Shown here: piece after piece, positions 1 to 64,000 of the stretch
How positions within the stretch are numbered: position 1 is the first letter of the stretch
Layout: each line of letters opens with the position of its first letter
Origin: Trypanosoma brucei
Lineage: Eukaryota
Reading direction: 5' to 3'
DNA length: 64,000 nucleotides
Assembly: GCA_000002445.1 (NCBI GenBank)
Contig: CM000208.1
Span: 2,848,001-2,912,000, forward strand
The notes under the pieces: model-generated
Seen by the model: the letters and a program-made list of their open reading frames with translations, nothing else
Told to the model about the DNA's origin: nothing
Databases searched by the model: none
Made by a program: the position numbers and the translations under genes

Positions 1-47
1 GATCAAGTGATTTTTGACTTCCACGCACCATCATTTAGAAGCGGCAC

Positions 48-84
48 TTTTCCCTTTTTTTTTTTGGTATTCCCTTCTTTTCAG
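48..84 (+). promoter_or_regulatory. Polypyrimidine tract (tttccctttttttttttggtattcccttcttttc) followed by AG, a candidate trans-splice acceptor for the downstream LYR-protein gene
   Basis: T/C-rich run read directly from the sequence, ending in cag about 300 nt upstream of the ATG at 388; placement is typical of kinetoplastid splice-acceptor signals (established knowledge). Confidence 0.4.
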
Positions 85-387
85 CCACACGCACGTTGTA
101 TTAATTCGAACTCTCCGTTAGTGATTGTGTTCGCCTTCTGTGTTTACCAGTTGAAGAAGTTGCTATATTTATTTATTGGTGTAAGTGCACTCCGCAGTGT
201 GCCCTTGGCGGTGTGCTACATATCGTGGGAGAGTTACGAAGGTCCGAAGAAAACATCTGGAAGGAGATCACAAAATAAAAAAAGGGGGGGAGGTCAAAAG
301 GAAGCTTGAAAGGTTAGTTCATTCTCCAGTTGCATCCGACGTAACGAGGGAAGAGAGGAGTGCTCACTTTTCTACTCTGTAATACCG

Positions 388-687
388 ATGACAAACACCG
401 TCAAACACTCAATGGCACGTCTACGCGCAAAGATGTTAGGTGCGGCAAAAATGTTCCCAGATTATAATTTCCGGCATTATTTTGTGCAACACGTTAAGGA
501 TCAGTTTGTGGCGATGGAAAAATGGGGTGTGGAGGAGCAACGCCGGTTTCTTAGGCAAGAGGGCGCAAAGAAACTGAGCGAAATGAGGCGTATGGCACTT
601 GTGAACCGTATGTACTCCTCCCAACCCGTGTTTCTGGACGAGCGGGCGGCTTCTAAACCTTCCGTGACGCAAGAAGAAGAAGAGTAA
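388..687 (+). CDS. ISD11: LYR-motif (Complex1_LYR) protein, ISD11/LYRM4-like Fe-S cluster assembly accessory factor
   Basis: 99-aa ORF with an ATG start. The segment ARLRAKMLGAAKMFPDYNFRHYFVQHVKDQF parallels ISD11/LYRM4 [31 protein letters not shown], and the C-terminal RRMALVNRMY parallels ISD11 RRQVHIGQLY. The comparison was made from memory of the ISD11 sequence. Confidence 0.7.
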   Translation: MTNTVKHSMARLRAKMLGAAKMFPDYNFRHYFVQHVKDQFVAMEKWGVEEQRRFLRQEGAKKLSEMRRMALVNRMYSSQPVFLDERAASKPSVTQEEEE

Positions 688-1588
688 CGGGATGTAATGA
701 CATTGTCGTGGTTGCATAAGGAATCGTCCGTTGATACCACTTAACTCTTACGGGGCGGCACAAAAATTGGCATGTTGCACTCCATTTCCGGGGGTGGGGG
801 GTGATTACACAATACATAAATGCTTGTTTTCATGCATTTGAAACCTTCAGCTGAGCGCGGTTCGGGCGTCGTGTTGCAGATTTCTTTTTTTTTTTTTTGT
901 ACCACATGACTGCCGCACTTTTCTCCCCGTCAGTCCCCAATTTCGTGTAATACAAAAACACTTATGCCTTAACCACAGTTACAGCAAGCGATGCACGTAG
1001 GAGTGAGATGTTGAAGTTGCCGTGTACATCATTGCATTCACCCGTGTATGGGTGTGACGGCGGCTTTGCAGGTCGTCAACTGGTTCTCACGCGGGTTGTC
1101 CATCTTTTTTTATCTTTTTGATTTAGTGCGATGACTGTGATTAGAACCTGGTCAAAAGGAAGGACTTAGCGGTAGTGTTCTGTACCGCATCGCTCTGACC
1201 ACAGATTCCTCCTCGTGGTACAAAGCGAATGAAAAACGAACGGAGTTACCTGTGGGGATTTCTTAATCTGTATCGTTTTATTCTTACTTTTTTGATTCCT
1301 TCATAATTCCTACTTTCCACCCTGTTTGTTGGCCCCGCATTCATACTTGGGCTAACGTTTGGGTGTTAATCCTTGCTTTTCTCCACACGAACTCACACAT
1401 GCGAGGAAAGAGCGCTAGGCGCAAGTAGACAAGCAATTCACACGAACATATATACATATATATATATATATATTTGTATATACTACATTCAACTGCAGTT
1501 GTTGCGACGGGGCGGCATAGTTTCTGGTAGTACTTTGCTCCCATCATTTGAGGGGACATAACCAAACACACGTGGCGCGTTCAGATAA

Positions 1589-2020
1589 ATGTTACTCGAT
1601 TTCATTTTCAGTCACCTGCGGGATATGGTTCTTTGGGTAGTTATTTTCTCACTCGCTGGTGCGGAACTGGAAAACTACAGCACGGTGATCAGCAATGTGG
1701 CATTCAGTGCACTACTGAGTTTCACTATGCCGATGCAGTTGGCGGAGCTGCGCTCAATGCTGCTGGAATTAGTATTGGGCCCGGACGACGATGGAAAAGT
1801 TGAACGAAATAAGGAAGCAGATGTGGAGGGAAGCCGCAAGTTGAAGGAGATGCTCATGCTCTTGGGTGCCATTATTCTTGGTGCAGTTGTTACGCAGTTG
1901 GATTGGGCGGTGTGGTTTCAGCGCTGGCCTCTCCCTTCTGTTGTGTTGTACTCCATTGTTCGTGCGCTGCTGTATTACTCCGGCAAGACACCAGAGAAGG
2001 TTGATGAAAAGGTGGAATAA
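1589..2020 (+). CDS. Hypothetical small hydrophobic protein (weak call)
   Basis: 143-aa ATG ORF on the coding strand of the unit; two or three hydrophobic segments; no recognisable motif. It could instead be UTR sequence. Confidence 0.3.
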   Translation: MLLDFIFSHLRDMVLWVVIFSLAGAELENYSTVISNVAFSALLSFTMPMQLAELRSMLLELVLGPDDDGKVERNKEADVEGSRKLKEMLMLLGAIILGAVVTQLDWAVWFQRWPLPSVVLYSIVRALLYYSGKTPEKVDEKVE

Positions 2021-2528
2021 ATACAACAGATAAATACGCATTGCGCATAATTTGCTTAAAAGAAATAGCGGTAACAGTAAAACGTACTTCTCTTTCATTT
2101 TAAAAAATAATAATGGGAAAGTCGGGAAGGGTGCGGTGGGGCGCAAAATTACAGTGAGATTTTCCTGTCATAATATTGATCTTGCATTTACTTCATTACG
2201 AGGTCCTTGGGTGCGCTGACTAACGTTACATGTGTTGTGTCGACGTCATTAATCGTCTTCATTGCCATCCATTTATTCTCCTTCCATTTCTACTCCGCGT
2301 CTACTCAGTTCGTAACTGAACCAATAGTTCGAGCACCGCGGAAGGAAACCACATACCGGATCCAAAGTTGTGGAGACCCAACTGCTCGGTGATCGAAGGT
2401 AATATTGAATGCTTTGCGTGCATAGTCAACCCGTGAGACGGACCACCAGCTTATAAGAACGAGTTGGGAGAGGGGGAGGATAGAGTAGTAGTATTACGGA
2501 GAAGAAGCAGTAACGCTGAAGCTTTTGA

Positions 2529-3698
2529 ATGTCTGTGTGTCCTCCACCATGGACTGGGATGACGGCGGAGGAGATTTCACAGAGGCTTGCGCTACTCACT
2601 TCGCAAACTATTTTACAGCATGACCTGAACCGTAGGTTCACACAACACGCGGTATTTTCAACTGGCTCAGAGGAACTTGACCGGTTGTTGCCCGACGGCG
2701 GGATGACGTGCGGGACAGTCCTGGAGGTGTTTGGTCCGCCATCAGGAGGGAAATCCCGCCTTGTGCGCCGCATGATATCTTCATTTGCGGCACAGGGTGC
2801 GTTAGAGTGGACGACTAGAGGGGTTGATGTGGGAATATGCGACGGCAGCCCATCGAAGGGACTGGAGGTACAGCAAGAATGTCTGAGGGCGAGAGCAGAG
2901 GAATGTTGCAGACCACGTGAGTGGTGTGTTTTCTACGTCTTGTCTGACCCGTCCTCTCTCAATCCCCGTCATTTGCGGGAAGAGCTCGAAAAAGCCCTCC
3001 AGCGTGCAATGTTGTGTGATGTGCACTGCGAGGGTGAGATTGAAAGGCTCCTCGATGACATCATAGGAAGGGTACAAGTGGTGAACTTCGCAACCCTAAA
3101 TGACCTTTTAAACTTCTTCCGTTTTCTGTACCACGAGGAGTATCCGTCGTCTATGCATCATGCTAACCAACGCCGCGCGTTGGTCGTTATCGACAGTGTT
3201 GCTCGCCTTTGGGATCACCCGACATGTGGAGCAACAAAGCATGCGCGGCACTGGGCGGCGGCTGAACTGGTGCGTGAGTTGCGCAATGTTATTATGCTTG
3301 GGAACGGTTGGCGTGGTGAGTATTGTGGTAACATTGACTCGCATCACTTAGATACCGAAGCTGGGAACGTTTTTTGTAGCGTCCAGGCTGCCAATGCGGG
3401 TACCTCTGTTGGTGGTAGTGTGGCGGTTGTTCTCGTTAACGGGTGCACGAACACGCGTTACTGCCACACCGTTGTTGGACCTTTGGGGGTGCCCTTGTGG
3501 TTGGCAGCTGCAGCGGATATTCGTCTTTTCATTGAACCCACATCAACTTCGGGTGATTATCCGCCCACTACCGGCGAGGATGACGATGGCATGTTATGCA
3601 CTCACCAATACGGGGCTGCAAAACACGTATTGGCGGTGCGTGTAGCGAAGGGCAGTGGTTCCTCGGTTCCCCGCGTGGGAAACATCTTTTTACCCTGA
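2529..3698 (+). CDS. RecA/RAD51-family ATPase (RAD51 paralog)
   Basis: 389-aa ORF. Walker A is GPPSGGKS, preceded by ELDRLLPDGGMTCGTVLEVFG (a RAD51/XRCC3-type context). A Walker B-like hydrophobic strand ends in Asp (ALVVIDSVARLW, compare RAD51 LLIVDSATALYR). Confidence 0.7.
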   Translation: MSVCPPPWTGMTAEEISQRLALLTSQTILQHDLNRRFTQHAVFSTGSEELDRLLPDGGMTCGTVLEVFGPPSGGKSRLVRRMISSFAAQGALEWTTRGVDVGICDGSPSKGLEVQQECLRARAEECCRPREWCVFYVLSDPSSLNPRHLREELEKALQRAMLCDVHCEGEIERLLDDIIGRVQVVNFATLNDLLNFFRFLYHEEYPSSMHHANQRRALVVIDSVARLWDHPTCGATKHARHWAAAELVRELRNVIMLGNGWRGEYCGNIDSHHLDTEAGNVFCSVQAANAGTSVGGSVAVVLVNGCTNTRYCHTVVGPLGVPLWLAAAADIRLFIEPTSTSGDYPPTTGEDDDGMLCTHQYGAAKHVLAVRVAKGSGSSVPRVGNIFLP

Positions 3699-3930
3699 TA
3701 AGGCGGTTTCCGTCTACATTTCTTTACAAATGTGTGCAGTTCCCTTCATCGTAGTACTGCAGCCAGTGGCGAAGCGCTAGTTTGATACACTGTGCTTTGT
3801 GTTTATTTCCTTGAAGCGATACTCTCGCAACTGTTGTTAAGGATTTTTATCACCTTTCTTGCGCGACCAACGATAGGTATTACTTTTTGAACAGCTGTTA
3901 GGTACTTTGGTGCGCAGGACGAAGCGAAGA

Positions 3931-3955
3931 AAAACAAACAAACAAACAAACAAAC
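3931..3955. repeat. (ACAA)n microsatellite
   Basis: aaaacaaacaaacaaacaaacaaac read directly. Confidence 0.8.
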
Positions 3956-4013
3956 TAGAACATAATTCCGTTAGACAACCGATAATTTGTAGTTACTTTC
4001 ATTTGTGGTTCTG

Positions 4014-4766
4014 ATGTTAACTATCCGTGTCGGTAACCTACCAGTTTGCCTTTGCTCAAACTTGCGCAACACGTTCAACCCGACTTATGCCTTCGGGGTT
4101 AAGAGGAATGACGGCACGGTGGCACTTCTCGACGGGAAAAGTGGCCACCTACTGCTCCCATTTGATGCGGAGGGGAACATTATCGTCACTCCTGGGGCGG
4201 ATTACCAACTTGTTTTCTTGTCCAACGATTCAACTTCATCCACTGTTCACACAACGCAGGGCCTGGGAAAAGGAGGCACAAACAAAACTAGTCATGATTT
4301 CGAGCTTACAAAGGCCCTTGCAAAGGATGGTTCAATTCACCGGGAGAAGAGGCGTTTAGACGATGGGCGAGCCACCAGTCGTGAGAGGTTTCACAAGGGA
4401 AATGCACACTACTCAGTGAGTGATTCTAAACCCACGAAGAGGCGTAAAAGAGATCATTCCGTAGACAAGGATGCAGTTGTCGAGGCCGAATTCGGTTCTC
4501 AATCGATTAATAAAAAGGAGAGGAGTGTTAAGGCATCTCGTAAAGACTCTAACAGGGAAGATTCTGACGATCCCGATGATATTCCGATATTCTGCACGTT
4601 AGCCGGAAAGCCAACTCCCGCACCCATTTCATCAAATCACACCCCAACAGTTTCTCCCGCTCCGAAGGAAGTTTACCTCGTTGATAATTTTGATCCCACC
4701 ACGAGACCGGCACATTCTGAGGAAGGGGCTCTCGATAGTTCCGCGACGGAGCTCATTTCTTCATAG
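4014..4766 (+). CDS. Hypothetical protein with a basic Lys/Arg/Ser-rich C-terminal half (possible nuclear protein)
   Basis: The track ORF 4005..4766 begins with GTG; the first ATG is 9 nt downstream (MLTIRVGNLP...). The C-terminal half carries runs such as KRRKRDHSVDKD and KKERSVKASRKDSNRED. No named domain was recognised. Confidence 0.45.
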   Translation: MLTIRVGNLPVCLCSNLRNTFNPTYAFGVKRNDGTVALLDGKSGHLLLPFDAEGNIIVTPGADYQLVFLSNDSTSSTVHTTQGLGKGGTNKTSHDFELTKALAKDGSIHREKRRLDDGRATSRERFHKGNAHYSVSDSKPTKRRKRDHSVDKDAVVEAEFGSQSINKKERSVKASRKDSNREDSDDPDDIPIFCTLAGKPTPAPISSNHTPTVSPAPKEVYLVDNFDPTTRPAHSEEGALDSSATELISS

Positions 4767-5588
4767 ACAAAAAAAAAAAGACCCGCCTCTCAAGCCAAAC
4801 GGTTGTGTTGGTTTTATTTTGTAAGTTGTGGTTGTCATAGTTGGGATATTGCGTTTTCAGGCGAGGTGGGTGATAAAGAAAAGGGGGAGATTTTGTAATT
4901 TCAAATAAAGTTTCGAGAGCGTTACGGGTGGTTAACATAGAAAGAAAAAAGAGGAGAGAATGAATGCACTACTAAAAAGAATCAGAAGTAAAAGAGCTAA
5001 AGCGCAAATGATAAAAGTCGCCCGTGTACAATCTGTTTTTTTTTTCCAAACGCAGAGGTGGAATATGGTAAGAGGATTTTTCTTTCCTTTTTTTTTTTCG
5101 TCTCGCGACTGCGACAACGGATCGATAATAAGATATGCGGAACTAGCAGTAGAGAAGGCAAATGTCGGAAGAAAAGTGAGAGTGTAAACAAAAAAAGAGG
5201 GCTTTTAAAAAAAAAGATAAAAATATAATAAACAAGGAAATGTAAAAAAAAAAAGAAAAAAACAAACAGAGGGAACAAAAGTGAACCTAAAGAAAAATTG
5301 AAAGGGAAATGTGACATTTTACAAGTTCCGAGTTCTGCATAGCAACAAATGCTCAAACTCCCTTCGGCATGCGCTCAAACATTCACGAATCGTTGTTACG
5401 TTTTTGCTGGCTTTCTCCCGTCGCTTTTTCATTTTGTTTAGTTATATTGTTGGTATTTCTTTTTTTTTTCTATAGCTATTTAGACTTTCTTATTATTGCG
5501 CGTTAGAAAGTTTTTTTTTTCCACCACCCAGACACATCTTTCGCTTTTCTTTTTCTTTTATTTATTTTACACCTTTTCATCAGATACG

Positions 5589-5612
5589 TATATATATATA
5601 TATATATATATA
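5589..5612. repeat. (TA)12 microsatellite
   Basis: Read directly from the sequence. Confidence 0.9.
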
Positions 5613-6128
5613 GTTCCCCGTTAATTTTCTTTTTCTTTTTTTGTTATTCGAAATAGTTATATGATAATGTGATATGCTTAAAATAAAAGAAAAAAAGTAG
5701 ATCCACAAATTTAAAATTTAATTTAACTATGATTGTCGTTTTTATCTTGTGTTGATAAAAACGGGGTCGGATGGTGTTTGCGTTTTTGTATATGCCGAAT
5801 AAAACTGCAGAATATATTTATATAAAATATTTATAGTAACAAATTAGCGACTTTTCATCTCACTTCCTCCGATTCTGTTCGCTTTTTTTCGCTGTCTCGT
5901 TATTTATTTACTCATTTACTTTTTTTTTCCTCTCTCCCCTCCCTCCCCTACCCCCTTTCGTATAAAAATATAAATATATTTATAAATGTGTTAGTCTCTG
6001 CGTTTCCTTTTATTACTTTCTCTGTTTTATTTTTCATCTTTCGATGTTTTGGCGTGCAGCTGTAGGTTTTGTGTTTTTTTTATTATCATTAAACTTAATC
6101 ACTATTCTTATTTTTGTATTTTCTTTTA

Positions 6129-6152
6129 ATATATATATATATATATATATAT
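6129..6152. repeat. (AT)12 microsatellite
   Basis: Read directly from the sequence. Confidence 0.9.
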
Positions 6153-8398
6153 GTTTTAGTTACTAGTGGCTTGCTTTTCTACGTTTCTTTTTGTTTTTTT
6201 TATTTATGAGTCGGGGCGAAGGAAGCGGTGCCTTTCCTTCATTTTACCTCTGAGTTATTAATTTTTTCCCCCCATTTTCCCCCTGCTCTCCGCCTGCCAT
6301 CAGGATCTGGTTTATTATTTTAATTTTCAGCACCATCATCACCGCTATTCCCTTCTTTTTTCTTTTTTTCCTTTTTTCTTTTGACATTTTGTCATATTTT
6401 TGTTGTTTTTGTTGTTTTTGTTGTTAAAAATATGATTTGGCTTTCATGTGTGTCGGCTTCGGTTTCGTAATGAATGCATTACAACATAACCTTCTTATTG
6501 CTTTTCATGCTGGCGTTTGTTTCATTTTGTTTCTTTTTTTTTATTTTTCCTGCGTCGACCTCAATATCCAACCGTCATGTTGCACCTGAGTGGTGGATGA
6601 GGAACAGGACGGTAACAAACAGATAAAAAATAAAAATTAAAATCAACTTCAAAACTTTGTTGAGTTCCCGTTGATGTTTATAAAAATGAATGATGATGAT
6701 GATAATAATAATAATGATAACAAATGCTGTCGCTCTTGTTGTTAATATAACCATTTTTGTTATTGTTAAATTGTTAAGAGGTCAACGATGAGGCAGTGGA
6801 TGATTTTTATTCATATGAACAAATTAAGTTGTTAAAAGTGGCGCCAATGGAAAGTGATTTGAAGGTGTGAAGTAAAGAAAAAGAGAAACAACAGCGGTAA
6901 TAAATACCATTTTTTTCTTTTAAAAAAAGAAAAAAAAAGGTACATACGACATCTGAAAAGGGGGAAGGCATAATCATGATATCAGTAATAATATTAATAT
7001 TACCAACAAGGCAAGAGGCAGGGAAACAAAGGGAGAGAAGGGAGAGGAGAAACATACAAAAGGAAAAAAAAGATAATAATAATAATAACAATAACAATCA
7101 CAATAATAATAATTATTATGTGATGTCTCCTCTTCCTCCTCCGCATTCTCCTTAAATGACACAACCCCTTTATAAAAGGGGGAAAAGAAAGAAAAGAAGA
7201 ATGGTAATTGTGTTTATGTATGTGTGTTTATGAGTTGGAGGGAGGGAGGGGAAAGCGGTATATCAAATGAATAAAATGACAAACCGAAACCGAGCCAAAA
7301 CGAAAGAGGAACGTAAAAAAAAAAGGAGGAGAAATGACAGTAAAGATATGGAGTGTAATAAAACTGAATAGAATGAAACAGAGAGCAAGGAAAAAGAAAA
7401 GGAAAGGAAAAAAGACAGATTGGTAAGGACGACATTTGTTTTGAGGAGCGGCAGTGGGAAATAGCGTGAAAAAGAGAAAAAGAAAAAAAGAAAAGGGAGC
7501 GAGGCGAGTGTTGAAGTGAAATACTGTGGGGTATTTTTGGACACCACGAATGAAACAAAAAGATATGTACACTCAAACATGAAAAAAAAAAGACAAATAC
7601 ATTAAATATGAGGAATACAGAATAGAAGAGATGAATAGAAGATGCGTACCCGGGTGCTCATGACTGGTACGACATTTACATGTTTTGTTTTGTCTTTTTT
7701 AAAATAAATAAATAAATATATATATATTCATGTGGTTGGAATGTATATGGAGTGATGTGGAGGTGTAGTGGTAGTTATGCAGATGGCGAATGCTCACTCG
7801 CAGCAACTGTAATTTGTCTTATGTTTTTACTTTGTTCCTCTTTCATCCTTTTAATTTTTTGGCGAATTCAAGAAGGTGAGGGCGAAGGGAAACAAACAGC
7901 AGGAAATGGGGTGAATTTTGTTGAAAGAAAAAAAAAGTGAATAAAAAGAAGGTAGTGATGCTTACCACTATATATCAGGTTCTTTGCGTCTGATTCAATA
8001 GAAGAAACGGAGAGAAAATTGTGTACAATGTATAATTGCTTTGCATTTTTTATACGCACGCGTGATAACTTGTAGTGCCTCCCCCCTATTCTCTTTTTTT
8101 CCTTTACAAACACAACTCTCTGAACTTAAAAGGGGAAGAGTAGAGACGGAAGCGAGTGCGGAGGCGGATGGTTTTAACATCTAAATACCGTTACTCATAT
8201 TACTTGTGTGAAAGACTTCGCTTTTTTTTTTTTTGTAAAAAATATTTCTCCACCTGAGTTGTAAGTCCATGATGGAACAACGCGTGAGGTGAAAGGAACA
8301 GAGAGGAAGAAAGATAGAGTGGCGGAAACGGACGGTCTTATGATTGTTTCTTTTCCGACGAGTCTTTCACATTAATTCAATCAAATATGCATAACTGA

Positions 8399-8466
8399 GT
8401 TCTCTCTCTTTTTTTTTCTTTTTTTCTTTACTTTTCTTAATTCTCCTTCTCCTCTTTCTTCCTTTA
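8399..8466 (+). promoter_or_regulatory. Long polypyrimidine tract upstream of the MAP kinase gene, a candidate trans-splice signal with AG near 8505
   Basis: ttctctctctttttttttctttttttctttacttttcttaattctccttctcctctttcttcc read directly; the next AG dinucleotides follow before the ATG at 8535. Confidence 0.45.
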
Positions 8467-8534
8467 CAAATTACTATTTTTCTTTGTTTTTGCATGCATT
8501 TCACAGGGATAGGATTACGCTTTAATTATTAATC

Positions 8535-9776
8535 ATGAACCGTAGTTCGAGGAACCTTGCAGAGATGCAGGATGAGATCAACCAGTTGGACGACCGTTAC
8601 AAACTTGAAAAGATAATTGGTGCGGGATCCTATGGTGTCGTCATCCGCGCGAGGGATACCACAACAAACGACCTAGTGGCCATTAAACGCGTCAATAAGG
8701 AAATATTCGAGGAAATAATCCTTGCAAAACGTATTCTTCGCGAAATCAAGCTGTTGGCACACTTTCACCACGATAATATCATTGGACTCCGTAACCTCAT
8801 CACCCCGGCCGACCGCGACAACTATGATTACTTTTATATTGTCATGGATGTAATGGAGACCGACCTGAAGCAAGTGCTCCGAACTGGCCAAAGTCTCACG
8901 GAAGGTCACATACAATATTTCATTTATCAAATCTTACATGCCCTAAACTTCATCCATTCTTCAGGTGTTATTCATCGAGACATCACCCCGGCCAACATTT
9001 TAGTCAATAAAAATTGTGATTTGAAGATATGCGACTTCGGACTTTCCAAAGAGGAGAGTGATCAAGGGGAGCACATGACAGATTATGTTACCATGCGTTG
9101 GTACCGTGCACCGGAGCTGGTGATGGAAGATAAGAGGTATTCCGCACAAATTGATGTGTGGGGAGTTGGAAGTATTCTTGGTGAGTTGCTGGGCGCCCGA
9201 CCCCTGTTTCAGGGAAAAGACCGTGTGAACCAACTGGACAAAATCATTGATGTTATCGGAACTCCATCTGAAGAGGATATAAATTCCATCGGGTCCACTG
9301 CGGCGCAGAAGTATTTAAAAAAGAAGTCATTTCGTCCTGCACCCGATTGGGCCTCCGTATATCCCAGAGCGAGTCCAGAGGCGCTGGACTTATTGCGGCG
9401 GATGTTGGTGTTCCATCCAGACAAGCGCATAACTGTCGCTGAAGCATTAAAACATCCCTTCCTTAGGGATCTGTACGAGGAATCCGATGTACAGGTTAGT
9501 ATCCAGCACTTTAACTTTGATGAAACACAACATAAAACAATTCAGGAGGTAAAGTGGGCGGTGTATGATGAGAGTGTGGCATTTCACAAAAACCACCCCC
9601 GGACAGCACCTAGGCCACAACAACAACAACATTCTGCGCAACAACCCGCCGCTGCTGCATCTCTTCCAACTGTTGATATCGCTGGAGAGTGGCGGTCAGC
9701 GCAACAAACAATTGAGCGGGGCGAGGAGGAATGTGGTGCGGAGCAGTTCGACAAATATGTGGGTTCCGTTGAGTGA
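8535..9776 (+). CDS. Mitogen-activated protein kinase (TDY activation-loop type) with a Gln-rich C-terminal extension
   Basis: 413 aa. Gly-loop GAGSYGVV; VAIK-like VAIKRV; catalytic loop HRDITPANIL; DFG motif; activation-loop T-D-Y in HMTDYVTMRWYRAPE; MAPK-typical GTPSEEDI segment and a CD-domain-like C-terminal region. Confidence 0.9.
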   Translation: MNRSSRNLAEMQDEINQLDDRYKLEKIIGAGSYGVVIRARDTTTNDLVAIKRVNKEIFEEIILAKRILREIKLLAHFHHDNIIGLRNLITPADRDNYDYFYIVMDVMETDLKQVLRTGQSLTEGHIQYFIYQILHALNFIHSSGVIHRDITPANILVNKNCDLKICDFGLSKEESDQGEHMTDYVTMRWYRAPELVMEDKRYSAQIDVWGVGSILGELLGARPLFQGKDRVNQLDKIIDVIGTPSEEDINSIGSTAAQKYLKKKSFRPAPDWASVYPRASPEALDLLRRMLVFHPDKRITVAEALKHPFLRDLYEESDVQVSIQHFNFDETQHKTIQEVKWAVYDESVAFHKNHPRTAPRPQQQQHSAQQPAAAASLPTVDIAGEWRSAQQTIERGEEECGAEQFDKYVGSVE

Positions 9777-9888
9777 TCAAATTCAGTTGTTAAAAGGGCG
9801 TCTGCGAAAAAAAGAAAATAATAATAATAATAGGAAAATGAAATAAACAAAACAAAACAAAAATAACGAACAAGAAAAAGGAAAGGAA

Positions 9889-9906
9889 GGAGGAGGAGGA
9901 GGAGGA
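9889..9906. repeat. (GGA)n microsatellite
   Basis: ggaggaggaggaggagga read directly. Confidence 0.8.
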
Positions 9907-10655
9907 AAGCTGCAAGAGTGGGTATAAGCACGTGCATGTATGCGTTTGTACGTTTTTTTAAAATTTCGTTTTGTCTCAGGGAAGAGCAGCTTTAATGGGA
10001 TTTCCTCGGCCTGCTTAGCTGATGCTGCGGCGGCCGTATTACGTGAAGGGATGCTAGAAATATGATATAATACGAAGGCCGAGAGGTATATATTGCGTGC
10101 GATGGAATAAAGTGAAGAGAAAGTTGTTGGAGGTGACGGTGCAAAAATTCAAAGCTATCAAATAAAGACTCATCGGGTAAATGGGAAATAAAAACTTAAA
10201 CGAAGAGAAACAAAAGAAAAAAGGGTGGAGGGGAACGTAAATAAGAAACAGATAAGCAGCAACTGACAAAAATATGAAGGTAGGGGTGGTGCGAAAAGAA
10301 AGGAAAAATTTGCCCGTGTGTGTGTGTATGTGTTTAAAGGAACGGGGGTCAAAAGTAAAATAAATCGAATGAATAATTGGGGGAAAAAAGGAAAGGAGAG
10401 GTTAAATGAAACAAAAGGAAGGAAATATGAGCATATGGCTACAAGTATATGATTCTGTCGGTGGAATGAGATGGTTAAGAGGAGTAGAGGAAATAGGGAT
10501 TCTACGGAAAAGTGAGTTGATGGAACGTATGGTAAAGGACTGCGGTGGGTTTCGTATGGTTTTACTTATGAAAAGAAAGTCATTTTACCCTCCTCCTGCT
10601 GTCCCCGACTTGTGTTTGTTGGTTTTGTTTTGTTTTGTTTTGCTCCGATATTTCA

Positions 10656-10685
10656 TTCCCTTCCCTTCCCTTCCCTTCCCTTCCC
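10656..10685. repeat. (TTCCC)6 pentanucleotide repeat
   Basis: ttcccttcccttcccttcccttcccttccc read directly. Confidence 0.9.
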
Positions 10686-12196
10686 CTCCTAATCTATACG
10701 AATTTAGAGGGTGAGCGTTCGGTGTTTGAGGACGTCATGCCACTCACGGATGAATTCTCATGCTCATTTCTTGTGTGTGCGTGGGAAAAGGGCAGGGTAA
10801 AGGAGGAATTACTTATTTATTGTATTATTTTTTTTTAAAAAAGGAGAGGAATAGGAAATGGGAAGGTGTGCAGTGAATGGCTCAAGGTGATGAGATAGAA
10901 TATGATGGTTACCGTGGGTGCTTTTTTTTTTTGTTGATTCGTTGGTTGGTTGTTTGATTTATATGTTTCTATACTTATATGTGTGTGCTTGTAGCACCTT
11001 CATATTCTGACGTTACATACGCATATTTGATATTTCTTCTTATATTTACTTACATATGTATAGTCCTAAAAATTCTTTAAGCAGCGCCAGCAACAAAAAG
11101 AATGCTTGACTTCCATCACACATTTTTTCTTTCTTTTTTTCTTTTTTTTTTTCTGTTTATGCTTCCATCATTTTTACCATTTTCCCCGTTCCTCAATTGT
11201 CGCCGACATTATTATGGTTCCTTTTCATTCTTTTCCCATGTTTGTTTACATTCCCCTTCTCTGGGTTAAGGAATGCTTGGCGCGTGTATTTCAAATAAAC
11301 AGCATGAAGCTACTTGCCTTCCGTGACTGCCTAGCGTTCTTCCGTCGCTTCGTTTTGTTTGTGTTTTTTTTTCTTTTTTCCTTCTAGGTATTTAATTTCT
11401 TTTTTCCTTCTTATCTTCCATTCGGTATTTTACATGTTGGTGTTATTATGACGAGGCTTGCTTAGGTATGTTGCTCCCGTTGCGTTGTGGTGCTCCTTTT
11501 TTTTTTTTTACTTTTTGGTCACTTTTAATTCCTACGTGGCTCTCTGTGCGGACGTGGTGTACAACCTTTCCTACACGTACAAATATACAAATATGCGCAC
11601 ACTTACATACGCGGGTACGTATATACGTACATCTACATATGTATTGGTTTTGTGTTCAAATTAACATGTGTCGTTGCTACCATCGCTCTTTTTTTTCTTT
11701 GTTATTAATATTAATATTGATATTAATATTATTTATATTGCTGGGAATAGCATTACTATTTTTCTTTCTTTCGTTAACTATCTCCCCCCTTTCCGAATTC
11801 GTTTCTTCTTTTTTAAAAAAATTCTTTACCACCCAACCCAATTTCTTTATTTTTCCACCGTCGCACAGTTGGAATGAATGAATATCGGAGACAATTGAGG
11901 GTAAAGAGAAACTCAAAAGGAAAAGAGAAAGAGGGATAAAGGAAATGACGGGAACAAAAACAAAAAATAAAATGAAAACTAGAATTACATTTCTCCTCAT
12001 CTTCCTTCCCTCCCTCCCATATATACACACATATGCACACACTTCTGATATCGAAACGGGGAAAATGAAGGGGAAAAATAACAGTCACATGATTGGATGG
12101 GTGTGTAGTCGACGGTGGGTGCGGGACCCCTCCGGAAACTGCGAATTGTGGAAAGAGAATCGGGTGCCAAACGTCGGCAATATTTTGCAGCACTTC

Positions 12197-12219
12197 CTGA
12201 CTGACTGACTGACTGACTG
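12197..12219. repeat. (CTGA)5-6 tetranucleotide repeat
   Basis: ctgactgactgactgactgactg read directly. Confidence 0.9.
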
Positions 12220-12496
12220 TGCGGAAGTGCGCGTGTATGTTTATATATTTAATCCGTCTGTGTATACATATATTCATCAATCTGCACGAGTGTGTGGATT
12301 ACAATTGTGTGTTGAGCCTACGGCATGGTCGGTTGCGGCTTGCGAAGCTGTTTGTCTCGCTTTTACCCAACTACTGTTGTCATTCTTGTTTTTACCATTA
12401 TGTTATGCTGTTTGCTTAATGCTTTTCATTCCCGTTATTTTGGTGGAAGGGCTTCCGGGGAGTCGACTGTGAATTCATTTCCAAACTAGAACTAGG

Positions 12497-13366
12497 ATGG
12501 TACTCCCACGCAAGTTGGTCGGTCAGTGTTGTTTACTGCTGCAGAAGAAGCAAACAGCGGCAAGCTATATGGCAAATGCAGGGAAAGTAGGAAGCGAGGA
12601 GAAGTGGGCGCAGGCCGCTATGGAGTATTTGCACGAAAAGCGTCACTGCAATGATAGCCGTAAACGGCAGCACGATGTGGATAATGAGCGACGCATGGCG
12701 TTTGCCTTTGATCGTTACTGCTCTGTAAATGAGAAAATTTTCACAGAGCGACTTTCCCGCTTATCGGACCGCATGACTGAGGCGCTAGAGACAATAAAGC
12801 AACTGGGCATGGACCATGCACTTGAAGAGGCATTGATGTTGTCGTCGGAGCAGCCCCCTTTGAACTTTCGCCGTCCAACCCTCACACCACCAGTTGCTGG
12901 ATATGAGCCTGGATTTGGACTTGACGTCCCTCAACTCCGCTCGAGGCAAGCGGAGTATCCACCGGTAGGGAGACCAACCGATGCCATGGAGTTTGGGGAA
13001 GAAAAGGATCCGTCGTTTCCCCTCGTTGAGTCGTTCCGTGTAGAGGACCTCACTACGCAGTGCTTAAATGAATTAGAGGAAAGGCATGGTGAGATACGGG
13101 AGGCAGCACCAACAACAGGTGTGGAAGGTGAGGCATGGGAAGCATATGTGGCGTTGCAAAAGAAAGCGTTAGCGCGGCAACAGCTTATATTTGAACTTTG
13201 CAACGATGGGGAATTGCGGGAACGGTATGATTCGGACGTTGCGTTCCGGCAGCGGGTGTGGGAGGAGAGAGGCATGCTCCCGCTTGAGATTGAGCGGGAA
13301 CGGCTGCATGAGGAGCCACGGCACTATGCCCAGGAGCCGGCCTATCACCCCTTTAGGAAGATGTAG
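12497..13366 (+). CDS. Hypothetical protein
   Basis: 289-aa ATG ORF with complex, non-repetitive composition on the coding strand; no named domain recognised. Confidence 0.5.
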   Translation: MVLPRKLVGQCCLLLQKKQTAASYMANAGKVGSEEKWAQAAMEYLHEKRHCNDSRKRQHDVDNERRMAFAFDRYCSVNEKIFTERLSRLSDRMTEALETIKQLGMDHALEEALMLSSEQPPLNFRRPTLTPPVAGYEPGFGLDVPQLRSRQAEYPPVGRPTDAMEFGEEKDPSFPLVESFRVEDLTTQCLNELEERHGEIREAAPTTGVEGEAWEAYVALQKKALARQQLIFELCNDGELRERYDSDVAFRQRVWEERGMLPLEIERERLHEEPRHYAQEPAYHPFRKM

Positions 13367-14606
13367 GATGCAGGTGGCGGGTGAGGGTCGCTTCATGGCT
13401 TAGGTTCGTCCGTTTTGGCGCTGTCGCTGCGGGTTATTTTTGCCAGGCCCTTTCTTTCTTTCTTTGTTATCGCTGTTGTCACCATTGTTGTTAATGGTCA
13501 CTCAAGTTTGTCGGTTGACTTCTTGTGGAAGGAAGTGCCACACATGGGTTCAAGTTGGTGTAAACTACGCGGCGTGATGTTCTCTAGATGTGGCGTGGCC
13601 CCGTCTTCTTTCGTAAACCTTCCAAAGTCAACTATAACACAAAGTGGTGAGCGTACTGCCCTCGGTGTTTTTTCTTCATGTCGTCTGTCACCACGAAAAG
13701 GCAATAAGCGAAGCGTCATCATAAGTAACCAAATAGTTTACATGTGTTGGCTAACAGTGTATGCGGTTTCCCAACGTGGCACCGGATGTGCGTTGATGAC
13801 GGGCAGGAGACCGATTTTTCGGCCTGACCCACAGTACCCAGCGCCTCGGGCGTCGCAACGTAACACTTTGGGTTTATGATTCCTCGGCGGTTGGGGGATC
13901 GTGACAAAGGACCCCAATGCTCCACCGCTTGTGCTGGGTAACTCGTGTGCATCATCCTTTAACTGTCGAGCCGATGAATTCAACTCACTAGCTTCTTGCG
14001 CAGGTTGGTGCGGAAGTCTCTCGGTGGGGTGTTCCCGCAGGGGGAAGGGCCATTTATTTTTTCTCCGCTAATCCCGATGCATACGCGCATGGAGGACGCA
14101 ACAGGGTTTGGTAGCTTGTCATCATAAAGCAGATGATTAAAAGCATTATTTAATCTCTCAGTGCGGTTGTATCCATTGCGTGAATGCGTTGCCGCGCGTT
14201 ATTGAATGACTGCGCACACAGTTGTGTGCTGATGGTTTACGCGTTACCGACAGGATCCAACCAGGGATAAATTTGAAGGTGGTTTCCCTGCAGAGGGGTG
14301 ATGTTAAGATATACGAAGGAATGCCTGGGAACGTACCCGCATGTTTAGTCGATTCAAGGGATAAAATTGTTTGTTGTATGTCACAGATTGAATGTAACTC
14401 TGAAGTTTTACAGTTAGGACTACCTTCTTTACTACGGTGGACAGTATCTGAGGAATGCGGCTGAACATCGCGTGTGGGAAGTGCCCTGTCAGATGGATAT
14501 GTGTGGGAGAAGTTATTATTCCGATGTGTTGACTGTGAGAATATAACCGAGTCACATGTGCCTCTGCTTCCGGTTCCCAATTGCACTTTCCACTGATAGA
14601 AGTTAA

Positions 14607-14998
14607 GGGTGTATCGGGAGAGGGTCCAACAGCACGGTGAACGGGATGATTGATTTTGACACAGGGCGTATGCTTTCAGTGAAGGTGCTCGTAAGGCACA
14701 TTTTCTACAAGTTCAAGTTCAAGTAAAAATGAGACTAATGGAGTCTCATTAGTTGTCGAAGCACATACTGCGCAGAGACCATCTGATTTTGATAACGCAA
14801 GTCTAACCCGCACTTTTGTGTGAGTTCTACGTTCTTCAATCGCTTTCGCACTCTGTTATTGTGCGATACTTGGGTGTAGAGGTGACTCCGACGCCTCTAT
14901 GCTTGGTGATGGAATACGTAGCGGGTGACCAGTTAGAAGACATTATCAATAAAACTCAGGTTCGCCCAATTAATGTGCCAATCACCTGTACATTCTAA
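14607..14998 (+). pseudogene. Relic of a protein-kinase N-lobe (subdomains I-V), frameshifted and truncated
   Basis: Reading frame 3 (14607-14723) gives CIGRGSNSTVNGMIDFDTGRMLSVKVL, a Gly-loop plus VAIK-like Lys, and then hits a stop. Frame 2 (14807-14998) gives CEFYVLQSLSHSVIVRYLGVEVTPTPLCLVMEYVAGDQLEDII, the alphaC Glu through hinge subdomains III-V. No HRD or DFG segment follows. The two pieces are separated by a palindromic insertion. Confidence 0.5.
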
Positions 14999-16642
14999 AA
15001 CTACTGCCGGGTTTGGGATACCTTTAATAATTTTGTGTTACCCACTGAAAGACCGAGAGTACCAACATGCTTTTGTCAGCGATCGGGAAGTTAAAATGTC
15101 GTGGATGTGGAGCAATCTTCTTTATTTTTCGCTCTTCTATTTATTCAAAAAACTTAGCTCAGTTTTTATTTTTAATATATTCCAAAATTGGATTCCTTTT
15201 CCTCTATGGTTTGACCGTGTATCGTCGTTACCATCTTTATTCCCCTGTGGGACTATACAGATATAAATTGTTTTCATCCCATTGTCACCGATTCGACCCT
15301 TTCCATACTATTGGGTTGTTCTAAAAGGTGGTAGTTTCTTCTTATCTTACCTTACCTCCACTTTATTATTATTATTACTTAAAAAGAAAAAAGAAAATGG
15401 CGTCTGAACCACAATTTTGCGTTATATAACATTCGCGTGAAACTTTCTTGAACATACAAAAGAAAATACGTAGCTGTAACTGTTTTTTTTTTAAAAAAAA
15501 CTTACGTTTTATGTTCTATTTTTTTTAGCCCCTTTTTTTTATTGCTCTTGCTTTTATGAGGTTTCTCAGACCGTACGAGGCGCTTTGTACCCAATTAAAT
15601 CTGAGGGAAGCGGAACGGGAAAATGTATAAGTGTGAACGGCAGTGCACTTTCTACACAAATCAGTGGGGATATTTATTTATTTTTTCCTTCTTCTTTGTC
15701 ATTATTTATTATTTTTTTTATTGATGTGTTGGATTATTTTGTTTTCCCTTTTGGGTTTTTATTCGGGCAACGTTTGCTTATGGAGAAGGAAGACAAGCAC
15801 ACCGCAAAAAAAAAAAAAGAGCGCTGAACATATGCGTATAAGAGAGAGAGAGAGATGAGGGATGTCAGGAGCAAAATTGGAGCGTGTGTGTCTATGTTGC
15901 AGAGGAAATGGTTACTGAGGTGACTGAAGATGTTTTGGCACTGCACAAGTAATTGGGGAGGGGAGGGGAATAAGGGATTAAGGAGGATAAAGTGTGAGTG
16001 AAAGTAGTAAAATAACCGAGTTCCCCTGCGGTTATTGCATTGAACGCACGCAGAACGAGTGGGACAGGGGCAATTTTTTTTTTTTTAATTGCTTCTTTTG
16101 GGTTGCTCACTTCTTCTCTATCGTCAGTGCCAGATGCGCACATCAGAACGTGGGCCACGTGAGACAAAAGAGAAAATGAAACAACCACTCACATATCAAC
16201 AATAGCCTTTGTGATAATAAAAATGAAATTACGCGACGTGTGTGTGTGTGTGGGGGGGCAGTGTTTTATTCCATTCATACACCTCCACGCCCAGTGTGCG
16301 AGCGCTAAATTTATGTGTGTAAATGTACCCTAAGGGACAACTGCGTGTGGAGTACTCTCTGGTTTACTGACTTCTTGTTTCCCTTTCGTCCGTTTATCTT
16401 TATTTATTTTTTTTTACTTTATTACTGCTATGTAGCGGACCTGAGATATACGTTATATATTTACACGTTTCTGCATAGTTGCAAATATGCGTGTATCTCA
16501 TTTTTTCCTGTGGTTGCTGCGACCCTGTGTGTGTACTGGGTTTGTTGATTGTGGCCGTATCGGTTACGCCTTCCAGTCACACTCATCCTTCGTAACTAAT
16601 GTACTTATATTTATCTATATTTGTCGAAATGCATGTGTTTTT

Positions 16643-16685
16643 ACGCTTTTACTACTTTTCGTCCGTGTCCTTCTCCTAACCGCAG
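16643..16685 (+). promoter_or_regulatory. Polypyrimidine tract plus AG upstream of the 1493-aa gene
   Basis: acgcttttactacttttcgtccgtgtccttctcctaaccgcag read directly, about 120 nt upstream of the ATG at 16808. Confidence 0.4.
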
Positions 16686-16807
16686 ACGGAAGGGTTAGCA
16701 GTAGTGTATCTCCCCTAAAGGGGGATATAATCTGTGAAAAAGTAAAGTGAACGTAGTATTCTTGGGTCGTACTAGAATAGCATAGGAAGGAAGGATATTA
16801 AACCACT

Positions 16808-19800
16808 ATGCGGGGGAGCTGCAGCGAGGGTGCATTATCAGGAGGATGTTTGCCATCTAGAGCTACAACAAACCCCTTAGGAGGACCCAGTTCAGCCGGA
16901 TCACTGGAAATGGCTGAGATGTTAGGAGCTGAAGCATTTTACGGGTTACCTATTCTTTGTTCCCTGTGGTCTGAGCGCAAACTCCCAAAACGACGCGGCG
17001 CGAGGGGGAGAGGCCAACATTGGTCTTGTGCTTCGGGTGAAAGCGGCAAGAAGCGGAATTGCAACCTTCCTCCACAGCTCCTCTTCACCATTATGAGTTA
17101 CCTCCTACCAGAAGGTATGTTGAAAATGAGGTTGGTTTGCCGTACCTTCAACGACGTGTTCCTCACGTACAGCGTCCAGGAAACATTCGCCGTGTCACTC
17201 CCCCGTAGTTTCATGGAACCGACAGTAGGATTTCAAACTCTCTCAGGACTGATAAAAGAACGTGAGGCCGTTCTACGCAATAAGGAGCGCTCCTGGTCTA
17301 AGTGGCTCTCAGCATACGTGGTGATGTGGCTCCGAAAAGAAGCAAACAATGATACCATAAGCAAGGCGACGGTGGAGGGACAAGCCCTGTGGGTGCAGCT
17401 TCAGCGATCGCGGGTGTTATGTCGGCTCGCAATGGAGGAATGGCTCGGGCACCTCTCAGACTGCCGCCGTGCGCAGTATAATATACGTAGGAACTGGTTC
17501 AACCCAACAAATTTGGGTTGTACGTTGCGGACTGGAGTGCCGCCCGTTTTCCTACCGGATGGAACACTCTGCATTAATGACCCACCAGATGTAGTGAAGT
17601 TTTACGCCAAGCGTGACAGGGGGTTGCCTTTGTGTGAAGATGCGCTCTCTCACAAAACTGTATCGCGAAAAAACGACTCGCTTAAGGACATGTGGGCTCC
17701 CTTTGAAGAGCTTGCGTTTCCTGCATATGTGTGTCTAATGTATTATGACCCTTACGTGGATGCGCTCCACATCAGTCTGGCGAGCGGCACGTGCACACTT
17801 TGGCGTGTGAACAGCATAGGAATTGAGGCTGCAGCGCATCGCACTGCATCTGAAGCGGATTTTGAGAGTTCTTCACATCAACTGTGGCGTAAGACTGATC
17901 TTCCTTGCCGTAGCATCCCTAGCAGAATTGAGGTGGTGGGAAACTACACCATTTCTAGCGAGTTTCTTGCTTGTTCCGTGACGATGACAAGAGACGGTAT
18001 TAAGCTAGAGGACTACAGGTGGAGTGAAGACGAAGTGATGTCTAAAGTGCGTTTGTTTGGTGAGGGCGCGAATGGCGACACTAGTCGTATCATCGTGGCA
18101 AGTTGTGGCCGAGACGTGTCAGCATCCCTTCTTCCGAGAGCCACTGCCGGTGATGCACACCTTACGAAGGAGGATGTGGCAGTACTGAACATTTTGCAAA
18201 ATCAGTTGTCAAACGCGAGTAACAGTGTAAACAGACCTCGAGCGGGTCCTACTCGCGGTGAAGCTTCTGCGAATGAATCCCATAGACCGTCTGCCACCAA
18301 CTCTGTTGATGGTATTAACGGTGGGCATAACGATGTGGAGAGTGGCAATAACGGCGGGAATATCATTTCTATTGCCGGTGGGCCTGGTAACGGAGCATTT
18401 GAGCTGCTTGTTGACGACATTGAGCACGAAGGAGTAGGAACTGCTGCGTCTGAGGTAACCGCTAACCACCTGGAAGGGGAAAGGGGAGATAGAATCACCG
18501 ACTTCAGGCCCTCTTCAATCACAATTAATTCCACCGAGAGAATCGACATAAAGCGACACGTTTTTGGAGTGTTCAACGAGCAGGCGAGACTGATGTGCAC
18601 TGTTGCGATCACACACGAAGTGGCTGTTTTCATTTTGACCCAATCAGGTTGCAGGACATTAGGAGTAAATTACAGCGGAGGAATACATGCTGCGTCCGTG
18701 CTGAGCTCACCGGTGTTTAAGCGTTGTGAGTCACCTACAGCAGAGCACCCGTGCGAGGAGGGAGATGCATTGTTTCTGTGCGCCTCTCAACACAACGTAC
18801 TAATCTGTCAGCAGAAGTTATATCGTCGCCTGGAAGAGGTTGAAATATTGGTTATTCACCAGAATCACCGAGAGGCAGCAACATCACGAGGCGCTTTGCG
18901 GCCAAGTGAGCAGCGTTATGGGACGTGGTATTTTCTTAAGGGGTATTCATACCACTCTCCACCAATGATATTGAGACCATTGGTGGAGGTTTCTTCTCTT
19001 ATGCTGCAGGCATTCGTTCAACCGCGTCCCCTATTACCGGAGCATCTAGAATGGCTCAGTAAAAGGTCAAATGAGGGAACATGCAAGGTAGATTGTCAAC
19101 GGCAGCGGGAGGAGCACCTCCCGCCGTACAAGTCTTCCTGGTGGTGCCCGCAAAGGGACGGACACCCTTACTTCCACAAGCCATTTGTAATGTTTATTTC
19201 AAAATTTGTGGGGTATCTACTTGCTGGTTGCGACTGTACTTCCGGGGGATACCAGGAGGTCTCTACGGACGACCGAGAGCATTTTCATAGCGTTCCCCTC
19301 CTTGATGGGATTGCAGTGAAGCGGCTCCACCCGTCCGCAGTGGCACTGTCGCCTTCGCATGCTTTTTTCGTCCTCGGAATGGAAAACGGTTCGATTCTGA
19401 TGGTGTCTCCATCATGTCGAAAGTGTGATCAGGCAAAAGACGGTCAGGGGGGTTGCACCACAGATGCGCAGGTCAATGGGGCCCATCTCATTGAGCAATT
19501 GGACACCATATCCATTCCCGAAGGTGGGGAGGGATATTTGGCGAGCAGAGAAGCCCCCCAACTTCTTGTTGCTGGCGAGGACTTGCACGAGGAAGGAGCG
19601 GATGAAGGAGAAAGCTCCTCAAGCTCCGAAGATGAGGCTGCACACCCCCGCTCTCAACACCCACATACAAGCCATTTATACCGAACAACAATAATTAGCA
19701 ACAGGGTGCGTGGTTCGGCGCGGCAAAAGCGCAACCTTCGGTCGTTCACCCCACAACAGCTGTTTGGATGTGCTTTCCATGAGGATCCATACATCTCTGC

Positions 19801-21289
19801 GTTACAGCGCTGTTCATCATCGATTCTTAATTCAATGGAACGCCTTGAAGGGGAACAGCGGCGGCACCATCCCACACCGATTCATGCCGTCTGGATTCAT
19901 GCCCCGCGTGATTGCTACCGGTTCTCACGTAAGTCAGGCATATGGAGTATGCACTTGGATGATTGGAAATTAACCGTACTTAACAGGCTGTATGAACTAA
20001 CGGTATACGACCTCTCTATGCAATCTTTCGTCGGAAAAGACAATGTTAAAGGGAGTGTTGTGTTCGCACCACTACTAACACTGAGCCCATATTTAAGTCA
20101 TCCGTTTCTGGGTGTCCCAATGAAAGATGAGGAGAAGTGGCTTTGTTCGAAGATACGTAGACGGATGCGGGCGGAAACGGAACGAACTGCCTCTGGATGG
20201 GAAATTGTGTGGCACAATGGAGTGCTGGTTGTGCTTGGAGTGTCAAAAGGATGGAGGTACTCCGTTTTTGACTTTCATGCAAGGTTTAGTGACCCCGATG
20301 TGAAAAACTTTTCAGACCCAGCGCCAGTGGCATATTCAGCTAAGCGAGACGAGTACTATGAAAGTATTTCTGGTTCTCAAATGTTAGTGCCTCTCGATTT
20401 TGGAAAAAAAGGGACTCACAAGCTAGCGCTGCCCCGTCACTTCCCACTCCTTAGGCGGGACGAGAATATGTATTTGGTGAGGCTTTCGGTAAGGGCCGTC
20501 ACATTGGTGTTTCTATGCGTGGCGTTAATACTGGTGATGCTGCGTATCGATGGATATATCACAGCGCCGCATTGGGTCGCAGCCGCTGCTTACGCTCCGT
20601 ATGCACTAGACGTCATCGCCAACTCATTCACAGACTATGATAGATATTACATAGTCCGTAGTGACGTGCCATTTTACATTCGTCTTTTCTCTGACCTGCT
20701 TCTCTATATCGTGTTCCCCGTTGTTTTCACTCTGCGTCGTGATTTGTACCCGAGATTCAACACGCCGTGGATCGTCCTGACAATACCGTTGTGTGTTGCC
20801 ATCGCTATGAAGTCACTGCCGGACATTTATATTAATATGCACCCCGGGCAGCGGCACTGGTTTGCGTGGGTTACTACATCGCGACTGTTGAAGGCGCTGT
20901 ACGAATGGCTGATAATTTCGACAATCGTCCTTCTAGCTCTGTATTTCGATGGTCCTTCTGGTCGTGATCCACTTGCACCGAAGTTCCACATTGCTCTGGC
21001 CTTAACTCCGGTAATGTTGTTAATATTAATATTGAAGGTGAAATCTGCTGCTGCCTTTGTCCGAACTGGAAACTGGAGGCTTTATCTTACTTGCTTATTT
21101 CCATTACTTCTGTTGGCACTTCAGGTGATGCTGTTCGTTGGTGAGTTCAAGGACTACTATGAATATATTGGTAAACCGATCACCACGCCTAAACCGTCGG
21201 CGTCTCAGTCCCTTTTCATTCTTCCCTTTTCTGTTATTGTGGTGGCGATTTACAAGGGATATACCGTGGCTTCAGTTCTTTGTAGGTAG
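16808..21289 (+). CDS. Large hypothetical protein with an N-terminal F-box-like motif and a C-terminal polytopic membrane domain
   Basis: 1493 aa. LPPQLLFTIMSYLLPEGMLKMRLVCRTFNDVF fits the F-box consensus LPxEiLxxIfsyLxxxdLxxxxxVCkxW. The last 300 aa or so contain about six long hydrophobic helices (for example LVFLCVALILVMLRI, WIVLTIPLCVAIAM, LIISTIVLLALYF, LTPVMLLILIL, LFPLLLLALQVMLFV). Confidence 0.7.
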   Translation: MRGSCSEGALSGGCLPSRATTNPLGGPSSAGSLEMAEMLGAEAFYGLPILCSLWSERKLPKRRGARGRGQHWSCASGESGKKRNCNLPPQLLFTIMSYLLPEGMLKMRLVCRTFNDVFLTYSVQETFAVSLPRSFMEPTVGFQTLSGLIKEREAVLRNKERSWSKWLSAYVVMWLRKEANNDTISKATVEGQALWVQLQRSRVLCRLAMEEWLGHLSDCRRAQYNIRRNWFNPTNLGCTLRTGVPPVFLPDGTLCINDPPDVVKFYAKRDRGLPLCEDALSHKTVSRKNDSLKDMWAPFEELAFPAYVCLMYYDPYVDALHISLASGTCTLWRVNSIGIEAAAHRTASEADFESSSHQLWRKTDLPCRSIPSRIEVVGNYTISSEFLACSVTMTRDGIKLEDYRWSEDEVMSKVRLFGEGANGDTSRIIVASCGRDVSASLLPRATAGDAHLTKEDVAVLNILQNQLSNASNSVNRPRAGPTRGEASANESHRPSATNSVDGINGGHNDVESGNNGGNIISIAGGPGNGAFELLVDDIEHEGVGTAASEVTANHLEGERGDRITDFRPSSITINSTERIDIKRHVFGVFNEQARLMCTVAITHEVAVFILTQSGCRTLGVNYSGGIHAASVLSSPVFKRCESPTAEHPCEEGDALFLCASQHNVLICQQKLYRRLEEVEILVIHQNHREAATSRGALRPSEQRYGTWYFLKGYSYHSPPMILRPLVEVSSLMLQAFVQPRPLLPEHLEWLSKRSNEGTCKVDCQRQREEHLPPYKSSWWCPQRDGHPYFHKPFVMFISKFVGYLLAGCDCTSGGYQEVSTDDREHFHSVPLLDGIAVKRLHPSAVALSPSHAFFVLGMENGSILMVSPSCRKCDQAKDGQGGCTTDAQVNGAHLIEQLDTISIPEGGEGYLASREAPQLLVAGEDLHEEGADEGESSSSSEDEAAHPRSQHPHTSHLYRTTIISNRVRGSARQKRNLRSFTPQQLFGCAFHEDPYISALQRCSSSILNSMERLEGEQRRHHPTPIHAVWIHAPRDCYRFSRKSGIWSMHLDDWKLTVLNRLYELTVYDLSMQSFVGKDNVKGSVVFAPLLTLSPYLSHPFLGVPMKDEEKWLCSKIRRRMRAETERTASGWEIVWHNGVLVVLGVSKGWRYSVFDFHARFSDPDVKNFSDPAPVAYSAKRDEYYESISGSQMLVPLDFGKKGTHKLALPRHFPLLRRDENMYLVRLSVRAVTLVFLCVALILVMLRIDGYITAPHWVAAAAYAPYALDVIANSFTDYDRYYIVRSDVPFYIRLFSDLLLYIVFPVVFTLRRDLYPRFNTPWIVLTIPLCVAIAMKSLPDIYINMHPGQRHWFAWVTTSRLLKALYEWLIISTIVLLALYFDGPSGRDPLAPKFHIALALTPVMLLILILKVKSAAAFVRTGNWRLYLTCLFPLLLLALQVMLFVGEFKDYYEYIGKPITTPKPSASQSLFILPFSVIVVAIYKGYTVASVLCR

Positions 21290-22481
21290 CGAGGAGGTGA
21301 CGGTGACGAGATAACACCTTCTTGATGTTTTTTTTCCCCAGCATGTGGGGTTCCTGCTTTCGTTGGTTTTGGTTTTTGCAAAGAAAAATAAAATATTAAC
21401 ATTTGTTTGTGTGTAGAAACGTACATGCATACGGAAGTATACGATTATATTTGAATGCACAAGTATATAGGTTAGTACGTGTAGTATATGTAGTTACTGA
21501 GGAAGGATCAATTGTTGCGTGTGTTGGCACTTGCGAACAACTTTTTTTGTTTTTGTTTTCTGCCTTGCTAGGGGTTCTGGGAAATAAACTGTGCAGGGTA
21601 TTTGATGCTGTGTTTTTGTCGCATACTTTTGGTTTGATCTGCTTGTCCTGGATTTGTGCTGTGGTACTTCTTTCATATCATGTACTGGGGGAGAGGGGGT
21701 GAAGCTGGGTTTTTTTGCTCTATTTTTTTTTTCATTTTCCTTGTCATATTTCGTTCGAAGCGGTTACTTCGCCGTTCAACTGTTTTTTAACGCGTTTCCT
21801 CTCCTCGACCGCGGAATCCGTGAGTTGTTTATTTGCGTCTTGAGGTGTTGGTGTGCGGTGGAGAACCCACTTATCGATTTTTAACTCTTTTTTTGTTTTT
21901 GTCCACTGCTCCCATTTTACCAGCATCCACAGCTGTTCGGGAGTATGGACGGGGGTTTAAAATCCCTGTTCTTTAATTGCATCCCCTTTCTTTCTTTTCT
22001 GTTGTATTACTTCTTACCGCGCACCAATATTTGCCTTTGTAATGTCTTTTATTTTTCTCTTTCAACCCATTCGTCAGGGATGTTGATGTCATCTCTCTTT
22101 CTCGATGTGCTCGTCGTCCTTCCCTTTTTATTACTATTATTACTATTTCCTTTTCCCCAAATTTCCCCTTTTTTGTTTTGTTCGCTCGCTTACGAGTTTC
22201 GTACGGGAAAGAGGGAATTCAGGGATGGGAGACGGCACGTAACTGGAAAAGACTCGACGAATGGTATGGACCATGTAACAGTTCGCACACCCATATGGGG
22301 GAACCCTAAAAGGGCGCATCGCGTGCGTCTGCATGTTCCATCCTTATTTTCTTTTTTTGTTTCTTTTGTTTTTCCTACCTTTTAACTCAATCTCCCCTAT
22401 TAACACGCATTTTACCCCTTCCCCCGTCTCTCTCTCTCTCTTGCAGCACTTGTTCCCTCAGTACATGCAAGTGTTTCCCCT

Positions 22482-22492
22482 CCCCCCCCCCC
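22482..22492. repeat. C11 homopolymer (G11 on the minus strand)
   Basis: Read directly; a second C12 run lies at 22581-22592. Confidence 0.8.
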
Positions 22493-23450
22493 ACTTTCCC
22501 ATCGTACAGGTGGAGACGAAGAAGGAAATTTTGTTTGAGCGCCACTAAACTGTTTCTGTGGTTTCCTTGTTTTGGGATTTCCCCCCCCCCCCAATCACAT
22601 AATTCCAAACCGATTTTCCTCTTTCATTTTTTTTCTACATTGCGGTTTCGCTCCCACTTGCATTTTCTTTCCATTCAGTAACTCTCCACCCACCAAAAAG
22701 TCCCCCTTTATATGCCAGTTTACCTTTAGTTCCCATTTTTGTTGATTGCTTTTTTTTTTTAAAAAAAATTGTTATTATCATTTCCTTTTGACCTCTAATT
22801 ATATTTGAGTGCGTTTGTTCTTAGGTATATTTCTTCCATGGAAAACGCTGGAGAATGAGAAGGAGGGGACGCGTTTGTATGTTTTGACTCGAAGGAAGGG
22901 GGGACGGGGGAACGGAGATGTAACGGCTATTTGTCATCGCATATGTTTTTTTTTTCTTAAGCGGGATAATATGTCACGAAATAGAAGGAGCCCGGAGGTC
23001 GTTTGCACCGCCGGTGTGGTGGTAAGCAGTAGATGAAAGTTTTAATGTTAATATATTGAAGTTGTGAGTCTGAACGGGGAAAACTGATTCCAGCGGTGCA
23101 CCCTACCACTGGTTGCATGAAGTGTAAGCGATTACAGGAAAATAAAAAAAGACAGGTGGAAGGACAATCTTTCGACAAAGCAGAAGGGGAAAAAGTGATG
23201 GGGGTCATATTTATCACTTCTCTCTTCTCTCCTCACACCTTCTTTGTCAAAACTTTAGGAGGTAAAGCATCCTTCCTGACGATCACTTAAACGGATTCTT
23301 GGCCTTGTGGAAGCAGTAGCAGAAAATCAACAAGAGGAATATACATATATATACCAAAGGAAGAAGGCTCTCCGCTTCTAATTGTATTAGTGCTGTAATC
23401 ACACTGAGTTTTTGCACCGTTTCCGCACTCCAGCACAAACGATATTTCGA

Positions 23451-24233
23451 ATGTCTGTTTCCCCCAAGCGGAGCCTGCAGGCGTCACATTCCTCCACTTT
23501 TGTCGGAAAGACGGTGCCGTCATATGTACTTTCACCAGTTATTGAGCAGCACCATCTGCTTTGGCAGTGGCGCACGGTGCTTTGGCGGAAGCGGCTTCAT
23601 GCCGTGCCTTTTCTTCTTCACTGGGCACCGGGCGTCCCTGCAAAACAGCCCTTTCTTCACCACACAACTGCTGAACTTATTCTCACATCAGGTCAAGAGG
23701 TGGCATCGGCACCTGCAGCAGCAAACTACCGGAATTCACCGCACCGTTTCGGCGAGCTTATTGTTCCATCACCCGCTGGAGGTCTTCATGCAACGATTTC
23801 AGGACAAGCGGGAGAAGTACACCCCCTGACACGATGGGTAGACGATTTGTTCGATTTCCCACAGCAGAGTGCGATACCAGGTGAGGCAGTGGTTAATCAT
23901 GAAGAGAGCATAAGCTCTACCGATTCATGGAGACACGTGCCGTCAATTTATCACAATGTTGTTGGATGTGGTTTGGCGGAACTAATCTTGGCCGTTGACC
24001 GGCTTGCAGCATTGCTTGCACGGCGACACATAACATTGGCTAATGCGTGCTGGGCTGTTTTAGCTGACAGCAAGGCGGATCTCAAACCGTTTTTGCGGTA
24101 CAGTGCCTTGGATATTGAGCGAGAAGTACTCGTAATGGCAAAGGCACATGAAATGATAAATGTTTCACTGGGCGATGCCATGAGGCGACCGCTTTTAACA
24201 ATTGAAGATTATCCATCGATGGCCGGATGGTAG
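23451..24233 (+). CDS. Hypothetical protein with an Arg-rich N-terminus (possible organellar targeting)
   Basis: The track ORF 23412..24233 starts at TTG; the first ATG is 13 codons downstream (MSVSPKRSLQASHSS...). Complex composition; no named domain recognised. Confidence 0.45.
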   Translation: MSVSPKRSLQASHSSTFVGKTVPSYVLSPVIEQHHLLWQWRTVLWRKRLHAVPFLLHWAPGVPAKQPFLHHTTAELILTSGQEVASAPAAANYRNSPHRFGELIVPSPAGGLHATISGQAGEVHPLTRWVDDLFDFPQQSAIPGEAVVNHEESISSTDSWRHVPSIYHNVVGCGLAELILAVDRLAALLARRHITLANACWAVLADSKADLKPFLRYSALDIEREVLVMAKAHEMINVSLGDAMRRPLLTIEDYPSMAGW

Positions 24234-25502
24234 TGGCGAGTGTTTACAACAGTGTCGGGGTCGTGTCTGATGATTGTCTCGCTCATATTAACCTCTTGGG
24301 TGCGCTTATTGTTTCCCTCTCTCCATCAACTACTATTTCATATTGTCTTCATTGACTTTTGGTCAAAGTTTGTCAGTTTGTTTTTATTTTGTTTTCCGGA
24401 AAGGAAATATACGAATGCCTGTGGAGGTGTGTGTGTGTATGTGTACGTCCTTTTCTTTCTTAACATCACCATGCTGCAACTCTGGAAAATGAGTATGGTT
24501 GCAAGCGATTACTTTTATTCGTTTCTGTTTTCCGTTTCCTCACGGATGTGTGTCAGCTCAAAACCTCCCCATTTCCTATCGGTTTGAGCGTTGTAAATTC
24601 TTATCGTCCCGTGTGTTCCTTTTTAGTTTGAAGTCACAGCACTCTCCGTGGTCGTTTTGTTCCTTCGCTTCATTAATTTTTTTCATTTTTTTTTTTGGAT
24701 TGTTTGGATCCGCACAAGGCAAGAGGCAAATTGAAAATGCAAACATGGGAGGGTGTGGTACCTTCCACGCAACACGAGACTCTGTAGTTGGTGTTCGAAC
24801 GATTTAGTCAATCTCTATAGTTATTACGTACTTTTTCCCCTTTCCATCCGATGTCTTTTGCTGTCGTTGTTTTCAAAAATACAAAAGGACAGAATTATAG
24901 GTTCAATAACGGAAGGAAAGTTTGTGAATGCAGCAAAGGCAAGATATGTGAACGAGCTTCAACCACAGAGGTGCTATAAATTTAGGAGGCTGCAGGGCGC
25001 AAGCTGGCGCTTTCTCTTTCCTAAGAGGAGAAGGGAGCGCTCCATGTGACGCCAAACAAAAAGTTCATTCACTCCCGTTCGCATCCTGTGTGATTCCCTT
25101 TCTAACAAAACCGTGCACGTGATGAGAGTATGTTCTTTCTATATACTGATTTGTCCATTGAAGTACACAGATACATATTCATAGACTGTCGTTTCCCTGA
25201 CCGCATTTCCACCGGTTTTCCCCCTCTTTGGATGGATTGATTCGATAAATCTTTCTGTTGTGGTCTTTTCCACACCCCTGCGTTACATGTACCATGCAGC
25301 TTGCTGTTGAGCTGCATCGAAGTGGGATGAAACACTTGAGAACTGTTGTGGCTTACGTACCTTTAGCTGCGTACTTCTCGCTTCTCACTACTCATTCCTC
25401 CGTATCTTCTGCTTTACCTCTCGCTCTTTAAAATCCACACTGCCAGAAACAACGAAACCGTTTAAGCGGGACAAACTAATTAATTTTGTGGGAATTGCCA
25501 GT

Positions 25503-25853
25503 ATGCCACCGCGGGCTCGACTTTTTGTTGGGCAGCTAAACTTTGACGCAACCGAAGATGACATATATGCACTTTTTGATTTCTACGGGAAAGCCCTTCA
25601 TGTCAATATACTTCGTGACAAGGAGACACAAAAAAGCAAAGGCAGCGCCTTCGTGGAATATGGAAGTACGGAGGAGGCAGATTGTGCCATTCTCGCGCTT
25701 CACAACCGCTACAATATGGAGCGCGAAAAACCGCTTCAAGTGTCTTATTGTAACAAGTCCGAGTTGATATCCGAGTTTGGCAGGGATCATGCCTCGAAGT
25801 TACACGACGAGAACCCTGCGAACCCCGCCCCACCACAACGTGTTCAACGGTGA
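25503..25853 (+). CDS. Single-RRM RNA-binding protein, tandem copy 1
   Basis: The track ORF starts at GTG; the ATG gives MPPRARLFVGQLNF.... RNP2 is LFVGQL and RNP1 is KGSAFVEY; total length 116 aa. Confidence 0.8.
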   Translation: MPPRARLFVGQLNFDATEDDIYALFDFYGKALHVNILRDKETQKSKGSAFVEYGSTEEADCAILALHNRYNMEREKPLQVSYCNKSELISEFGRDHASKLHDENPANPAPPQRVQR

Positions 25854-26539
25854 CTAGCTGAGGGAGTAGCTTATATTGTTAATATATGAATAGCAGTTGA
25901 GATATACCGCTAATGACTATGTACTTGGTTCTGGAATTTGACGATATATTTTCCCAATTGTAGCGCTTCTGCTTCTGTGGTTGGATTTCTTATCTTATAT
26001 TTGCGTGATATCACTATCTTAATCGTGAGGAGGGCTAATCTTCCGGCGTTGAGATGGGTACTTGTGTTATCGATGCATGCTGCGGTTACTCCTCACCAGT
26101 TGCTAACAAATAACACCGCGGAACAGAAACAATGATCGACCTTTTTCTTTCCTCCTGTACATGGGAATTAGACTGCATGTAATGGGTTTAATGTTGAATC
26201 TTGTACGTGTCTCTGTGTAGGAGGGCGGTGTTCGAAAGAGATTTGCTCCTCTAACAACACATATATGTGTTTTTCTCGTTCTAAAATCTTTCTGTTGTGG
26301 TCTTTTCCACACCCCTGCGTTACATGTACCATGCAGCTTGCTGTTGAGCTGCATCGAAGTGGGATGAAACACTTGAGAACTGTTGTGGCTTACGTACCTT
26401 TAGCTGCGTACTTCTCGCTTCTCACTACTCATTCCTCCGTATCTTCTGCTTTACCTCTCGCTCTTTAAAATCCACACTGCCAGAAACAACGAAACCGTTT
26501 AAGCGGGACAAACTAATTAATTTTGTGAGAATTGCCAGT

Positions 26540-26890
26540 ATGCCACCGCGGGCTCGACTTTTTGTTGGGCAGCTAAACTTTAACGCAACCGAAGATGACA
26601 TATATGCACTTTTTGATTTCTACGGTGATGTGCTGCACGTTAATATACTTCGTGACAAGGACACACGAAAAAGCAAAGGCAGCGCCTTCGTGGAATATGG
26701 AAGCACGGTGGAAGCGGACTTCGCCATCCTCGGACTTCACAACCGTTGCAACACGGGACACAGAAAACGACTTCAGGTGTCTTATTGTAACAAGTCCGAG
26801 TTAATATCAGATTTTGGAAGGGATCATGCCTCGAAGTTACACGACGAGAATCCTGTGAACCCCGCCCCACCACAACGTGTGCAACGTTGA
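26540..26890 (+). CDS. Single-RRM RNA-binding protein, tandem copy 2 (diverged paralog)
   Basis: Same architecture as copy 1, with about 16 of 116 residues different; the differences cluster in residues 56-77 (EADCAILALHNRYNMEREKPL versus EADFAILGLHNRCNTGHRKRL). Confidence 0.8.
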   Translation: MPPRARLFVGQLNFNATEDDIYALFDFYGDVLHVNILRDKDTRKSKGSAFVEYGSTVEADFAILGLHNRCNTGHRKRLQVSYCNKSELISDFGRDHASKLHDENPVNPAPPQRVQR

Positions 26891-27692
26891 TTAGCTGAGG
26901 GAAGTGCGACTTTTTTCACTTGGTATTGCTCTTTTTTTTTTTGTGGAAGTGAACTTCGTGTGCTAAACGGCTGTTATCACTCGCTTACGGGCGTGGGCGG
27001 AAAATACTGAAGGCAGCCCGCGCCACCAAACTTGGGGGGGAGCAACGCTGCAAACTATCGGGTTGGTTTTATTGGGTGTGTTTACAGTCCATTGCGCACT
27101 AAAAGTTGCTGGTGTGTATGCTTGTGGAGAGTACAGCTCATTATTAAATGATGCCACTGCATTGCTGGTGCTTTTGTATGCACGCGTCTGTATGTGGAAG
27201 TTGTTTTATGTGGATAAAACAAGGGAAGGAATCCCCTATTATGTACAAACGAACCGTGACTTTCTTGGTTGCTGAAATGGTCAACATAAATTGTTGAATT
27301 TTTTTTGTTCCTATTCTCCTAACTAACACACTACTGTGTGAAAGGATGAACTATACTTTAGATGGTTTTTATTACACCCTTGTGGTTGAAGAATGGCTGA
27401 CCTGTGTGGTATGCATGTCACGGGTATCACGGGCTTCAATTGGCACACATAATAGTCATTTTATGCAAGAGTCGAACTTAGTTACTCTTTCCTTATCTCC
27501 ACCCTGTCACCGCGTTTTTCATCATTTGTTTTTTTTTTGGCTGCATCCTGGTCGTTACCGTTGATGCCAAAGGTAAGCACCAAAGAAAATAGGACACAAC
27601 TAACCGCGTGTATTTACCAGCACACATACACTTCGCGCAGAGGGGTCAATTTTCTGGATTTGTACTAGACTCAAAACAGGTAAGTTAGACTC

Positions 27693-28046
27693 ATGTCGCA
27701 ACGGGGTTCCGCTGTCCATCGCACTCGTTCTCCCGATACGACAGATGATCGTGACTGCACTCGCCTTCGAACGGAGGGGTGGTCTGAAGATGTTAGTTTG
27801 TACAAAACACATCCCTTCACTTTAGCCTCGCAGGGAACCACGAATGGGGATGGCCTCACTGAAGGGGAACTCTACATTCAGTTGTGCAAGACTCCAGGCG
27901 GTAGTGAGCGACTTCCACCAGGATGGGAGAAGGTGTTATACGAAGGGGCGGTTGTTTACCTCGATCACATTTCTCGTGAAGCTCATGAAGTGCCGCCGTG
28001 GGAAGTGTGGCGTAAGCGGAGTGGTGCTGCAGCTTCATCTGCTTGA
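27693..28046 (+). CDS. Small WW-domain protein
   Basis: 117 aa. LPPGWEKVLYEGAVVYLDHISREAHEVPPWEVW fits the WW consensus LPxGWE...G..YYxNHxT..T.W..P. Confidence 0.65.
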   Translation: MSQRGSAVHRTRSPDTTDDRDCTRLRTEGWSEDVSLYKTHPFTLASQGTTNGDGLTEGELYIQLCKTPGGSERLPPGWEKVLYEGAVVYLDHISREAHEVPPWEVWRKRSGAAASSA

Positions 28047-28398
28047 TGTTTGATTCCTACCTTACTTCGTGAAGTGCACACAAGTTTCTTGTTTTTTCAC
28101 ATGTATTTCGGGTGGGAATTGCGTGACGTGACGCATATAAACTCCGGCTGAGGCGATTAATGTCGTTTTAGGTAATCGTCATGAAGGTTTCCATAGCATG
28201 GATCCGTGAATTTTCTTTCCGTGAGCCCTCATTTGCAGTGTTTATTAACCATATGTGGCCACCTCATGATGAAGCTGCTTCACCTTCTTCCCTTCAAACA
28301 TGCCGGTCTCCACCTTTTCACCCACTCATTTCCCGTATTGCGGTGGTGTTGTCATCTTTGAGCGACGTGCCGTGGAATGTGTATGTGTGAGGAAGATT

Positions 28399-28418
28399 AT
28401 ATATATATATATATATAT
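28399..28418. repeat. (AT)10 microsatellite
   Basis: Read directly. Confidence 0.9.
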
Positions 28419-29039
28419 TTCCAGCGGGTTACACATAGATGGGAATGAGAAGAATGAAAATTAAAAGAGAGAGAGAAAGCGATGCTCAGCCACGTAGTTT
28501 GTTGGGTGCAGTCCGACTTGGAGAGAGAGGCATGTAAAGGAGAAGAATCTCATACTTATTTTTTTTTTGCTTGTGCGTGGTCCAAGAGAGCACAGCACAA
28601 CACTTACAACCGGGGGTGCTTCTTTTTTCGTCTTTTTGATTTAGCTTTGCACTGCCCACTTGTTTGAGAGGGGAGCGAAAGAATATATTCGTATATATGC
28701 ATACACGTTGTGGAAGATTGGGAAATCCGATGCGGTGGTAATGTTCTTATTATTATTATTATAAATATTATGGATTTGAGGGACGCACCATCATATTCAA
28801 ATGAGTGAATTTAGAAAAAAAAAAACGCCGATGCGCACCTCTCTAAGCCACTGTTCTCGTGTACGTATTGGGAAACGATCGGTTAGTTCCAATGCGCTGG
28901 TATTCAACGAGTCACACATCATTTTGGTAAGACATGAGGTTGCATCGCCCACTAGTCGTTTCAACACTGTTGTTCCCTTTCTGTTTTTGTTGTGCCCATA
29001 TTTTACTGATTTTGTCACTGCCATCACCACCATCTGATG

Positions 29040-29092
29040 TATATATATATATATATATATGTTTGCCTGTTTGCCTGTTTGTTTGTTTGTTT
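29040..29092. repeat. (TA)10 followed by (GCCTGTTT)/(GTTT)n repeats just upstream of the 2192-aa gene
   Basis: tatatatatatatatatatat gtttgcctgtttgcctgtttgtttgtttgtttg read directly. Confidence 0.85.
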
Positions 29093-29140
29093 GTGCATGC
29101 TGTTATGAATTTTTTCAGTATTACTGTTTAGAGCGCAAGC

Positions 29141-32100
29141 ATGAACTTTAGGAAACTAACAAAATTTTGGAGAAGGCAAACGAGCCAGGTTGATGTTGTC
29201 TCGGGGAGTGAAAAGTGTACAAGCGGTGATTATTGTGATACATTCGTTGGGCTTTTTCGAGGACAGCAGGGGAAAAACTTTGTTTCGTCGCTAGAAAGCG
29301 GACAAGCTGCTCTTGAATATATTAAAAATGTTACGGAGCGAGGGCAGATGACCAGCGGCACCCTCTCATCCTCGACAGACGACGAGCTGAAGCGAGAACG
29401 CGAAGAGACCCTCGTTGCTCTTGAGTTATGTGTGATTACGCATCCACAGTTTGTCAACACAGACGTGAACTCCAGCAACATTGAGAGCGGGGAAAGCGAG
29501 GGAGTTTCTCCTTCAACCACCGAGAAGGTTGCACACGAGGCTGCAACGAACACTACTGGGGAAGAAGTGACCATCACAATTAGTGAAACAAGTAATGGTA
29601 CCGCTGCTGCGAGTGCCAATACACGCAACGGCGAAGCAGCTACCCCAGTCGCACATTATACACAAGAGGAGCGTAGGGCTTTGCTGTACGAATTGGTCAG
29701 CATCATGCTTAGCATTGATCGTTTTCTTTACATAAATAAAATTAGGGAGGAAATACAGCTTCAGCACCCCTCAATGTTGGTGACCCCACCACCCACAACC
29801 ACCATCGGTACGGAATTGCTGGAGACCGCTCCATCGACGAATGCCACAGATGAAAAGAGTGTTGATTTTGAAAGCGATCCGTACGTGGCGCCGCCATCCA
29901 TTTCATCCACTGGAAGGGAGTCGGTACCAGACCTCGCGTCATGCCAATCAAACCCAGGCGACCCTGATGGAGATATTTCAAATCGAAGTTTGAACAGAGC
30001 AGAAGAGGTAGTGGCAAGAATTCAAGCGATCACCACTTGGATTGTCCTGCAGAAGGTACTGCGGAGTCAGTTGGAGTTGCACCGGGAAAGAGCCACCCAG
30101 CCAAATAGTCCCACAATAGAAGCAGGAGCATCGGAAGCAGAGTATGTGTTGCACTTTGAAGAACTGTGGATCGACACGGCTCCTCTACGGTGGGAGCAAG
30201 TGGTGGAAGAACTCAAGGAGGCCCTTGGCATGCGACGGAAGGAAATTGCAGAGGCCATTATATCTAGTTGGATACTGAACAATCATGCAGGTCATGAGCT
30301 CCTACAGTGTGTTATGCTGGAATTTTGTTACGGTGCCAACTTCGAGCACAAGACTGCGGTTGATGTGGATACCACACGACCGGAAATTATTTTCATGCCG
30401 GCAATCGGGAGCAATGACAGTGATGGTCAAAACCAGTCGCTGCAGCAAACTGAGGCGTTGACTGACACGACTCCCGAAGCACATGGCGGAGATGATGTCG
30501 TTCCAGATGACATGGTGGAAAAGGTGAAGAAAACATTCAAACAGTGTATTGTAACGCCATGGGTCTGCTATTTGGAGCAATCGTTGCAAGTATTCCAACT
30601 GGAGGGGGGCAATAGACCTGGTAAAGTGTTGGACACAACAAACGTTTCCCTCTGTTGCATGGTCAGTGCGTATGCGATTTGCTCAAAGCACTGGGAGGAA
30701 GTGAAAAGAAGGGACATCTTTCATTTTTTGGAAAAATTGTGGTGCGAACAACATGTTTCTACGCAGGTGGAGCGGATGAAGTGTGTTAGCACTGGGACAG
30801 AGGAAGATACCAAGCCTGAAAGCGAGGAAGTTGAGTGCGTGGACAGTTGTTCACCGCCTCAGGCATTGGACGGCGACAGCGATGGTACTGTTACGGTTGG
30901 TCACTGCGCTGAGAACGATAAATATGCTTTTTTGTGTGGGGATGAGTTCATATTGCCAGTGATGCTGCACGAGGCGTGGGCGACGGTGTTATGCATTCGT
31001 GCTCATCAGTGCCTTAACGGCGCTGGCCAGCCACTCTCTGAAGCGGTCAGACATGTTCGTCGGGCTTGCAGTTTGCCCATACAAAGATTTCCCTTTTGGT
31101 ATTGCCAAAGGGCTCATGAAGCTATCGTACATGCGTATGTTGCTGCCGGAAACTATGCCGGTGCGATTGAGATTGGACGAGCAAATGTAAACAGAAGCGA
31201 GCGATATTGTGCAACCCATGGCCACTGCCTTGCTAGCCGGGTGAATTACCTGGAGTCGTTGCAACTGCTGGCTGAGATACAGGCTGTGTACCCTGGTAGT
31301 ACTTCATTTACCAGCACTGTGCAAACGGTCCTACAACAGGCGGTACTCTGCGAGCAAGCACTGAAGGACGTTTTGCCTGTCTATATCAACGGGGTGGCCA
31401 GCCGTTATGCCGCTTTGCGGAGGAACATCTATCGAGTGAAGCTCATGGTTCTAAAGTTAAGTTGGCGTGTTCACTATCGTCTCGCTGAGGTCACACGCGC
31501 TAACATGTACTTTCACCAGTACATCCACCTTTTAACGTGTAGAAAAGTACCGGGGCGATTGGAAGAGCAATACAACGCGTGGAAAGAAAGGGGGGAACAA
31601 CTTCTCGGAGTGGAGCACAACTCAGCTGTTTGCTTTTTCGCGCGGGCGGTTGACTGTGCTAAAAAAATTGTCAGCTCCGTTTCACGGACTGCACCAACAG
31701 TGGATTCCACTGCAAATTGTGCATGTTCCCCAGTGACATTACCGTGTTTGGCAGCAGCAGATGCCACAGACACCGTGCATCAGGAGATAGAACTTAATAA
31801 AATGGAGGCGGAAGGCGAACGCAATCTTGCACTTGCCTATATCGAACAGGCGGACCACGAAGTCAACGTGAAGAAGCGGCGGCAACAGCTTAGCAATGCC
31901 GTAAACTGTGCTTACGCAGCGCAAGGTATTTTGCACCGTTGGACATCAAAATTAAAGGCTGTCATCCCCTCTACGCTAATGATTGGTGTCGCCTCTGGCA
32001 TTGTTGTTACAACCAAAGCGCTGCTTCGTCTCGGACAGCCGCGGAAGGCAGCACTTCTGTTGGAACCACTAATCGAAGAGAGGTCGAACTCCAGCTCCGT

Positions 32101-35100
32101 ACGGCCTCCGCTCTGGACCAGTGCACTGGAGCCACTTGGTCGCCCTCTCACCGCTGGAGAAATCAGTGAGCGCACGGCGACAATGCTCGTAAGACTTAGA
32201 GCATGTGACCTTCATGCACAATGCCTCAGCAAGTTTGACGGGGAGCGTGGCTATCGAGAGGTGGAGCGTGCAAGATCCTTCTTGAAAGAGTTGAAAACGT
32301 GGGCGGTATCGGTAATTGCGGAAAGCGCCGTGGTGTACCCTAAGGGGGAGCAACTAATGGTGGACTCTTCCATGTACAACGGCATATTGGAATTGTTGCG
32401 CGAAGCGAATGCACTACATCCATTACTTAGTATCACATGCGGCGATTCGTTGGTTAGCTTGGGAAAATGGGAAGAAGCGTTGCAAGAGTACTCTGATGCC
32501 CTTTCCATCTATAGCGCCGGTAGTGAGATGGATGGTCTTTCCAACCGCCCTGGAGATGGTATCAATGAGTGTCCCTTTACAACAGATGGTGTAATGCAGA
32601 TTCAGGAGACAACCCGATGGGGAAAAGACCAAGACCGCATAAAGAAATACTTTAAAATAAAGGAATCGTTAGTACTAGCGAAGCTCGCTGAGGTGTATGT
32701 TGCACTAAGGAAGCCACTAACCGCCATTCATTACTACCGACAGGTGTTGGAGAACTCAACAGAGGTTGGTGACGCGCTGCTGCAATACAACGCTCGTCTT
32801 CACCTCGCCCGCTTGCATACAGCTACTGGTGAAACAGATGTTGCGGCAGAGCAGTGGTCCCAGGTTAGTGAACTGGCAAAGGTGTACGACGACGAGGAAA
32901 TCAGCCGTGAGACAACTCGAAACATTATTGAGGCTCAACAAACCCGCGGTGCATATGCAGATGTGATTGAGGTTGCAAGAGAACTCAACAATCTGGCATC
33001 TGCGGCGGAAGGTGAAGATGCCCTAGAGGACAGATGTTTCGCTCTCGAAGCAATTGCTGACGCTCATCTTCAACTTGGCCAATACAAGGATTGTGTTAAG
33101 CTCCTTGACGAGCGGGAGAAAGTTGAGGACAAGGGGGCTCAAAGAAAGGGTGAGCTTTTTAACATGCGTGCACGTGCCCTACTTGGCTCCGGTGCAACAC
33201 AAGAAGCGGTTAAGGTTCTGGTGAAGTGGGCGCAAGTGGCCCGGCAGCAGTCAAAGTTTGTTGAGTTGGCAAATGCTAATGCATCTCTGGCAGCTGCATA
33301 TGCCACGGCAGGCCAGATATTTAAGGCGAAGCGACATCACCAAGCTGTTCTTTCGGCGCTCGCAGAGGTGCCCGACATGACACAGGAGCAATCTGGAACC
33401 GCAATGGAATCTGCGCGTTGGCTCGTCCACCAGTTTTACCTAAATGATGAGAAGGTGCCACTCCTTGATGATACGCGCTGCGCGAGGGAAGAGAAGCGAC
33501 CAAGTGCCATGAATGATAGCTTTTTCCCCTCTTCGCAGTCTGTGAGAAGGTATGACGTTGTCTCGCCCTGTGTACTGTCCACCGCCTCCGGTGAAGGCAG
33601 CGAAGGGGAAGGTGAAGAGAACGAAGGGGACGAATATTTTGTTATGAGTGAAAGCGGTGACCTAAACGTACTCCTACAGGAAGAGGAAAAACACGCAAGG
33701 AGACGATTGAAAAATAGAAGTGCAAGCCACGATAACTGCTGTAACAGTTGTAGTAGCGGTGTTTACAGCGGAAGTAGCGAAGGTAGCAGCGAAGGAGGGA
33801 ATACCGCTATGGATGAAAGATTCTTGACCGACTGCGATAATGGCGAAGAACTACCACTGAACTGCTCGATGGTTGGCGTCGACATGGCCTCTGTGCTGCA
33901 GCAGGATGACACGGCTGTGCATACTCTTGGTGTTAGCCGCGGAAGGGATGTAACCAACGGATGCGGTAGTGATGAGGCTACAATCACAGAGAAGCCTGTC
34001 TTACCTTCATCTGACCTCTGCGGCTTGTCCCCGTCTGTGTCCCCTCCCGTTAGTAACGTCAGTGGGGATGCTGCAACCACCAATGCAACCCCAGTCCTTC
34101 GAGGCAAATTGGCTGACTTGAGGGCAAAACAAACATGTGCCTCTGTAGCTGAAACATATCACACGGACGCAGCATCTGAAGGCAGCCATTCTGGTGGAAG
34201 TCCCGTCAATATACAAGCAGGTGATGATGACGGAGCACCGACCGAGGCTCCAACCAGGGAGTTCCTAGACAGAGTGACTACGAAGTCACCTAACCCAGCA
34301 GCTGTGCACACAAAGTGCTTTCACCGAGCGCTAGAAACCATTGAGGCAGCTACTCAACTAGCGTTGATGACGGTGGCAGGGCGGCAGGGCACCATTCCCA
34401 GGAACCCTGCCGATGTTATCGACCTCGCGCTTATCTCTTTTCCACATTGCACCTTTGTGTTTTACTTCGCCGATTTCGCCACACAGCATAGCGTGATTAT
34501 TCGTCCCGCGTGCAGAAGCTTCTATCTGGAATGCCTAGTACACCCGTACACACTAAATAACTATCATTCGGGGGGTTTTCCACCACAGTCACAAAATCAA
34601 CAGGATGGGCACCGGATGATACCTGACGAAAACAACGGTGCTACTGCAGACGGCTCCGTCACATCACCAGACAGTAGCTGTAAGTGGACCTCAGGAGAAC
34701 ACGAACTTCTTCAATCCCTGCACGATCTTCATGCAGATCTTTGGGAGCCTGTGTGTTTTTTGTTGAAGAGGTCCCATTGCAGACCCGATGAGGCGGAGTG
34801 CTTGGTTTTTGTTGTTGATCCCACTTTGCTACAAGTGCCCTTTCCTGCCCTTGTCGGTCGCGGAGACAAGGAAATACCGCTGGGTCAGCAATATACTGTA
34901 CTCGTTACACCAACTGTGGTGAACTTTCTTAGGACAATGCAACATAATAAGCGACCGACGCTTTTTGGTGCTCCACAGAAGGACCGCAGTGCGTTCCTTC
35001 CACAGGGTGTGTCGTCGCAACCGTGGATAGCAAGTGAGACCACGCTCAAAACCAGCAGCCAGTTAGGGTCGTGTTCATTTCCGGCCCAGCCGATTCCGAC

Positions 35101-35719
35101 TGCGCAAGTGAGTGTGGCGTCAAGCATGGGCTCAGTTGTCACTGCCAGAAGTACCGTATCTTTGTTAGGGGAGCTGCGCGGCACATCAAACGACCATGAT
35201 ACTGAAATTGCTTCTAGAGACACTAGCAATGCTGGCACTTGGACCGTTTTCAGTGGTTGCACGCGTAAGGAGCTTGTGTCCGCTTTTGGTTCCCCCTCTT
35301 GTCGAGCTCTGATGCTGCTTTGTGACCCTGTCGGACATAAGTTTAAAGTTGCCGATGGCATGGTCGGACTTGCCGATGTTATACGCGGCAATCCATCTCT
35401 ATCGGAAACGCTGGATCTTGTAGTTATTACAAATGAGCGCTCAACGATGACTTCAGTTGAAGAGCCCGGGATAGCCGCAAGATTGTGCTTGCAGTACGGT
35501 TATCCGCGTGTCATCCGTGTGGATCTACCGCCCGGCACAGGTGTAACCACTGCACACCTGAGACTTTTACACGCGTACTACGAAAAGCTGTCCATGACCC
35601 TCGAGTGGCGCATGCGGTATCCCTACGCATTGGCACTCCGTATGGCCCAGGAAGAGGCATTGCGACTTGGTTTCCCACCCACTGTGTGCGCTTCCCTCAC
35701 GCTGATTGGAGCAGCATGA
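29141..35719 (+). CDS. Giant protein (2192 aa) with TPR-like helical repeats and a C-terminal CHAT-like (caspase-fold) domain
   Basis: Central TPR-like units (ALQEYSDALSIYSAG; AKLAEVYVALRKPLTAIHYYRQVLENS; ARLHLARLHTATGE). The last 350 aa or so track the CHAT-domain pattern: LVFVVDPTLLQVPFPALV, YTVLVTPTVVNF, LDLVVITNERS, GIAARLCLQYGYPRVIRV, and the ending ALALRMAQEEALRL...CASLTLIGAA (compare the CHAT end ALrxAqlwL...WAaFvLiG). The domain call is from memory of the Pfam CHAT profile. Confidence 0.7.
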   Translation: MNFRKLTKFWRRQTSQVDVVSGSEKCTSGDYCDTFVGLFRGQQGKNFVSSLESGQAALEYIKNVTERGQMTSGTLSSSTDDELKREREETLVALELCVITHPQFVNTDVNSSNIESGESEGVSPSTTEKVAHEAATNTTGEEVTITISETSNGTAAASANTRNGEAATPVAHYTQEERRALLYELVSIMLSIDRFLYINKIREEIQLQHPSMLVTPPPTTTIGTELLETAPSTNATDEKSVDFESDPYVAPPSISSTGRESVPDLASCQSNPGDPDGDISNRSLNRAEEVVARIQAITTWIVLQKVLRSQLELHRERATQPNSPTIEAGASEAEYVLHFEELWIDTAPLRWEQVVEELKEALGMRRKEIAEAIISSWILNNHAGHELLQCVMLEFCYGANFEHKTAVDVDTTRPEIIFMPAIGSNDSDGQNQSLQQTEALTDTTPEAHGGDDVVPDDMVEKVKKTFKQCIVTPWVCYLEQSLQVFQLEGGNRPGKVLDTTNVSLCCMVSAYAICSKHWEEVKRRDIFHFLEKLWCEQHVSTQVERMKCVSTGTEEDTKPESEEVECVDSCSPPQALDGDSDGTVTVGHCAENDKYAFLCGDEFILPVMLHEAWATVLCIRAHQCLNGAGQPLSEAVRHVRRACSLPIQRFPFWYCQRAHEAIVHAYVAAGNYAGAIEIGRANVNRSERYCATHGHCLASRVNYLESLQLLAEIQAVYPGSTSFTSTVQTVLQQAVLCEQALKDVLPVYINGVASRYAALRRNIYRVKLMVLKLSWRVHYRLAEVTRANMYFHQYIHLLTCRKVPGRLEEQYNAWKERGEQLLGVEHNSAVCFFARAVDCAKKIVSSVSRTAPTVDSTANCACSPVTLPCLAAADATDTVHQEIELNKMEAEGERNLALAYIEQADHEVNVKKRRQQLSNAVNCAYAAQGILHRWTSKLKAVIPSTLMIGVASGIVVTTKALLRLGQPRKAALLLEPLIEERSNSSSVRPPLWTSALEPLGRPLTAGEISERTATMLVRLRACDLHAQCLSKFDGERGYREVERARSFLKELKTWAVSVIAESAVVYPKGEQLMVDSSMYNGILELLREANALHPLLSITCGDSLVSLGKWEEALQEYSDALSIYSAGSEMDGLSNRPGDGINECPFTTDGVMQIQETTRWGKDQDRIKKYFKIKESLVLAKLAEVYVALRKPLTAIHYYRQVLENSTEVGDALLQYNARLHLARLHTATGETDVAAEQWSQVSELAKVYDDEEISRETTRNIIEAQQTRGAYADVIEVARELNNLASAAEGEDALEDRCFALEAIADAHLQLGQYKDCVKLLDEREKVEDKGAQRKGELFNMRARALLGSGATQEAVKVLVKWAQVARQQSKFVELANANASLAAAYATAGQIFKAKRHHQAVLSALAEVPDMTQEQSGTAMESARWLVHQFYLNDEKVPLLDDTRCAREEKRPSAMNDSFFPSSQSVRRYDVVSPCVLSTASGEGSEGEGEENEGDEYFVMSESGDLNVLLQEEEKHARRRLKNRSASHDNCCNSCSSGVYSGSSEGSSEGGNTAMDERFLTDCDNGEELPLNCSMVGVDMASVLQQDDTAVHTLGVSRGRDVTNGCGSDEATITEKPVLPSSDLCGLSPSVSPPVSNVSGDAATTNATPVLRGKLADLRAKQTCASVAETYHTDAASEGSHSGGSPVNIQAGDDDGAPTEAPTREFLDRVTTKSPNPAAVHTKCFHRALETIEAATQLALMTVAGRQGTIPRNPADVIDLALISFPHCTFVFYFADFATQHSVIIRPACRSFYLECLVHPYTLNNYHSGGFPPQSQNQQDGHRMIPDENNGATADGSVTSPDSSCKWTSGEHELLQSLHDLHADLWEPVCFLLKRSHCRPDEAECLVFVVDPTLLQVPFPALVGRGDKEIPLGQQYTVLVTPTVVNFLRTMQHNKRPTLFGAPQKDRSAFLPQGVSSQPWIASETTLKTSSQLGSCSFPAQPIPTAQVSVASSMGSVVTARSTVSLLGELRGTSNDHDTEIASRDTSNAGTWTVFSGCTRKELVSAFGSPSCRALMLLCDPVGHKFKVADGMVGLADVIRGNPSLSETLDLVVITNERSTMTSVEEPGIAARLCLQYGYPRVIRVDLPPGTGVTTAHLRLLHAYYEKLSMTLEWRMRYPYALALRMAQEEALRLGFPPTVCASLTLIGAA

Positions 35720-36723
35720 CAGCTTGCCAATATTATCTCAAATTTTCAGCATAAATGTCTTTTCGTGTCCGTGTTTTGTCCTTAGCTGTGCGCTATGTGA
35801 AGGAAAGTGAATAACTAAGAAAAGAAAGTGCTAACTACTGTACAGTGATGTTCACCAAATTGCTTGCGTAGTTGGTACCGGCATACAAAGTCGTGTATGG
35901 TTAGCTTCATCTTTTTTTTATTGCAAATATATTTGTAGGCATGTGTGCCTTTGTACCATTGAAGCTCCTTTCCCTTCCCTTCTCTTCTCTCCCATTTCCT
36001 TTAGCTTCTCCCCTGTTGAAGTCTGCATCTTCTATTCTCCTTTTTTTTTTAAACACACGCGAACACACACACAAAAAAAACACCTTATTTCTTTTTTGTC
36101 TTTTTCCCCCTTTTAACCCCCTCCTTCCTGCATTCCATTGTCGGGGATCCATACCGAAGAAGCCACGGGTGCTTCTTGTAATGGGGACCAACGGAAATAT
36201 GTAGTGTGTTCGGCTCCACTAGGAGAAGCACGGGAGAATCTGTGTCCTCCGATTATTTTATTTCTCCCTTCTTTTCTATTGCTTGTTGCATCAGCTAAGG
36301 ATGATAAAATAGTCGGGTTATGGGGAAAGCGTGTAGTGAGGTGCACATACAAATGTTTGGAATAGTGTAGGAGACGATGAGGTTTGTGAAGGATGGACTG
36401 AAGTCGTGAGGGGAGCGGGCGGATCATTCAGGTGTGAAAAGGAATGAGTGAATGAGGTTCACTTGATTTTCCTCAAACATTTCCTTGACTCACCCTACGT
36501 ATGTACACACGCAGCTGCTACCGTCACCACGCAAGACATTTTTCGCTTTCCACGTTGAAATACTCATGTGCCTGCTTTTTATTTTTATCACCACTGCCAT
36601 TATATGAAGTGCTGGAGGGTCACTGACTGCATCCACGAATTCCTTTTAATTTTGAAACCTAGTGTGTGTGTTTGTGTGTGTTAATGTGACCTTTATCCGA
36701 CTGTGTTTACATGTTTGAGGAGC

Positions 36724-36805
36724 GTTCCTTTTTTTTTTCCACTGAATTGTACTGGCATCATCAATATTTTTTTTTGGTCTTTCTTTTTTTTTTTGTTGTT
36801 CCCCA
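36724..36805 (+). promoter_or_regulatory. Pair of long poly-T/pyrimidine tracts upstream of the 799-aa gene
   Basis: ttccttttttttttcc ... tatttttttttggtctttctttttttttttgttgttcccc read directly. The first AG after the tract (about 36846) lies downstream of the first ATG (36822), which suggests the real start is the ATG at about 36870. Confidence 0.4.
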
Positions 36806-36821
36806 TTGGTGTTGCTAAACT

Positions 36822-39221
36822 TTGAACAACTTCATTGCTGTCCATAGTTTGCTGTCACGTCGATTAAGGATGTCTGCGACATCCCCGAGAAATATATATG
36901 CACCGCTCAAAGTTGAGTTCGACAGCGAGGTTGAAATCACAATTCACAGCGCCTTCTTACAAACGGCACGTTTGCTTCAATGTGACCCGATGGCGCACGT
37001 AAGCGTCTCTACGCTTCATGTGGCAACGGACACACGTCGACCGTGCGGGGGTGTTACTCAAGTTGGAGAGAGTACTAGAATAGTTAAAAACGAGCGTCCC
37101 GTTGGTTCAACGAGGCGGCTGCACTTCACCTCAAAGCCAAACTTCAGTGAAATCATACGGTTTGTGATACCTTTCACACAGTGCCGTCGGTCGACTATGA
37201 GACCAGAATCGCGGCTGCTGCTTCGTAAAACCGCTGCGGCAGTATCTACGGATGACAATCCTGATGAGCGGTTTGTTGATCATCAAGTATTGATAACAAT
37301 TACCGACGCACAAGAACAGGGATACGGTCAGGCCGTGTGTCCGTTTCTTTTGCACGTCCCTAGCAGCTCCACGGAGCCACAACGCATCATGCTACAGCCA
37401 CGCAACAAACACGACAAGCACGACCCCGTATTCAAATCTGATGTGGCTCTGCTTGCTAAGCACGGCGTTGACGATTTTGGTTTCGTGGATATATCGTGGC
37501 GAGTCAGTCTGATCCCGCACGGTGGTGCCCTTATCACTGCGTTGCAACCATCGGTAAGCGTACCTACATTTCCCATAGGACTCGTGCTGCGGGCAACGTG
37601 GCTCGTAGCTGGTAACGTCCACCAACCTCGCACACAGTACACGACGTCTGTGGAGTTTGGCGGGCAAGACCGTTTTTTGTTTGAAGGGACAAAACCGCTT
37701 TTTCTTACAATTCAAAGCGCTGCGCAGCTTGAGCGAGCCATCGTTCATTGCACTTTCCACGACACAACGACTCGTCCCCAGTCGTATGATGTGGCTGTAC
37801 CACTGCCTGTTCCCCCGATGGCCTCTTTTGCCATGGAGCGCGATGTATGGTGGACAACTCCCGTGCGAACCGCATGTGGTGTTGACTTAGGCATTCTTCT
37901 GGCATCTATACGTCTTGCACAACGACCTCTTGATGGCAGTACACCATTCTGTACCGTTGAGGGTTGTAGGGAAATTAACAACCCCATTCACCAGTCGCAG
38001 TTTGCACATGTGGCAAAGGAGTGGGGACGCGCACCACCCAATACACCGCCTGGTGCCTACTACCCATTGTTTTGGGAATCTGAGCAGCATATTGCTCGCG
38101 TGGCGGAGCGGCAGTGGCGCCATGATTGCATTGTTGGGGCACGTCCCTCTATAGAGCATGTGCGGCACCTCCTGGAGGTCCTTGCGGGTCGCATTGCCGT
38201 CGATGGCGGCGTGAATGGGGTTGCGGCAGTATACTTCAACCATGCACCGACTACAACACTACAGCAACACCAGGTAAAGCAGTTTCTTGTAACGTGTGCT
38301 TTCCACGCAAAGGAGATGACAGTGCAAGATGCAGCCCGGTTTTGCTTCTTTGCCCTTCGTCGCGACATGGAGCAGGCCATAACGAAGGAAGACGTCGTCT
38401 TCATTCTAGATCACGCACTTATCGGGAAAACAATTGATATGCCTGAGAAAGAAGTATCCCGTCGCGTTGACGACATCTTTGGCGATGGTGTGTACATCAC
38501 CTTTGACGACTTCATGCGTTATTTCATTAACAACTATGCCATGTGGTACCAGTTTGGTGTACCCATTACGACAGGTGATGAACAGGCGGCACAGGGCAGC
38601 ATGGATGTGGCCGTGGAACTCGGACCAAATGCTCAAGGGACGGCGAAGGAGGAATCTGGTGAGGAAGCTCGTGGTGGTGCCGCAGTGCCTGTCGCGCCTC
38701 GTGGAGAGGAGGCCGGGTCATCGAACTCTAATCCTCAAGATGTTGGCGTTTGGCGCAGATTTATAGCACGTGTTCAGCATAGTAACAGGGCATTTAGCGT
38801 AACAGCGCACGTGAACGACTCCATTGCAGAGGTGATGGTGATGGTGCAGAATAGTACTGGAATCCGCGCGTCCTGTCAGGAGTGGAGGATGAATGGTGTT
38901 TTGTTGGATCCAAAGGCTACGGTAGGAAGCACAAAGTTGGGGCTTAGCTCGCGGAATGATGCGTCACCGGAGGTCGTCATTATTGAACGTGATGAATCCT
39001 TGCGTCTTGTTATGTTGTACAAGGAGAAGTCAGTCCGTTGGGAGCTACGCATTCAAGAAACAGAAAAGGTGCTGCGACTCAGAGCACTGGTTCAGCAAAA
39101 AACATTGATACCCCTCTCACGTTGTGTTATGCGGGCGAATGGCCAACGCCTTCAGGACAGGCACCCACTTCAACACTATCAACTTCAAAATGGCGATGTC
39201 GTCGAGGTAATGCAAGAGTAA
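36822..39221 (+). CDS. Hypothetical protein with two C-terminal ubiquitin-like (beta-grasp) domains; the probable true start is the downstream ATG near 36870
   Basis: 799-aa ORF. The C-terminal segments FSVTAHVNDSIAEVMVMVQNSTGIRASCQEWRMNGVLLDPKATVG and RLVMLYKEKSVRWELRIQETEKVLRLRALVQQKTLIPLSRCVMRANGQRLQDRHPLQHYQLQNGDVVEV each follow the ubiquitin pattern (L..G..L.D...L..Y.I.NGD.V). An EF-hand-like stretch DDIFGDGVYITFDDFMRYF is also present. Confidence 0.65.
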   Translation: MNNFIAVHSLLSRRLRMSATSPRNIYAPLKVEFDSEVEITIHSAFLQTARLLQCDPMAHVSVSTLHVATDTRRPCGGVTQVGESTRIVKNERPVGSTRRLHFTSKPNFSEIIRFVIPFTQCRRSTMRPESRLLLRKTAAAVSTDDNPDERFVDHQVLITITDAQEQGYGQAVCPFLLHVPSSSTEPQRIMLQPRNKHDKHDPVFKSDVALLAKHGVDDFGFVDISWRVSLIPHGGALITALQPSVSVPTFPIGLVLRATWLVAGNVHQPRTQYTTSVEFGGQDRFLFEGTKPLFLTIQSAAQLERAIVHCTFHDTTTRPQSYDVAVPLPVPPMASFAMERDVWWTTPVRTACGVDLGILLASIRLAQRPLDGSTPFCTVEGCREINNPIHQSQFAHVAKEWGRAPPNTPPGAYYPLFWESEQHIARVAERQWRHDCIVGARPSIEHVRHLLEVLAGRIAVDGGVNGVAAVYFNHAPTTTLQQHQVKQFLVTCAFHAKEMTVQDAARFCFFALRRDMEQAITKEDVVFILDHALIGKTIDMPEKEVSRRVDDIFGDGVYITFDDFMRYFINNYAMWYQFGVPITTGDEQAAQGSMDVAVELGPNAQGTAKEESGEEARGGAAVPVAPRGEEAGSSNSNPQDVGVWRRFIARVQHSNRAFSVTAHVNDSIAEVMVMVQNSTGIRASCQEWRMNGVLLDPKATVGSTKLGLSSRNDASPEVVIIERDESLRLVMLYKEKSVRWELRIQETEKVLRLRALVQQKTLIPLSRCVMRANGQRLQDRHPLQHYQLQNGDVVEVMQE

Positions 39222-39919
39222 CGTCCATATTAACATGGGAAGGAGCGTTGGCTTCAAAAAAACATTGCACGCATTTGCGTGCGCAACGTTATGCAATACA
39301 GCAAACCATAGAGAGTAACTTATAGAGAAAGGCAAAGGGATGAAAGAAAACAATACTTGATTTGTGCCTGTTGTTTAGTCTGCGCGTTCTTGTGGGATAA
39401 AGAAAGCCATAAGGAAGAAGAGCAATGATGTTGTATAGAGATATTTTTCTTTTTTTTTGCCTTTTACATTGACAGTTTGTTCCCATAGAAGGAGTCATCA
39501 TATAGAAGTGGGGTCAGCTGTGTCCGTGATAAAGCACTGATAGTAATAATAAAATCATCAGCACTGGTGCGTGCGTATTGTCTGGGACCTCGTACAGTGA
39601 AAGAATAATTGTGGAGGGGGGTGAGCATTATTCCTTCCCCCTTCCTATTCGCCGTGCATTCAGCATACCCATTTTCCGTTCCTTCCATCTCCTTCTACAT
39701 CTTTCACTCGTGGAGACAATATAGGCGCCTCGAGACAAGCTGTTTGTGTACTTCGGCAGGTATCCACAAAAAAGCAAAAGGGAAGCAAAAAAGATAGTGA
39801 GGGATTTCCAGGCTCGACGGCGTATCAGATTCTTGTGAGGAAAGGAGAGAGTTGCAAGGGGTTTCCTTCCTGTGGTTTATAGAACCTGGGGTTTGCACTT
39901 CCAGAGAGTCTGAGAGAGC

Positions 39920-42295
39920 ATGCCCGGGAGTTTGAATTCCTGTCCTAATAACCCTAACACTCAGCACTGTGTCCTTTTTTCAACAGTGTCACACTGGACG
40001 GGCCCGCAGTCACTCTACTATTGCTTCCCCCGCAGTCGCACTTTGCTGCAGATAGCACGGTTTATCTTGGATGACCCCGATCTGAGCACTCAGCTTGGCT
40101 ACGGTGCGTTGTTGGGGAGCAATCGGTCAACCGAGTTGTTGAAACAGTACATTTATTGCTCTGCGCATGTGCCGGCTGCTTCCAGCAATGAAAGATACCA
40201 CGCCGCATCGTGGTGCATAGCCTCTGTTGGCATAACCCTAATCTTGGTTGCCACGGTCTGTGACTACAAGTGGCGAGTGGGGACCAGTAGTGTCACACAC
40301 GAGGCAGATGAAACGGGAAATGAAGGGGCAAGCGAACTCAACCCACGCGCCACTCCCGCGTGTTTGCCTTTGATTAGCGCAGAGGAAGTACGTGAGGACT
40401 CTACTAAACTGCCTACTACGCCTAGCCCCGATTGCTCCCGTCAGTGTCCCCGCGCGGGTGGGCTTAGCCGATTTCACCAAATATATGGTGTGCATTCGCC
40501 ACTTCTAACACCCGAGGAGCAACTTACAGCACAGAGTGCTGTGGATAGTTCGAGCGCGTCGATACCTTCCGCACAGGAGGCTTCGGTGTTCAGTTCTTTG
40601 ACTCAGCAACGTTTGGGGTTTCAAGGGACCTCCATGAGGAGCGACGAGCAATTTTTGGGTATTAAAGCTGGTGTGGCACTGGCGTCAGTACCCACTTTAA
40701 TGCAAGAGTCTGGAGATGGAGGTAATTCTTGTGTAACAAAACTGCACGCCCTCAACGTCGAAAAGCTGAATAGGTCCCTGCAAAAGGATCCACTGAGGGG
40801 ATCGGATGCGCCTGTTTTGAGATCCGGTGTGGCGCACGTTGTGCAGTGTTTGTCGCTGGTTAGCAGTTTCCAGAAGTGGCGAGGTTACCCTGAGTCGGAA
40901 TCCGACTTGAATCTGTTTAACGGGCTCCGTGTAATCACTTTCCTTTGGGTAACGATATTCGGAACGTTTTGGTTTACCCAACAAATTAGTCCTGTGAACA
41001 GTTCTGTGGTTCCGAGTGATAGCATGCTTTACGCCTTCCTCCAGAAGAGGATTTTCTCCGCTTGCGCTATTAGCACGTTTCTTGTTATTGCTGGGTTTCT
41101 AACTCTTCATCGTCTTCACATTTATGAGGAGTGGCAAATGAAATCACCTGCCGTGCGTGCAAAGTGGTCGCGGGGCACGCGTAGGCAGTGGCTACTGAAG
41201 GGTGCTCTGTCGTATACCCGTTATGTGGTTTCTCGCTTCGTTCGTGTAATTCCAGTCGCTCTCACGGTAACGTTGCTCGTGCCAAATATTTTGCCAGCGA
41301 CTTCAAAGGGTCCGCTATGGATGGCGCTATCAAATGCACCGGCACTTCACAAAAACTGTGAAGACTACTGGTGGACGAACCTCCTGCTGATCAACAATAT
41401 GGTCCCCACCGATGGAAGTAAGTGTTGTTTTCCTTGGTCCTATTATGTGGCACTTGAGTTCCAGTTGGTCGCTACCGGACCCCTCATTTACCGGCTCGCT
41501 AGATCTTTGCACACCCGTGTATATACCGCCGGCTCAATTGCCTGCGTGATGATAGGTGTGGCCCTGCGCTACAGTGCATTTATGTCCAAGAAAGGCAAGC
41601 ACCTCGAAAAGAGTGAAGCGGCACCGTATACATTCGACGCTGGGGCGCTGTATGAGTGGCCGCACCTCATGTTCATTCCGTTTCTCGCTGGAGCCATTCT
41701 CCATCGCATTTATATCGCCGTGAAGCATCGTGCGCAGACGCTGCTTATGTTTGGCCCTGATATGTTCACGGTTATGCATCGTTGCCCTGAGAGTACCACC
41801 ACGGAGGATAGGCTAAGTTACTTCATACTGGAAAAACTGCGCCTTAGGAGCATGCGCTTTCTGATAATGTGGGGAGGTATTGGTATGATGTGTCTCTGTG
41901 TGTTTTGGGGTTGGAGCGTTCTTCACTTGTCACAAGAGACTACACAAGTGAGCGTATGCCGTGCAGCCTATGAGTCACTCATTCTCCTTTTCTGGTGCCT
42001 TGGGTTGTGCATGTTGGTTTTCCCCTTACTATTTGGGTATGGTGGAGCAACTCGACGGTTTCTTGTTCATCCCTTATGGTGTGGACTGTCGCGTCTGGTG
42101 CTGGTGGGATATCTGCTCACCCCTATCGTCATTGGCATCGTAAACGCTCACTGGGGTCCCACAAACGTGGGTGTGATGCTACTTCTTATGTTGCGGTGGC
42201 TGGGATGCACTTTTTTGACATTTTTGGCAGCGTTCGTGCTTCACATGCTGGTTGAACGGCCGTTCTTGTACATCAGTTCACAAGGAAAGTACTGA
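39920..42295 (+). CDS. Polytopic membrane protein of the acyltransferase-3 (NRF-domain) family
   Basis: 791 aa. The domain entry LNLFNGLRVITFLWVTIFGTFWF matches the AT3 start (LxGLRgiAalxVvxxH). CCFPWSYYVALEFQLVATGPLIY matches the AT3 core hLWYLSvEfQFY. There are ten or more hydrophobic helices. Confidence 0.6.
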   Translation: MPGSLNSCPNNPNTQHCVLFSTVSHWTGPQSLYYCFPRSRTLLQIARFILDDPDLSTQLGYGALLGSNRSTELLKQYIYCSAHVPAASSNERYHAASWCIASVGITLILVATVCDYKWRVGTSSVTHEADETGNEGASELNPRATPACLPLISAEEVREDSTKLPTTPSPDCSRQCPRAGGLSRFHQIYGVHSPLLTPEEQLTAQSAVDSSSASIPSAQEASVFSSLTQQRLGFQGTSMRSDEQFLGIKAGVALASVPTLMQESGDGGNSCVTKLHALNVEKLNRSLQKDPLRGSDAPVLRSGVAHVVQCLSLVSSFQKWRGYPESESDLNLFNGLRVITFLWVTIFGTFWFTQQISPVNSSVVPSDSMLYAFLQKRIFSACAISTFLVIAGFLTLHRLHIYEEWQMKSPAVRAKWSRGTRRQWLLKGALSYTRYVVSRFVRVIPVALTVTLLVPNILPATSKGPLWMALSNAPALHKNCEDYWWTNLLLINNMVPTDGSKCCFPWSYYVALEFQLVATGPLIYRLARSLHTRVYTAGSIACVMIGVALRYSAFMSKKGKHLEKSEAAPYTFDAGALYEWPHLMFIPFLAGAILHRIYIAVKHRAQTLLMFGPDMFTVMHRCPESTTTEDRLSYFILEKLRLRSMRFLIMWGGIGMMCLCVFWGWSVLHLSQETTQVSVCRAAYESLILLFWCLGLCMLVFPLLFGYGGATRRFLVHPLWCGLSRLVLVGYLLTPIVIGIVNAHWGPTNVGVMLLLMLRWLGCTFLTFLAAFVLHMLVERPFLYISSQGKY

Positions 42296-42702
42296 GGTGA
42301 GGAAACACCGCCGATAATACTACGTCATCATTCAGTACGATAACCGCGTTGTGAGCGGTGGTTGGGGTTAGGGGGGCAACACCATTATTAATAATGCTTT
42401 TTAACAGTAGTGCCCTACCCTGTTTGCATGTCCCTGCAATGCCGGTGGAACAGAGTCGTGGGGAGCTCTTTTGGGTGGAGTAATACAAACAGCGGTTATG
42501 GTTCTGTGCCACAAACATGACGTGGCGGCAGTGTGCGTTGGCACACAAGCAAATATGCGCCATTTTCTTCCTTCACCTACGTTTTCCCCATACTTTTTGA
42601 AACATGCGTTGCTTGCTCCAAGCATTCACAGTACCTTGGCTTCCGCTGAATAAGCCACAACTCTCGCCCTGATTACCTCCTCAAAGGTATAGGTGAAGTT
42701 TG

Positions 42703-44058
42703 ATGAGGGATGTACTAGCGAGCTTCATCGAAGCAAGTGCCGCCCGCGGGGCGTGGGAGTCCGCGCTAGCTGCGTGGAACACTGCTTTGTTTACTAATAG
42801 TAGAGAGGTGTCTTCTAACCATACACTGTTACTCACCCGTGTGTTGGCGCAGTACAGCCGCTGGCGTGAAGCGGTGGCTGTGGCTACCAGTGCGGAAACA
42901 GCATTGTGCAGTAGGCAGCTTGCCGCTCGGCGCGTGGCATTATTGGCAACGATAAAGGCGGGCAGTTGGAGGGAGGCCTGTCAGCAAGTGCTCAGTGTCC
43001 GGCGCTACCTTGAAAATAGCGCAGCAATAGGCCCCTCAGTCGGTTACACTGAGGAGGCTGAGATCAGTAAAGAGCTCTACCTGGTTGTGGAGTTGATTGA
43101 GCAGGATCTGTTGCAAGGGATCCCCACTGAGCAACGTGGGCTTTGGGACCCTGTTGTTGGTTGCTTACGGGGGAAGGTAGAGCGCCACCCTCCGAAACAA
43201 GCCGGAGAATTACGTCGGTGCATTCCTGATGTTGAAAACACCACAAGGAGTGATGAATACCAAATGAGGTGCGGTAGTGATGCTGATCACGTGACTAATA
43301 ACGAAGAGCTAGTTCATATTCTTCGCAAGCCAAAGGAGCGCAATTCGTGGTGCGGTGCACTTCGGCTTCTGTTGGACATGCAGCACCCTAACGCTGCCTC
43401 AGTTAATATTGTGATTACCATTTTAAAGTCGCAAGGTCGTGAAGCGGAAGTACTTAGGGTGGTCAACGACTTTATGGTGTCGCGGAAGATTCAACCAACA
43501 GCAATAACGGTGAAGGCTGTATCAGAGGCCGCAAACACCATGCGGTCCCTTCCCCTTTGTATATCCATTCTTGACAACCCGTCGATGCGGGGCAAACTTA
43601 CAGCTCAGTCAGCCGTTCCAATGGTATTGGCACTGCAGCGGCTTGCTGAGTGGAAAAGATGTCTTGAGTGGTGGTCCTCCGTGCCTCCACCCACTACACT
43701 TTCGGGCGAGGGAACCACTGACTACAACTCCGGCGGTGTACCAAATCTTCGGCGGCATCTTAAGCTAAGCAGCTACGTTGCCGTCTGTTTGGCGGGTGGG
43801 GGATGCTGGTTAGATGCGCTCGCGGCTCTTCATTACGCTGCGCCATACGACCCACCCCTCGCGATTCTGTTCTCCCTCCGCGCACTGCGAGTGGCAGGAA
43901 ATTGGGAGGCTGCTGTGACGTTACTGCATAAAAATTGCTCAGTATGGAAAGGGTCAAAGGTAACGCTTCAGGTCCTGGACGTCGTCACAGAACAGAATGC
44001 AGAGAGTTGGATCCCGCCGCACGTTGTGCATATGTTGCGGGGATTATTTCGCTCGTAA
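42703..44058 (+). CDS. Hypothetical alpha-helical repeat protein (PPR/TPR-like, tentative)
   Basis: The track ORF starts at TTG; the ATG is one codon later (MRDVLASF...). Roughly 35-aa helical pairs repeat, for example WCGALRLLLDMQHPNAASVNIVITILKSQGREAEVLRVVNDFMVSRKIQPTAITV. The PPR assignment is weak. Confidence 0.5.
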   Translation: MRDVLASFIEASAARGAWESALAAWNTALFTNSREVSSNHTLLLTRVLAQYSRWREAVAVATSAETALCSRQLAARRVALLATIKAGSWREACQQVLSVRRYLENSAAIGPSVGYTEEAEISKELYLVVELIEQDLLQGIPTEQRGLWDPVVGCLRGKVERHPPKQAGELRRCIPDVENTTRSDEYQMRCGSDADHVTNNEELVHILRKPKERNSWCGALRLLLDMQHPNAASVNIVITILKSQGREAEVLRVVNDFMVSRKIQPTAITVKAVSEAANTMRSLPLCISILDNPSMRGKLTAQSAVPMVLALQRLAEWKRCLEWWSSVPPPTTLSGEGTTDYNSGGVPNLRRHLKLSSYVAVCLAGGGCWLDALAALHYAAPYDPPLAILFSLRALRVAGNWEAAVTLLHKNCSVWKGSKVTLQVLDVVTEQNAESWIPPHVVHMLRGLFRS

Positions 44059-44355
44059 ATGCAAAACTTCTCGACAGTATATCGGATACGGGTGGTGTAC
44101 ATTCCATTGTGTCTACTTTGCATTTAAAACATGTGCCTTTCAGTGAGCCCCTGTATCTTTTTGAGTGGTTTCAGACTTATCGGTTCGCTTGGTCTATGGC
44201 TTACCCCCTTTTTTTCCTCACACTGCATGATGCAACAACAATCCAGCACCTGAGTGCATACTGACACACGTGGAAGGAACGGGTTGACGAACATTTAGGA
44301 GGAGTGAAGGCTTCAGATACTGGGGTTTGTAGGCATTCCAGTGTTAAAAGTTAAT

Positions 44356-45468
44356 ATGCGTGCAACTGCGGACAAACACGTATCGTTCGCCTCTGAGCTC
44401 GTGACGGCGTCGTGGGCAACGGCAAACAGTAAGACACGTGAGAGGAATACCACTTCCCGTTGTGGTGAATATCCCACTGACGGGATGAGCCTTGCCCTGT
44501 TCCATTCGGGGTCACTAGCTCTTCAAGCAGTTGATTCTCTCCGTCTCGAGCTCGAACTACCGCTTGTTGCCCGGTATCGTGTGGTAAACTATCTTTGGCG
44601 GCATTGCTATCAAAGTTGGCAAGAAGAAAACGCGGCGACTCTTCCTCCACGGCCCGCCAGTGTGGAGCACTCAGTTGACGAATATCTGCGCATTTGTCGC
44701 TGCGACGGGGGCATGGCGGGCGCGATATCATCCACATCGTTAAAACTTGTGGACGGCATCACACTCCATCGACTTACATACCTTGCGGATGATGCAGGCC
44801 ACCTTCATCCGTACTCGAGGCGGCTGGATCCCGTCACGAGACCAATTGTTAGGTTTCTGAGGCAAACATGCACGTTGCAGTTGAGTCGCCGACAAAACAA
44901 TATTATTTGTTTGCTGCCAAAACTCGTGGAGATCATCATTATCCTCTGTTATAAACTGGAGCTTAGTGCCCAGAGGTATGGACAGTGGCGACTGCCACCG
45001 CGTCACCTCACTTCCGAGGGGCGCAACTACCGAAAAAAAGGCAGTGGGGGCAAAAGCGAGCGGGAAGGTGGCGACTTCAGCCTTTCCCGCCTTACACACA
45101 CCTGCAATTCTCGCAGTAGTGTGTCTCTTAGTTGGACAAGCCGCTGTACATGGTGGTTAGCCCGGGCGTGCCAGCGCGCATCAGCTCGACCCCATCGACT
45201 GTTTGCACATCTGAGAGCGCTGCTGTTAGATCCCGGGCCCATGTGTCACGTAAAGGCTGGTTACTTACAATTCCTTGCACTCCGCTTCTTTCCTGACCTT
45301 CCGTCCATTCAGTATCCCGTGGCCACGTTCCATCCAGAGACTTTTGTGTGGAAGTCGGAGGATGGAAGTGCTAATGGTTTGGAGGAGACGGGCAAAACTC
45401 ATACACTGCAGGAGTCTCTGAATCATAAGGTAAAATTAAAGATTTCCCCGCATTCTAACTCAAAATGA
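44356..45468 (+). CDS. Hypothetical protein (weak call)
   Basis: The track ORF 44341 starts at GTG; the first ATG gives MRATADKHVSF.... Complex composition but no motif recognised, so it could be UTR. Confidence 0.3.
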   Translation: MRATADKHVSFASELVTASWATANSKTRERNTTSRCGEYPTDGMSLALFHSGSLALQAVDSLRLELELPLVARYRVVNYLWRHCYQSWQEENAATLPPRPASVEHSVDEYLRICRCDGGMAGAISSTSLKLVDGITLHRLTYLADDAGHLHPYSRRLDPVTRPIVRFLRQTCTLQLSRRQNNIICLLPKLVEIIIILCYKLELSAQRYGQWRLPPRHLTSEGRNYRKKGSGGKSEREGGDFSLSRLTHTCNSRSSVSLSWTSRCTWWLARACQRASARPHRLFAHLRALLLDPGPMCHVKAGYLQFLALRFFPDLPSIQYPVATFHPETFVWKSEDGSANGLEETGKTHTLQESLNHKVKLKISPHSNSK

Positions 45469-45540
45469 AGACGGGGCTTTGATGGAATCTTCATTAGCTC
45501 TCACTTTGTAGTTCTCATCGTTTTAATACTCTTCTATGCA

Positions 45541-45566
45541 GTAATATATACATATATATATATATT
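45541..45566. repeat. (TA)n microsatellite
   Basis: atatatacatatatatatatat read directly. Confidence 0.8.
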
Positions 45567-45917
45567 TAAAAAAAATTTACCCATGTTCTGCCGGGTAAAT
45601 GTCGCTATCCTTCGTTTAGTTGGCACTCTGTATGTTTTGTGGGGGTAGCCGCGTGTAGTTTTATTTGTTTTATTTTCTCGCGTATATGGCTTACTGGTAC
45701 GTTTCATGTTTTTCGTTTTTTTGCATTGGTGTCGTCCAGTACTTAATTCATCATATTCATCTTATATTTTTCCTCGTTATTGTTCCTGAGGGTATTTTGC
45801 GGAGGAAAAGGGAAGGAAGCTACCTGTTACATACCCGTTTATTTTGCTTGGTTGCTTCTTTGATTTCCGTAACGTAAACTCCAATACTGTTGTTGTGAAG
45901 GTCCGTGCAGCGGAGTC

Positions 45918-46601
45918 ATGCGATCAGCCACTGAATATACAGATGGTCTGCTAGGGCTTCCAACTTCACCGCAACTAGCCACACATAAAGAAAGAAGTGG
46001 AGGCACTCAAGTAGGCTTGTGCCCGTGCTTCCGCATCGCAGCCGGCGAATTCATGCACATATATGCGATTTTAAAGGAGGAGCGACTTTCCTGGCGAGAC
46101 GATTTTTTTGACGTTAGTCAGCTTTCAGTACCGCGAAGTACGTCGGAAGTGCTTGAGAGGTTGAACCTCAACTTGCCCTTCTACGCGGCCAACTACATGA
46201 CGGTGTGCATTGTCGTGACGTCTCTTTTATTGTTTCTCAACCCTTATTTCCTCATCTTATTATGTTCCTTAGTTCTCCTACTGCGTGGTTTGTTTCTCCA
46301 CGGGAAATACCAAGGAAGACCTAACCATTGCATCTATATAGGTGGGGTGACTGTCTCGTATTATCGCCTTTTGATTGTGACGCTTTTCGTTCTTTTTTTA
46401 TTTCCTGTTGTTTGGAGTGGGATCCTTAACCTACTTTTTCTTTTGCTCGTAGGCGCCGCTCTTGTTCTTCCGCATGCGGTGTCGCGTCGGCCTGTGTACT
46501 TCCATGATGAGGAACTAGAGAAGCGACGACCAAAGGCTCTTCAATATGTGGTTGTCTTTCTGCTCCACTTTTTGAGTTACATGGAGAGCCCTAACAAGTG
46601 A
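45918..46601 (+). CDS. PRA1 (prenylated Rab acceptor / Yip3) family membrane protein
   Basis: 227 aa. LSWRDDFFDVSQLSVPRSTSEVLERLNLNLPFYAANY fits the PRA1 signature (RPWxEFF...P.s..E...R...NL.YF..NY); two long hydrophobic hairpins; HAVSRRP near the C-terminus. Confidence 0.6.
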   Translation: MRSATEYTDGLLGLPTSPQLATHKERSGGTQVGLCPCFRIAAGEFMHIYAILKEERLSWRDDFFDVSQLSVPRSTSEVLERLNLNLPFYAANYMTVCIVVTSLLLFLNPYFLILLCSLVLLLRGLFLHGKYQGRPNHCIYIGGVTVSYYRLLIVTLFVLFLFPVVWSGILNLLFLLLVGAALVLPHAVSRRPVYFHDEELEKRRPKALQYVVVFLLHFLSYMESPNK

Positions 46602-47192
46602 AAATTATTTCTCCAATTTCCTACCTATTGCTTTGTGTTTTTTGCTTTGTTCAATCGGTGGTGTGTCCTGATCGAAGAGTAACACTGCATGAAAACCTCA
46701 GCCCTACATTTTTTTTGCAAGTGATCGATAGCGGGACAGGCACTTTTATTGTTTTATAATGGGCAACGAGAAGTGCTACAAGATGCTGTGAGGGTAATCA
46801 GTGCCTGACTATGCTTTTTTACTACTCATGCTTCGGTACAGCTACGCAACGTCACAACACCTTCACCTTTTTCTTACATGTGCACACACGTGTTCGCTTA
46901 TTTACCCTATGAGGGGTTCATTTTATTCCTACACTTTGTACCACGCTCACACTTACGTGCGGCGTAACGGTTATTGAATTTTTTTTCTTGTTTATTGTTT
47001 CTTTGAGTGCATTTGCAACGTGCATGCGTTGATGTTGGAGTGTATGTGTATATGTTTGCGCGCATTCTGAAGTATGCAGGGTTTACTGCACGTTACGTCT
47101 TCCCTTCCTTGTCGTCGAGTGCATAACTCTGACGTAAACAAAAGCAAAAAAGAGTAGAGAACAAATAGAGTGGAATACACTGCCCCATTTCT

Positions 47193-49301
47193 ATGGGAAG
47201 AAATAAGTCCCATGCGCCGTACCTTGGGGTATTAGAAGATGGCCTCAACACATTACAGCGCATACAACAGTGGGGAGCTGCCGCAGAGCTGTTATACACC
47301 CCGAACAGCCTTGTGAGCAGCCCACAGAGCTCGAACGAACCGCACGCATTAACTGTGGCCCGTCAAATCGCTACCATCATGGCGCGACTGAATGAATTGT
47401 GTAGACGTGAAGCAGAGGTGCTCCTAACGCCCCGATTGGCTCTTCTAGAACTGGCGGACGTTATCCGTCACGGTCTTGTCTCCTTTCACCAAGAGGGTTT
47501 TAATGGCCAATTAGGCAATGCCGAGGTGCTGGCCAAGTACGTCGCCCATCGTACAGCTCCGCAGTGTGGCGTAATAGAAGGGTTACATGTTATCACATGG
47601 GTGAGCGTGAAACTACGCATAGAGTTGTTTATTGAGCAACTACGCAAACGGGTTGATGGGGAACTTGCAGCAGCGGAGGGTGGGGGCAGCCGCACTGAGC
47701 AGCAACTGTCTGCATTGCGCACCACACAGCTGCTGTTCAATGACTTTGAATCACTTTACGACAATCTCCTTGTTACTTTTCCGTGCGTTCAGTATGCGGA
47801 CACAATCCCTGAGGTGGGTGCGCAGCTGATGCCAATCCTCTTGAAACAATACTATCAAATTGCAGAGTGGGTGGAGCTGGTAGAGTCCAACAACGCGCTC
47901 CCTCCCTTAACCGAGACGAGAGTGCAGTCCGTTGACGCGGAATCTTCATCCTTCGTGGTACGCCGTCAAAACCCAGAGGCACCTTTGGGTCTCGTCTTCA
48001 ATGAATGTGGCCGCATAGTTGAAATAGATCCTTCCGTCCGCAGTGCATCGGCATCTGGGGAAGAGCTGCATCGGCTCCTGCGGTGCAGCGAAAAGGGGGC
48101 AGTGGTAGTCGCAGTCAATGGAAAACCAATACCGCGCTCCCCACCGAGCAAACCATCAAAGGTGCTGGAAATGGTTCACGATGCCGTGAAGAAGAACAAG
48201 CGGGTTGTCGTGAAAGTGGCCAAGGAGCTATTTAAACAACCAAAAGTTCATCAGTTAGCGTTTATAATGCCAAACCAGGGAGGTGAAGGCTCTTCCGGCC
48301 AGCGCGCCACACTAGTGCTTCACCGTAGTGACCGGCTCACTCCTTGGGGTTGCCAATTTGATCAAGACTTAATTATAAACAAGATCCCCAGGCGGGAATT
48401 ATCCGAGGATGCTAAGAATTTCTTCACAGAGTACAGTGACCGAGTGAGCATCACGGCTGTGAACGGTGTTGAAGTGACGACGGTGGCTCAGGCGCAAGCG
48501 CTTTGCTCTGACACAGAGACTGCGGTATTAAGCCTTGTGGTCGTTACACCTGCAATGGCCCAGCAGCGAAAGAACCGCACCACGAGACAGGACACGTCGG
48601 TAACCTTGACCCCACAACAGATTGAACAGCTTCAAGAGACGCCGCTAGTTCCTGAACAGAAAACTCTACCTCCTCTGAATCAAGCCCCGGCGGAATTGTT
48701 GGAAAGCGACAGTGTCGTTGATGGCAATCTCGATGCAGCTCTGCTCTCAACCTCTATGGAAGACACCGGTGAGGTGGAGGATGTAACCCATGAACCCCAT
48801 TCACAGGTGGAGGAAGTGGACATGAACACGTATCAGCGCGTGGCAATTGATGTACACCACGGGGAAGATTTGGAACAGGAAGAGCGGCAGAAACAACAGC
48901 ACCTGGAGAGTGAAAGGCATCTCGAACCATCAGGCTTAGAAGGGTCAACGGATGCAGATGCTCCAGGTCCACTCGTTTTTCCCAACGATGTTGCCATCGA
49001 TCTGCTTACTCCGTCAGAGATGGTAATCCGGCGGCCATCCACAGAAGATAGATGGGGTCTCGTGCTTAACAAAATTGGAACAAGCTCAGGGGATGCACTG
49101 CGTGTCTTACAGCTTCCGGAGCTCCCGCCAAAGGGCGACACTAGGCGAAAGCATCCGTTTTACAAGACGTTCAAAAATCCATCCGTACCGACGGAGTGGC
49201 GCATCGAGAGCGTCAACAACACGCCAGTTTCAAAGGCAGCAGACATACTTGAAATAATGCGAAAATCTCTCAAGCTGAGTATTAAGTTTTTCAAGCTTTG
49301 A
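47193..49301 (+). CDS. Hypothetical protein with possible PDZ-like segments
   Basis: 702-aa ATG ORF with complex composition. GLVFNECGRIVEIDPS...AVVVAVNGKPI and WGLVLNKIGTSSGDALRVLQL...WRIESVNNTPV resemble PDZ beta-strand patterns; this is a low-confidence domain guess. Confidence 0.6.
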   Translation: MGRNKSHAPYLGVLEDGLNTLQRIQQWGAAAELLYTPNSLVSSPQSSNEPHALTVARQIATIMARLNELCRREAEVLLTPRLALLELADVIRHGLVSFHQEGFNGQLGNAEVLAKYVAHRTAPQCGVIEGLHVITWVSVKLRIELFIEQLRKRVDGELAAAEGGGSRTEQQLSALRTTQLLFNDFESLYDNLLVTFPCVQYADTIPEVGAQLMPILLKQYYQIAEWVELVESNNALPPLTETRVQSVDAESSSFVVRRQNPEAPLGLVFNECGRIVEIDPSVRSASASGEELHRLLRCSEKGAVVVAVNGKPIPRSPPSKPSKVLEMVHDAVKKNKRVVVKVAKELFKQPKVHQLAFIMPNQGGEGSSGQRATLVLHRSDRLTPWGCQFDQDLIINKIPRRELSEDAKNFFTEYSDRVSITAVNGVEVTTVAQAQALCSDTETAVLSLVVVTPAMAQQRKNRTTRQDTSVTLTPQQIEQLQETPLVPEQKTLPPLNQAPAELLESDSVVDGNLDAALLSTSMEDTGEVEDVTHEPHSQVEEVDMNTYQRVAIDVHHGEDLEQEERQKQQHLESERHLEPSGLEGSTDADAPGPLVFPNDVAIDLLTPSEMVIRRPSTEDRWGLVLNKIGTSSGDALRVLQLPELPPKGDTRRKHPFYKTFKNPSVPTEWRIESVNNTPVSKAADILEIMRKSLKLSIKFFKL

Positions 49302-49991
49302 TAGACATGGGTATGAAGGGCAGGTTATGCACTTGCAAGGATTTCCCATATTTCCTTCCCCTCCTCCCGTCTTCTCATTTTTTTTTTGTTGAGACAGAAG
49401 ACGGGTTCGCACACCAGCGCGTATAAGAGTACCATCGTATGTATGCATCTACACACATGGCACTACATATCCTCACGAACATGCGTATACCTGCGTGTGG
49501 ATTTGTGCCTGTAGGGAGACATCATTTAGAGTGTAGTGGGAAATACCCAGATATCCCAATAGATGTAAATGGGGGAGGGGGGTGAAGGTGGTACCTTGGC
49601 CCAAATGAAGGGGTCACGCGCACTTTGCGAAGTACAACAGCAGGACTCGGGTTTATTTTTTCCGTGCTTAATCTCTCTCCAATTAGAATACGTATAGAAG
49701 TGCGCATACCAGCCTGTTTTAAGGCTTGGGCACGCCACAAGAGTGCTTGTATACCTATATCATTTTACGTCCCACTCTCCATATTTTTTTTAACTGATGC
49801 CATGTACTCATTTCAGTGTACTGATTCCACCCGCGCCGCTATGGGCCTGATTCGAATGGCTCACCTTGTTGATTGTTTTTTTTTTGTATGCAACTTCCTA
49901 GAGCACTTTAATCTATCGCTTGTTCAAAAGGGTAGTAAAATATTTTCGTATTGCGGCTTAGCACACACACACACAACTATTGGCCGAAGCA

Positions 49992-50630
49992 ATGACAGAT
50001 AAGGATGGTGGCACTGAGATGTCGTTTGTAGACGGTGCAACTGAAGGGCAAACAGCCGGTTTCGCCGATGCACCCACCAGCAACCCCATGGGTAACGCCG
50101 CAATGATTGACCCTCAATCCTTCGTCAGTAAGGCGTGGGGTTTCGTAAGATTTCCTGCTGAAGCCGTGAGGCAGCAGCTCAATCGCGTGCGTCCGTGGAG
50201 CCAATTCTTCGACAGGGAACAATTTGCCTCGCCAGAAGGGTTTGGTGATGCGGTCTCGCGACTTCGCTGCAACGTGGTGCACTTCTATCACAACTATTTC
50301 GTCGTGGCGCTACTCGGATCATTAATTGTCCTGATAGTCAATCCAATGTTTAGTATATGCATGTTTCTCATGCTGCTAATGTGGGCATACACTCACAAAA
50401 AGCAGATGGAGGCGGCGGAGACAAATGTGAACCACTTGTTGATAGGAAACTACGAGATTTCGTTTTCCAAGGCGTATATTCTCATTAGCATTTTTGGCAT
50501 AATATCCTTTTTCTTGTTTAACGGCAGTTCTGTTATGTTCTGGATGTTTTTTGCTTCATTAGGCGTTGCAACCGTACATGCGGTGTTACGCAAACCCCAT
50601 TCGGAGAATGAATTGGCCCATTTTGTGTAG
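49992..50630 (+). CDS. Second PRA1-family (Yip3-like) membrane protein, a diverged paralog of the gene at 45918
   Basis: The track ORF 49980 starts at TTG; the ATG gives MTDKDGG.... It carries the canonical PRA1 signature VRPWSQFFDREQFASPEGFGDAVSRLRCNVVHFYHNYF, two hydrophobic hairpins, and HAVLRKP at the C-terminus. Confidence 0.65.
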   Translation: MTDKDGGTEMSFVDGATEGQTAGFADAPTSNPMGNAAMIDPQSFVSKAWGFVRFPAEAVRQQLNRVRPWSQFFDREQFASPEGFGDAVSRLRCNVVHFYHNYFVVALLGSLIVLIVNPMFSICMFLMLLMWAYTHKKQMEAAETNVNHLLIGNYEISFSKAYILISIFGIISFFLFNGSSVMFWMFFASLGVATVHAVLRKPHSENELAHFV

Positions 50631-51412
50631 GAAATTGGAGTAGGGGAAACGTGTGCGTGTGGCTCCCGATATCGTTGTGGTCATTCATTAAGAAATAAGG
50701 CCTGCATGTTCAACAGATGCTGGGTGAAGGAAAGAAAGGCGGAAATTGCAATAAGGATAGAGGCCCTAAGATCGTGAATTTTTTTTTTAAAAAAAGCGAA
50801 AATTGGAGAGTGGTGGACTGTAGACGGGCACCGTTCTTTGCAACTTGGCATGCACGTAGAAGAGCAAAGTCGTGAAAATTGAACTGATGACATTGTGAGG
50901 CGCATGTTCTACCTCTAATGGTGGAGAAAAAATGGTTGTGAGGGAAAGAAACGGTTATGAGAGACGACCTGCTTGTAGTCTTTATCTTGTGGGGGGTTTC
51001 CTGTGTTGTGGTATGCGTACAGGGGGAAAATAAGGTGCACCTTAGGAAAGTTGAAGGCATGGAGAATTTAACTGCCCCGGGTGAACGCCATGAACTCTAT
51101 CACCTCTTCAGTGAGACTTCGAGAGAATTTTTTCTCCGATGGTTGTGTATGTGTGTGGGTTGATTTCTTGAAATGTATATGTACTCCTTTTGACTGCATT
51201 TTTCAGAAATCTATGTGCGCTGGCGGATTGCATACAAATAGAGCTGTTGTTACCGTTTGTATGAAAAGGGGAAGCTGACGCTGGGCTGGTATATCTTTTT
51301 GGTGTCGTTTTTTTTTTTCAAAAATTTTCAGCGTTCTTGTTGATATGTTCCCTTTCCTCCCACCATTGCGGCCATATGTACAAACATATACACGCGTCAC
51401 TAAAAAAGAGAG

Positions 51413-52090
51413 ATGACAGCACTGGTGGTCCAGCGGTTTCGCGAGTGCCAGAATTTATTGGACTCAGTGGTGACTAACCTCTGTGCCATTGAAAACTTTA
51501 CCTCGCAGCGTTCCACCGTGGAAGAGGCCGCATGGCGGCTCCGCTCCTCCACGTCCGTCCGGGATGCCGCGGTACCGCTTTGCTGCACGGACCCATTGGG
51601 GATGTTAGCCGTTTTCCCCGAGTCTGCTGTGGAGTTAATCATCGCTCAACATGATGATGATATGGCTGCTCTACTTCGCTCTTTGAACAGCACTCAACAG
51701 ATGTGGGGGAAGAAGTTGCAGCAGGCTAAAGAGGCACTGCAGTCGGGAGAAAGTGGGAAGGCCAAGGATGCGAATGTAGCAGACAAACAGAGGGACGTGT
51801 CACAAGTTATATGCACACGTAGTTTCATAGCAGTGCTGTCGCAGATGCATGGGTGGCTGAGAGCGCTTATTTTAGCCCTAAGAGCCGACTTGGCAAATCC
51901 ACCGCGAGCGGTAAAACTCTCGGAATTTTTGTCAGCTCACGACCCGCCATTGAAAAGCGATATTACCCCTGTTGTAATTGTGTCTCTAGAAGCAGCACTG
52001 GGACAACTACCGGATAGGGTGAGGCGTGAGTGGGAGTTATGTACTTCGCAGCACATGGTTGATGAGGCATGGGTGATGCTACTGAGTTGA
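51413..52090 (+). CDS. Hypothetical protein
   Basis: 225-aa ATG ORF, complex composition, no motif recognised. Confidence 0.45.
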   Translation: MTALVVQRFRECQNLLDSVVTNLCAIENFTSQRSTVEEAAWRLRSSTSVRDAAVPLCCTDPLGMLAVFPESAVELIIAQHDDDMAALLRSLNSTQQMWGKKLQQAKEALQSGESGKAKDANVADKQRDVSQVICTRSFIAVLSQMHGWLRALILALRADLANPPRAVKLSEFLSAHDPPLKSDITPVVIVSLEAALGQLPDRVRREWELCTSQHMVDEAWVMLLS

Positions 52091-52478
52091 AATCCGACGC
52101 GCTTAGATTTCAGCTCACATCGAGTTGTGACCGGTGAGGTAAGAGGGAGTGACTTTACATGGAAACCTTGTAAGACGGTTTGTTGCTTGACTTGCTGCTT
52201 ATTGCCTTTATTTCGTCTTCACAGCACTACTGAATTCCCGGACACCCATTACGTGCAAAGGGGTTGAACATGGAGCAAAATAAAGAGGGGGGAACATTAC
52301 ATTGGTGGTGCGCCACTCGTGTCCTCAGTAACCCTCTTTGTTGCGAGCATGGAGTGGGGAGGCGGATTCATGTTTTGTTTGAAAACGTAAAAAAAAAACT
52401 CTCTCTCCGCCACCTAAAACCTTTATATTGCGAAGGGACATAGACACACACACTCTTTGTGAAAAGACGCCTTTAATT

Positions 52479-53219
52479 ATGGTTCACCGTCAAGATGGAG
52501 CAGTCGTGCACTGCTCGAGAGAAACCGGCAGACTAAGCGCCATTATCGCACCTTCCATCCTTGCTTCGGACTTCGCCCAGCTCTTAAGTGAGTGCCAAAG
52601 TGTTTTGTCACCTGAGGGTGGAGCAGCAGATTGGCTTCATGTGGATGTTATGGATGGACACTTTGTCCCCAACATTTCTATAGGTATGTGTGTTGTTCAG
52701 TCGTTGCGCAGCCACCTGCAAGATGTCTTCTTGGATGTTCACTGCATGGTCAGCGACCCCGATCGTTGGGTTGAAGAAATGGCGAAAGCTGGTGCCACGC
52801 AAATGACATTTCACGTTGAAGCGGTAGCAGACCCCAAGGCTGTCGCCCGTCACATACGTGCTGCAGGTATGTTGTGTGGTGTAGCGTTGAAACCAAAGAC
52901 GCCCGTAAGCTCTGTTTTGAACCTTGTAGAAGAGCAGCTGATCGACATGGTATTGGTCATGACGGTGGAGCCGGGTTTTGGCGGTCAGTCTTTCATGCAA
53001 GACATGATGCCGAAGGTGGAAGAGCTTCGTGCAAGGTTTCCGTGTTTGAATATACAAGTGGATGGAGGAATTGGACCAGGAACAATCGATGCGCCTGCGA
53101 GGGCTGGGGCGAATGTAATTGTGGCGGGAACATCTATTTTCAGGGCAGACTCAAGGAAGGAGGCCACAGAAAGCATGCGACGCGTCGTGCAGGGTTATCT
53201 GGGATCCACAACGAGTTAG
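52479..53219 (+). CDS. RPE: Ribulose-phosphate 3-epimerase
   Basis: The track ORF 52428 starts at TTG; the first ATG gives MVHRQDG.... Canonical RPE blocks are present: IIAPSILASDF, HVDVMDGHFVPNIS, VFLDVHCMV, TFHVEA, GVALKPKTP, MTVEPGFGGQSFM, QVDGGIGPGTI. Confidence 0.9.
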   Translation: MVHRQDGAVVHCSRETGRLSAIIAPSILASDFAQLLSECQSVLSPEGGAADWLHVDVMDGHFVPNISIGMCVVQSLRSHLQDVFLDVHCMVSDPDRWVEEMAKAGATQMTFHVEAVADPKAVARHIRAAGMLCGVALKPKTPVSSVLNLVEEQLIDMVLVMTVEPGFGGQSFMQDMMPKVEELRARFPCLNIQVDGGIGPGTIDAPARAGANVIVAGTSIFRADSRKEATESMRRVVQGYLGSTTS

Positions 53220-53614
53220 TTGGCAGTGGGCGAGTAACAATCATGCATTTTAGGATAAAACGAAGCTCGCGGGGAGATTAGTGAGAGTAGGGACTACTTA
53301 ACTACAGAGAGCGTTTACGTATTATCGGTGTCTAAGGCGATACGTGTTTATTGATGAATTATTTATATGTATGAGCGAACGAATGTTAGCGTTTCTGTAG
53401 ATATATTAACACTTAACAACCAAACCGAAGCGCGTCCTTTGGGTAAAGTATCATCATGAAATTAACATATCCTGTTGCTTTTTGAAAAAGCTTTGACTCG
53501 CGCTCTCAAAAAAAAAAAACAAATAAATGTGTCAACGAAGCATTGTTTTCTTATGTTTATTGTTATGAACTGCTCCAGTGCAGTACGGAGAGGAAGTAAC
53601 GTTGTCTCGTCTCT

Positions 53615-54724
53615 ATGAGAAAGGGAATATTTTCTCACATCATCGATAGGATCGCCGGGGTTCCACACAGGAGCGTTGCCGCAATTCCATATGGGCAGTG
53701 GTTTAGTCTCTATGTGCAGTGTTTGAAGGCTCATCAGCGAAACACTGCAGCAGGGAGAGATGCCAATGAGCTGAAGGTTGCACGCCAAAACCTGGATGTG
53801 TCGCTTCTTAGCAGCGTGGTATCGCAGAAGTGGACTGAAGTCATTGTTCCGAGTGACGATAAGTGTGATGCTCGTCAACCGCGATCATCAGTCGGAAACG
53901 TGTTGTGGTGGCACGAGAGCGCTGAGGGTGCATGGCTCAGCTCCAACAATAAAATCCGTGGTTTGGAACTGGTAACTACGTCATTTTTGCTTGAGCCTCT
54001 TCTTGCAGGTCGCTCCATCGCTGCATGGACAGAGACAGTGCAACAATCAAGTGCCGCCGGTGGTCCGCTAATGCAGAATGACAAAGGGCAACCGAGTTTG
54101 TCACCTAACAAGAGTGGAGTGTTGGTAGTAGTGGTGCCGTTCTCAACTCTCTTCCAACTACGTGCCGAAGCTTACCCACGCGCACATACAGCGTCAGCAG
54201 ACGGGGAGAACACCCAGCAGAGGCAGTTATCCCTTCAGGAACGCAGAGCGCGCGTGGCCGTATTAAATTCCCTGCATCAACTTATGGAGCTGCAGTGCAA
54301 CAGCAACAACCGTTGGACAAATGTGGAATTTGCAATATGGAGTCCTGTGTCTGAGTTCGACGCGATAATGCATATATCGCAGGTACGCCTAAGTCTTCCA
54401 GATGCAGCGAAAAAACGCATCACACTGGAGACTGTATGCGAGTGCGAGGCCACTCGCTCTGCATACCTGGCGCATTACTTGACCCTTACAAAGAAAAATG
54501 TGCCCCTCGCGGTGCTCGCGCCTCAATCTCGGCAAACAGAACTGCAGCAGGTGCCTATCACGAACAGCTGTGTCAGGGCGCAATCGGCCTGTGAATCGGA
54601 AGTGAGACGACAGGGCCATTTGAAGAGGAGCACTGTGCACAGACAAGCGGTCACTGGATGTAGCGAACTAGTCAGACGTATGGCAACGCGTGAGGAGAAC
54701 CTACGGCAGATTATGATCCCTTGA
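53615..54724 (+). CDS. Hypothetical protein
   Basis: 369-aa ATG ORF, complex composition, no motif recognised. Confidence 0.5.
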   Translation: MRKGIFSHIIDRIAGVPHRSVAAIPYGQWFSLYVQCLKAHQRNTAAGRDANELKVARQNLDVSLLSSVVSQKWTEVIVPSDDKCDARQPRSSVGNVLWWHESAEGAWLSSNNKIRGLELVTTSFLLEPLLAGRSIAAWTETVQQSSAAGGPLMQNDKGQPSLSPNKSGVLVVVVPFSTLFQLRAEAYPRAHTASADGENTQQRQLSLQERRARVAVLNSLHQLMELQCNSNNRWTNVEFAIWSPVSEFDAIMHISQVRLSLPDAAKKRITLETVCECEATRSAYLAHYLTLTKKNVPLAVLAPQSRQTELQQVPITNSCVRAQSACESEVRRQGHLKRSTVHRQAVTGCSELVRRMATREENLRQIMIP

Positions 54725-55061
54725 CTTTGTTCATGGTCTCTATGCTTATTGTCTTCCACGGTTCATCACCTTCATTGTTCAATTCATGGGAAAGCAATTT
54801 GGGGAGGGGGATTGTGCGAATTGCGACTTTGAAACTTCTATTTCTCCTCTTGCGAGTCACTGTGTTGGTGGGAAATGGAAGGATAATTCTCTCTTATGCT
54901 GTGTCACCCGTCTCAACTATAATTTCCCCGTTGCCACAAGTTCTTCCCTTTGTTGCACCCACTCACGGGTCCTCTTGTCAGTGTGGCATGCTGGAAACCG
55001 TTGTGAAGGTAGCGGAAGGCATTGAGTTTTAGAACGTGAGTGAGGCAGTTAGCCAGCTGGC

Positions 55062-56363
55062 ATGGACTCGGTTTGCCCGGAGCGATCTGTGACGTGTGTT
55101 ACATGGAACCATGATGGAAGCAACTTGGCAGTAGGTCTACGATGTGGTTTCATCATTTACAGCACGGAGCTACTGCACCTTGTCGACGGGAAATTGTTTG
55201 AAATCCTTTTCCAGCCCGTTGATGGTGGCGCAGGGTTAATTGCTTTGCATGGACAATGTAACCTAGTTTTTATCTCTGGGTGGGCGTACGATCACAGGGC
55301 CACTGTGGCAATATACGACCTTTCCGTGAAGGGGGAGGAGCACGACTCGCGTGACCGTGCTGTGCTGGCGAAAGTGACGATGGCAGAGGCAGTGAACGGG
55401 TTGTGTTTCCACCCGCTTTTAGTGATGGTTGGAACAGAAAGCGGTTTGGTACATGTCTTTAACCAGAAGCTCGAAAAGATACAGGAGTACAAAACGTCGC
55501 AAAAAATTCGGACGTTCGCCGGTGCCACGAGCAAAATGGCATTAGGCACAATGTTGGACAAAGAGGTGGCCGGTGGAGTTAATTACTTACTACTGCGTGG
55601 AGTTGTCGCCGGCCCAACCCCTGGCAGTGTGCGGTGTATCCGCTACGTCAGTGAGCGAAGTATGGAAGTTGAGTCGTCACAGTCTTCTCTTGAGGAGGAG
55701 GGTGGATGCGCGGCTGGACCCCTTGAAGAAAACGTTGTCGAACTGCACACAGCAGAGGTGCAGTGTATTGCCATTACGGTGGACGGTCGTTGTGCGGTCA
55801 CCGTTAGCGCACGGGGGACGATGCTCAAACTGCTTGACGTAAGGAAAGGGGTGGTAATCGGCCAGTACTCGCGTGGAGCGGCGCCTAACACAGTTCTCTC
55901 ATTGGCATTACACCAATGGATCGACCGTACAGTCCTAACGTGCATCTCAGATTCAGGGACACTCCATATTTTCCATGGTCCCCCATTAAAAAGGTCCAGT
56001 GAGCACCATGAAACAGCTGACACGACAACCGATGCAAAGTGGTCGGTCCCAGTCGTGCAGCGATTTAACGACTACATTAGCAGTGTGGGTGCGAAGTTTC
56101 GGATCACCATACCTGAGGATGGGTTGTCTGACGTTCATTGCAGAGAGAGATTGGATGTCGGTATGGCATACAGCACAGTTGTTCGCATTCACGATGCGAG
56201 CCTCTCACCCACTATTTTGGTTGCGCAGCGTTATATTAAGAGGGATGGTACATCGTCAAAAGGTCGTTTGCTATTCATCAAAGTGGATATGGCGGCAGAG
56301 GTGCCTGGTGTAGCACGGACAAAGGACCTGCGCAGCTTCTACTTTCCAAAAAGTGAAATGTAG
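55062..56363 (+). CDS. WD40 beta-propeller protein, PROPPIN (Atg18/WIPI)-like
   Basis: 433 aa. The N-terminus VTCVTWNHDGSNLAVGLRCGFIIY resembles the Atg18 start (inFNQDgsCfavgxxxGfxIY). ARGTMLKLLDVRKGVVIGQYSRGAAPNTVLSLAL...SDSGTLHIF parallels GTLIRVFDtxtGxxlxElRRGxdxAxIxSLaF...SdkGTVHIF. Confidence 0.55.
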   Translation: MDSVCPERSVTCVTWNHDGSNLAVGLRCGFIIYSTELLHLVDGKLFEILFQPVDGGAGLIALHGQCNLVFISGWAYDHRATVAIYDLSVKGEEHDSRDRAVLAKVTMAEAVNGLCFHPLLVMVGTESGLVHVFNQKLEKIQEYKTSQKIRTFAGATSKMALGTMLDKEVAGGVNYLLLRGVVAGPTPGSVRCIRYVSERSMEVESSQSSLEEEGGCAAGPLEENVVELHTAEVQCIAITVDGRCAVTVSARGTMLKLLDVRKGVVIGQYSRGAAPNTVLSLALHQWIDRTVLTCISDSGTLHIFHGPPLKRSSEHHETADTTTDAKWSVPVVQRFNDYISSVGAKFRITIPEDGLSDVHCRERLDVGMAYSTVVRIHDASLSPTILVAQRYIKRDGTSSKGRLLFIKVDMAAEVPGVARTKDLRSFYFPKSEM

Positions 56364-56717
56364 AGTTTGTTGTGCAGCCCATACCTCCAGCAGAGCAAAT
56401 TACCGAGGTGTGTGTGGGGGAGGGCGAAGGACGCATAAAGCGTTCGCTGTTGCAGGTGATTAGTGTCTTTTTTTTACTTTTTTTCAAAGTGTGGTTGTTT
56501 TTTGTCCGCACACTGTTCTTTCATTTTTGTTGTAGAAACAAGAACACGCCACCATTCTTGCTTGCTACTAGGTGCGTGCACGTGCGATTCATTGGGTCGG
56601 TCCCCGTTTCCTGTTCTGTGGCTTATGGCGTGTTCCCACGATTTAACTCCTTCCCTTTGTGTCACACCATGTTTCGTTAGAAGGGAGAGGTAAAAAGTTA
56701 CGAGTCATTTCAAATCG

Positions 56718-57701
56718 ATGTTCTACATTGACGATTTATTTTGGACATCGTTGAACTACGCCACGAGCTGGGTGGGCCTTGTCAGCATCCTAACGTACCT
56801 GTTGGTGGTGCTCCTGCAGCAGTTGGCGCTGCACGTGCCGCAGAACCTTAAGAAGAAGTACGCAGCCGAATGGGCTCTTGTAACAGGGGCGAGCAGTGGC
56901 ATTGGAAAGGCCATTGCGGAGAAGCTTGCCGAGCAGAAGATCAATGTTGTTCTTGTTGCATTGGATGACCCACTTCTGAGTAGTACCTTCGCGGAACTGC
57001 AACAGAGGTACCCCAAGCAAAGTTTCAGGAAGGTAGGAGTTAATCTGGGTGAGGAAGGGATGCGGTACATGCAGCCTATCGTCGAAGCAACAAAGGACCT
57101 TCATATCAATTTGTTGTTCAACAACGCCGGTTACATCAACACAGGACTCTTCGCCGACACCACCATTGAGCGGCTGCGCGCCAATATGGAATGCAATGCT
57201 GGATGTGCTGTGCCAATCACGCACCATTTCTTGCGTCAAATGCTGCAGCGGCAACAGCGAGGTCTTGTGAGCTTCACCTCCTCCGCCTCGTGTTACCTTC
57301 CCGGACCAACCGCTACGTTATACAGCCCAACTAAGGCTTTTCTAACAAACTTTGCAACTACTGTTGCGGCGGAGGTGCGTGACGCGGGTGTTGATGTTGT
57401 GGTCATTCACCCTTCACCTGTCAACACAAATTTCTACAAGAACCAGGGCCCACTGCTCAACTCACTCAAGACGGCACAAAGCGCAGCTGGTTCGCCAATG
57501 AACATCGCTGAACAAATATTCGCCGCCGCGGGGCGCCTGACGGTTTGGGACCAGGGAGTTACGTGTGCCGCATTCCGTATCGTGAACAAAGTCATCGACT
57601 TTCAGTTGTTTTCTGAGCTCGTCGTTCGCTTTGCGTGGCTGAACGGTGACCACAAAAGGCTCGTAGCAAATTCCAACACACGCGGGAAGAAGCAGTCCTG
57701 A
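56718..57701 (+). CDS. Short-chain dehydrogenase/reductase (SDR) with an N-terminal membrane anchor, 3-ketoacyl-CoA-reductase-like
   Basis: 327 aa. N-terminal hydrophobic helix; TGASSGIGKA (TGxxxGxG); NNAGY; catalytic YSPTK (YxxxK). Confidence 0.85.
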   Translation: MFYIDDLFWTSLNYATSWVGLVSILTYLLVVLLQQLALHVPQNLKKKYAAEWALVTGASSGIGKAIAEKLAEQKINVVLVALDDPLLSSTFAELQQRYPKQSFRKVGVNLGEEGMRYMQPIVEATKDLHINLLFNNAGYINTGLFADTTIERLRANMECNAGCAVPITHHFLRQMLQRQQRGLVSFTSSASCYLPGPTATLYSPTKAFLTNFATTVAAEVRDAGVDVVVIHPSPVNTNFYKNQGPLLNSLKTAQSAAGSPMNIAEQIFAAAGRLTVWDQGVTCAAFRIVNKVIDFQLFSELVVRFAWLNGDHKRLVANSNTRGKKQS

Positions 57702-58194
57702 TTATCGAAATAACTTTTTTTTTTACAAAAAAAGTGGAAACACTAGGAGGAAAGGGGGGAAACGGGATTGAGGGAAGGGTGTTTATTCAGTGACCGCCTT
57801 GCACACGTATATTACACGTGTCTTCACAAATGAAAGGATTGGAGAGTATTTCAGGTGAGCGAACGTCTGCGTATTTTGTTTTCGTCTCTTTTTGTAGTCT
57901 GCAACATAGGGATCATCTTACTCGTGGTAGAGTTTTTGTTGGTTTTCCTGCGGGTCGCGAGTTGGCCCAAGAGACTCTATGATGATGAGTTAAGCAGGGG
58001 CAATTTCGTGGATTGTTCTATGAGTTTTCTTGCTGGCTGCGCCGTGTACATCCACCCAGTGCCGCCGCTACACGACCGCTGTATAACTTTTTTTTTTTGC
58101 GCGCATCGTCTCACCATGCTCGTCAGTTTTGTTTTCCCCCCACCCTTCTTTTTCTTGTTGTATGCGCGTGCGTTCTTGAATAGGCAAAGAAAGA

Positions 58195-60573
58195 ATGGGG
58201 TCACCAACCCCAAACGTGCGAAGAGCGATGATTGCAGTGAGCCGGCGGCTGAAGCTTCGTCGACCACCGCGCACGCCCTCCGCAGGGGCAGTAGCAAGGG
58301 GAAGTTGCATAGAACAAACCTCCTCACATTTTGTAACGGCTGCTGTTGAGAGGCTCCACAGCCAAGTTGCACCCGTAACGCCCACACATGCTTCGCACAT
58401 GGACTCTCACAAGAGGGATCTACCGTGTCTGCTGCGCACGTTCCTCGACCAGGGGCACGCACCGCAGTTATCTTCGTCTGTTGTTTCATGTGCTGTCTCC
58501 TCCAAGCAGATTATTGGAAAAACCGCCAAATCAGCAGGGTTGGCTCGGAATGATGCAGAGGATATGCTAATGCAGTATCGACCGAAGATTGATTCCGCGT
58601 TGGTGCGGCGCGTCGCTTGTGCCATGGACGTGGAAGGGGCGTTACGGCGAGCCAGGAAATTGACGCAAGCGCTTCGCGAAGGTGGGGAGCTTGACAAAAT
58701 GCTCTCAAGTTGTGTATCGGTTTCCTCGCAGGTCACAAAGCAGGAGATGGAGCTGCAAGCGGGAATAGCGGCGCGGTTTCATCAGCAGGCCCGGGCCAAG
58801 CGGCAGATGAAACTACGCGGGTTTCGGCTGTCCACTAGTGACATTCAGGTGTCAGAAGTGCTTCCTGATGGGAATATAGTCACTTTTACAAATCCGACGC
58901 TTCCAAGTGCTGCGGGCACGTGCAGCAGGAAGTCTTCTTTGGACGGCAAACAGTTACCATACCTTTACTTTGTACTTTACAAAGAAAATATTTCGCTTGG
59001 AGACGCATTCAGGCTCTTGAGCGAAGTATCCGAAGGGATGTGCCGTCTCGAAGACTTCGCGGTGAATGTGGCACTCGAAGAGTCTGCTGTCACTGCGCAA
59101 CTCTGCAGCGTGCGCATTGCCCTGCTTAATGATGAAACCCACGGAATACGGCGATCAGCCGCGGTGAAGAAACTTCTCAGAGTGAACTTGCGACCCTTAC
59201 GACTTAGTGTTCAGCTAATCGGTTGGAGAGACCGCCCGTGCGAACCTGCCTCTAGCGGCATGTCCCAAGCCCAATACAGCATGCTTATTAGGGGAATCAG
59301 CGCGAATGAGCCAACTCACTTGGAGAGAAAGGTGCTGGCCAGATTCACGGCGTTTCCGAACTTCTTTGGGCCACGCCACTTCGGGCCATTTTGTTTGTTT
59401 CGCACTTACCACGCAGCTGCCGCGTGGGAACGGGGTATGCATGCGGAGGCACTCGTTATAGGAGCCTGCTTGAGTTATGCCGACAGCATTACATCGGGGA
59501 GTGGTTGGATAGGCAAATTGGTGGAAATTCTCCGTCAAGGCGAGGATCGCCTTGGCGTACTGAAAGAGTGGTACCAGTTTAACGTTCCCCACAGGCTGAG
59601 GGCGCAGATTGCTTCAAGTAAAGCTGCCCTGGTATGGAATGTGCTTGCAAGCTGCCGTATTCTTGAGTTGGGGGCGTGCACCATGGAAAGGTCCCCTGAC
59701 GTTGGGGATTTTGTGGTGGATGGAGGTCGTTGCCCTGCCCAAGTTGAGGAAACTGTAGAGAAGGTGGAACTCTTTCCAGAGTGTGGTTGCGGAAAGTGGA
59801 ATAGCCCCCCGTCCGTGGAGCGAAAGGGTAGGGATTGCGCAAATACTGAGGTTGTGAAATTCATCTCCACTCAAGAGGACGCTGCCCCGTACACGATACA
59901 TAATATTGTTGTACCGTTGGGCGCGGAAACTAATGGGGAGGTAAGAGGTCTGTTAATGCAACTGGGCTTCCGTCCCACCTTACATCCGGTTGAGCACTCG
60001 CAGAAACCGGTTGGTCACCGCCCACTCTTTGCAACGGGTAGTGGGTATCCGCGTGCAGCTTCTCCGTGGGTAAAGGCTCTGCCTGAGCTAACTGGAGGCA
60101 TTGCTGGGGACAACGGAGGTGTTTTTAGGCTGCTCACAGATGTAGAAATGCGCCAAAGCAGCAGCTACACAGCCCTGTCGAGAGGCCGGATGCGTGGAAT
60201 TTGGCCAGTGGGAAAGTATGGCTACCGGTTGACGGATCGCTTGCCCGCTGGAATCGTCTCTCTTGCCGCGTCGGACGCGACGTGGCGCGGAACCAGATGT
60301 CTTGCCATGCACTTCACCTTGCCAACACAAGTGTATAGCATGTCCCTCTTCCGAGAGTTCGTAGACATTGAGGACCTTACCGAAGTGACGGATCGCGTAT
60401 CTTCGGCAGGCGATAACAGGAAGGTGGAAGGATCACCTCCTGTAAGGGTGAATACAGCGTCAGTGGAAGGTAAGGGAATGGCAAGCGACCCTGGTCAGGG
60501 ATTTGTGGACGGCGATTTGATGGGTTTGAAGCGCAGAGTATCGGATGCGGGTGCAACAAATGCCGGTAAATAA
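58195..60573 (+). CDS. TruD/Pus7-family pseudouridine-synthase-like protein; the true start is probably a downstream Met
   Basis: 792-aa ORF. SDIQVSEVLPDGN parallels TruD EDFVVVEDLGFEPDGEG; LYFVLYKENISLGDAFRLL parallels ILVRILKNGCNTRFVADAL; FPNFFGPRHFG matches the family signature GVPNYFGAQRFG. Comparisons are from memory of the E. coli TruD sequence. Confidence 0.65.
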   Translation: MGSPTPNVRRAMIAVSRRLKLRRPPRTPSAGAVARGSCIEQTSSHFVTAAVERLHSQVAPVTPTHASHMDSHKRDLPCLLRTFLDQGHAPQLSSSVVSCAVSSKQIIGKTAKSAGLARNDAEDMLMQYRPKIDSALVRRVACAMDVEGALRRARKLTQALREGGELDKMLSSCVSVSSQVTKQEMELQAGIAARFHQQARAKRQMKLRGFRLSTSDIQVSEVLPDGNIVTFTNPTLPSAAGTCSRKSSLDGKQLPYLYFVLYKENISLGDAFRLLSEVSEGMCRLEDFAVNVALEESAVTAQLCSVRIALLNDETHGIRRSAAVKKLLRVNLRPLRLSVQLIGWRDRPCEPASSGMSQAQYSMLIRGISANEPTHLERKVLARFTAFPNFFGPRHFGPFCLFRTYHAAAAWERGMHAEALVIGACLSYADSITSGSGWIGKLVEILRQGEDRLGVLKEWYQFNVPHRLRAQIASSKAALVWNVLASCRILELGACTMERSPDVGDFVVDGGRCPAQVEETVEKVELFPECGCGKWNSPPSVERKGRDCANTEVVKFISTQEDAAPYTIHNIVVPLGAETNGEVRGLLMQLGFRPTLHPVEHSQKPVGHRPLFATGSGYPRAASPWVKALPELTGGIAGDNGGVFRLLTDVEMRQSSSYTALSRGRMRGIWPVGKYGYRLTDRLPAGIVSLAASDATWRGTRCLAMHFTLPTQVYSMSLFREFVDIEDLTEVTDRVSSAGDNRKVEGSPPVRVNTASVEGKGMASDPGQGFVDGDLMGLKRRVSDAGATNAGK

Positions 60574-60816
60574 AGGCCGATGGCTACGATGAGGTGTGTT
60601 GAAATTAATTTCGTTCGGAAGAAACAAACTTGGACGGTTCTGTGGAGGTGTGGTTTTGTTTTTATTTCTTTATTGAGTGCCGTTTAATGCAGTGTCAAAT
60701 TGCCTTCTCTCTTACACTCTGTATTCGTTGTTAGTTGAACGAAGCGATTAAACTTATAGGGTGCTGCTCACAGGTGTCGCGCGAGACTGCAAAAAATTAA
60801 AAAGAATAACAGTAAA

Positions 60817-62244
60817 ATGTCGGTGGATTGGAATACCGTTCACCAAACAGTGTCGGACCACTGGGACACTTCTGTCGTTCCCGGTCTTTCAGAGTTTCTT
60901 GAGGTTCCAAACCAAAGCCCACACTATGATAAAGAGTGGGCGACGAATGGCCACATGAAGAAGGCGATGGACGTCGTGGTTAAATGGATAGAGAAGCAAC
61001 CGATCAAGGGAATGAAGTACGAAGTATTCGAGGATGAAGGCCTAACACCCTTCCTTGTCGTTGAGATCGAGGGGACAGAGCCATGCGCAAACACGCTGCT
61101 AATGTACGGGCACGTGGACAAGCAACCTCCACTCCTTCCCTGGGGTGAAGGCCTTCACCCCTACAAACCCGTGTATCGTGACGGCAACTTGTACGGTCGT
61201 GGATCCGCTGACGACGGTTATGCAGCCTATTTGGCAATCAGCGCCGTGGCGGCCGTTCAGAAACATGGGCTTCAACATGGCAAAGTTGTCGTCATCATTG
61301 AGGCGAGTGAAGAGTCGGGGAGCATGGACTTGCCCCATTACCTGCGCAGGTGCAAAGATCACATTGGAAATGTCGACCTCCTCATCTGCCTTGACAGTGG
61401 TGGTGCCAACCACGAGCAACTGTGGCTGACGACAGCGCTGCGAGGTCTCTGCGGGGGCGTGCTGACGGTTGAGACCATGAGGGAAGGTATGCACAGCGGT
61501 ATGTCTGGTGGCGTGGTCCCCGATTCGTTTCGTATCGCACGCATGCTTCTGGAGCGCATTGAGGATACAAATACGGGCAATGTGAAGATACCTGAGGCGA
61601 TCTGTGACATCCCCGAACATGTCATCAAGGCCGCGGAAGTAATGAGGTCCATACCACTGAAAAAGATGTTCGCTCTCCTTCCCGGCGTTGCAGCGGAAGC
61701 GGATGACAACGCGGAGCTTGCCCTGAGGAGTTCATGGAAGGCAGCCCTCACTGTGGTAGGCGACAACCTTCCGGACACCGCAACAGCCGGTAACGTCAAC
61801 CGTGCCAAAACCACTTTGCGCCTCTCTCTCCGAATCCCGCCAGTTGCGGATGCTGAGAAGGTCAGTGCGGCCATGAAGAGTATACTTGAGGCTGATCCCC
61901 CTTACAATGCAAAGGTCAATTACACCTCACATCACGACGGCACCGGCAGCGCCACCCCGGCCTTAAAACCGTGGCTTGCCCAAGCGCTCCACAGCGGTTG
62001 TGAAACTGCCTTCGGTAAGACTTATGCTTCGCAGGGTGTTGGTGGAACCATCCCCTTTGTCGCGATGCTGCAGCAAATGTTCCCCGAGGCGCAATTCCTC
62101 ATCACAGGGGTCGTGGGACCGAGGAGCAACATCCATGGACCGAATGAGTGTCTAAACGTGCCATTTGCAAAGGGTGTCACCACTTGTGTTGCGCGCGTGA
62201 TTGCTGAACACTTTCACGCAACGCCAAAGTTGCGAAAGGATTAG
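60817..62244 (+). CDS. Peptidase M20 family metallopeptidase (CNDP/Dug1-like dipeptidase)
   Basis: 475 aa. His motif MYGHVDKQP; GRGSADDGY (the metal-bridging Asp region); catalytic IIEASEESGS (EE); C-terminal IHGPNE. Confidence 0.85.
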   Translation: MSVDWNTVHQTVSDHWDTSVVPGLSEFLEVPNQSPHYDKEWATNGHMKKAMDVVVKWIEKQPIKGMKYEVFEDEGLTPFLVVEIEGTEPCANTLLMYGHVDKQPPLLPWGEGLHPYKPVYRDGNLYGRGSADDGYAAYLAISAVAAVQKHGLQHGKVVVIIEASEESGSMDLPHYLRRCKDHIGNVDLLICLDSGGANHEQLWLTTALRGLCGGVLTVETMREGMHSGMSGGVVPDSFRIARMLLERIEDTNTGNVKIPEAICDIPEHVIKAAEVMRSIPLKKMFALLPGVAAEADDNAELALRSSWKAALTVVGDNLPDTATAGNVNRAKTTLRLSLRIPPVADAEKVSAAMKSILEADPPYNAKVNYTSHHDGTGSATPALKPWLAQALHSGCETAFGKTYASQGVGGTIPFVAMLQQMFPEAQFLITGVVGPRSNIHGPNECLNVPFAKGVTTCVARVIAEHFHATPKLRKD

Positions 62245-63342
62245 TAGCAAATTGTCTTCAACGCTACCTCTCTCCTTCACCGGAGCGTTTGTTTATAATT
62301 TACCTTTCAAGGAAACCCCCACTGGCGCCATTACATATTGCACTAGTGGTATTATCGGTACCGAGTGCTGAGCAGCGGAGTTTTTAACGTTCTGAGCAGA
62401 ATCAGCCATGTAAGCCTTCAGGAGGTCTAGCAGACAAAAAAACATGTCTTTCTTTTCCTTATTTGTTTTACGCATTTTTTTTATTTTGAAAATTTTCCGA
62501 TGCGTTATGACTTATCTATTTTCTTTTTACATTTATATTTTGTATTTAGCGTTTTGGCACAAACACCAATTATTTTTGCGATGTTTGAGAGCGTAACATT
62601 TTCCCCGCGTGCAATTACCACTGCCAGGCAATGGCGGTCGCAGGGGAGGGAAATGGAGTAGGGGAAACATTTGCATTTCGGTCAGATAACATTTTCTAGA
62701 CCGTCAGGTATTTTTCATCCGTGTGTTTGTTCGCGTGACCCCGTAACCCTTTGCACTTACCCGCTGCCCCGCCCAAAGTCTCCAACCACGAATAAAACAC
62801 TAATTGTCCCACTTATTGGCTAGATAATGAAAATATAGGAAAGCGGCACAGGAATCGAGGGCCATGCAGCGGAAACATCGGTGCCCAAACAACCAACGAT
62901 ACTGCACATGGAGAGAGGTTTGCACTAAAAAGCATAGTCATCTCGACGTGATTGCCACTTCGTGTTCGCCCCGAAGCACCCGACCTTTGAATGGTTATGG
63001 GCTCATCGGCCTGTCAAGGCGCTTGTGTTACGGAAGGGCCTCGCCGAATGTAAGCTTTTCAAGTTTCATTGTTCCTCTAATTTGCTCGACGGGTGGAAGG
63101 AGTGGAAGGTGCGGGGGGGGGGGGAGCGCAGTCCCTTGGAGCTGAAGCACGGCGTTTGCAAAAACGTTTGTCGGCATATTTTGTGCAGTTTGGTAAAAAG
63201 GCGTGAGTGAAAGAGGAAACCAATTGCTCAGTTCATCCTTCTCTGTTAATCCGTGAAAAGCGCAGCCTTTCTTTTAGGAAGTAGAGGGGATTCACCGCAC
63301 AACGGAGCGGGAGGCAAAGTGCAAGCGCACTTGTTGAGGAAA

Positions 63343-64000
63343 ATGAGGCGAGTGGTAGTGGATTTGAGGCCGAAGGAGTGTTACGACGAGGGTCACTTGG
63401 AAGGGGCGTTCAGCTTCCCGTGGGAGGATATACAGAACGAGTCTTGTGGGCTACCACCGCGTGAAACTTTGCTCACCGCCATCGTAGACGAGCGAATAGA
63501 CCAAGGAAGTGTTACGGCATACCTTTCCCGCCTTCAGTACGCGGCGTTGGAGGTAAGGATGTTGGGACAGCACGAAGAGATGGTTCGCCGGCCACCGGAA
63601 GGTTTTTGTTGGGTTCCAAACCCTTTTCTCGTGAGCGTGTTGCGGTTTGTGGAAGAGTCGAGTAGCGGTATCTCGTTTGCACTTGACATTGGCTCCGGCA
63701 GCGGAAGGGATATGGTCTTCCTGGCCTCCCGTGGGTGGCATGTTGTTGGAATCGAGAACCGGAGGCGGCTTATTTGGCAAGGGGAGACGCTTGCCCGCAA
63801 ACACGACGTCTCGGGGCGGGTGGCCTATTTGCACAGTGACATCAAGGAGGCTTACCCAGTAAGAAGTGGGTCGGTGGACCTGGTGCATGTCTGCCGCTTC
63901 TTGCACAGGCCGTCCCTCAGCCGCTTGCTTGAACTTCCACGCCGCGGCGGCCATCTCGTGTACAGTCACTTCCTTGAGGGCTGCCAACACACCAAAGTCG
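63343..64000 (+). CDS. Rhodanese-like domain fused to a SAM-dependent (TehB-like) methyltransferase domain; 5' part only, runs off the window
   Basis: Translating by hand from the ATG at 63343 gives an open frame to the window edge. LRPKECYDEGHLEGAFSFPWEDI is a rhodanese-type motif, and FALDIGSGSGRDMVFLASRGWHVVGIE is methyltransferase motif I (compare TehB [22 protein letters not shown]). The ORF is absent from the track because it has no stop inside the window. Confidence 0.7.
   Translation, partial: MRRVVVDLRPKECYDEGHLEGAFSFPWEDIQNESCGLPPRETLLTAIVDERIDQGSVTAYLSRLQYAALEVRMLGQHEEMVRRPPEGFCWVPNPFLVSVLRFVEESSSGISFALDIGSGSGRDMVFLASRGWHVVGIENRRRLIWQGETLARKHDVSGRVAYLHSDIKEAYPVRSGSVDLVHVCRFLHRPSLSRLLELPRRGGHLVYSHFLEGCQHTKV

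What the first reader, a model, noticed from the sequence alone, without database searches (positions are those of the whole stretch)
14607..14998. Protein-kinase N-lobe relic split by a perfect 9-bp-stem palindrome
Two adjacent reading frames encode consecutive kinase subdomains. Frame 3 gives the Gly-loop and VAIK Lys (CIGRGSNSTV...RMLSVKVL); frame 2 gives the alphaC Glu through the hinge (CEFYVLQSL.HSVIVRYLG...LCLVMEYVAGDQL). A frame break lies between them, and no catalytic or activation-loop subdomains follow. Exactly at the break (14727-14749) lies aatgagact-aatgg-agtctcatt, a perfect 9-bp inverted repeat with a 5-nt loop. The element looks like an insertion or footprint that disrupted a once-intact kinase gene. 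It sits inside a 3.4-kb gene-free gap, so the locus is probably a decayed gene.
Basis: seen in the sequence. Interest (0 to 1): 0.5.

Follow-up and report, generated by a model that had tools for sequence, protein, structure and literature searches.

The report
Decayed FHA-kinase pseudogene in Trypanosoma brucei
This is the dead, unannotated remnant of a protein-kinase gene that other trypanosomes still keep intact at the same chromosomal spot; the small palindrome inside it is part of the old coding sequence, not an inserted element, so the locus is an ordinary example of gene loss.

Summary
The window is Trypanosoma brucei-group chromosome 10. The finding lies in the 3,441-nt gap between Tb927.10.12050 (mitochondrial LSU ribosomal protein) and Tb927.10.12060 (F-box protein).

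The kinase-like peptides are real. Stitched across three frameshifts, they score 54.9 bits (E 1e-14) against Pfam Pkinase and 94.7 bits (E 3e-27) against one particular gene. That gene is an FHA + STE11-like kinase of 811-2096 aa. It sits intact at exactly this syntenic position in T. grayi, T. theileri, T. cruzi marinkellei and Leishmania.

The relic spans about 14537/14613 to 15126. It carries at least 3 frameshifts and 5 in-frame stops, and both the catalytic Asp and the DFG Asp are lost. No FHA region or C-lobe is detectable.

It is 38-39% identical to the orthologs, which are 66-70% identical to each other. Between T. brucei subspecies it diverges at least as fast as the flanking noncoding DNA.

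The palindrome is real but lies at 14728-14750. It is single-copy in the window and lies within sequence colinear with the orthologs' beta3-alphaC insert. The T. brucei insert is shorter than all three Trypanosoma orthologs measured, so an insertion or footprint is not supported.

Verdict: an ordinary unitary pseudogene, of low interest.

The parts
13367..16807 (+). Gene-free gap between Tb927.10.12050 (12497-13366) and Tb927.10.12060 (16808-21289). In T. grayi and T. theileri this interval holds two intact genes, an FHA-kinase and an amino-acid transporter.
   Evidence: ORF lists. Gene identities from exact protein matches, primer matches and papers PMC6283605, PMC7568655 and PMC12816148. Synteny.
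14537..14612 (+). Tentative 5' edge of the relic. ENITESHVPLLP / FPIALSTDRS*GC aligns to the segment just before the Gly-loop of the T. cruzi marinkellei ortholog (EFLTQSVKAAPFPLQLQWGGP). It has one frameshift near 14573 and a TAA stop at 14604-14606.
   Evidence: Frameshift-aware alignment with one ortholog only; coordinates. This is a soft boundary.
14613..14690 (+). Kinase subdomains I-II in frame pos%3=0. The Gly-loop is IGRGSNSTV (orthologs IGRGASSVV) and the beta3 strand is MLSVKVL, with the Lys codon retained at 14682-14684.
   Evidence: tblastn against the T. grayi and T. theileri orthologs gives 54% identity, E 1e-4 to 3e-4. An HMM of three orthologs gives E 1e-6.
14701..14766 (+). 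Remnant of the lineage-variable beta3-alphaC insert, in frame pos%3=1: FSTSSSSSKNETNGVSLVVEAH. It is Ser-rich like the orthologs, with KNE.G and G-x-S motifs shared with T. theileri, T. cruzi and T. grayi.
14708..14725 (+). CAAGTT hexamer tandem, about 3 copies. T. b. gambiense DAL972 has one copy fewer. This is a slippage-prone tract in the interval where the first frameshift must lie.
14728..14750 (.). Perfect inverted repeat AATGAGACT-AATGG-AGTCTCATT. It is single-copy in the window and identical in T. equiperdum OVI and T. b. gambiense. It is embedded in ancestral coding sequence.
   Evidence: The RNA fold of its 81-nt context is not unusual (z = -0.82).
14816..14950 (+). Subdomains III-V in frame pos%3=2. 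It holds the alphaC Glu (14822-14824), SHSVIVRYLG, and the hinge LCLVMEYVAGDQLEDIIN.
   Evidence: tblastn gives 45-50% identity to the orthologs, E 4e-11 to 6e-10. HMM E 1.9e-11. Pfam Pkinase E 1.5e-7.
14953..15126 (+). Subdomains VIa-VII in frame pos%3=1. In-frame stops lie at 14971 (TAA), 15025 and 15028 (TAA TAA) and 15046 (TGA). The catalytic loop is H-*-K-T-E-S-T-N where the orthologs have H-G-D-L-K-x-A-N, so the catalytic Asp is now Lys. The DFG position reads G-C-G (15103-15111). Similarity stops at 15126, and T-rich low-complexity sequence follows.

Best explanation
The locus is a unitary (syntenic, non-duplicated) pseudogene. It is the roughly 0.5-0.6 kb remnant of the African-trypanosome ortholog of a trypanosomatid FHA-domain STE11-like protein kinase. 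Intact examples are T. grayi XP_009311183.1 and T. cruzi XP_812000.1.

The ancestral gene order was MAPK11, mt-LSU ribosomal protein, FHA-kinase, amino-acid transporter, F-box protein. In the T. brucei lineage the kinase lost function and then drifted neutrally. It accumulated at least 3 frameshifts and 5 stop codons, and its catalytic residues were replaced. I infer that its 3' half was deleted together with the neighbouring transporter gene. The 5' FHA-coding part has decayed, or been replaced, beyond recognition.

The 9-bp-stem palindrome is not the cause. It lies inside the poorly conserved beta3-alphaC insert of the old coding sequence. It most likely arose there by chance substitutions, or possibly by a template-switch event (this last is inference only). 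The relic encodes nothing. Because it sits inside a polycistronic transcription unit, it is presumably transcribed only as part of an intergenic or UTR segment; this too is inferred, not shown.
For: - Organism and locus. There are exact protein matches to T. brucei TREU927 and T. equiperdum proteins. Published Tb927.10.12040 primers match the ORF at 8535-9776 (PMC6283605).
- Synteny. Directly downstream of the 12050 ortholog there is an intact FHA+Pkinase gene in T. grayi (840 aa), T. theileri (894 aa), T. cruzi marinkellei (811 aa) and Leishmania sp. Namibia (2096 aa). In T. grayi and T. theileri an Aa_trans gene and then the F-box ortholog follow.
- Similarity. The relic aligns colinearly to ortholog residues about 270/290-473, with frameshift-aware score 183-199 against 29-43 in comparable shuffled-protein and weak-region runs. 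BLASTP of the stitched relic against the T. grayi protein gives 94.7 bits, E 3e-27. The best solved kinases reach only about 40 bits.
- Kinase family. The intact ortholog carries Pfam FHA (6.7e-13) and Pkinase (3.9e-54). Its best solved relative is MAP3K2 (1e-36), and some T. cruzi records name it STE/STE11.
- Decay. The relic is 38-39% identical to the orthologs, which are 66-70% identical to each other. Stops, frameshifts and lost catalytic residues are documented.
- Rate within the species. Against T. b. gambiense the relic differs at 1.88% of sites, flanking noncoding DNA at 1.0-1.6%, and flanking CDS at 0.7-0.8%.
- Same lesions elsewhere. Two other assemblies carry the same relic, T. equiperdum OVI and T. 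b. gambiense DAL972.
- Complete loss in T. vivax. Its gap is 1.3 kb with no trace of the kinase.
- Kinome counts. The published kinome lists fewer FHA kinases in T. brucei (1) than in T. cruzi (2) or L. major (4) (PMC1266030).
- No insertion. The linker is shorter than in the three Trypanosoma orthologs measured, and the palindrome arms align to ortholog codons.
Against: - No FHA-coding remnant was detectable upstream, although the distance from the upstream gene to the Gly-loop (1,247 nt) is almost the same as in T. grayi (1,229 nt). Whether the 5' part was replaced or only decayed is therefore open.
- The alignment within the variable linker rests on short motifs and is weak on its own.
- T. 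congolense and other Salivaria could not be examined, so the timing of the loss is unknown.
- The homolog search that found no salivarian ortholog also missed the T. theileri protein. It cannot prove that T. brucei lacks an intact copy elsewhere.
- No expression data were available.
Confidence: 0.9

Rival explanations
1. A palindromic mobile element, or the footprint left by its excision, was inserted between the VAIK and alphaC subdomains and inactivated a previously intact kinase gene.
For: A perfect 9-bp stem with a 5-nt loop lies 3 nt after the stop that ends the first frame. The probability of such a hairpin arising by chance in that 134-nt linker is about 0.005, judged post hoc.
Against: - There is no extra DNA. 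The T. brucei Lys-to-Glu spacing is 140 nt, against 174-198 nt in the three Trypanosoma orthologs measured.
- Both arms align with ortholog coding sequence in a consistent frame.
- It occurs only once in 64 kb, and I saw no obvious flanking direct repeat (sequence read).
- Comparable perfect hairpins occur elsewhere in the window, 14 observed against 1.6 expected.
- The gene has at least 8 other disabling lesions and lacks its C-lobe.
- From my own knowledge, no cut-and-paste DNA transposons are known in T. brucei.
Confidence: 0.03
2. The relic, or just its hairpin, has been kept because it now works as non-coding RNA. It could be part of a long regulatory 3' UTR of Tb927.10.12050, part of a 5' UTR of Tb927.10.12060, or a lncRNA.
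For: The region lies inside a polycistronic unit, since every large ORF in the window is on the + strand, so it is probably transcribed. The palindrome is identical in three Trypanozoon assemblies.
Against: - Between subspecies the relic diverges at 1.88%, at least as fast as neighbouring noncoding DNA.
- A polymorphic 6-nt indel and a SNP lie right next to the hairpin.
- There is no Rfam match.
- The local fold energy is not unusual, z = -0.82.
- T. vivax has dispensed with the whole segment.
- The three assemblies are only 0.2-2% diverged, so identity of a 23-mer says little.
Confidence: 0.06
3. The frameshifts are assembly or sequencing errors, and T. brucei really has an intact kinase here.
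For: None beyond the general possibility.
Against: - The same frameshifts and stops occur in three independent assemblies.
- Substitutions remove the catalytic Asp and the DFG Asp.
- There are 5 stop codons.
- No C-lobe, FHA or C-terminal tail sequence is present in any frame.
Confidence: 0.01

Closest known systems
Trypanosomatid FHA-domain STE11-like protein kinase. Examples are T. grayi XP_009311183.1/KEG10585.1 (840 aa), T. cruzi CL Brener XP_812000.1/Q4DC95 (811 aa, named 'STE/STE11 serine/threonine-protein kinase' in KAF8297560.1), T. rangeli XP_029237364.1, and the T. theileri and Leishmania syntenic genes.
   Same: - It occupies the same chromosomal position, directly after the ortholog of Tb927.10.12050.
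- It matches colinearly from just before the Gly-loop to five residues past DFG, at 35-39% identity (94.7 bits).
- It shares an unusually long Ser-rich insert between beta3 and alphaC.
- It shares the IGRG-S/A-S-x-V, IV(R/Q)(Y/C)(L/V)GV and LEYVAGG-type motifs.
   Different: - The T. brucei copy is not a gene. It has at least 3 frameshifts and 5 stops, and both the catalytic Asp and the DFG Asp are replaced.
- No FHA domain, activation segment, C-lobe or C-terminal tail is detectable.
- It is roughly 0.55 kb long, against 2.4-6.3 kb for the intact genes.
Unitary pseudogenes and lineage-specific gene loss within conserved trypanosomatid synteny blocks. This is general knowledge from the TriTryp comparative genomics papers; I did not re-read them here.
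   Same: A single-copy ortholog is inactivated in place. Its flanking genes and their order are retained, and it decays at the neutral rate.
   Different: Nothing in principle. This instance appears not to be annotated. The locus tags Tb927.10.12050 and .12060 are consecutive, and I found no literature mention.
Human MAP3K2 kinase domain (PDB 9p6a), the closest solved structure to the intact ortholog.
   Same: It has the STE11-type kinase fold and matches the intact T. grayi protein at E 1e-36. The relic itself matches MAP3K2 at 1.3e-8.
   Different: The relic scores equally well or better against CDK2 (3e-9). The relic alone therefore cannot be assigned to a kinase group. The STE11 assignment comes from the intact orthologs.

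Membership tests
Eukaryotic protein kinase domain (Pfam PF00069) | Sequence match above the Pfam gathering score | tested here: met
   The stitched relic scores 54.9 bits against a cut-off of 31.7, E 1.1e-14, over profile positions 7-138 of 263. This is reached only after joining three reading frames and masking the stops.
Eukaryotic protein kinase domain (Pfam PF00069) | Uninterrupted open reading frame across the domain | tested here: not met
   There are at least 3 frameshifts, at about 14697-14725, about 14815 and 14951-14952. There are 5 in-frame stops, at 14604, 14971, 15025, 15028 and 15046.
Eukaryotic protein kinase domain (Pfam PF00069) | Catalytic residues: beta3 Lys, alphaC Glu, catalytic-loop Asp and Asn, DFG Asp | tested here: not met
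   The Lys (14682), Glu (14822), His (15043) and Asn (15064) codons are retained. The catalytic Asp is now Lys (15049) and is preceded by TGA. The DFG position reads GCG (15103-15111).
Eukaryotic protein kinase domain (Pfam PF00069) | C-lobe subdomains VIII-XI (APE motif, alphaF Asp, subdomain XI Arg) | tested here: not met
   Nothing scores above the shuffled controls in 15127-16807 in any frame.
Trypanosomatid FHA-STE11-like kinase orthogroup | Syntenic position between the Tb927.10.12050 ortholog and the downstream genes | tested here: met
   covering four species.
Trypanosomatid FHA-STE11-like kinase orthogroup | Closer to this orthogroup than to other kinases | tested here: inconclusive
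   The relic scores 94.7 bits against the T. grayi ortholog, about 40 bits against the best PDB kinases, and shows no similarity to the neighbouring MAPK11. It was not compared with the full T. brucei kinome, because no such database was available.
Trypanosomatid FHA-STE11-like kinase orthogroup | N-terminal FHA domain | tested here: not met
   Frameshift-aware alignment of the ortholog N-termini to 13367-14612 scores 37-43, against 29-40 for shuffles.
Unitary pseudogene | Disabled in place, no functional constraint, intact orthologs elsewhere | tested here: met
   Lesions as listed above. Identity is 38-39% against 66-70% among the orthologs. Divergence between subspecies is 1.88% in the relic against 0.7-0.8% in flanking CDS, from small counts (11 substitutions).
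   The linker is 34-58 nt shorter than in the three Trypanosoma orthologs measured, and the arms align to ortholog codons. I saw no obvious flanking direct repeat (sequence read). The 23-mer occurs once in the window. Genome-wide copy number could not be tested.

The most novel reading that the evidence does not exclude
The perfect palindrome might be the signature of a template-switch (quasi-palindrome correction) mutation in neutrally evolving DNA. The orthologs carry only short ATGA...TCAT complementarity at the same place. Alternatively, the relic might survive because it has been co-opted into a long UTR or lncRNA within the polycistron. Either reading would make this small fossil a marker of a mutational or regulatory process in T. 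brucei rather than mere debris.
Probability: 0.1. Interest if true: 0.3.

Novelty: new member of a known kind. Interest (0 to 1): 0.15.

Why it matters
The finding pins down, at base resolution, how T. brucei lost one of the FHA-domain STE11-like kinases that T. cruzi and Leishmania retain. It explains part of the smaller FHA-kinase count in the published T. brucei kinome, and it shows that the neighbouring amino-acid transporter was lost at the same locus. This is useful as a genome-annotation note, as a neutral-evolution marker for Trypanozoon and Salivaria, and as a caution that this kinase cannot be studied or targeted in T. brucei. It does not reveal a new mechanism.

Tried and rejected
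- Word-indexed homolog search with the stitched peptide found nothing: 6 candidates, none significant. The relic is too decayed for shared 5-mers. The synteny route was used instead.
- Paralogy with the upstream MAPK11 gene: no similarity.
- FHA-coding remnant upstream (13367-14612): scores no better than shuffled proteins.
- C-lobe or C-terminal tail of the kinase, and the amino-acid transporter, in 15127-16807: nothing clearly above controls. The best transporter score was 47 against 35-43, in a T-rich stretch.
- RNA families in the gap: none. Hairpin fold energy: unremarkable.
- T. vivax gap: no kinase trace by tblastn and no blastn similarity to the T. brucei gap.
- Literature search for an annotated kinase pseudogene here, or for an ID between Tb927.10.12050 and .12060: nothing found.
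- The final homolog search, with the T. grayi kinase at E <= 1e-30, returned only non-salivarian Trypanosoma species plus two environmental proteins. It also missed T. theileri, so the absence of T. brucei hits is only weak evidence.
- I did not run the 1.84-billion-protein HMMER search. A query of about 45-60 aa from a decayed kinase could not reach significance there.

Full report
**Where we are.** Four large ORFs of the window are identical to proteins of the Trypanosoma brucei group (TREU927, T. equiperdum OVI, T. b. gambiense) on chromosome 10.
- The ORF at 8535-9776 is MAPK11, Tb927.10.12040. Published primers for that gene match it exactly (PMC6283605).
- The ORF at 12497-13366 is Tb927.10.12050, a mitochondrial LSU ribosomal protein (PMC7568655; weak MRP-L28 Pfam hit).
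- The ORF at 16808-21289 is the F-box protein Tb927.10.12060, a TbCul-A adaptor (PMC12816148; Pfam F-box).
- All large ORFs are on the + strand, as expected for one polycistron.
- The finding lies in the 3,441-nt gap between 12050 and 12060. These locus tags are consecutive, and I found no paper mentioning a pseudogene here. The relic therefore appears to be unannotated.

**Checking the observation.**
- The quoted peptides are present. IGRGSNSTV...MLSVKVL lies at 14613-14690 in one frame, and LCEFYVLQSLSHSVIVRYLG...LCLVMEYVAGDQLEDIIN lies at 14816-14950 in another.
- The second piece alone hits Pfam Pkinase at E 1.5e-7.
- The palindrome AATGAGACT-AATGG-AGTCTCATT is real, but it sits at 14728-14750, one base to the right of the stated coordinates.
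- The claim that no catalytic subdomains follow is wrong. A third frame (14953-15126) reads NSGSPN*CANHLYILKLLPGLGYL**FCVTH*KTESTNMLLSAIGKLKCRGCGAIFFI.
- That stretch aligns to subdomain VIa, to the catalytic loop (H-x-D-x-K-x-x-N, with H and N kept) and to the DFG position of solved kinases and of the orthologs.
- With the three frames joined, the relic scores 54.9 bits (E 1.1e-14) against Pkinase, over profile positions 7-138 of 263.

**What it is a relic of.** I fetched the DNA downstream of orthologs of Tb927.10.12050 in other trypanosomatids.
- The next gene is an intact FHA + protein-kinase gene in T. grayi (840 aa), T. theileri (894 aa), T. cruzi marinkellei (811 aa) and Leishmania sp. 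Namibia (2096 aa).
- In T. grayi and T. theileri it is followed by an amino-acid transporter (Pfam Aa_trans) and then by the F-box ortholog.
- The intact protein has Pfam FHA (6.7e-13) and Pkinase (3.9e-54). Its closest solved relative is MAP3K2 (1e-36). Some T. cruzi records name it STE/STE11.
- tblastn of these proteins against the T. brucei gap gives three colinear hits in three frames.
- A frameshift-aware dynamic-programming alignment joins them into one path. It runs from ortholog residue about 270/290 to 473 and from DNA 14537/14613 to 15126, with score 183-199. Comparable runs on shuffled proteins and on weak regions score 29-43.
- BLASTP of the stitched relic against the T. grayi protein gives 94.7 bits, E 3e-27, in a single alignment that runs through the linker. 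The best PDB kinases reach about 40 bits, and there is no similarity to the neighbouring MAPK11.

**State of decay.**
- The path needs frameshifts at about 14697-14725, about 14815 and 14951-14952. A tentative fourth lies near 14573.
- It crosses stops at 14604, 14971, 15025, 15028 and 15046.
- The catalytic Asp is replaced by Lys and the DFG Asp by Gly.
- After 15126 the sequence turns into T-rich low-complexity DNA.
- Neither the C-lobe and tail of the kinase nor the transporter gene leaves a signal clearly above shuffled controls. The same is true for the FHA-coding N-terminus upstream.
- In T. grayi the stretch from the DFG motif to the F-box start is about 4.4 kb. In T. brucei it is 1.7 kb. 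About 2.7 kb must therefore have been deleted; this is inference from lengths.
- Over columns shared by all sequences, the relic is 38-39% identical to each ortholog, while the orthologs are 66-70% identical to one another.
- Against T. b. gambiense DAL972 the relic differs at 1.88% of sites. The rest of the gap differs at 1.0-1.6% and the flanking coding sequence at 0.7-0.8% (small counts).
- The same lesions are present in T. equiperdum OVI and T. b. gambiense, so they are not assembly errors.
- T. vivax has only a 1.3-kb gap here and no trace of the kinase.
- The published kinome comparison lists 1, 2 and 4 FHA-bearing kinases for T. brucei, T. cruzi and L. major (PMC1266030). This fits a loss in T. 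brucei.

**The palindrome.** Four results argue against that.
- First, the intact orthologs naturally carry a long, poorly conserved insert between the beta3 Lys and the alphaC Glu: 58, 60 and 66 codons in the three Trypanosoma orthologs. The T. brucei spacing is 140 nt, which is 34-58 nt shorter, so there is no extra DNA to explain.
- Second, the palindrome reads KNETNGVSLV in the third frame, and this is colinear with the orthologs' insert. The 5' arm region AAA AAT GAG matches T. theileri AAA AAT GAA (K-N-E). The 3' arm region GGA GTC TCA TTA matches T. cruzi marinkellei GGA TCC TCA TGG (G-S-S-W, also present in T. grayi). The downstream GTC GAA GCA CA matches T. theileri GTA GAA GCA CA in the same frame. 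These are short motifs in a variable region, so this point is suggestive rather than strong.
- Third, the 23-mer occurs only once in the window, and I saw no obvious flanking direct repeat (sequence read).
- Fourth, such hairpins are not rare here. The window contains 14 perfect hairpins with a stem of at least 9 bp and a loop of 3-10 nt, about 4-7 of them outside simple repeats depending on the cut-off, against 1.6 expected from a first-order Markov model. The chance of at least one in the 3.4-kb gap is about 0.10. The 0.005 figure for the 134-nt linker is post hoc.

The RNA fold of the surrounding 81 nt is no better than shuffles (z = -0.82), and Rfam finds nothing in the gap.

The frame-0 ORF ends at a TAA three bases before the palindrome. 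The actual frameshift can only be placed somewhere in 14691-14725. That interval contains a CAAGTT tandem whose copy number differs between the window (3 copies) and T. b. gambiense (2 copies). This is a more plausible source of small indels than the palindrome.

**How it most likely came about.**
- Shown: a single-copy syntenic ortholog has been disabled in place, and its remains evolve without detectable constraint.
- Inferred: after loss of function in an ancestor of the T. brucei group, small indels and substitutions accumulated. One or more deletions removed the 3' half of the kinase together with the transporter gene. T. vivax removed everything.
- The palindrome is most simply a by-product of neutral change inside the old linker. 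A template-switch mutation that extended a short pre-existing ATGA...TCAT complementarity is possible but untested.
- Nuclear genes of trypanosomes are not repaired by RNA editing and almost never contain cis-spliced introns (established knowledge). No mechanism could restore a kinase from this sequence, quite apart from the missing C-lobe.

**Comparison with what is known, and novelty.** The relic works like, and qualifies as, a unitary pseudogene.
- It passes the Pfam threshold only after frame correction, and it fails every test for a functional kinase: open frame, catalytic Asp, DFG Asp and C-lobe.
- It is orthologous by synteny and best similarity to the trypanosomatid FHA-STE11-like kinase, although its own FHA part is undetectable.
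- Gene loss inside conserved synteny blocks is a well-known feature of trypanosomatid genomes. This is a new, apparently unannotated, instance of a known kind.
- Interest is low (0.15). It is a tidy annotation and evolutionary note, not a new mechanism.

**Limits.**
- The last homolog search was run with a very strict E-value cut-off and demonstrably missed one ortholog.

Noticed in passing
window 15127-16807; L004:7642-8958; L003:15260-16642: T. grayi and T. theileri have an amino-acid transporter gene (Pfam Aa_trans, 6e-39) between the FHA-kinase and the F-box gene. T. brucei and T. vivax have no detectable remnant of it. Two adjacent genes were therefore lost at this locus.
   Followed up: partly
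L001:10871-12154 and L002:1160-2467 (T. vivax): The equivalent gap in T. vivax is only about 1.3 kb. It shows no kinase trace and no DNA similarity to the T. brucei gap. One assembly calls a 107-aa ORF there.
   Followed up: partly
window 14708-14725: The CAAGTT hexamer tandem is polymorphic: 3 copies in the window and in T. equiperdum OVI, 2 in T. b. gambiense DAL972. A SNP lies at 14725, just before the palindrome.
   Followed up: yes
window 13415-13879 (+); L008:731-1066: The T. b. gambiense annotation calls a 111-aa hypothetical gene inside the gap, equivalent to window positions about 13538-13873. It lies within a 154-aa ORF of the window. It has no Pfam match and is not similar to the FHA-kinase N-terminus. 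It is probably a spurious call, but I did not test this.
   Followed up: partly
window 14158-14586 (-): A 142-aa ORF on the opposite strand runs just upstream of, and slightly overlaps, the relic. It has only a sub-threshold Pfam hit (DUF3195_C, 16 bits). It is probably chance.
   Followed up: partly
L007:12604-18894 (Leishmania sp. Namibia): The Leishmania ortholog is 2096 aa. It has very large low-complexity insertions, including several hundred residues between beta3 and alphaC and within the activation segment. This shows how freely this kinase tolerates inserts at the position where the T. brucei palindrome lies.
   Followed up: no
window 1446-1482, 5584-5612, 6127-6158, 28391-28422, 45545-45568: (TA)n-type palindromic simple repeats in intergenic regions account for most of the excess of perfect hairpins in the window.
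   Followed up: no
window 2529-3698: The RecA/Rad51-like ORF is 389 aa in the window and in T. equiperdum, but it is annotated as 379 aa in TREU927 and T. b. gambiense. The start-codon choice or the N-terminus differs.
   Followed up: no
window 4767-8534, 9777-12496, 24234-29140: These are other multi-kilobase stretches without ORFs of 200 aa or more. The MAPK11-to-12050 spacing is 2.7 kb here, against about 1.1 kb in T. grayi. I did not examine them for further gene relics.
   Followed up: no

What the first reader, a model, noticed from the sequence alone, without database searches (positions are those of the whole stretch)
25247..26905. Tandem RRM-protein gene pair with a sharp gene-conversion-like boundary about 30 codons into the CDS
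The two single-RRM genes share an almost identical 5' flank and first 90 nt or so of CDS (about 350 nt with only a few substitutions). At the codon for Gly29-Lys30 similarity drops abruptly, and about 16 of the remaining 87 residues differ. The changes cluster in the loop and helix region facing RNP1 (EADCAILALHNRYNMEREKPL versus EADFAILGLHNRCNTGHRKRL), while the RNP1 and RNP2 motifs stay intact. The pattern suggests recent homogenisation of the 5' UTR and N-terminus, with identical processing signals and possibly co-regulation, alongside maintained or diversifying divergence of the RNA-recognition surface. The two 3' flanks are unrelated, so the 3' UTRs are different.
Basis: seen in the sequence. 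Interest (0 to 1): 0.55.

Follow-up and report, generated by a model that had tools for sequence, protein, structure and literature searches.

The report
RBP7A/RBP7B pair: patchy gene conversion
These are the known Trypanosoma brucei quorum-sensing genes RBP7A and RBP7B, whose front halves are kept nearly identical by ongoing gene conversion while RBP7B retains an old block of unusual substitutions; this is a clear but ordinary case of mosaic concerted evolution in a trypanosome tandem gene pair.

Summary
The window is T. b. brucei TREU927 chromosome 10. The two genes are RBP7A (25503-25853) and RBP7B (26540-26890), downstream of Tb927.10.12080 and the grumpy/snoGRUMPY lncRNA.

The copies differ at 2 of 342 nt in 25247-25588, then at 41 of 277 nt. 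The change point is at 25589, the third base of Gly29 (0/5000 permutations).

Gene conversion is strongly supported. Six sites in the 5' block (plus two more against equiperdum alone) differ between TREU927 and T. b. equiperdum/gambiense yet are shared by both paralogues within each genome. Beyond the boundary, orthologues match and paralogues do not. The rest is itself a patchwork: codons 29-34 diverged, 35-54 homogenised, 55-79 strongly diverged (pS 0.70 over codons 56-79), 80-116 intermediate.

Nearly all replacements are on RBP7B (9-13 against 0-2). Four hit residues invariant in the 29 other kinetoplastid homologues (Y70C, M72T, R74H, P77R). They lie in helix alpha2 and the alpha2-beta4 loop, not in RNP1/RNP2.

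Pairwise dN/dS is 0.1-0.2, so diversifying selection is not shown. Published data show RBP7A rising and RBP7B falling during stumpy formation, which argues against co-regulation.

Patchy conversion also occurs at this locus in T. theileri, T. melophagium and T. grayi, and probably T. vivax. The genes and the phenomenon are known; this particular mosaic was not described in the literature I could search.

The parts
25503..25853 (+). RBP7A (Tb927.10.12090) CDS, 116 aa single-RRM protein. It keeps the ancestral family sequence.
   Evidence: Exact protein match to XP_823414 / Q389D4. The published RBP7A-specific reverse primer matches 25696-25718. Pfam RRM_1 scores 62.1 bits. AF2 model has pLDDT 86.8.
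26540..26890 (+). RBP7B (Tb927.10.12100) CDS, 116 aa single-RRM protein. This is the derived copy.
   Evidence: Exact protein match to XP_823415, TREU927 only. The published RBP7B primers match 26578-26597 and 26731-26748. Pfam RRM_1 scores 61.2 bits. Between 9 and 13 replacements fall on this lineage, against 0-2 on RBP7A.
25247..25588 (+). Copy A of the homogenised block: 256 nt of upstream sequence (grumpy poly(A) region, polypyrimidine tracts, predicted splice acceptor, 5' UTR) plus codons 1-29.
   Evidence: 2 mismatches in 342 nt against 26284-26625. Six sites that differ between TREU927 and the other two genomes are shared by A and B within each genome. There is no similarity to the upstream regions of four other species.
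26284..26625 (+). Copy B of the homogenised block.
   Evidence: Same evidence as for copy A.
25589..25604 (+). Diverged patch 1 (partner 26626-26641), codons 29-34. All six codons differ. It forms the sharp boundary of the 5' tract.
   Evidence: 8 mismatches in 16 nt, including K30D and A31V. B keeps V31 as do 27 of 29 homologues. A shares A31 with T. congolense.
25605..25666 (+). Second homogenised patch (partner 26642-26703), codons 35-54: beta2 end, beta2-beta3 loop and RNP1.
   Evidence: 2 mismatches in 62 nt and 0 synonymous differences in 12 synonymous sites (P about 0.002 at the gene's pS). Both differences are polymorphic among strains, and the gambiense B copy is identical to A here.
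25667..25739 (+). Divergence island (partner 26704-26776), codons 55-79: helix alpha2 and the alpha2-beta4 loop.
   Evidence: 22 mismatches in 73 nt. Over codons 56-79, pS is 0.70 and pN is 0.18. The replacements are E57V, C61F, A65G, Y70C, M72T, E73G, R74H, E75R and P77R, all on RBP7B. Y70, M72, R74 and P77 are invariant in the 29 other homologues. The island is fixed in all three T. brucei genomes.
25740..25865 (+). Moderately diverged 3' third (partner 26777-26902): codons 80-116, the stop codon and 12 nt of 3' UTR. This is the end of the homology.
   Evidence: 9 mismatches in 126 nt; dS 0.30, dN 0.023. A and B share residues here that T. congolense lacks: D95, S98, D102, P105, Q112, V114.
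25866..26283 (+). RBP7A-specific downstream sequence (3' UTR / intergenic), unrelated to the sequence downstream of RBP7B.
   Evidence: Local alignment score is no better than shuffles.
26903..27692 (+). RBP7B-specific downstream sequence (3' UTR / intergenic), up to the conserved small WW-like protein gene.
   Evidence: The WW-like gene is syntenic in all species examined.
24882..25318 (+). grumpy lncRNA (longest form). Its 3' end and poly(A) sites reach into the first ~70 nt of the shared block.
   Evidence: The over-expression primers match 24882-24905 and 25300-25318. Published isoforms are 359, 397 and 432 nt. The reverse primer has a second perfect site at 26337-26355.
25115..25200 (+). 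snoGRUMPY C/D box snoRNA (TB10Cs'2C1). It lies just upstream of the shared block and is not duplicated.
   Evidence: The published primers match 25115-25135 and 25180-25199. It is single-copy in the window. Homologous snoRNAs lie inside the RBP7 cluster in four other species.
25370..25446 (+). Predicted main polypyrimidine tract and first downstream AG (25445-25446), i.e. the putative spliced-leader acceptor. The identical partner is at 26407-26483.
   Evidence: Read directly from the sequence and inferred from the general rules of trypanosome trans-splicing. Not verified with RNA data.

Best explanation
The pair is T. brucei RBP7A/RBP7B, two tandem single-RRM regulators of quorum-sensing (stumpy) differentiation.

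They are old tandem duplicates of the 'type-1' RBP7 gene, and non-allelic gene conversion repeatedly overwrites them in short tracts. The most recent tract, still active within T. brucei, covers the RNA-processing module upstream of the start codon and the first 29 codons. That module holds the poly(A) region of the upstream transcript, the polypyrimidine tracts, the splice acceptor and the 5' UTR. The tract stops where identity collapses, at codons 29-34.

A second short tract covers the RNP1 region (codons 35-54). An older one covers the 3' third.

Codons 55-79 (helix alpha2 and the alpha2-beta4 loop) have escaped conversion for a long time. There RBP7B alone accumulated nine replacements, four at positions invariant across the family.

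The unrelated 3' UTRs give the two mRNAs different regulation.

Shown here: the identity of the genes, the mosaic, the within-species concerted evolution of the 5' block, the asymmetry of replacements, and the recurrence of patchy conversion in other species.

Inferred: the island persists either because selection removes conversions that erase RBP7B-specific residues, or because about 30% mismatch blocks heteroduplex formation. It is also inferred that the island alters a protein or RNA contact surface.
For: Identity of the genes:
- Exact protein matches and paralogue-specific published primers.

Mosaic:
- 2/342 against 41/277 mismatches, change point at 25589, 0/5000 permutations.
- Five patches with 0 synonymous differences in codons 1-28 and 35-54, but pS of 0.70 in codons 56-79.
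- Synonymous heterogeneity between the island and its flanks has p = 0.006.

Conversion:
- In the 5' block, TREU927 A and B share G, C, G, C, C, C at -214, -142, -134, -133, -94 and -67, where equiperdum and gambiense A and B share A, T, C, T, T, T.
- Within the block, paralogues differ by 2-5 and 927-versus-other orthologues by 7-10. Beyond the boundary, paralogues differ by 41-44 and orthologues by 1-5.
- The non-coding block is not conserved in other species, so constraint cannot explain the 255/256 identity.

Recurrence:
- T. theileri has 100% tracts at -97..+22 and +113..+262.
- T. melophagium has one at +130..+280.
- T. grayi type-1 copies are about 96% identical over -294..+357.
- T. 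vivax type-1 copies are 98.8% identical over 408 nt.
- T. congolense has two consecutive accessions with an identical protein.

Asymmetry:
- Relative-rate counts are 0-2 on A against 9-13 on B (p = 0.0002-0.04). Four family-invariant residues are changed only in B.

RBP7B is functional:
- Ectopic RBP7B restores differentiation in the RBP7AB null (PMC6034907).

General precedent:
- Jackson 2007 (PMC1855330).
Against: - No T. congolense DNA could be obtained. The age of the island relative to the brucei-congolense split therefore rests on one residue (A31/V31) and on an unsaturated pS of 0.50.
- With only three T. brucei genomes, the direction and number of conversion events cannot be resolved.
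- The gambiense copies differ at -198 and -190 in a criss-cross way. This could be patchy conversion or haplotype mixing in the assembly.
- Selection maintaining the island is not demonstrated. dN/dS is below 1 and the MK-type test gives p = 0.22.
- An ectopic donor for the island elsewhere in the T. brucei genome was not excluded at the DNA level.
Confidence: 0.85

Rival explanations
1. There was no conversion. The 5' flank, 5' UTR and first 29 codons are identical because of very strong purifying selection on processing or translation signals, while the rest drifts.
For: The block does contain polypyrimidine tracts, a probable splice acceptor and the 5' UTR. RNP2 lies in the coding part.
Against: - There are 0 synonymous differences in 19 synonymous sites, and 255/256 non-coding identity.
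- The same non-coding block differs at 8-10 sites between strains, so it is free to change. The changes are shared by both paralogues.
- It has no detectable conservation in four other Trypanosoma species.
Confidence: 0.03
2. Assembly artefact: the near-identical block is a collapsed or copied repeat in the reference.
For: Near-identical tandem sequence of about 340 nt is the kind of feature that short-read assemblies can mis-handle.
Against: - The same two-copy structure and spacing occurs in three assemblies from different subspecies, each with its own variants.
- B-specific D15N lies inside the block in all three.
- Paralogue-specific qPCR assays are published.
- A 342-nt repeat is shorter than Sanger or long reads.
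Confidence: 0.02
3. RBP7B is a recently duplicated copy that is degenerating under relaxed constraint or as a pseudogene. The diverged part reflects fast decay, not age.
For: Nearly all replacements are on B, four at invariant family positions. Polymorphism within RBP7B is mostly non-synonymous, 4 N to 1 S.
Against: - Synonymous divergence is high (pS 0.5-0.7) exactly where replacements are, and zero in the 5' block. Mutation rate cannot change so sharply over a few bases.
- The ORF is intact in three subspecies.
- The B-lineage omega is roughly 0.25.
- Ectopic RBP7B drives arrest and rescues the double null.
Confidence: 0.07
4. The island in RBP7B was imported from a different, more distant RRM gene by ectopic conversion or a chimeric crossover, rather than diverging in place.
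For: Divergence is about 30% over 73 nt, flanked by much more similar sequence. Ectopic conversion is documented for some T. brucei arrays.
Against: - None of the 29 family members found carries the B-specific residues.
- The island lacks the type-2 paralogue signature (R64, S/C65, F/Y71).
- Its pS to all other species' genes is as saturated as that of RBP7A.
- No similar sequence lies elsewhere in the 64-kb window.
Confidence: 0.05

Closest known systems
Mosaic concerted evolution in T. brucei tandem gene arrays (Jackson 2007, BMC Evol Biol 7:54; PMC1855330)
   Same: Both involve tandem duplicates in a polycistronic unit. Gene conversion tracts include UTRs and can span the start codon. In some arrays the non-coding parts are invariant while the CDS diverges. 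Different regions of the repeat have different histories.
   Different: The RBP7 pair is not named in the main text of that survey; its supplementary files were not checked. Here conversion is additionally shown within the species, from three subspecies genomes. The locus also shows lineage-specific tract positions in other Trypanosoma species.
RBP7A/RBP7B as described in the quorum-sensing literature (Mony et al. 2014; PMC4403954; PMC6034907; PMC9200285)
   Same: These are the same two genes, in the same position downstream of Tb927.10.12080 and grumpy. They are required for stumpy formation.
   Different: The literature calls them 'two almost identical genes' and mostly treats them as one function. 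The sequence shows 16 amino-acid differences, nearly all derived in RBP7B, four of them at family-invariant residues. The 3' UTRs are unrelated.
Partial gene conversion between young tandem duplicates with a sharp tract boundary, e.g. human G-gamma/A-gamma globin genes (cited from my own knowledge, not tested here)
   Same: There is a near-identical 5' portion including upstream sequence, an abrupt boundary inside the gene, and older divergence 3' of it.
   Different: The organism and gene-expression system differ. Here the converted block is a trans-splicing/polyadenylation module rather than a promoter. No simple-sequence hotspot is seen at the boundary.
CELF/Bruno-like RRM1 (CUGBP1 RRM1, PDB 3nnh)
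   Same: It is the best structural match of the RBP7A model (Foldseek E 1e-8, rmsd 1.3 A over 83 columns, 32% identity). It is a canonical beta-alpha-beta-beta-alpha-beta RRM with RNP1 and RNP2.
   Different: RBP7 is a single-RRM protein of 116 aa with an extra predicted C-terminal helix at 91-103. Its RNA targets are unknown.

Membership tests
T. brucei RBP7A/RBP7B (Tb927.10.12090 / Tb927.10.12100) | Protein sequences identical to the database entries for these genes | tested here: met
   Exact look-up: RBP7A matches XP_823414 / EAN78586 and is also identical in DAL972. RBP7B matches XP_823415 / EAN78587, TREU927 only.
T. brucei RBP7A/RBP7B (Tb927.10.12090 / Tb927.10.12100) | Paralogue-specific published primers and the neighbouring genes (Tb927.10.12080, grumpy, snoGRUMPY) in the published order | tested here: met
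   All 19 primer sequences from PMC9200285 match perfectly, in the expected order and strand.
RNA recognition motif proteins (Pfam PF00076) | Profile score above the curated cut-off, with RNP1 and RNP2 motifs present | tested here: met
   RRM_1 scores 62.1 bits (A) and 61.2 bits (B) against a cut-off of 20.7. LFVGQL and KGSAFVEY are identical in both copies.
RNA recognition motif proteins (Pfam PF00076) | beta1-alpha1-beta2-beta3-alpha2-beta4 fold | tested here: met
   The AF2 model of RBP7A has pLDDT 86.8 with elements E5-10, H18-25, E31-38, E45-53, H56-66 and E79-82. The top PDB matches are all RRMs. RBP7B was not modelled.
RNA recognition motif proteins (Pfam PF00076) | Binds RNA | not testable with these tools
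   The papers read report no binding data. They say the proteins are 'predicted to bind RNA'.
Concerted evolution by non-allelic gene conversion | A tract of near-identity with abrupt boundaries inside otherwise diverged paralogues, covering synonymous and non-coding sites | tested here: met
   2/342 against 41/277 mismatches with the change point at 25589. 0 synonymous differences in codons 1-28 and 35-54.
Concerted evolution by non-allelic gene conversion | Inside the tract, paralogues within a genome are more alike than orthologues between lineages. Outside it, the reverse holds. | tested here: met
   5' block: paralogues differ by 2-5, and TREU927 differs from the equiperdum/gambiense orthologues by 7-10, with six fully shared lineage-specific variants. 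3' part: paralogues differ by 41-44 and orthologues by 1-5.
Concerted evolution by non-allelic gene conversion | Different segments of the gene give different relationships among species | tested here: inconclusive
   Species-specific clustering of type-1 copies and lineage-specific tracts are seen.
Diversifying (positive) selection on the diverged region | dN/dS above 1, or an excess of fixed replacements in an MK-type test | tested here: not met
   Omega is 0.10 for codons 56-79 and 0.16 for codons 30-116. The MK-type table is 15N:22S fixed against 5N:2S polymorphic, p = 0.22, and in the direction of relaxed constraint. Only a rate acceleration on RBP7B is shown.

The most novel reading that the evidence does not exclude
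RBP7B is a T. brucei-specific neofunctionalised paralogue. Elsewhere in the genus the two type-1 RBP7 copies are kept near-identical by conversion (T. vivax, T. grayi, T. congolense). Only in T. brucei, the species that makes morphological stumpy forms, has one copy escaped conversion over helix alpha2 and the alpha2-beta4 loop. It has replaced four residues invariant across kinetoplastids and acquired an unrelated 3' UTR with opposite developmental regulation. Selection would then protect this island against the conversion that still sweeps the 5' half. RBP7A and RBP7B would have distinct partners or targets in quorum sensing rather than being 'almost identical' and redundant.
Probability: 0.3. 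Interest if true: 0.55.

Novelty: new member of a known kind. Interest (0 to 1): 0.3.

Why it matters
RBP7A and RBP7B are central regulators of slender-to-stumpy differentiation. They are usually knocked down, knocked out and discussed as one 'almost identical' unit.

The sequence shows that they share a homogenised front end but differ in three respects:
- a conserved-family surface (alpha2 and the alpha2-beta4 loop);
- their 3' UTRs;
- their expression, according to published data.

This gives a concrete, testable reason to separate their functions, for example by single knock-outs, island-swap alleles and CLIP.

It also has practical consequences. Reagents aimed at the 5' UTR, the first 86 nt of the CDS or the 3' end of grumpy cannot tell the copies apart.

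As evolution it is a textbook example, not a new principle.

Tried and rejected
1. grumpy as a decayed copy of the lost 'type-2' RBP7 paralogue. tblastn of four type-2 proteins against 24234-25502 and 25854-26539 gave only chance-level hits. The positional argument remains, but there is no sequence evidence.
2. Rfam scan of 20000-30000 at E <= 1 gave no hit, although the published snoGRUMPY snoRNA lies there.
3. T. congolense DNA. The exact-protein look-up found no contig, so there is no DNA-level outgroup.
4. Residual homology of the 3' flanks, or between the upstream flank and the A-B spacer. None was found.
5. Positive selection. Pairwise NG86 and an MK-type table gave no signal.
6. Deep conservation of the 5' non-coding block in T. 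vivax, T. grayi, T. theileri and T. melophagium. None was found.
7. A second snoGRUMPY copy between RBP7A and RBP7B. None was found.
8. Surface mapping of RBP7B-specific residues on model coordinates. Coordinates are not exposed to scripts, so only secondary-structure assignment was possible.
9. The Mony et al. 2014 paper could not be read; it is not held in the library.
Full report
**What is there**

The region holds two 351-nt ORFs on the + strand, at 25503-25853 and 26540-26890. Each encodes a 116-aa single-RRM protein.

Exact-sequence look-up identifies them as the T. b. brucei TREU927 proteins XP_823414 and XP_823415, called RBP7 in the T. b. gambiense annotation. All 19 primer sequences published for this locus by Guegan et al. 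2022 (PMC9200285) match the window perfectly and in the expected order:
- the Tb927.10.12080 start codon at 23451;
- grumpy lncRNA at 24882-25318;
- snoGRUMPY at 25115-25200;
- the RBP7A-specific reverse primer at 25696-25718;
- the RBP7B-specific primers at 26578-26597 and 26731-26748.

The pair is therefore RBP7A (Tb927.10.12090) and RBP7B (Tb927.10.12100). These genes are required for quorum-sensing-induced stumpy formation.

**The observation**

At an offset of 1037 nt the two units align without gaps from 25247/26284 to 25865/26902.
- The first 342 nt (256 nt upstream plus codons 1-29) carry 2 mismatches: 25491 in the 5' UTR and 25545, which gives D15N.
- The next 277 nt carry 41 mismatches.
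- Fisher p is 2.7e-13.
- The maximum-likelihood change point is exactly at 25589, the third base of Gly29. None of 5000 permutations reaches the observed likelihood ratio.
- The quoted peptides are correct and the RNP1/RNP2 motifs are identical.
- The count should be 15 of the last 87 residues, 16 in all.
- The sequences upstream of 25247/26284 and downstream of 25865/26902 are unrelated; their local alignment scores equal those of shuffles.

**Not an artefact, and not constraint**

The same two-copy structure with the same spacing is present in the T. b. equiperdum (L001) and T. b. gambiense DAL972 (L007) assemblies.

Comparing the six units gives the decisive result. In the 5' block, TREU927 A and B both carry G, C, G, C, C, C at -214, -142, -134, -133, -94 and -67. 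Both copies in equiperdum and gambiense carry A, T, C, T, T, T at these sites.

| Region | Paralogues within a genome | Orthologues between genomes |
|---|---|---|
| 5' block (-256..+86) | 2-5 differences | 7-10 (TREU927 vs the other two) |
| Beyond the boundary | 41-44 differences | 1-5 |

Lineage-specific variants shared by both paralogues are the signature of non-allelic gene conversion after the lineages split. So conversion is recent and probably ongoing.

The non-coding block shows no detectable similarity to the corresponding regions of T. vivax, T. grayi, T. theileri or T. melophagium, although the CDS aligns at about 70%. Purifying selection cannot therefore explain 255/256 identity.

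**The rest is a mosaic too**

| Codons | Pattern |
|---|---|
| 1-28 | 0 synonymous differences in 19 synonymous sites |
| 29-34 | All six codons differ (8 of 16 nt) |
| 35-54 (RNP1 region) | 0 synonymous differences in 12 sites (P about 0.002). The two replacements are polymorphic among strains, and gambiense RBP7B is identical to RBP7A here |
| 55-79 | 17 of 25 codons differ. Over codons 56-79 pS is 0.70 |
| 80-116 | 8 of 37 codons differ, dS 0.30 |

Synonymous divergence is significantly higher in the island than in its flanks (p = 0.006). The strata therefore differ in age, not only in constraint.

The simplest reading is several short conversion tracts of different ages around a core that has not been converted for a long time. 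The sharp boundary at Gly29/Lys30 is where a recent tract meets a cluster of eight mismatches.

**Direction of change**

An alignment of 31 family members from Trypanosoma, Leishmania, Phytomonas, Strigomonas, Angomonas and unnamed metagenomic sequences shows that RBP7A keeps the family sequence and RBP7B is the derived copy.
- With six different type-1 outgroups, 0-2 replacements fall on RBP7A and 9-13 on RBP7B (p = 0.0002-0.04).
- Y70C, M72T, R74H and P77R change residues that are invariant in all 29 other sequences.
- RBP7B keeps V31, as do 27 of 29 homologues. RBP7A shares the derived A31 with T. congolense. This is a single-site hint that the island may predate the brucei-congolense split.
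- In the 3' third, A and B share several residues that T. congolense lacks, so that part coalesces within the T. brucei lineage.

Pairwise dN/dS is 0.10-0.22 in every segment. An MK-type table is not significant and leans toward relaxed constraint. Diversifying selection is therefore not shown; an acceleration on the RBP7B lineage is.

RBP7B is not a pseudogene:
- the ORF is intact in three subspecies;
- its RRM_1 score equals that of RBP7A;
- ectopic RBP7B alone causes arrest and restores differentiation to the RBP7AB null (PMC6034907).

**Where the changes sit**

The AlphaFold model of RBP7A (pLDDT 86.8) is a canonical RRM with an extra C-terminal helix:
- beta1, residues 5-10;
- alpha1, 18-25;
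- beta2, 31-38;
- beta3, 45-53;
- alpha2, 56-66;
- loop, 67-78;
- beta4, 79-82;
- extra helix, 91-103.

Its best solved match is CUGBP1/CELF1 RRM1.

The RBP7B-specific residues fall as follows:
- 57, 61 and 65, spaced i, i+4, i+8 along alpha2;
- 70, 72-75 and 77, in the alpha2-beta4 loop;
- 30-31, at the start of beta2;
- 41 and 43, in the beta2-beta3 loop.

From general knowledge of RRMs, alpha2 lies on the face opposite the RNA-binding sheet, and the alpha2-beta4 loop lies at the sheet edge. A protein-contact surface is at least as likely.

**What the shared block contains**

The published grumpy isoforms are 359, 397 and 432 nt. Together with the primer positions, this places grumpy's poly(A) sites at about 25245-25318, at the start of the block.

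The block then holds two polypyrimidine tracts. The first AG after the long tract is at 25445-25446, which predicts a 56-nt 5' UTR; this is inference from trans-splicing rules. The homogenised unit is thus the whole inter-gene RNA-processing module plus 29 codons.

Identical 5' UTRs do not mean co-regulation here. RBP7A mRNA rises and RBP7B mRNA falls during stumpy formation. That is consistent with the unrelated 3' UTRs, which are the usual site of control in trypanosomes.

**Comparative context**

The locus is syntenic across the genus. The order is: a Tb927.10.12080 orthologue, a 'type-2' RRM gene (IRAIF..GHVLSVN..FGW), one or two 'type-1' genes, then a small WW-like protein.

| Species | Type-2 | Type-1 copies | Identity of the type-1 pair |
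|---|---|---|---|
| T. vivax | present | two | 98.8% over 408 nt |
| T. grayi | present | two | about 96% over -294..+357 |
| T. theileri, T. melophagium | present | one | not applicable |
| T. congolense | none found (protein hits only) | two consecutive accessions | identical protein |
| T. brucei | none | two (RBP7A, RBP7B) | mosaic described above |

Patchy conversion recurs with different tracts:
- T. theileri type-2/type-1 share 100% tracts at -97..+22 and +113..+262, around an island at codons ~18-37.
- T. melophagium has one tract, at +130..+280.
- T. vivax type-2/type-1 show none.

T. brucei is the only species examined in which a type-1 copy has escaped homogenisation.

**Comparison with what is known**

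Jackson 2007 (PMC1855330) documented that T. brucei tandem arrays evolve in concert with gene conversion tracts that include UTRs and can span the start codon. Some arrays have invariant non-coding parts with divergent CDS, and different regions of a repeat have different histories. The RBP7 pair is a further example.

No paper in the searchable library links RBP7 with gene conversion beyond two general reviews. The quorum-sensing literature calls the genes 'almost identical'.

**Verdict**

- The conversion interpretation is supported and strengthened.
- The ideas of co-regulation, of diversifying selection and of an RNA-surface location are not supported.
- It is a new, well-documented member of a known kind.
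- It has moderate practical value for people working on RBP7, and a plausible but unproven neofunctionalisation story for RBP7B.

Noticed in passing
window 24234-25100, compared with L002 45-410, L004 4498-4860, L005 4779-5144 and L006 6001-6360: T. vivax, T. grayi, T. theileri and T. melophagium carry a second, old RBP7 paralogue ('type-2', signature IRAIF..GHVLSVN..FGW) between the Tb927.10.12080 orthologue and the type-1 gene(s). T. brucei has no such gene; the 5' part of the grumpy lncRNA occupies that position. No RRM remnant is detectable there.
   Followed up: partly
window 25115-25200; L004 ~5640-5718; L005 ~6640-6719; L006 ~8720-8802 and ~9625-9706; L002 seven copies between 826 and 2241: A C/D snoRNA homologous to snoGRUMPY lies inside the RBP7 cluster in all five species. 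It has a C box TGATGA and a conserved 3' guide plus D box, CATGAACTGTCGTTTC.CTGA. In T. grayi it forms arrays with 145-nt spacing upstream of each type-1 copy. The 5' half has diverged in T. brucei and T. vivax. Rfam gives no hit for it.
   Followed up: partly
L003 8369-8716 (T. vivax): There is an unannotated second type-1 RBP7 copy, 98.8% identical over 408 nt to the gene at 6001-6357. It has a 1-nt deletion in an A-run after codon 5. This is either a frameshifted pseudogene or a homopolymer error in the assembly.
   Followed up: partly
window 25251-25271 / 26288-26308; 25300-25318 / 26337-26355; 25515-25535 / 26552-26572: Three published primers each have two perfect binding sites because they fall in the duplicated block: the grumpy II reverse, the grumpy over-expression reverse and the RBP7A forward. 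Specificity of these assays rests on the partner primer only.
   Followed up: yes
window 27693-28046: A small 117-aa protein gene with a WW-like motif (LPPGWEKV.Y.G..VYLDHI.REAHEV.PWEVW) is conserved and syntenic downstream of the RBP7 genes in T. grayi, T. melophagium and T. theileri. It has no Pfam hit.
   Followed up: no
L007 -198 and -190 relative to the ATGs at 2964 and 4001 (T. b. gambiense): At these two sites the A and B copies of gambiense carry C,T and T,C respectively. TREU927 has T,T in both copies and equiperdum has C,C in both. This criss-cross pattern suggests either very short conversion patches or mixing of haplotypes in the assembly.
   Followed up: no
window 24882-25318: A 2023 review (PMC9815240) describes the grumpy/snoGRUMPY lncRNA as lying between Tb927.10.12090 and Tb927.10.12100. 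The primer positions place it between Tb927.10.12080 and Tb927.10.12090.
   Followed up: yes
window 1-64000: GC skew is positive in almost every 2-kb bin. The cumulative skew rises from 0.09 to 2.33 across the window. The genes examined at 23451-28046 are all on the + strand.
   Followed up: no

What the first reader, a model, noticed from the sequence alone, without database searches (positions are those of the whole stretch)
29141..35719. 2192-aa TPR-repeat protein ending in a CHAT-like (caspase-fold) domain whose catalytic Cys position appears substituted
The C-terminal 350 aa or so follow the CHAT-domain pattern: LVFVVDPTLLQVPFPALV, YTVLVTPTV, LDLVVITNERS, GIAARLCLQYGYPRVIRV, and the terminal ALALRMAQEEALRL..CASLTLIGAA. 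TPR-like repeats precede it. This TPR-then-CHAT order is the classic architecture of CHAT proteins, which are caspase/separase relatives. Where CHAT proteins carry LVvLSAC (the catalytic Cys), this protein reads LVVITNERS. The His region reads CDPVGHKF rather than HfAtHG. The protein may therefore be a catalytically inactive CHAT scaffold, or may use a shifted dyad. A TPR-CHAT protein in a kinetoplastid-like genome would be an unusual signalling or proteolysis-related module and is worth proper domain analysis.
Basis: partly seen in the sequence, partly recalled or inferred. Interest (0 to 1): 0.65.

Follow-up and report, generated by a model that had tools for sequence, protein, structure and literature searches.

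The report
Catalytically dead TPR–CHAT protein of trypanosomes
This Trypanosoma brucei gene encodes a 2192-residue protein with a TPR array and a real caspase-fold (CHAT) domain that has lost both catalytic residues in all kinetoplastid relatives found, so it is most likely a binding scaffold, not a protease.

Summary
Window 29141..35719 (+) is one 2192-aa ORF, 100% identical to T. brucei brucei TREU927 XP_823417.1 / UniProt Q389D1 on chromosome 10. UniProt already names it automatically as a CHAT domain-containing protein.

Residues 1715-2192 are a real CHAT/caspase-fold domain:
- Pfam CHAT scores 23-24 bits, right at the cut-off.
- hhalign against ten bacterial CHAT domains gives probability 98.7% and E 1.5e-15.

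Residues about 1151-1440 are a Pins/LGN-type TPR array.

The catalytic Cys position is E2099. Across 27 kinetoplastid homologues, from Trypanosoma to Bodo, that column reads D19, N3 and single E, P, G, T, H, and never Cys. No residue aligns with the catalytic His, and H2066 is present in only 4 of 27.

The dead domain is as conserved as the TPR core, and its former active-site loop is itself conserved as T-x-D-R-S. I therefore read it as a conserved pseudoprotease scaffold.

FAP46/CFAP46 of the ciliary central apparatus has a similar fold in its CHAT-like domain. Sequence profiles and the fold of the helical region do not support orthology.

This is an ordinary-to-moderate finding: a new member of a known kind.

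The parts
29141..35719 (+). Complete ORF of 2192 aa plus stop. It equals T. brucei brucei TREU927 XP_823417.1 / EAN78589.1 / UniProt Q389D1 on chromosome 10. It is probably Tb927.10.12120; that gene number is inferred by counting genes and is not verified.
   Evidence: 100% identity over 2192 aa. The gene number is inferred from two anchors: RBP7A/B = Tb927.10.12090/12100 with Hyp7 = Tb927.10.12110 upstream, and Tb927.10.12200 downstream.
29141..30505 (+). Residues 1-455: poorly conserved N-terminal region, rich in Ser/Thr/Pro/acidic residues. Half of the T. b. brucei versus T. b. gambiense amino-acid differences fall here.
   Evidence: 9-26% identity across the family
30506..32530 (+). Residues 456-1130: conserved alpha-solenoid of long helix pairs. 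It is TPR-like, with three low-confidence loops.
32591..33460 (+). Residues 1151-1440: canonical TPR array of the Pins/LGN (TPR_12) type, about six to seven hairpins. This is the most conserved part of the protein.
33461..34282 (+). Residues 1441-1714: disordered linker, acidic and Ser/Gly-rich, between the TPR array and the CHAT domain. It cannot be aligned between genera.
   Evidence: 7-24% identity
34283..35716 (+). Residues 1715-2192: CHAT (caspase-haemoglobinase fold) domain in three conserved blocks, 1715-1815, 1853-1950 and 2030-2192. Two variable, low-confidence inserts separate them (34586..34696 and 34991..35227).
35324..35326 (+). D2062: the residue that follows strand 2056-2059 (ALML), where active CHAT domains carry the catalytic His of IIHLATHG. 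Across the family this column reads D12 P8 T3 A2 S2. hhalign instead treats the His strand as deleted. Neither reading places a His here.
35336..35338 (+). It is not conserved and is present in 4 of 27 homologues.
35429..35443 (+). T2097-S2101 (TNERS): the former active-site loop, aligned with S-A-C-x-T of bacterial CHAT. E2099 (35435..35437) sits at the catalytic Cys position. The family consensus is T-x-D-R-[ST].

Best explanation
The gene encodes a large cytosolic-type protein (no signal or transmembrane feature was tested) that is conserved across kinetoplastids. It is built from a long helical/TPR solenoid, a disordered linker and a C-terminal CHAT domain.

The CHAT domain keeps the caspase/separase fold but has lost the Cys-His catalytic dyad in every member found. 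It therefore cannot work as a cysteine protease.

The most likely role is a non-catalytic scaffold or adaptor.
- The Pins/LGN-type TPR groove would bind extended peptide segments of partner proteins.
- The dead CHAT domain would bind a partner or peptide without cleaving it, through its conserved former substrate cleft (loop T-x-D/E-R-S). It could also dimerise, as caspase-fold domains do.

Shown here: the fold, the homology to CHAT, the loss of both catalytic residues, and strong conservation of the dead domain. Inferred: the binding and scaffolding role. Unknown: the partners and the cellular location.
For: Identity and conservation:
- The ORF is 100% identical to Q389D1.
- 29 homologues were found among 1.84 billion representative proteins. 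Those with a source name are all from kinetoplastids: T. congolense, T. vivax, T. rangeli, T. melophagium, Phytomonas, Leptomonas, L. mexicana and Bodo saltans.

CHAT homology and fold:
- Pfam CHAT matches at the cut-off, and 12 of 19 members match on their own.
- hhalign against bacterial CHAT domains gives probability 98.7% and E 1.5e-15.
- The model has pLDDT about 90 in its core and pTM 0.76.
- Foldseek top hits are Csx29 at 3.4e-10 and separase at 1.2e-6.

Loss of the dyad:
- The Cys column reads D19 N3 E1 P1 G1 T1 H1, with no Cys in 27 sequences.
- The His column reads D12 P8 T3 A2 S2. hhalign and MAFFT instead place a gap there.

Constraint on the dead domain:
- The CHAT blocks are 26-68% identical across the family, similar to the TPR core at 28-69%. 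The linkers and inserts are 0-29%.
- The ex-active-site loop is conserved as T-x-D-R-S, and C2116, R2123, R2126 and H2139 are near-invariant.

Precedent:
Against: - No experimental data for this gene could be found. Paper searches on 'CHAT domain' with Trypanosoma and on the likely gene numbers found nothing about it.
- The exact residue at the His position depends on where the gap is placed in a low-identity alignment. I could not read model coordinates to check the geometry.
- A conserved D/E-R pair, together with a conserved Cys (2116) and His (2139), leaves room for some other chemistry or ligand binding.
- The brucei/gambiense comparison is too shallow to measure selection. There are 18 non-synonymous and 9 synonymous differences, excluding the stop codon.
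Confidence: 0.8

Rival explanations
1. The protein is the kinetoplastid orthologue of CFAP46/FAP46 (TTC40). That is a large TPR-rich structural protein of the C1d projection of the axonemal central apparatus. On this reading the dead CHAT domain is a structural module of the flagellum.
For: - Size and overall layout are similar: about 2200 aa, helical repeats, then a CHAT-like domain.
- Kinetoplastids have a canonical 9+2 flagellum (established knowledge).
Against: - Neither the single sequence nor the full-length family profile finds FAP46 or CFAP46 among PDB sequences, even at E <= 10. Both chains are in that library.
- Csx29 and separase match the CHAT model better than FAP46 does.
- No localisation data for this gene were found. 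The 'axoneme' entry seen in a TrypTag supplement is for Tb927.10.12130, which by gene counting is the neighbouring ubiquitin-domain gene.
Confidence: 0.1
2. The domain is still an enzyme that uses a non-canonical or shifted set of catalytic residues. Candidates are H2066, the conserved C2116 with H2139, or the conserved D/E2099-R2100 pair.
For: - The former active-site loop is conserved rather than decayed. D is present in 19 of 27 and R in 18 of 27.
- C2116 (25 of 26) and H2139 (26 of 27) are conserved across the family but absent from bacterial CHAT domains.
Against: - H2066 is present in only 4 of 27.
- In the hhalign alignment, C2116 aligns with a hydrophobic helix position of bacterial CHAT, and H2139 with the start of a later helix. 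Neither is in an active-site loop.
- No caspase-fold peptidase is known to use Asp/Glu in place of the nucleophilic Cys (established knowledge of clan CD).
- The Cys-position column also holds N, P, G, T and H in some members.
Confidence: 0.06
3. The protein is a divergent counterpart of metazoan TTC28. Human TTC28 (Q96AY4) is described as TPR repeats followed by a CHAT domain and as required for the cell cycle. The kinetoplastid protein would then share that role.
For: - Same order of domains and similar size. TTC28 is described as TPR plus CHAT in PMC9145168.
- The TPR array is of the TPR_12 / Pins-LGN type.
Against: - An exhaustive phmmer search with the CHAT region found only 29 relatives at E <= 0.001. 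None carries a metazoan or TTC28 name, and every source name seen is kinetoplastid.
- No TTC28 sequence or structure was available to me, so the link could not be tested directly.
- TPR-then-CHAT is also the common bacterial layout, so a shared layout is weak evidence of orthology.
Confidence: 0.12

Closest known systems
Bacterial TPR-CHAT proteins, including Csx29 (the TPR-CHAT protease of type III-E CRISPR 'Craspase')
   Different: The bacterial proteins carry HLATHG and LVVLSAC with invariant His and Cys. This family has neither. The kinetoplastid protein is three to four times longer. It has a long disordered linker and two inserts inside the CHAT domain. No CRISPR or other partner genes apply here.
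Separase (peptidase family C50)
   Different: Separase is an active Cys-His protease. There is no Pfam Peptidase_C50 match here and no dyad.
FAP46 / CFAP46 (TTC40) of the ciliary central apparatus C1d projection
   Different: There is no detectable sequence similarity, even with a full-length family profile at E <= 10. The helical region of this protein resembles Pins/LGN and not FAP46.
Caspase-fold pseudoproteases: c-FLIP protease-like domain and the Raptor caspase-like domain
   Different: They belong to other branches of the fold (caspase proper and Raptor), are much shorter, and are not joined to a TPR array of this type.
Human TTC28
   Same: A eukaryotic protein with TPR repeats followed by a CHAT domain (PMC9145168).
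   Different: It could not be compared directly, because no sequence or structure was available. Nothing named as TTC28 or as metazoan was seen among the relatives found.

Membership tests
CHAT domain (Pfam PF12770; caspase-haemoglobinase fold, clan CD) | Match to the Pfam CHAT profile at or above the gathering score (24.0 bits) | tested here: inconclusive
   The whole protein scores 23.1 bits, just below the cut-off. The C-terminal fragments score 24.1 and 24.4 bits, just above it. Only profile positions 3-93 of 289 are matched. 12 of 19 family members match at E <= 0.01, the best at 1.7e-7.
CHAT domain (Pfam PF12770; caspase-haemoglobinase fold, clan CD) | Homology to bona fide CHAT domains over the whole module | tested here: met
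   hhalign of the 23-sequence family alignment against ten annotated bacterial CHAT domains gives probability 98.7%, E 1.5e-15, with 326 aligned columns. The C-terminal half alone gives probability 85.7% and E 5.5e-6.
CHAT domain (Pfam PF12770; caspase-haemoglobinase fold, clan CD) | Caspase/separase-like three-dimensional fold | tested here: met
   [not shown]
CHAT domain (Pfam PF12770; caspase-haemoglobinase fold, clan CD) | Catalytic His (..HxAxHG) and Cys (LVvLSAC) dyad | tested here: not met
   The Cys position is E2099, and no Cys occurs in that column in 27 sequences. The His position is D2062 or a gap, and no His occurs there in 27 sequences.
CHAT domain (Pfam PF12770; caspase-haemoglobinase fold, clan CD) | Association with TPR repeats on the N-terminal side | tested here: met
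Separase (peptidase C50) | Match to the Peptidase_C50 profile and an active Cys-His dyad | tested here: not met
   No C50 match in the Pfam scan, even at E <= 10. No dyad. Only the fold is similar.
CFAP46 / FAP46 | Sequence similarity to FAP46/CFAP46 along the protein | tested here: not met
   Single-sequence and profile searches of PDB sequences at E <= 10 do not return 7n6g_1N or 9ijj_B.
CFAP46 / FAP46 | Helical region with the same fold as FAP46 | tested here: not met
   [not shown]
CFAP46 / FAP46 | Location in the central pair of the axoneme | not testable with these tools
   No localisation record for this gene was found.
Caspase-fold pseudoproteases (functional class, not a sequence family) | Retained fold, lost catalytic residues, and sequence conservation that shows continued function | tested here: met

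The most novel reading that the evidence does not exclude
The former active site has been re-purposed, not simply killed. The kinetoplastid-wide T-x-D-R-S loop, together with the family-specific invariant C2116, R2123, R2126 and H2139, would form a new ligand- or peptide-sensing site, or a new catalytic site, on a caspase fold. That would make this a kinetoplastid-specific signalling module with no described counterpart.
Probability: 0.1. Interest if true: 0.6.

Novelty: new member of a known kind. Interest (0 to 1): 0.35.

Why it matters
Kinetoplastids include major human and animal parasites, and about half of their proteins have no known function. This protein now gets a defined architecture and a clear prediction: it binds and does not cleave. 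That corrects the impression given by the automatic name 'CHAT domain-containing protein' that it is a caspase-like protease and a possible protease drug target.

The practical value is modest until partners or a phenotype are known.

Tried and rejected
1. The word-indexed homologue search failed three times. It returned only the T. b. gambiense copy, nothing at all, or one T. cruzi fragment. The exhaustive representative search was what found the family.

2. Sequence searches of the PDB with the CHAT region, alone or as profiles, found nothing meaningful. The link to solved CHAT structures is visible only at the fold level.

A contiguous alignment, A2, was used instead.

4. The afdb50 fold library was not available. 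Structural neighbours without solved structures, such as TTC28, could therefore not be examined.

5. CFAP46 orthology looked attractive after and was tested with a full-length profile and with a model of the helical region. Neither supported it.

6. The brucei versus gambiense codon comparison has too few differences to say anything about selection. Regional identity across the family was used instead.

7. The gene number and any localisation or phenotype data could not be confirmed.
- Tb927.10.12110 is the small upstream ORF with a WW-like motif (Hyp7), not this gene.
- Tb927.10.12130 (axoneme) is probably the downstream ubiquitin-domain gene.
- Supplements of three genome-scale papers held nothing on Tb927.10.12120 or on FAP46.

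8. The MAFFT mixed alignment of bacterial and kinetoplastid C-terminal halves misplaced the region upstream of the DG motif. It was used only for the Cys loop.

9. The 168-aa antisense ORF at 34885..35391 lies inside the conserved CHAT coding region. I take it as a chance ORF and did not test it.
Full report
**What is there**

The window is a stretch of one polycistronic unit; all 21 ORFs of 200 aa or more lie on the + strand. The ORF at 29141..35719 encodes 2192 aa. It is 100% identical to T. brucei brucei TREU927 XP_823417.1 / EAN78589.1 / UniProt Q389D1, on the 4.05-Mb chromosome 10 record. It is 99% identical to the T. b. gambiense and T. equiperdum copies. NCBI calls it 'hypothetical protein, conserved'. 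UniRef already calls it 'CHAT domain-containing protein'.

**Gene number (inferred, not verified)**

- Upstream lie two near-identical 121-aa ORFs (116 aa as annotated in T. b. gambiense), each with one RRM domain. These are RBP7A/B, Tb927.10.12090 and Tb927.10.12100.
- A 117-aa ORF with a WW-like motif follows. It fits the published description of Tb927.10.12110, 'Hyp7'.
- A small trypanosomatid-only protein, Tb927.10.12200, fits the 225-aa ORF eight genes downstream.
- By counting, this gene is therefore probably Tb927.10.12120.

**Architecture**

Comparison with 19 full-length relatives, two AlphaFold models and regional identity gives this layout:

| Residues | Feature |
|---|---|
| 1-455 | Poorly conserved N-terminal region |
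| 456-1130 | Conserved solenoid of long helix pairs |
| 1151-1440 | Canonical TPR array, the best-conserved part |
| 1441-1714 | Disordered acidic and Ser-rich linker |
| 1715-2192 | CHAT domain in three conserved blocks, separated by two variable inserts |

**Is the C-terminal domain really CHAT?**

Yes. Four independent lines agree.

- Pfam CHAT scores 23.1-24.4 bits against a cut-off of 24, covering only the first third of the profile. On its own this is borderline. However, 12 of 19 family members match independently.
- I retrieved ten real bacterial CHAT domains from plasmid records. To do this I queried with a rough CHAT consensus that I wrote from memory, used only as bait. The retrieved proteins are annotated 'CHAT domain-containing' and carry HLATHG and VVLSAC.
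- hhalign of the kinetoplastid family against these ten domains gives probability 98.7%, E 1.5e-15, over 326 columns. This covers the whole module, including the beta-hairpin region upstream of the Pfam model.

**Catalytic residues**

*Cys position.* In both hhalign runs and in a MAFFT alignment, the bacterial L-V-V-L-S-A-C-x-T aligns with L-V-V-I-T-N-E-R-S. The nucleophilic Cys therefore corresponds to E2099. Across 27 homologues this column reads D19, N3 and one each of E, P, G, T and H, and never Cys.

*His position.* The model shows helix TRKELVSAF, then strand 2056-2059 (ALML), then LCDPVGH. By topology this strand is the His strand (RIIHLATHG in bacteria), which puts D2062 at the His position. 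That column reads D12 P8 T3 A2 S2. hhalign and MAFFT instead leave the bacterial His strand opposite a gap. Under either reading there is no His.

T. congolense has Cys there and T. vivax has Gly.

The dyad is therefore absent from the whole family, from Trypanosoma through Leishmania, Leptomonas and Phytomonas to the free-living Bodo saltans.

**Is the dead domain still under constraint?**

The three CHAT blocks are 49-68% identical within Trypanosoma and 26-37% identical to the most distant members. The TPR core gives similar values, 56-69% and 28-42%. The linker and the two inserts fall to 0-29%.

The former active-site loop is itself conserved as T-x-D-R-[ST]; D is present in 19 of 27 and R in 18 of 27. 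Several polar residues absent from bacterial CHAT are near-invariant: C2116, R2123, R2126 and H2139. This argues for a retained, non-proteolytic function of the cleft region and against decay.

**Mechanism proposed**

I read the protein as a pseudoprotease scaffold.

- The Pins/LGN-type TPR groove would bind extended peptides.
- The dead CHAT domain would bind a partner or mediate self-association.
- The flexible linker would tether the two.

**The CFAP46 lead**

- The full-length family profile finds no FAP46/CFAP46 chain among PDB sequences at E <= 10, and neither does the single sequence.
- No localisation data could be found for this gene.

I keep this as a rival at about 10%. What the result does show is that FAP46/CFAP46 contains a CHAT/separase-like domain.

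**Other rivals**

- An active enzyme with shifted residues is unlikely, for the reasons given above.
- A relationship to metazoan TTC28, which is also TPR plus CHAT, could not be tested. No TTC28 sequence or structure was available, and the afdb50 library was not available.

**Novelty and verdict**

The presence of the CHAT domain is already recorded automatically for this protein. I found no paper that discusses this gene.

What is new here:
- The domain is a true CHAT fold.
- Both catalytic residues are missing in all 27 kinetoplastid homologues examined.
- The dead site is conserved.

This is a new member of a known kind: TPR-CHAT proteins and caspase-fold pseudoproteases. Interest is moderate to low, 0.35.

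Noticed in passing
window 25488..25853 and 26525..26890 (+): Two tandem, near-identical 121-aa ORFs with one RRM domain each. They correspond to RBP7A/RBP7B (Tb927.10.12090/12100), published regulators of slender-to-stumpy differentiation.
   Followed up: partly
window 27693..28046 (+): A 117-aa ORF with a WW-like motif (LPPGWEKVLYEGAVVYLDH...PPW). Pfam gives no match at E <= 0.01. It fits the published 'Hyp7' (Tb927.10.12110), a quorum-sensing screen hit described as similar to the WW protein MAGI-1 and reported as nuclear in TrypTag.
   Followed up: partly
window 36822..39221 (+): A 799-aa ORF (783 aa as annotated in T. b. gambiense) that ends in a ubiquitin-family domain (residues 739-798, E 2.2e-12). 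By gene counting it is probably Tb927.10.12130, which a TrypTag supplement lists under 'axoneme' with an early-S transcript peak.
   Followed up: partly
window 35429..35443, 35486..35488, 35555..35557: Inside the dead CHAT domain the former active-site loop is conserved as T-x-D-R-S. C2116 and H2139 are near-invariant in the family although absent from bacterial CHAT domains.
   Followed up: partly
[not shown]
   Followed up: partly
window 45918..46601 and 49980..50630 (+), flanking 47193..49301: Two PRA1-family paralogues flank a 702-aa protein with PDZ and DUF7759/7761/7762 domains.
   Followed up: no
window 16808..21289 (+): A 1493-aa ORF with an N-terminal F-box-like motif (residues 85-117, 24.9 bits, just above the cut-off).
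   Followed up: no
window 34885..35391 (-): A 168-aa antisense ORF that lies wholly inside the conserved CHAT coding region. It is most likely a chance ORF.
   Followed up: no
literature (not in the window): T. brucei has at least one other protein annotated with a CHAT domain, Tb927.9.15290 (T. vivax TvY486_0907550). It did not appear among the 29 relatives of this domain at E <= 0.001, so it is at best a distant paralogue.
   Followed up: no

What the first reader, a model, noticed from the sequence alone, without database searches (positions are those of the whole stretch)
58195..60573. TruD/Pus7-like protein in which the catalytic Asp motif appears replaced (candidate pseudo-pseudouridine synthase)
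Three segments align convincingly with bacterial TruD: the N-terminal EDFxVxE..PDG block, the NTRFVADAL block, and the family signature PNYFGxQRFG (here FPNFFGPRHFG). At the position corresponding to TruD FAGQKDKHAVTEQ, which carries the catalytic Asp, this protein reads FAVNVALEESAVTAQ. The flanking FA and AVT.Q are conserved, but the GxKD core is gone. A TruD-fold protein that lacks the nucleophile would be a pseudoenzyme, possibly an RNA-binding or guide factor, or it may use a different catalytic residue.
Basis: partly seen in the sequence, partly recalled or inferred. Interest (0 to 1): 0.6.

Follow-up and report, generated by a model that had tools for sequence, protein, structure and literature searches.

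The report
Divergent trypanosome PUS7 paralog, Asp→Glu
This Trypanosoma brucei gene (almost certainly Tb927.10.12250) encodes an uncharacterised, probably mitochondrial relative of the RNA-modifying enzyme PUS7/TruD in which the universally conserved catalytic aspartate is replaced by a glutamate in a rewritten but strongly conserved loop, so it is most likely a non-catalytic RNA-binding paralog and less likely an unusual glutamate-using enzyme.

Summary
The ORF (58195-60573, +, 792 aa) is real and is a TruD/PUS7-fold protein: hhalign to canonical PUS7 gives 99.8 %, E 8e-29, and the 12 best Foldseek PDB hits for a pLDDT-86 model are all TruD family. Pfam does not detect it from the single sequence. 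But four independent alignments place an invariant glutamate (E295, VALEES) on the catalytic Asp, so a carboxylate is still there. Early-branching kinetoplastid homologs (Bodo, prokinetoplastids) keep Asp at this column, and Glu is derived in trypanosomatids. The NxF motif, the FxVxE glutamate and a basic partner (K to R211) are kept, while the loop charge flips (KDKR to LEES). This loop is the most conserved segment of the protein within Trypanosoma. Exact primer matches identify the flanking genes as Tb927.10.12040 and Tb927.10.12260, so this gene is Tb927.10.12250. It is neither the "PUS7" Tb927.10.9050 nor the assembly factor mt-LAF4. Mitochondrial targeting is predicted only. Best reading: a third kinetoplastid TruD-family paralog, probably a pseudoenzyme that still binds RNA or a nucleotide in its cleft. 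A Glu-dependent synthase is not excluded. Inactive pseudouridine-synthase paralogs are already known (mt-LAF3/4, RPUSD3), so interest is moderate.

The parts
58195..60573 (+). Complete ORF, 792 aa, 86.5 kDa, pI 9.4. Identical to XP_823430.1 / UniProt Q389B8 ('hypothetical protein, conserved' / 'TRUD domain-containing protein'). Inferred gene ID Tb927.10.12250.
   Evidence: Gene ID from exact primer matches to the flanking genes Tb927.10.12040 and Tb927.10.12260 plus the numbering step of 10.
58195..58311 (+). aa 1-39: Arg-rich N-terminus without acidic residues (net +9), a predicted mitochondrial presequence. The motif M..AMAAVSRRMRVRR is conserved in Trypanosoma orthologs.
   Evidence: MitoFates-positive and in the mitochondrial reference set of PMC5436138 Suppl. 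Data 2. This is prediction only.
58312..58782 (+). aa 40-196: clade-specific N-terminal extension with no recognisable domain. It is conserved from about aa 130 (RVA..DI.GAL..AR.L..A.R.GG).
   Evidence: It lies outside the hhalign match.
58783..60432 (+). aa 197-746: TruD/PUS7-like catalytic plus TRUD domains. It lacks the eukaryotic PUS7 insertion domain ID-I.
   Evidence: hhalign 99.8 %, E 7.7e-29. AF2 pLDDT 86.4, pTM 0.89. Foldseek top 12 PDB hits are all TruD family.
58825..58872 (+). aa 211-226, RLSTSDIQVSEVLPDG: N-terminal active-site motif. R211 corresponds to yeast Pus7 K61 / E. coli TruD K21, I217 to F67, and E221 to E71.
   Evidence: Residue roles come from PMC8794802 and PMC3973310.
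59056..59100 (+). aa 288-302, FAVNVALEESAVTAQ: the catalytic-loop equivalent. V292-A293-L294-E295-E296-S297 replaces G-T-K-D-K-R, so E295 (codon GAA) sits at the position of the catalytic Asp.
   Evidence: The overlapping window 291-305 is the most conserved 15-aa window in Trypanosoma; 288-302 itself ranks 2 of 778. In the model it is a loop between two strands with pLDDT 95-96.
59353..59385 (+). aa 387-397, FPNFFGPRHFG: motif II. N389 and F391 (the NxF motif, yeast N305/F307) are retained, while Q-R is replaced by R394-H395.
   Evidence: N389 is invariant in all 59 aligned sequences.
60157..60300 (+). aa 655-702: basic insertion (net +6, rich in R/K/Y/W/G) that canonical PUS7 lacks and that is highly conserved in Trypanosoma (SYTA.SRG....WP.GKYG.RL..RLPAG). 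It is a candidate extra RNA- or partner-binding surface.
   Evidence: (unaligned stretch in hhalign).

Best explanation
The gene encodes a kinetoplastid-specific, highly diverged paralog of the pseudouridine synthase PUS7/TruD. It is probably imported into the mitochondrion. It keeps the V-shaped TruD fold and the nucleotide-binding pocket but has very likely lost efficient pseudouridine synthesis. I propose that it binds a mitochondrial RNA, holds a flipped-out nucleotide or a single-stranded segment in the conserved cleft (N389, F391, E221, R211, E295), and acts without turnover as an RNA chaperone, stabiliser or assembly factor, much like the other non-catalytic pseudouridine-synthase paralogs of kinetoplastid and human mitochondria. 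Shown here: the fold, the homology, the residue mapping, the conservation pattern, and that this gene is neither mt-LAF4 nor Tb927.10.9050. Inferred: mitochondrial location, RNA binding, and loss of catalysis.
For: Fold and homology. The catalytic motif is altered at six consecutive positions (GTKDKR to VALEES) with the charge inverted from +2 to -2, and motif II QR becomes RH. The canonical residues at these positions are invariant or nearly so in the 19 canonical PUS7 proteins. Every known pseudouridine synthase family uses Asp (PMC8794802, PMC3973310), and even conservative changes to the catalytic network are costly (TruB R181K is 2500-fold slower). From memory only, TruA D60E is inactive. 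Precedent in the same organism and compartment: mt-LAF4, a TruD-like protein with non-conserved active-site residues, acts as a placeholder in the pre-mtLSU; mt-LAF3 does not need its Asp for function; human RPUSD3 lacks the Asp. The NxF, E71-equivalent and basic-partner residues are kept, and the cleft motifs are the most conserved parts of the protein, which argues that the cleft still binds something. The protein is basic (pI 9.4) and has a conserved basic insertion. A presequence-like N-terminus is conserved, and the gene is MitoFates-positive and listed in a mitochondrial reference set.
Against: There is no experimental evidence for localisation, RNA binding or lack of activity. The gene is not marked in the experimental mitochondrial proteome, mitoribosome, editing or MRB1 columns of the reference table, and it was not found in the held TrypTag supplements. 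It matches no chain of any solved T. brucei complex. A carboxylate is conserved at the nucleophile position across the clade, as Asp or Glu wherever the loop aligns unambiguously, and the loop is under the strongest constraint of the whole protein. A purely scaffolding role does not require that, whereas retained catalysis would. I could not inspect model coordinates, so the geometry of E295 relative to R211, N389 and F391 is untested.
Confidence: 0.55

Rival explanations
1. It is still an active pseudouridine synthase that uses Glu295 as the catalytic carboxylate. The loop was remodelled (VALEES), and the K to R change at the basic partner (R211) re-positions a longer acid/base pair. In the early-branching kinetoplastid homologs the same enzyme still uses Asp.
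For: E295 aligns exactly to the catalytic Asp by four methods. That column is D or E in essentially all clade members whose loop aligns unambiguously, and never a non-acidic residue there. Asp is retained in Bodo and the prokinetoplastids. The residues with the largest kinetic effects after the Asp in yeast Pus7 (N305, F307) are strictly conserved, along with the E71 equivalent and a basic residue at the K61 position. The loop is the most conserved window of the protein in Trypanosoma. The residues flanking the Asp differ between pseudouridine synthase families anyway (HRLD in RluA), so GxK may not be indispensable.
Against: No natural or engineered Glu-dependent pseudouridine synthase is known to me, and none turned up in the library. 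Conservative substitutions in the Asp/Arg network of TruB cost 30- to 2500-fold. The charge inversion of the loop and the loss of the motif II Q-R pair and of the HAYQS His and Gln, all invariant in canonical PUS7, point to a changed function. The F67 equivalent is aliphatic. The basic partner is not conserved throughout the clade: it is absent in Bodo and shifted by one position in Leishmaniinae.
Confidence: 0.25
2. It is a protein-binding placeholder or scaffold like mt-LAF4. The TruD fold would be used only as a structural module in a mitochondrial (or other) assembly, with no RNA or nucleotide in the cleft.
For: L. major mt-LAF4 'does not contact rRNA' and blocks binding of central-protuberance proteins. 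Structurally the model matches T. brucei mt-LAF4 about as well as PUS7 (E 3.5e-16 vs 1.3e-17). The acidic loop could dock a basic protein segment. Large clade-specific extensions (aa 40-196, 655-702, 747-792) could be interaction modules.
Against: Unlike mt-LAF4, whose catalytic-loop half is not recognised by the canonical PUS7 profile (the match starts at profile position 269), this protein aligns through the loop in register and keeps NxF, E71 and the basic partner. Conservation peaks on the cleft motifs rather than on surface insertions. It is absent from all solved T. brucei mitoribosome assembly intermediates.
Confidence: 0.15
3. It is simply the canonical T. brucei PUS7 (Tb927.10.9050), or mt-LAF4, seen through a poor alignment.
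For: UniProt labels it 'TRUD domain-containing'. Automatic KEGG labels on the prokinetoplastid relatives say truD/PUS7.
Against: Published primers for Tb927.10.12040 and Tb927.10.12260 match the window exactly on either side of the gene, so its ID is about 12250, not 9050. T. brucei mt-LAF4 is a 616-aa PDB chain (6yxx_ED and others), and the 792-aa query does not match it by phmmer. No ortholog has GxKD.
Confidence: 0.02

Closest known systems
Eukaryotic PUS7 (yeast Pus7 7MZV, human PUS7 5KKP) / bacterial-archaeal TruD
   Same: Same fold: PUS catalytic domain plus TRUD insertion domain. Collinear motifs FxVxE, LYKE, the loop ...A.T.Q, NxFG..xFG, WN, GDxV, YR and FxLP...Y....RE. The NxF motif and the E71 equivalent are retained.
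   Different: GTKDKR becomes VALEES (catalytic Asp to Glu, net charge +2 to -2). Motif II QR becomes RH. HAYQS becomes SSKAA. F67 becomes Ile/Val and K61 becomes Arg. There is no ID-I insertion domain. It has a predicted mitochondrial presequence, a 150-aa N-terminal extension and a basic 48-aa insertion. It is not detected by Pfam PF01142.
mt-LAF4, the TruD-like assembly factor of the kinetoplastid mitoribosomal large subunit (6YXX/6YXY/7AOI chain ED/XC; 7AM2 chain CA)
   Same: A kinetoplastid TruD-family paralog with a non-canonical active site. It is mitochondrial (for our protein this is only predicted). Structural similarity to our model is comparable to that of PUS7. It sets the precedent for a non-catalytic role.
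   Different: It is a different gene: 616 aa vs 792 aa, with no pairwise sequence match and profile E 4.5. Motif II of mt-LAF4 is NYFWLDRFS (T. brucei) or NYFGLESFG (L. major), and its catalytic-loop half is not recognised by the canonical profile. Ours keeps the loop in register with a carboxylate. Ours has not been seen in any assembly-intermediate structure.
mt-LAF3 / PUS5 (Tb927.9.3350, RluA family) and human RPUSD3
   Same: Mitochondrial pseudouridine-synthase paralogs that function without catalysis. mt-LAF3 D211A complements fully, and RPUSD3 has Gly in place of the Asp.
   Different: They belong to a different pseudouridine synthase family (RluA). mt-LAF3 keeps the Asp, and RPUSD3 has a non-acidic residue. 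Neither shows an Asp to Glu swap within a strongly conserved loop.
Tb927.10.9050, the T. brucei 'PUS7' ortholog named by Rajan et al. 2021 and the mt-LAF3 preprint
   Same: TruD family, same chromosome.
   Different: It is a different locus, about 320 gene numbers away. I could not retrieve its sequence, so I do not know whether it is canonical or whether it is the same protein as mt-LAF4.

Membership tests
TruD/PUS7 pseudouridine synthase superfamily (fold and homology) | Significant profile-level sequence homology across the catalytic and TRUD domains | tested here: met
   hhalign 99.8 %, E 7.7e-29, 464 columns. Bridge sequences P0037 and P0069 are hit by the ortholog profile and hit human PUS7 at about 1e-17. 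Note that single-sequence Pfam gives no hit.
TruD/PUS7 pseudouridine synthase superfamily (fold and homology) | TruD fold (V-shaped PUS plus TRUD domains) | tested here: met
   AF2 model with pLDDT 86.4 and pTM 0.89. The top 12 Foldseek PDB hits are all TruD family, E 1e-17 to 1.6e-7, and the next hit is at E 0.03.
Catalytically competent TruD/PUS7 enzymes | Catalytic Asp within the GxKD motif (motif I) | tested here: not met
   The column holds Glu (E295). G becomes V and K becomes L. This is invariant in 10 Trypanosoma species.
Catalytically competent TruD/PUS7 enzymes | NxF of motif II (yeast N305/F307), which stacks on and positions the target uridine | tested here: met
   N389 and F391. 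N is invariant in all 59 aligned sequences, and F/Y is present throughout.
Catalytically competent TruD/PUS7 enzymes | Q-R of the NYFGxQRFG signature | tested here: not met
   R394-H395 in T. brucei. The Q is lost in the whole clade, and R is kept in only some members.
Catalytically competent TruD/PUS7 enzymes | Basic partner of the Asp (E. coli K21 / yeast K61) and the Glu of FxVxE (yeast E71) | tested here: met
   R211 sits at the same offset (-5 from the motif Asp) and is invariant in Trypanosoma. E221 is invariant clade-wide. The change is Lys to Arg, and the basic residue is not universal across the clade.
Catalytically competent TruD/PUS7 enzymes | Pseudouridine formation on RNA | not testable with these tools
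   This needs a biochemical assay or Psi mapping in a mutant.
Non-catalytic pseudouridine-synthase paralogs acting in mitochondrial RNA/ribosome biogenesis (mt-LAF4, mt-LAF3, RPUSD3 type) | Pseudouridine synthase fold with a non-canonical catalytic centre | tested here: met
Non-catalytic pseudouridine-synthase paralogs acting in mitochondrial RNA/ribosome biogenesis (mt-LAF4, mt-LAF3, RPUSD3 type) | Mitochondrial localisation | tested here: inconclusive
   The N-terminus is presequence-like. The gene is MitoFates-positive and has a TriTrypDB 'mitochondri' annotation, but it carries no mark in the experimental proteome columns. It was not found in the held TrypTag supplements.
Non-catalytic pseudouridine-synthase paralogs acting in mitochondrial RNA/ribosome biogenesis (mt-LAF4, mt-LAF3, RPUSD3 type) | Physical presence in a mitoribosome assembly intermediate or RNA-processing complex | tested here: not met
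   The exact T. brucei sequence matches no PDB chain, although T. brucei pre-mtLSU structures including mt-LAF4 are in the same database. Absence from solved states does not exclude transient association.

The most novel reading that the evidence does not exclude
Tb927.10.12250 and its trypanosomatid orthologs are the first natural pseudouridine synthases, or RNA isomerases/modifiers of related chemistry, that use a glutamate instead of the otherwise universal aspartate. The loop (VNxxL[ED][DE]) and the basic partner (Lys to Arg) would have co-evolved to accommodate the longer side chain, and the enzyme would act on a mitochondrial RNA target specific to kinetoplastids.
Probability: 0.2. Interest if true: 0.8.

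Novelty: new variant of a known kind. Interest (0 to 1): 0.45.

Why it matters
All six pseudouridine synthase families are described as using one invariant Asp. A lineage in which that residue changed to Glu, while the loop and pocket stayed under the strongest purifying selection in the protein, is a useful natural test of how strict that requirement is. In practical terms, this adds a third, uncharacterised TruD-family protein to the kinetoplastid set, alongside mt-LAF4 and the 'PUS7' Tb927.10.9050. It is a candidate new player in the unusually factor-rich mitochondrial RNA and ribosome biogenesis of trypanosomes. Because Asp-type homologs (Bodo, prokinetoplastids) and Glu-type orthologs (Trypanosoma, Phytomonas) both exist, the catalytic question can be tested directly by swapping residues. 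If it is only one more dead paralog, it extends an already known theme and is of specialist interest.

Tried and rejected
1. Single-sequence Pfam and PDB searches found nothing, so profiles were required. 2. The first AF2 run, with 10 close orthologs, was unusable (pLDDT 34). Only the 59-sequence alignment worked. 3. The word-indexed homolog search with the clade profile added almost nothing. 4. Gene-ID attempts through Tb927.10.9050, the ribulose-phosphate epimerase, an exact-sequence contig look-up and 'TruD'+'Tb927.10.1' text searches all failed. The ID was finally fixed by exact matches of published primers for the flanking genes. 5. Identity with mt-LAF4 or with Tb927.10.9050 was rejected. 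6. Strict co-variation of the basic partner (K/R) with the D/E state was not found. 7. The truncated T. b. equiperdum copy (two 1-bp deletions) looked like pseudogenisation in a possibly dyskinetoplastic strain. However, a neighbouring unrelated gene also carries a 1-bp deletion, and the substitution density is within the neighbours' range, so assembly error cannot be excluded (P about 0.05). I treat this as inconclusive. 8. A literature search for Asp to Glu mutants of pseudouridine synthases found nothing in the held library, so the TruA D60E result is cited from memory only. 9. Model coordinates are not exposed, so I could make no geometric check of the E295/R211/N389/F391 pocket. 10. The MAFFT column for the N-terminal motif was misaligned for canonical sequences, so I used the hhalign register and a motif-anchored regex instead.
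Full report
**1. What is there**

The window is Trypanosoma brucei TREU927 chromosome 10. The 792-aa ORF at 58195-60573 (+) is 100 % identical to XP_823430.1 / UniProt Q389B8. NCBI annotates it 'hypothetical protein, conserved' and UniRef 'TRUD domain-containing protein'. All large ORFs in the window lie on the + strand, as expected for one polycistronic unit.

Published primers for Tb927.10.12040 (MAPK11; PMC6283605) match the window exactly at 8756-8774 (+) and 9754-9773 (-). The published C-terminal tagging primer for Tb927.10.12260 ('cytosolic nonspecific dipeptidase', 1428 bp; PMC9184580 supplement) matches exactly at 62212-62241, the end of the 1428-bp M20 peptidase ORF at 60817-62244. 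Our ORF ends 244 bp upstream of that gene, so it is almost certainly Tb927.10.12250. The last step is an inference from the numbering. No paper in the held library mentions that ID in its main text.

**2. Is it TruD/PUS7-like?**

Yes, but this is visible only at profile or structure level.

- The single sequence gets no Pfam hit and only E 0.014 against one NCBIfam TruD model. It has no PDB hit.
- A profile of 10 Trypanosoma orthologs (A1) hits human PUS7 weakly but collinearly.
- An exhaustive search of 1.8 billion representatives with A1 returns 60 proteins. They range from kinetoplastid orthologs to canonical PUS7 proteins carrying GTKD[KR]RA.T.Q and NY[FY]GxQRFG.
- Bridge sequences (P0037 from the prokinetoplastid Apiculatamorpha, and P0069) are hit by the profile and themselves hit human PUS7 at about 1e-17.
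- hhalign of A1 against 19 canonical PUS7 proteins gives 99.8 % probability, E 7.7e-29, 464 aligned columns, T. brucei residues 197-746.
- With a 59-sequence alignment, AlphaFold2 gives pLDDT 86.4 and pTM 0.89 for residues 192-748. The 12 best Foldseek matches in the PDB are all TruD-family chains: yeast and human PUS7, T. brucei and L. major mt-LAF4, and archaeal and E. coli TruD, at E 1e-17 to 1.6e-7. The next match is at E 0.03.

**3. The catalytic loop**

Against eukaryotic PUS7 the loop is the same length. Four methods give the same register: hmmsearch, MAFFT L-INS-i, hhalign, and hmmalign to an HMM built only from canonical PUS7. In that register V292-A293-L294-E295-E296-S297 lies opposite G-T-K-D-K-R.

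So the G, K and D of GxKD are indeed replaced, but the catalytic Asp is replaced by a glutamate, not by a non-acidic residue. Codon 295 is GAA. Glu is invariant in all 10 Trypanosoma species.

Across the wider clade the column is Asp or Glu wherever the loop aligns unambiguously. The only other entries are P/A in Leishmaniinae-type sequences, whose loop is two residues longer but still carries acidic residues. Taxon names put Asp in the early-branching lineages: Bodo saltans has LDD, Apiculatamorpha FDA and Papus IDS. Glu is found in Trypanosoma and Phytomonas. A rough NJ tree orders the states as KDK (canonical), then xDx, then LDD, then LED/LEE. Glu is therefore derived, and the Gly and Lys were lost earlier.

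**4. The rest of the active site**

Yeast Pus7 mutagenesis defines K61, F67, E71, D256, N305 and F307 as the conserved pocket. N305A and F307A cost up to 5e4-fold (PMC8794802). The basic partner of the Asp in E. coli TruD is K21 (PMC3973310). These residues map as follows:

| Yeast Pus7 | T. brucei | Conservation |
|---|---|---|
| K61 | R211 | Same offset from the SDx motif; invariant in Trypanosoma; R also in the bridge group; shifted by one in Leishmaniinae and Phytomonas; absent in Bodo |
| F67 | I217 | Ile/Val in most orthologs |
| E71 | E221 | Invariant clade-wide |
| D256 | E295 | See section 3 |
| N305 | N389 | Invariant in all 59 aligned sequences |
| F307 | F391 | F/Y throughout |

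Other changes: motif II Q-R becomes R-H, HAYQS becomes SSKAA, and the PUS7 insertion domain ID-I is absent. The loop's net charge changes from +2 (KDKR) to -2 (LEES).

**5. Constraint**

Within Trypanosoma, the window 291-305 (NVALEESAVTAQLCS) is the most conserved 15-residue window of the entire protein. The window 288-302 ranks 2 of 778. Across the 28-sequence clade the loop is in the top 10 %. The other top-ranked windows are the classical cleft motifs SDxQVxE, LYKE, PNFFG..xFG and WNxxAS. Purifying selection is therefore focused on the cleft, including its rewritten loop. This argues against a freely decaying active site and for a cleft that still binds something.

**6. Cellular context**

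The N-terminus of the Trypanosoma orthologs has 6-9 Arg/Lys and 0-1 acidic residues in the first 40 positions. Tb927.10.12250 is in the mitochondrial reference set of the ImportOmics study, but only through a TriTrypDB annotation and a MitoFates prediction. It has no mark in the experimental proteome, mitoribosome, editing or MRB1 columns. It was not found in the held TrypTag supplements. Mitochondrial localisation is thus predicted, not shown. The mature protein is basic (pI 9.4, against about 6 for most canonical PUS7 proteins sampled). It carries a conserved basic insertion at 655-702 (+6) that canonical PUS7 lacks.

**7. Relation to known trypanosome proteins**

- The T. brucei 'PUS7' of the literature is Tb927.10.9050, which is a different locus.
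- mt-LAF4 is a TruD-like protein of 616 aa. It acts as a placeholder for the central protuberance in the pre-mtLSU and is considered inactive. Our sequence does not match it pairwise, and the profile E-value to the L. major chain is 4.5.
- The canonical PUS7 profile recognises mt-LAF4 only from position 269 onward, so it misses the catalytic-loop half. Our protein aligns through the loop. Ours is therefore a further TruD-family paralog whose pocket is less degraded than that of mt-LAF4.
- Non-catalytic pseudouridine-synthase paralogs are an established theme. mt-LAF3 D211A complements fully, and human RPUSD3 lacks the Asp.

**8. Interpretation**

- Most likely (about 0.55): a pseudoenzyme that keeps the nucleotide/RNA-binding cleft and works as a mitochondrial RNA-binding, chaperone or assembly factor.
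- Live alternative (about 0.25): a pseudouridine synthase that uses Glu. It is supported by the conserved carboxylate, the retained NxF/Glu/basic residues and the extreme conservation of the loop. Against it stand the absence of any known Glu-dependent pseudouridine synthase, the cost of even conservative changes in the TruB catalytic network, and my recollection, not verified in the library, that TruA D60E is inactive.
- Less likely (about 0.15): a pure protein-binding scaffold like mt-LAF4, because conservation peaks in the cleft.

**9. A side lead that did not hold**

A T. b. equiperdum assembly (GCA_003543875.1) has two 1-bp deletions in this gene, at codons 353 and 564, plus 15 nonsynonymous and 8 synonymous differences. 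If real, and if that strain lacks functional kDNA, this would support a role limited to mitochondrial gene expression. However, a neighbouring unrelated gene in the same assembly also has a 1-bp coding deletion, and the substitution density of our gene is within the neighbours' range. Assembly error cannot be excluded. T. equiperdum OVI has an intact copy.

**10. Verdict**

The claim that the catalytic Asp motif is replaced needs refining to 'Asp to Glu within a rewritten, highly conserved loop'. The protein is an uncharacterised kinetoplastid-wide PUS7 paralog. It is a new variant of the known class of divergent, probably non-catalytic pseudouridine-synthase paralogs, with a modest chance of being a real exception to the universal Asp rule.

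Noticed in passing
window 8535-9776 (+): A MAP kinase with a TDY activation loop. Published tagging primers match it exactly, which identifies it as Tb927.10.12040 (MAPK11), a melarsoprol-susceptibility hit in RIT-seq screens (PMC6283605).
   Followed up: yes
window 60817-62244 (+): An M20-family peptidase ORF of exactly 1428 bp. It is Tb927.10.12260, 'cytosolic nonspecific dipeptidase', one of the peptidases released by bloodstream trypanosomes (PMC9184580). The published primer matches at 62212-62241.
   Followed up: yes
L001/L002 (T. b. equiperdum GCA_003543875.1, CM010681.1:2941441-2962706), corresponding to window 59251 and 59885: The ortholog in this assembly carries two 1-bp deletions (codons 353 and 564), which split the gene into 421-aa and 205-aa calls, plus 15 nonsynonymous and 8 synonymous differences. 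A neighbouring gene (the window's 702-aa ORF, at position 48793) also has a 1-bp deletion, so this is either real pseudogenisation or long-read assembly error.
   Followed up: partly
window 1-64000: All 18 ORFs of at least 250 aa are on the + strand and cumulative GC skew rises monotonically, which fits a single polycistronic transcription unit. In the T. b. equiperdum locus, genes switch to the - strand about 5 kb beyond the M20 peptidase (L002 17381 onward), so a convergent strand-switch region probably lies just beyond the window's 3' end.
   Followed up: no
window 47193-49301 (+): A 702-aa protein with three Pfam domains of unknown function (DUF7761, DUF7762, DUF7759) and an embedded PDZ-like match. 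I did not look into its function.
   Followed up: no
window 36822-39221 (+): A 799-aa ORF (TTG start as listed, so the real start is probably a downstream ATG) with a C-terminal ubiquitin-family domain (aa 739-798) and no other recognisable domain.
   Followed up: no
window 4001-8000 and 10001-12000: Markedly AT-rich stretches (GC 0.33-0.39, against about 0.47-0.53 elsewhere) flank the MAPK11 gene. They are probably long UTR or intergenic regions. I did not examine them.
   Followed up: no
window 58195-60573; Tb aa 655-702: A 48-aa basic, Gly/Tyr/Trp/Arg-rich insertion (SYTA.SRG....WP.GKYG.RL..RLPAG) is nearly invariant in Trypanosoma and has no counterpart in canonical PUS7. It may be the clade's own RNA- or partner-binding element.
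   Followed up: partly
PMC5436138 Suppl. Data 2: Several other 'hypothetical protein, conserved' genes from this chromosomal neighbourhood (Tb927.10.12050.12080.12300) are also listed in the mitochondrial reference set. The first two should lie inside this window, downstream of MAPK11.
   Followed up: no
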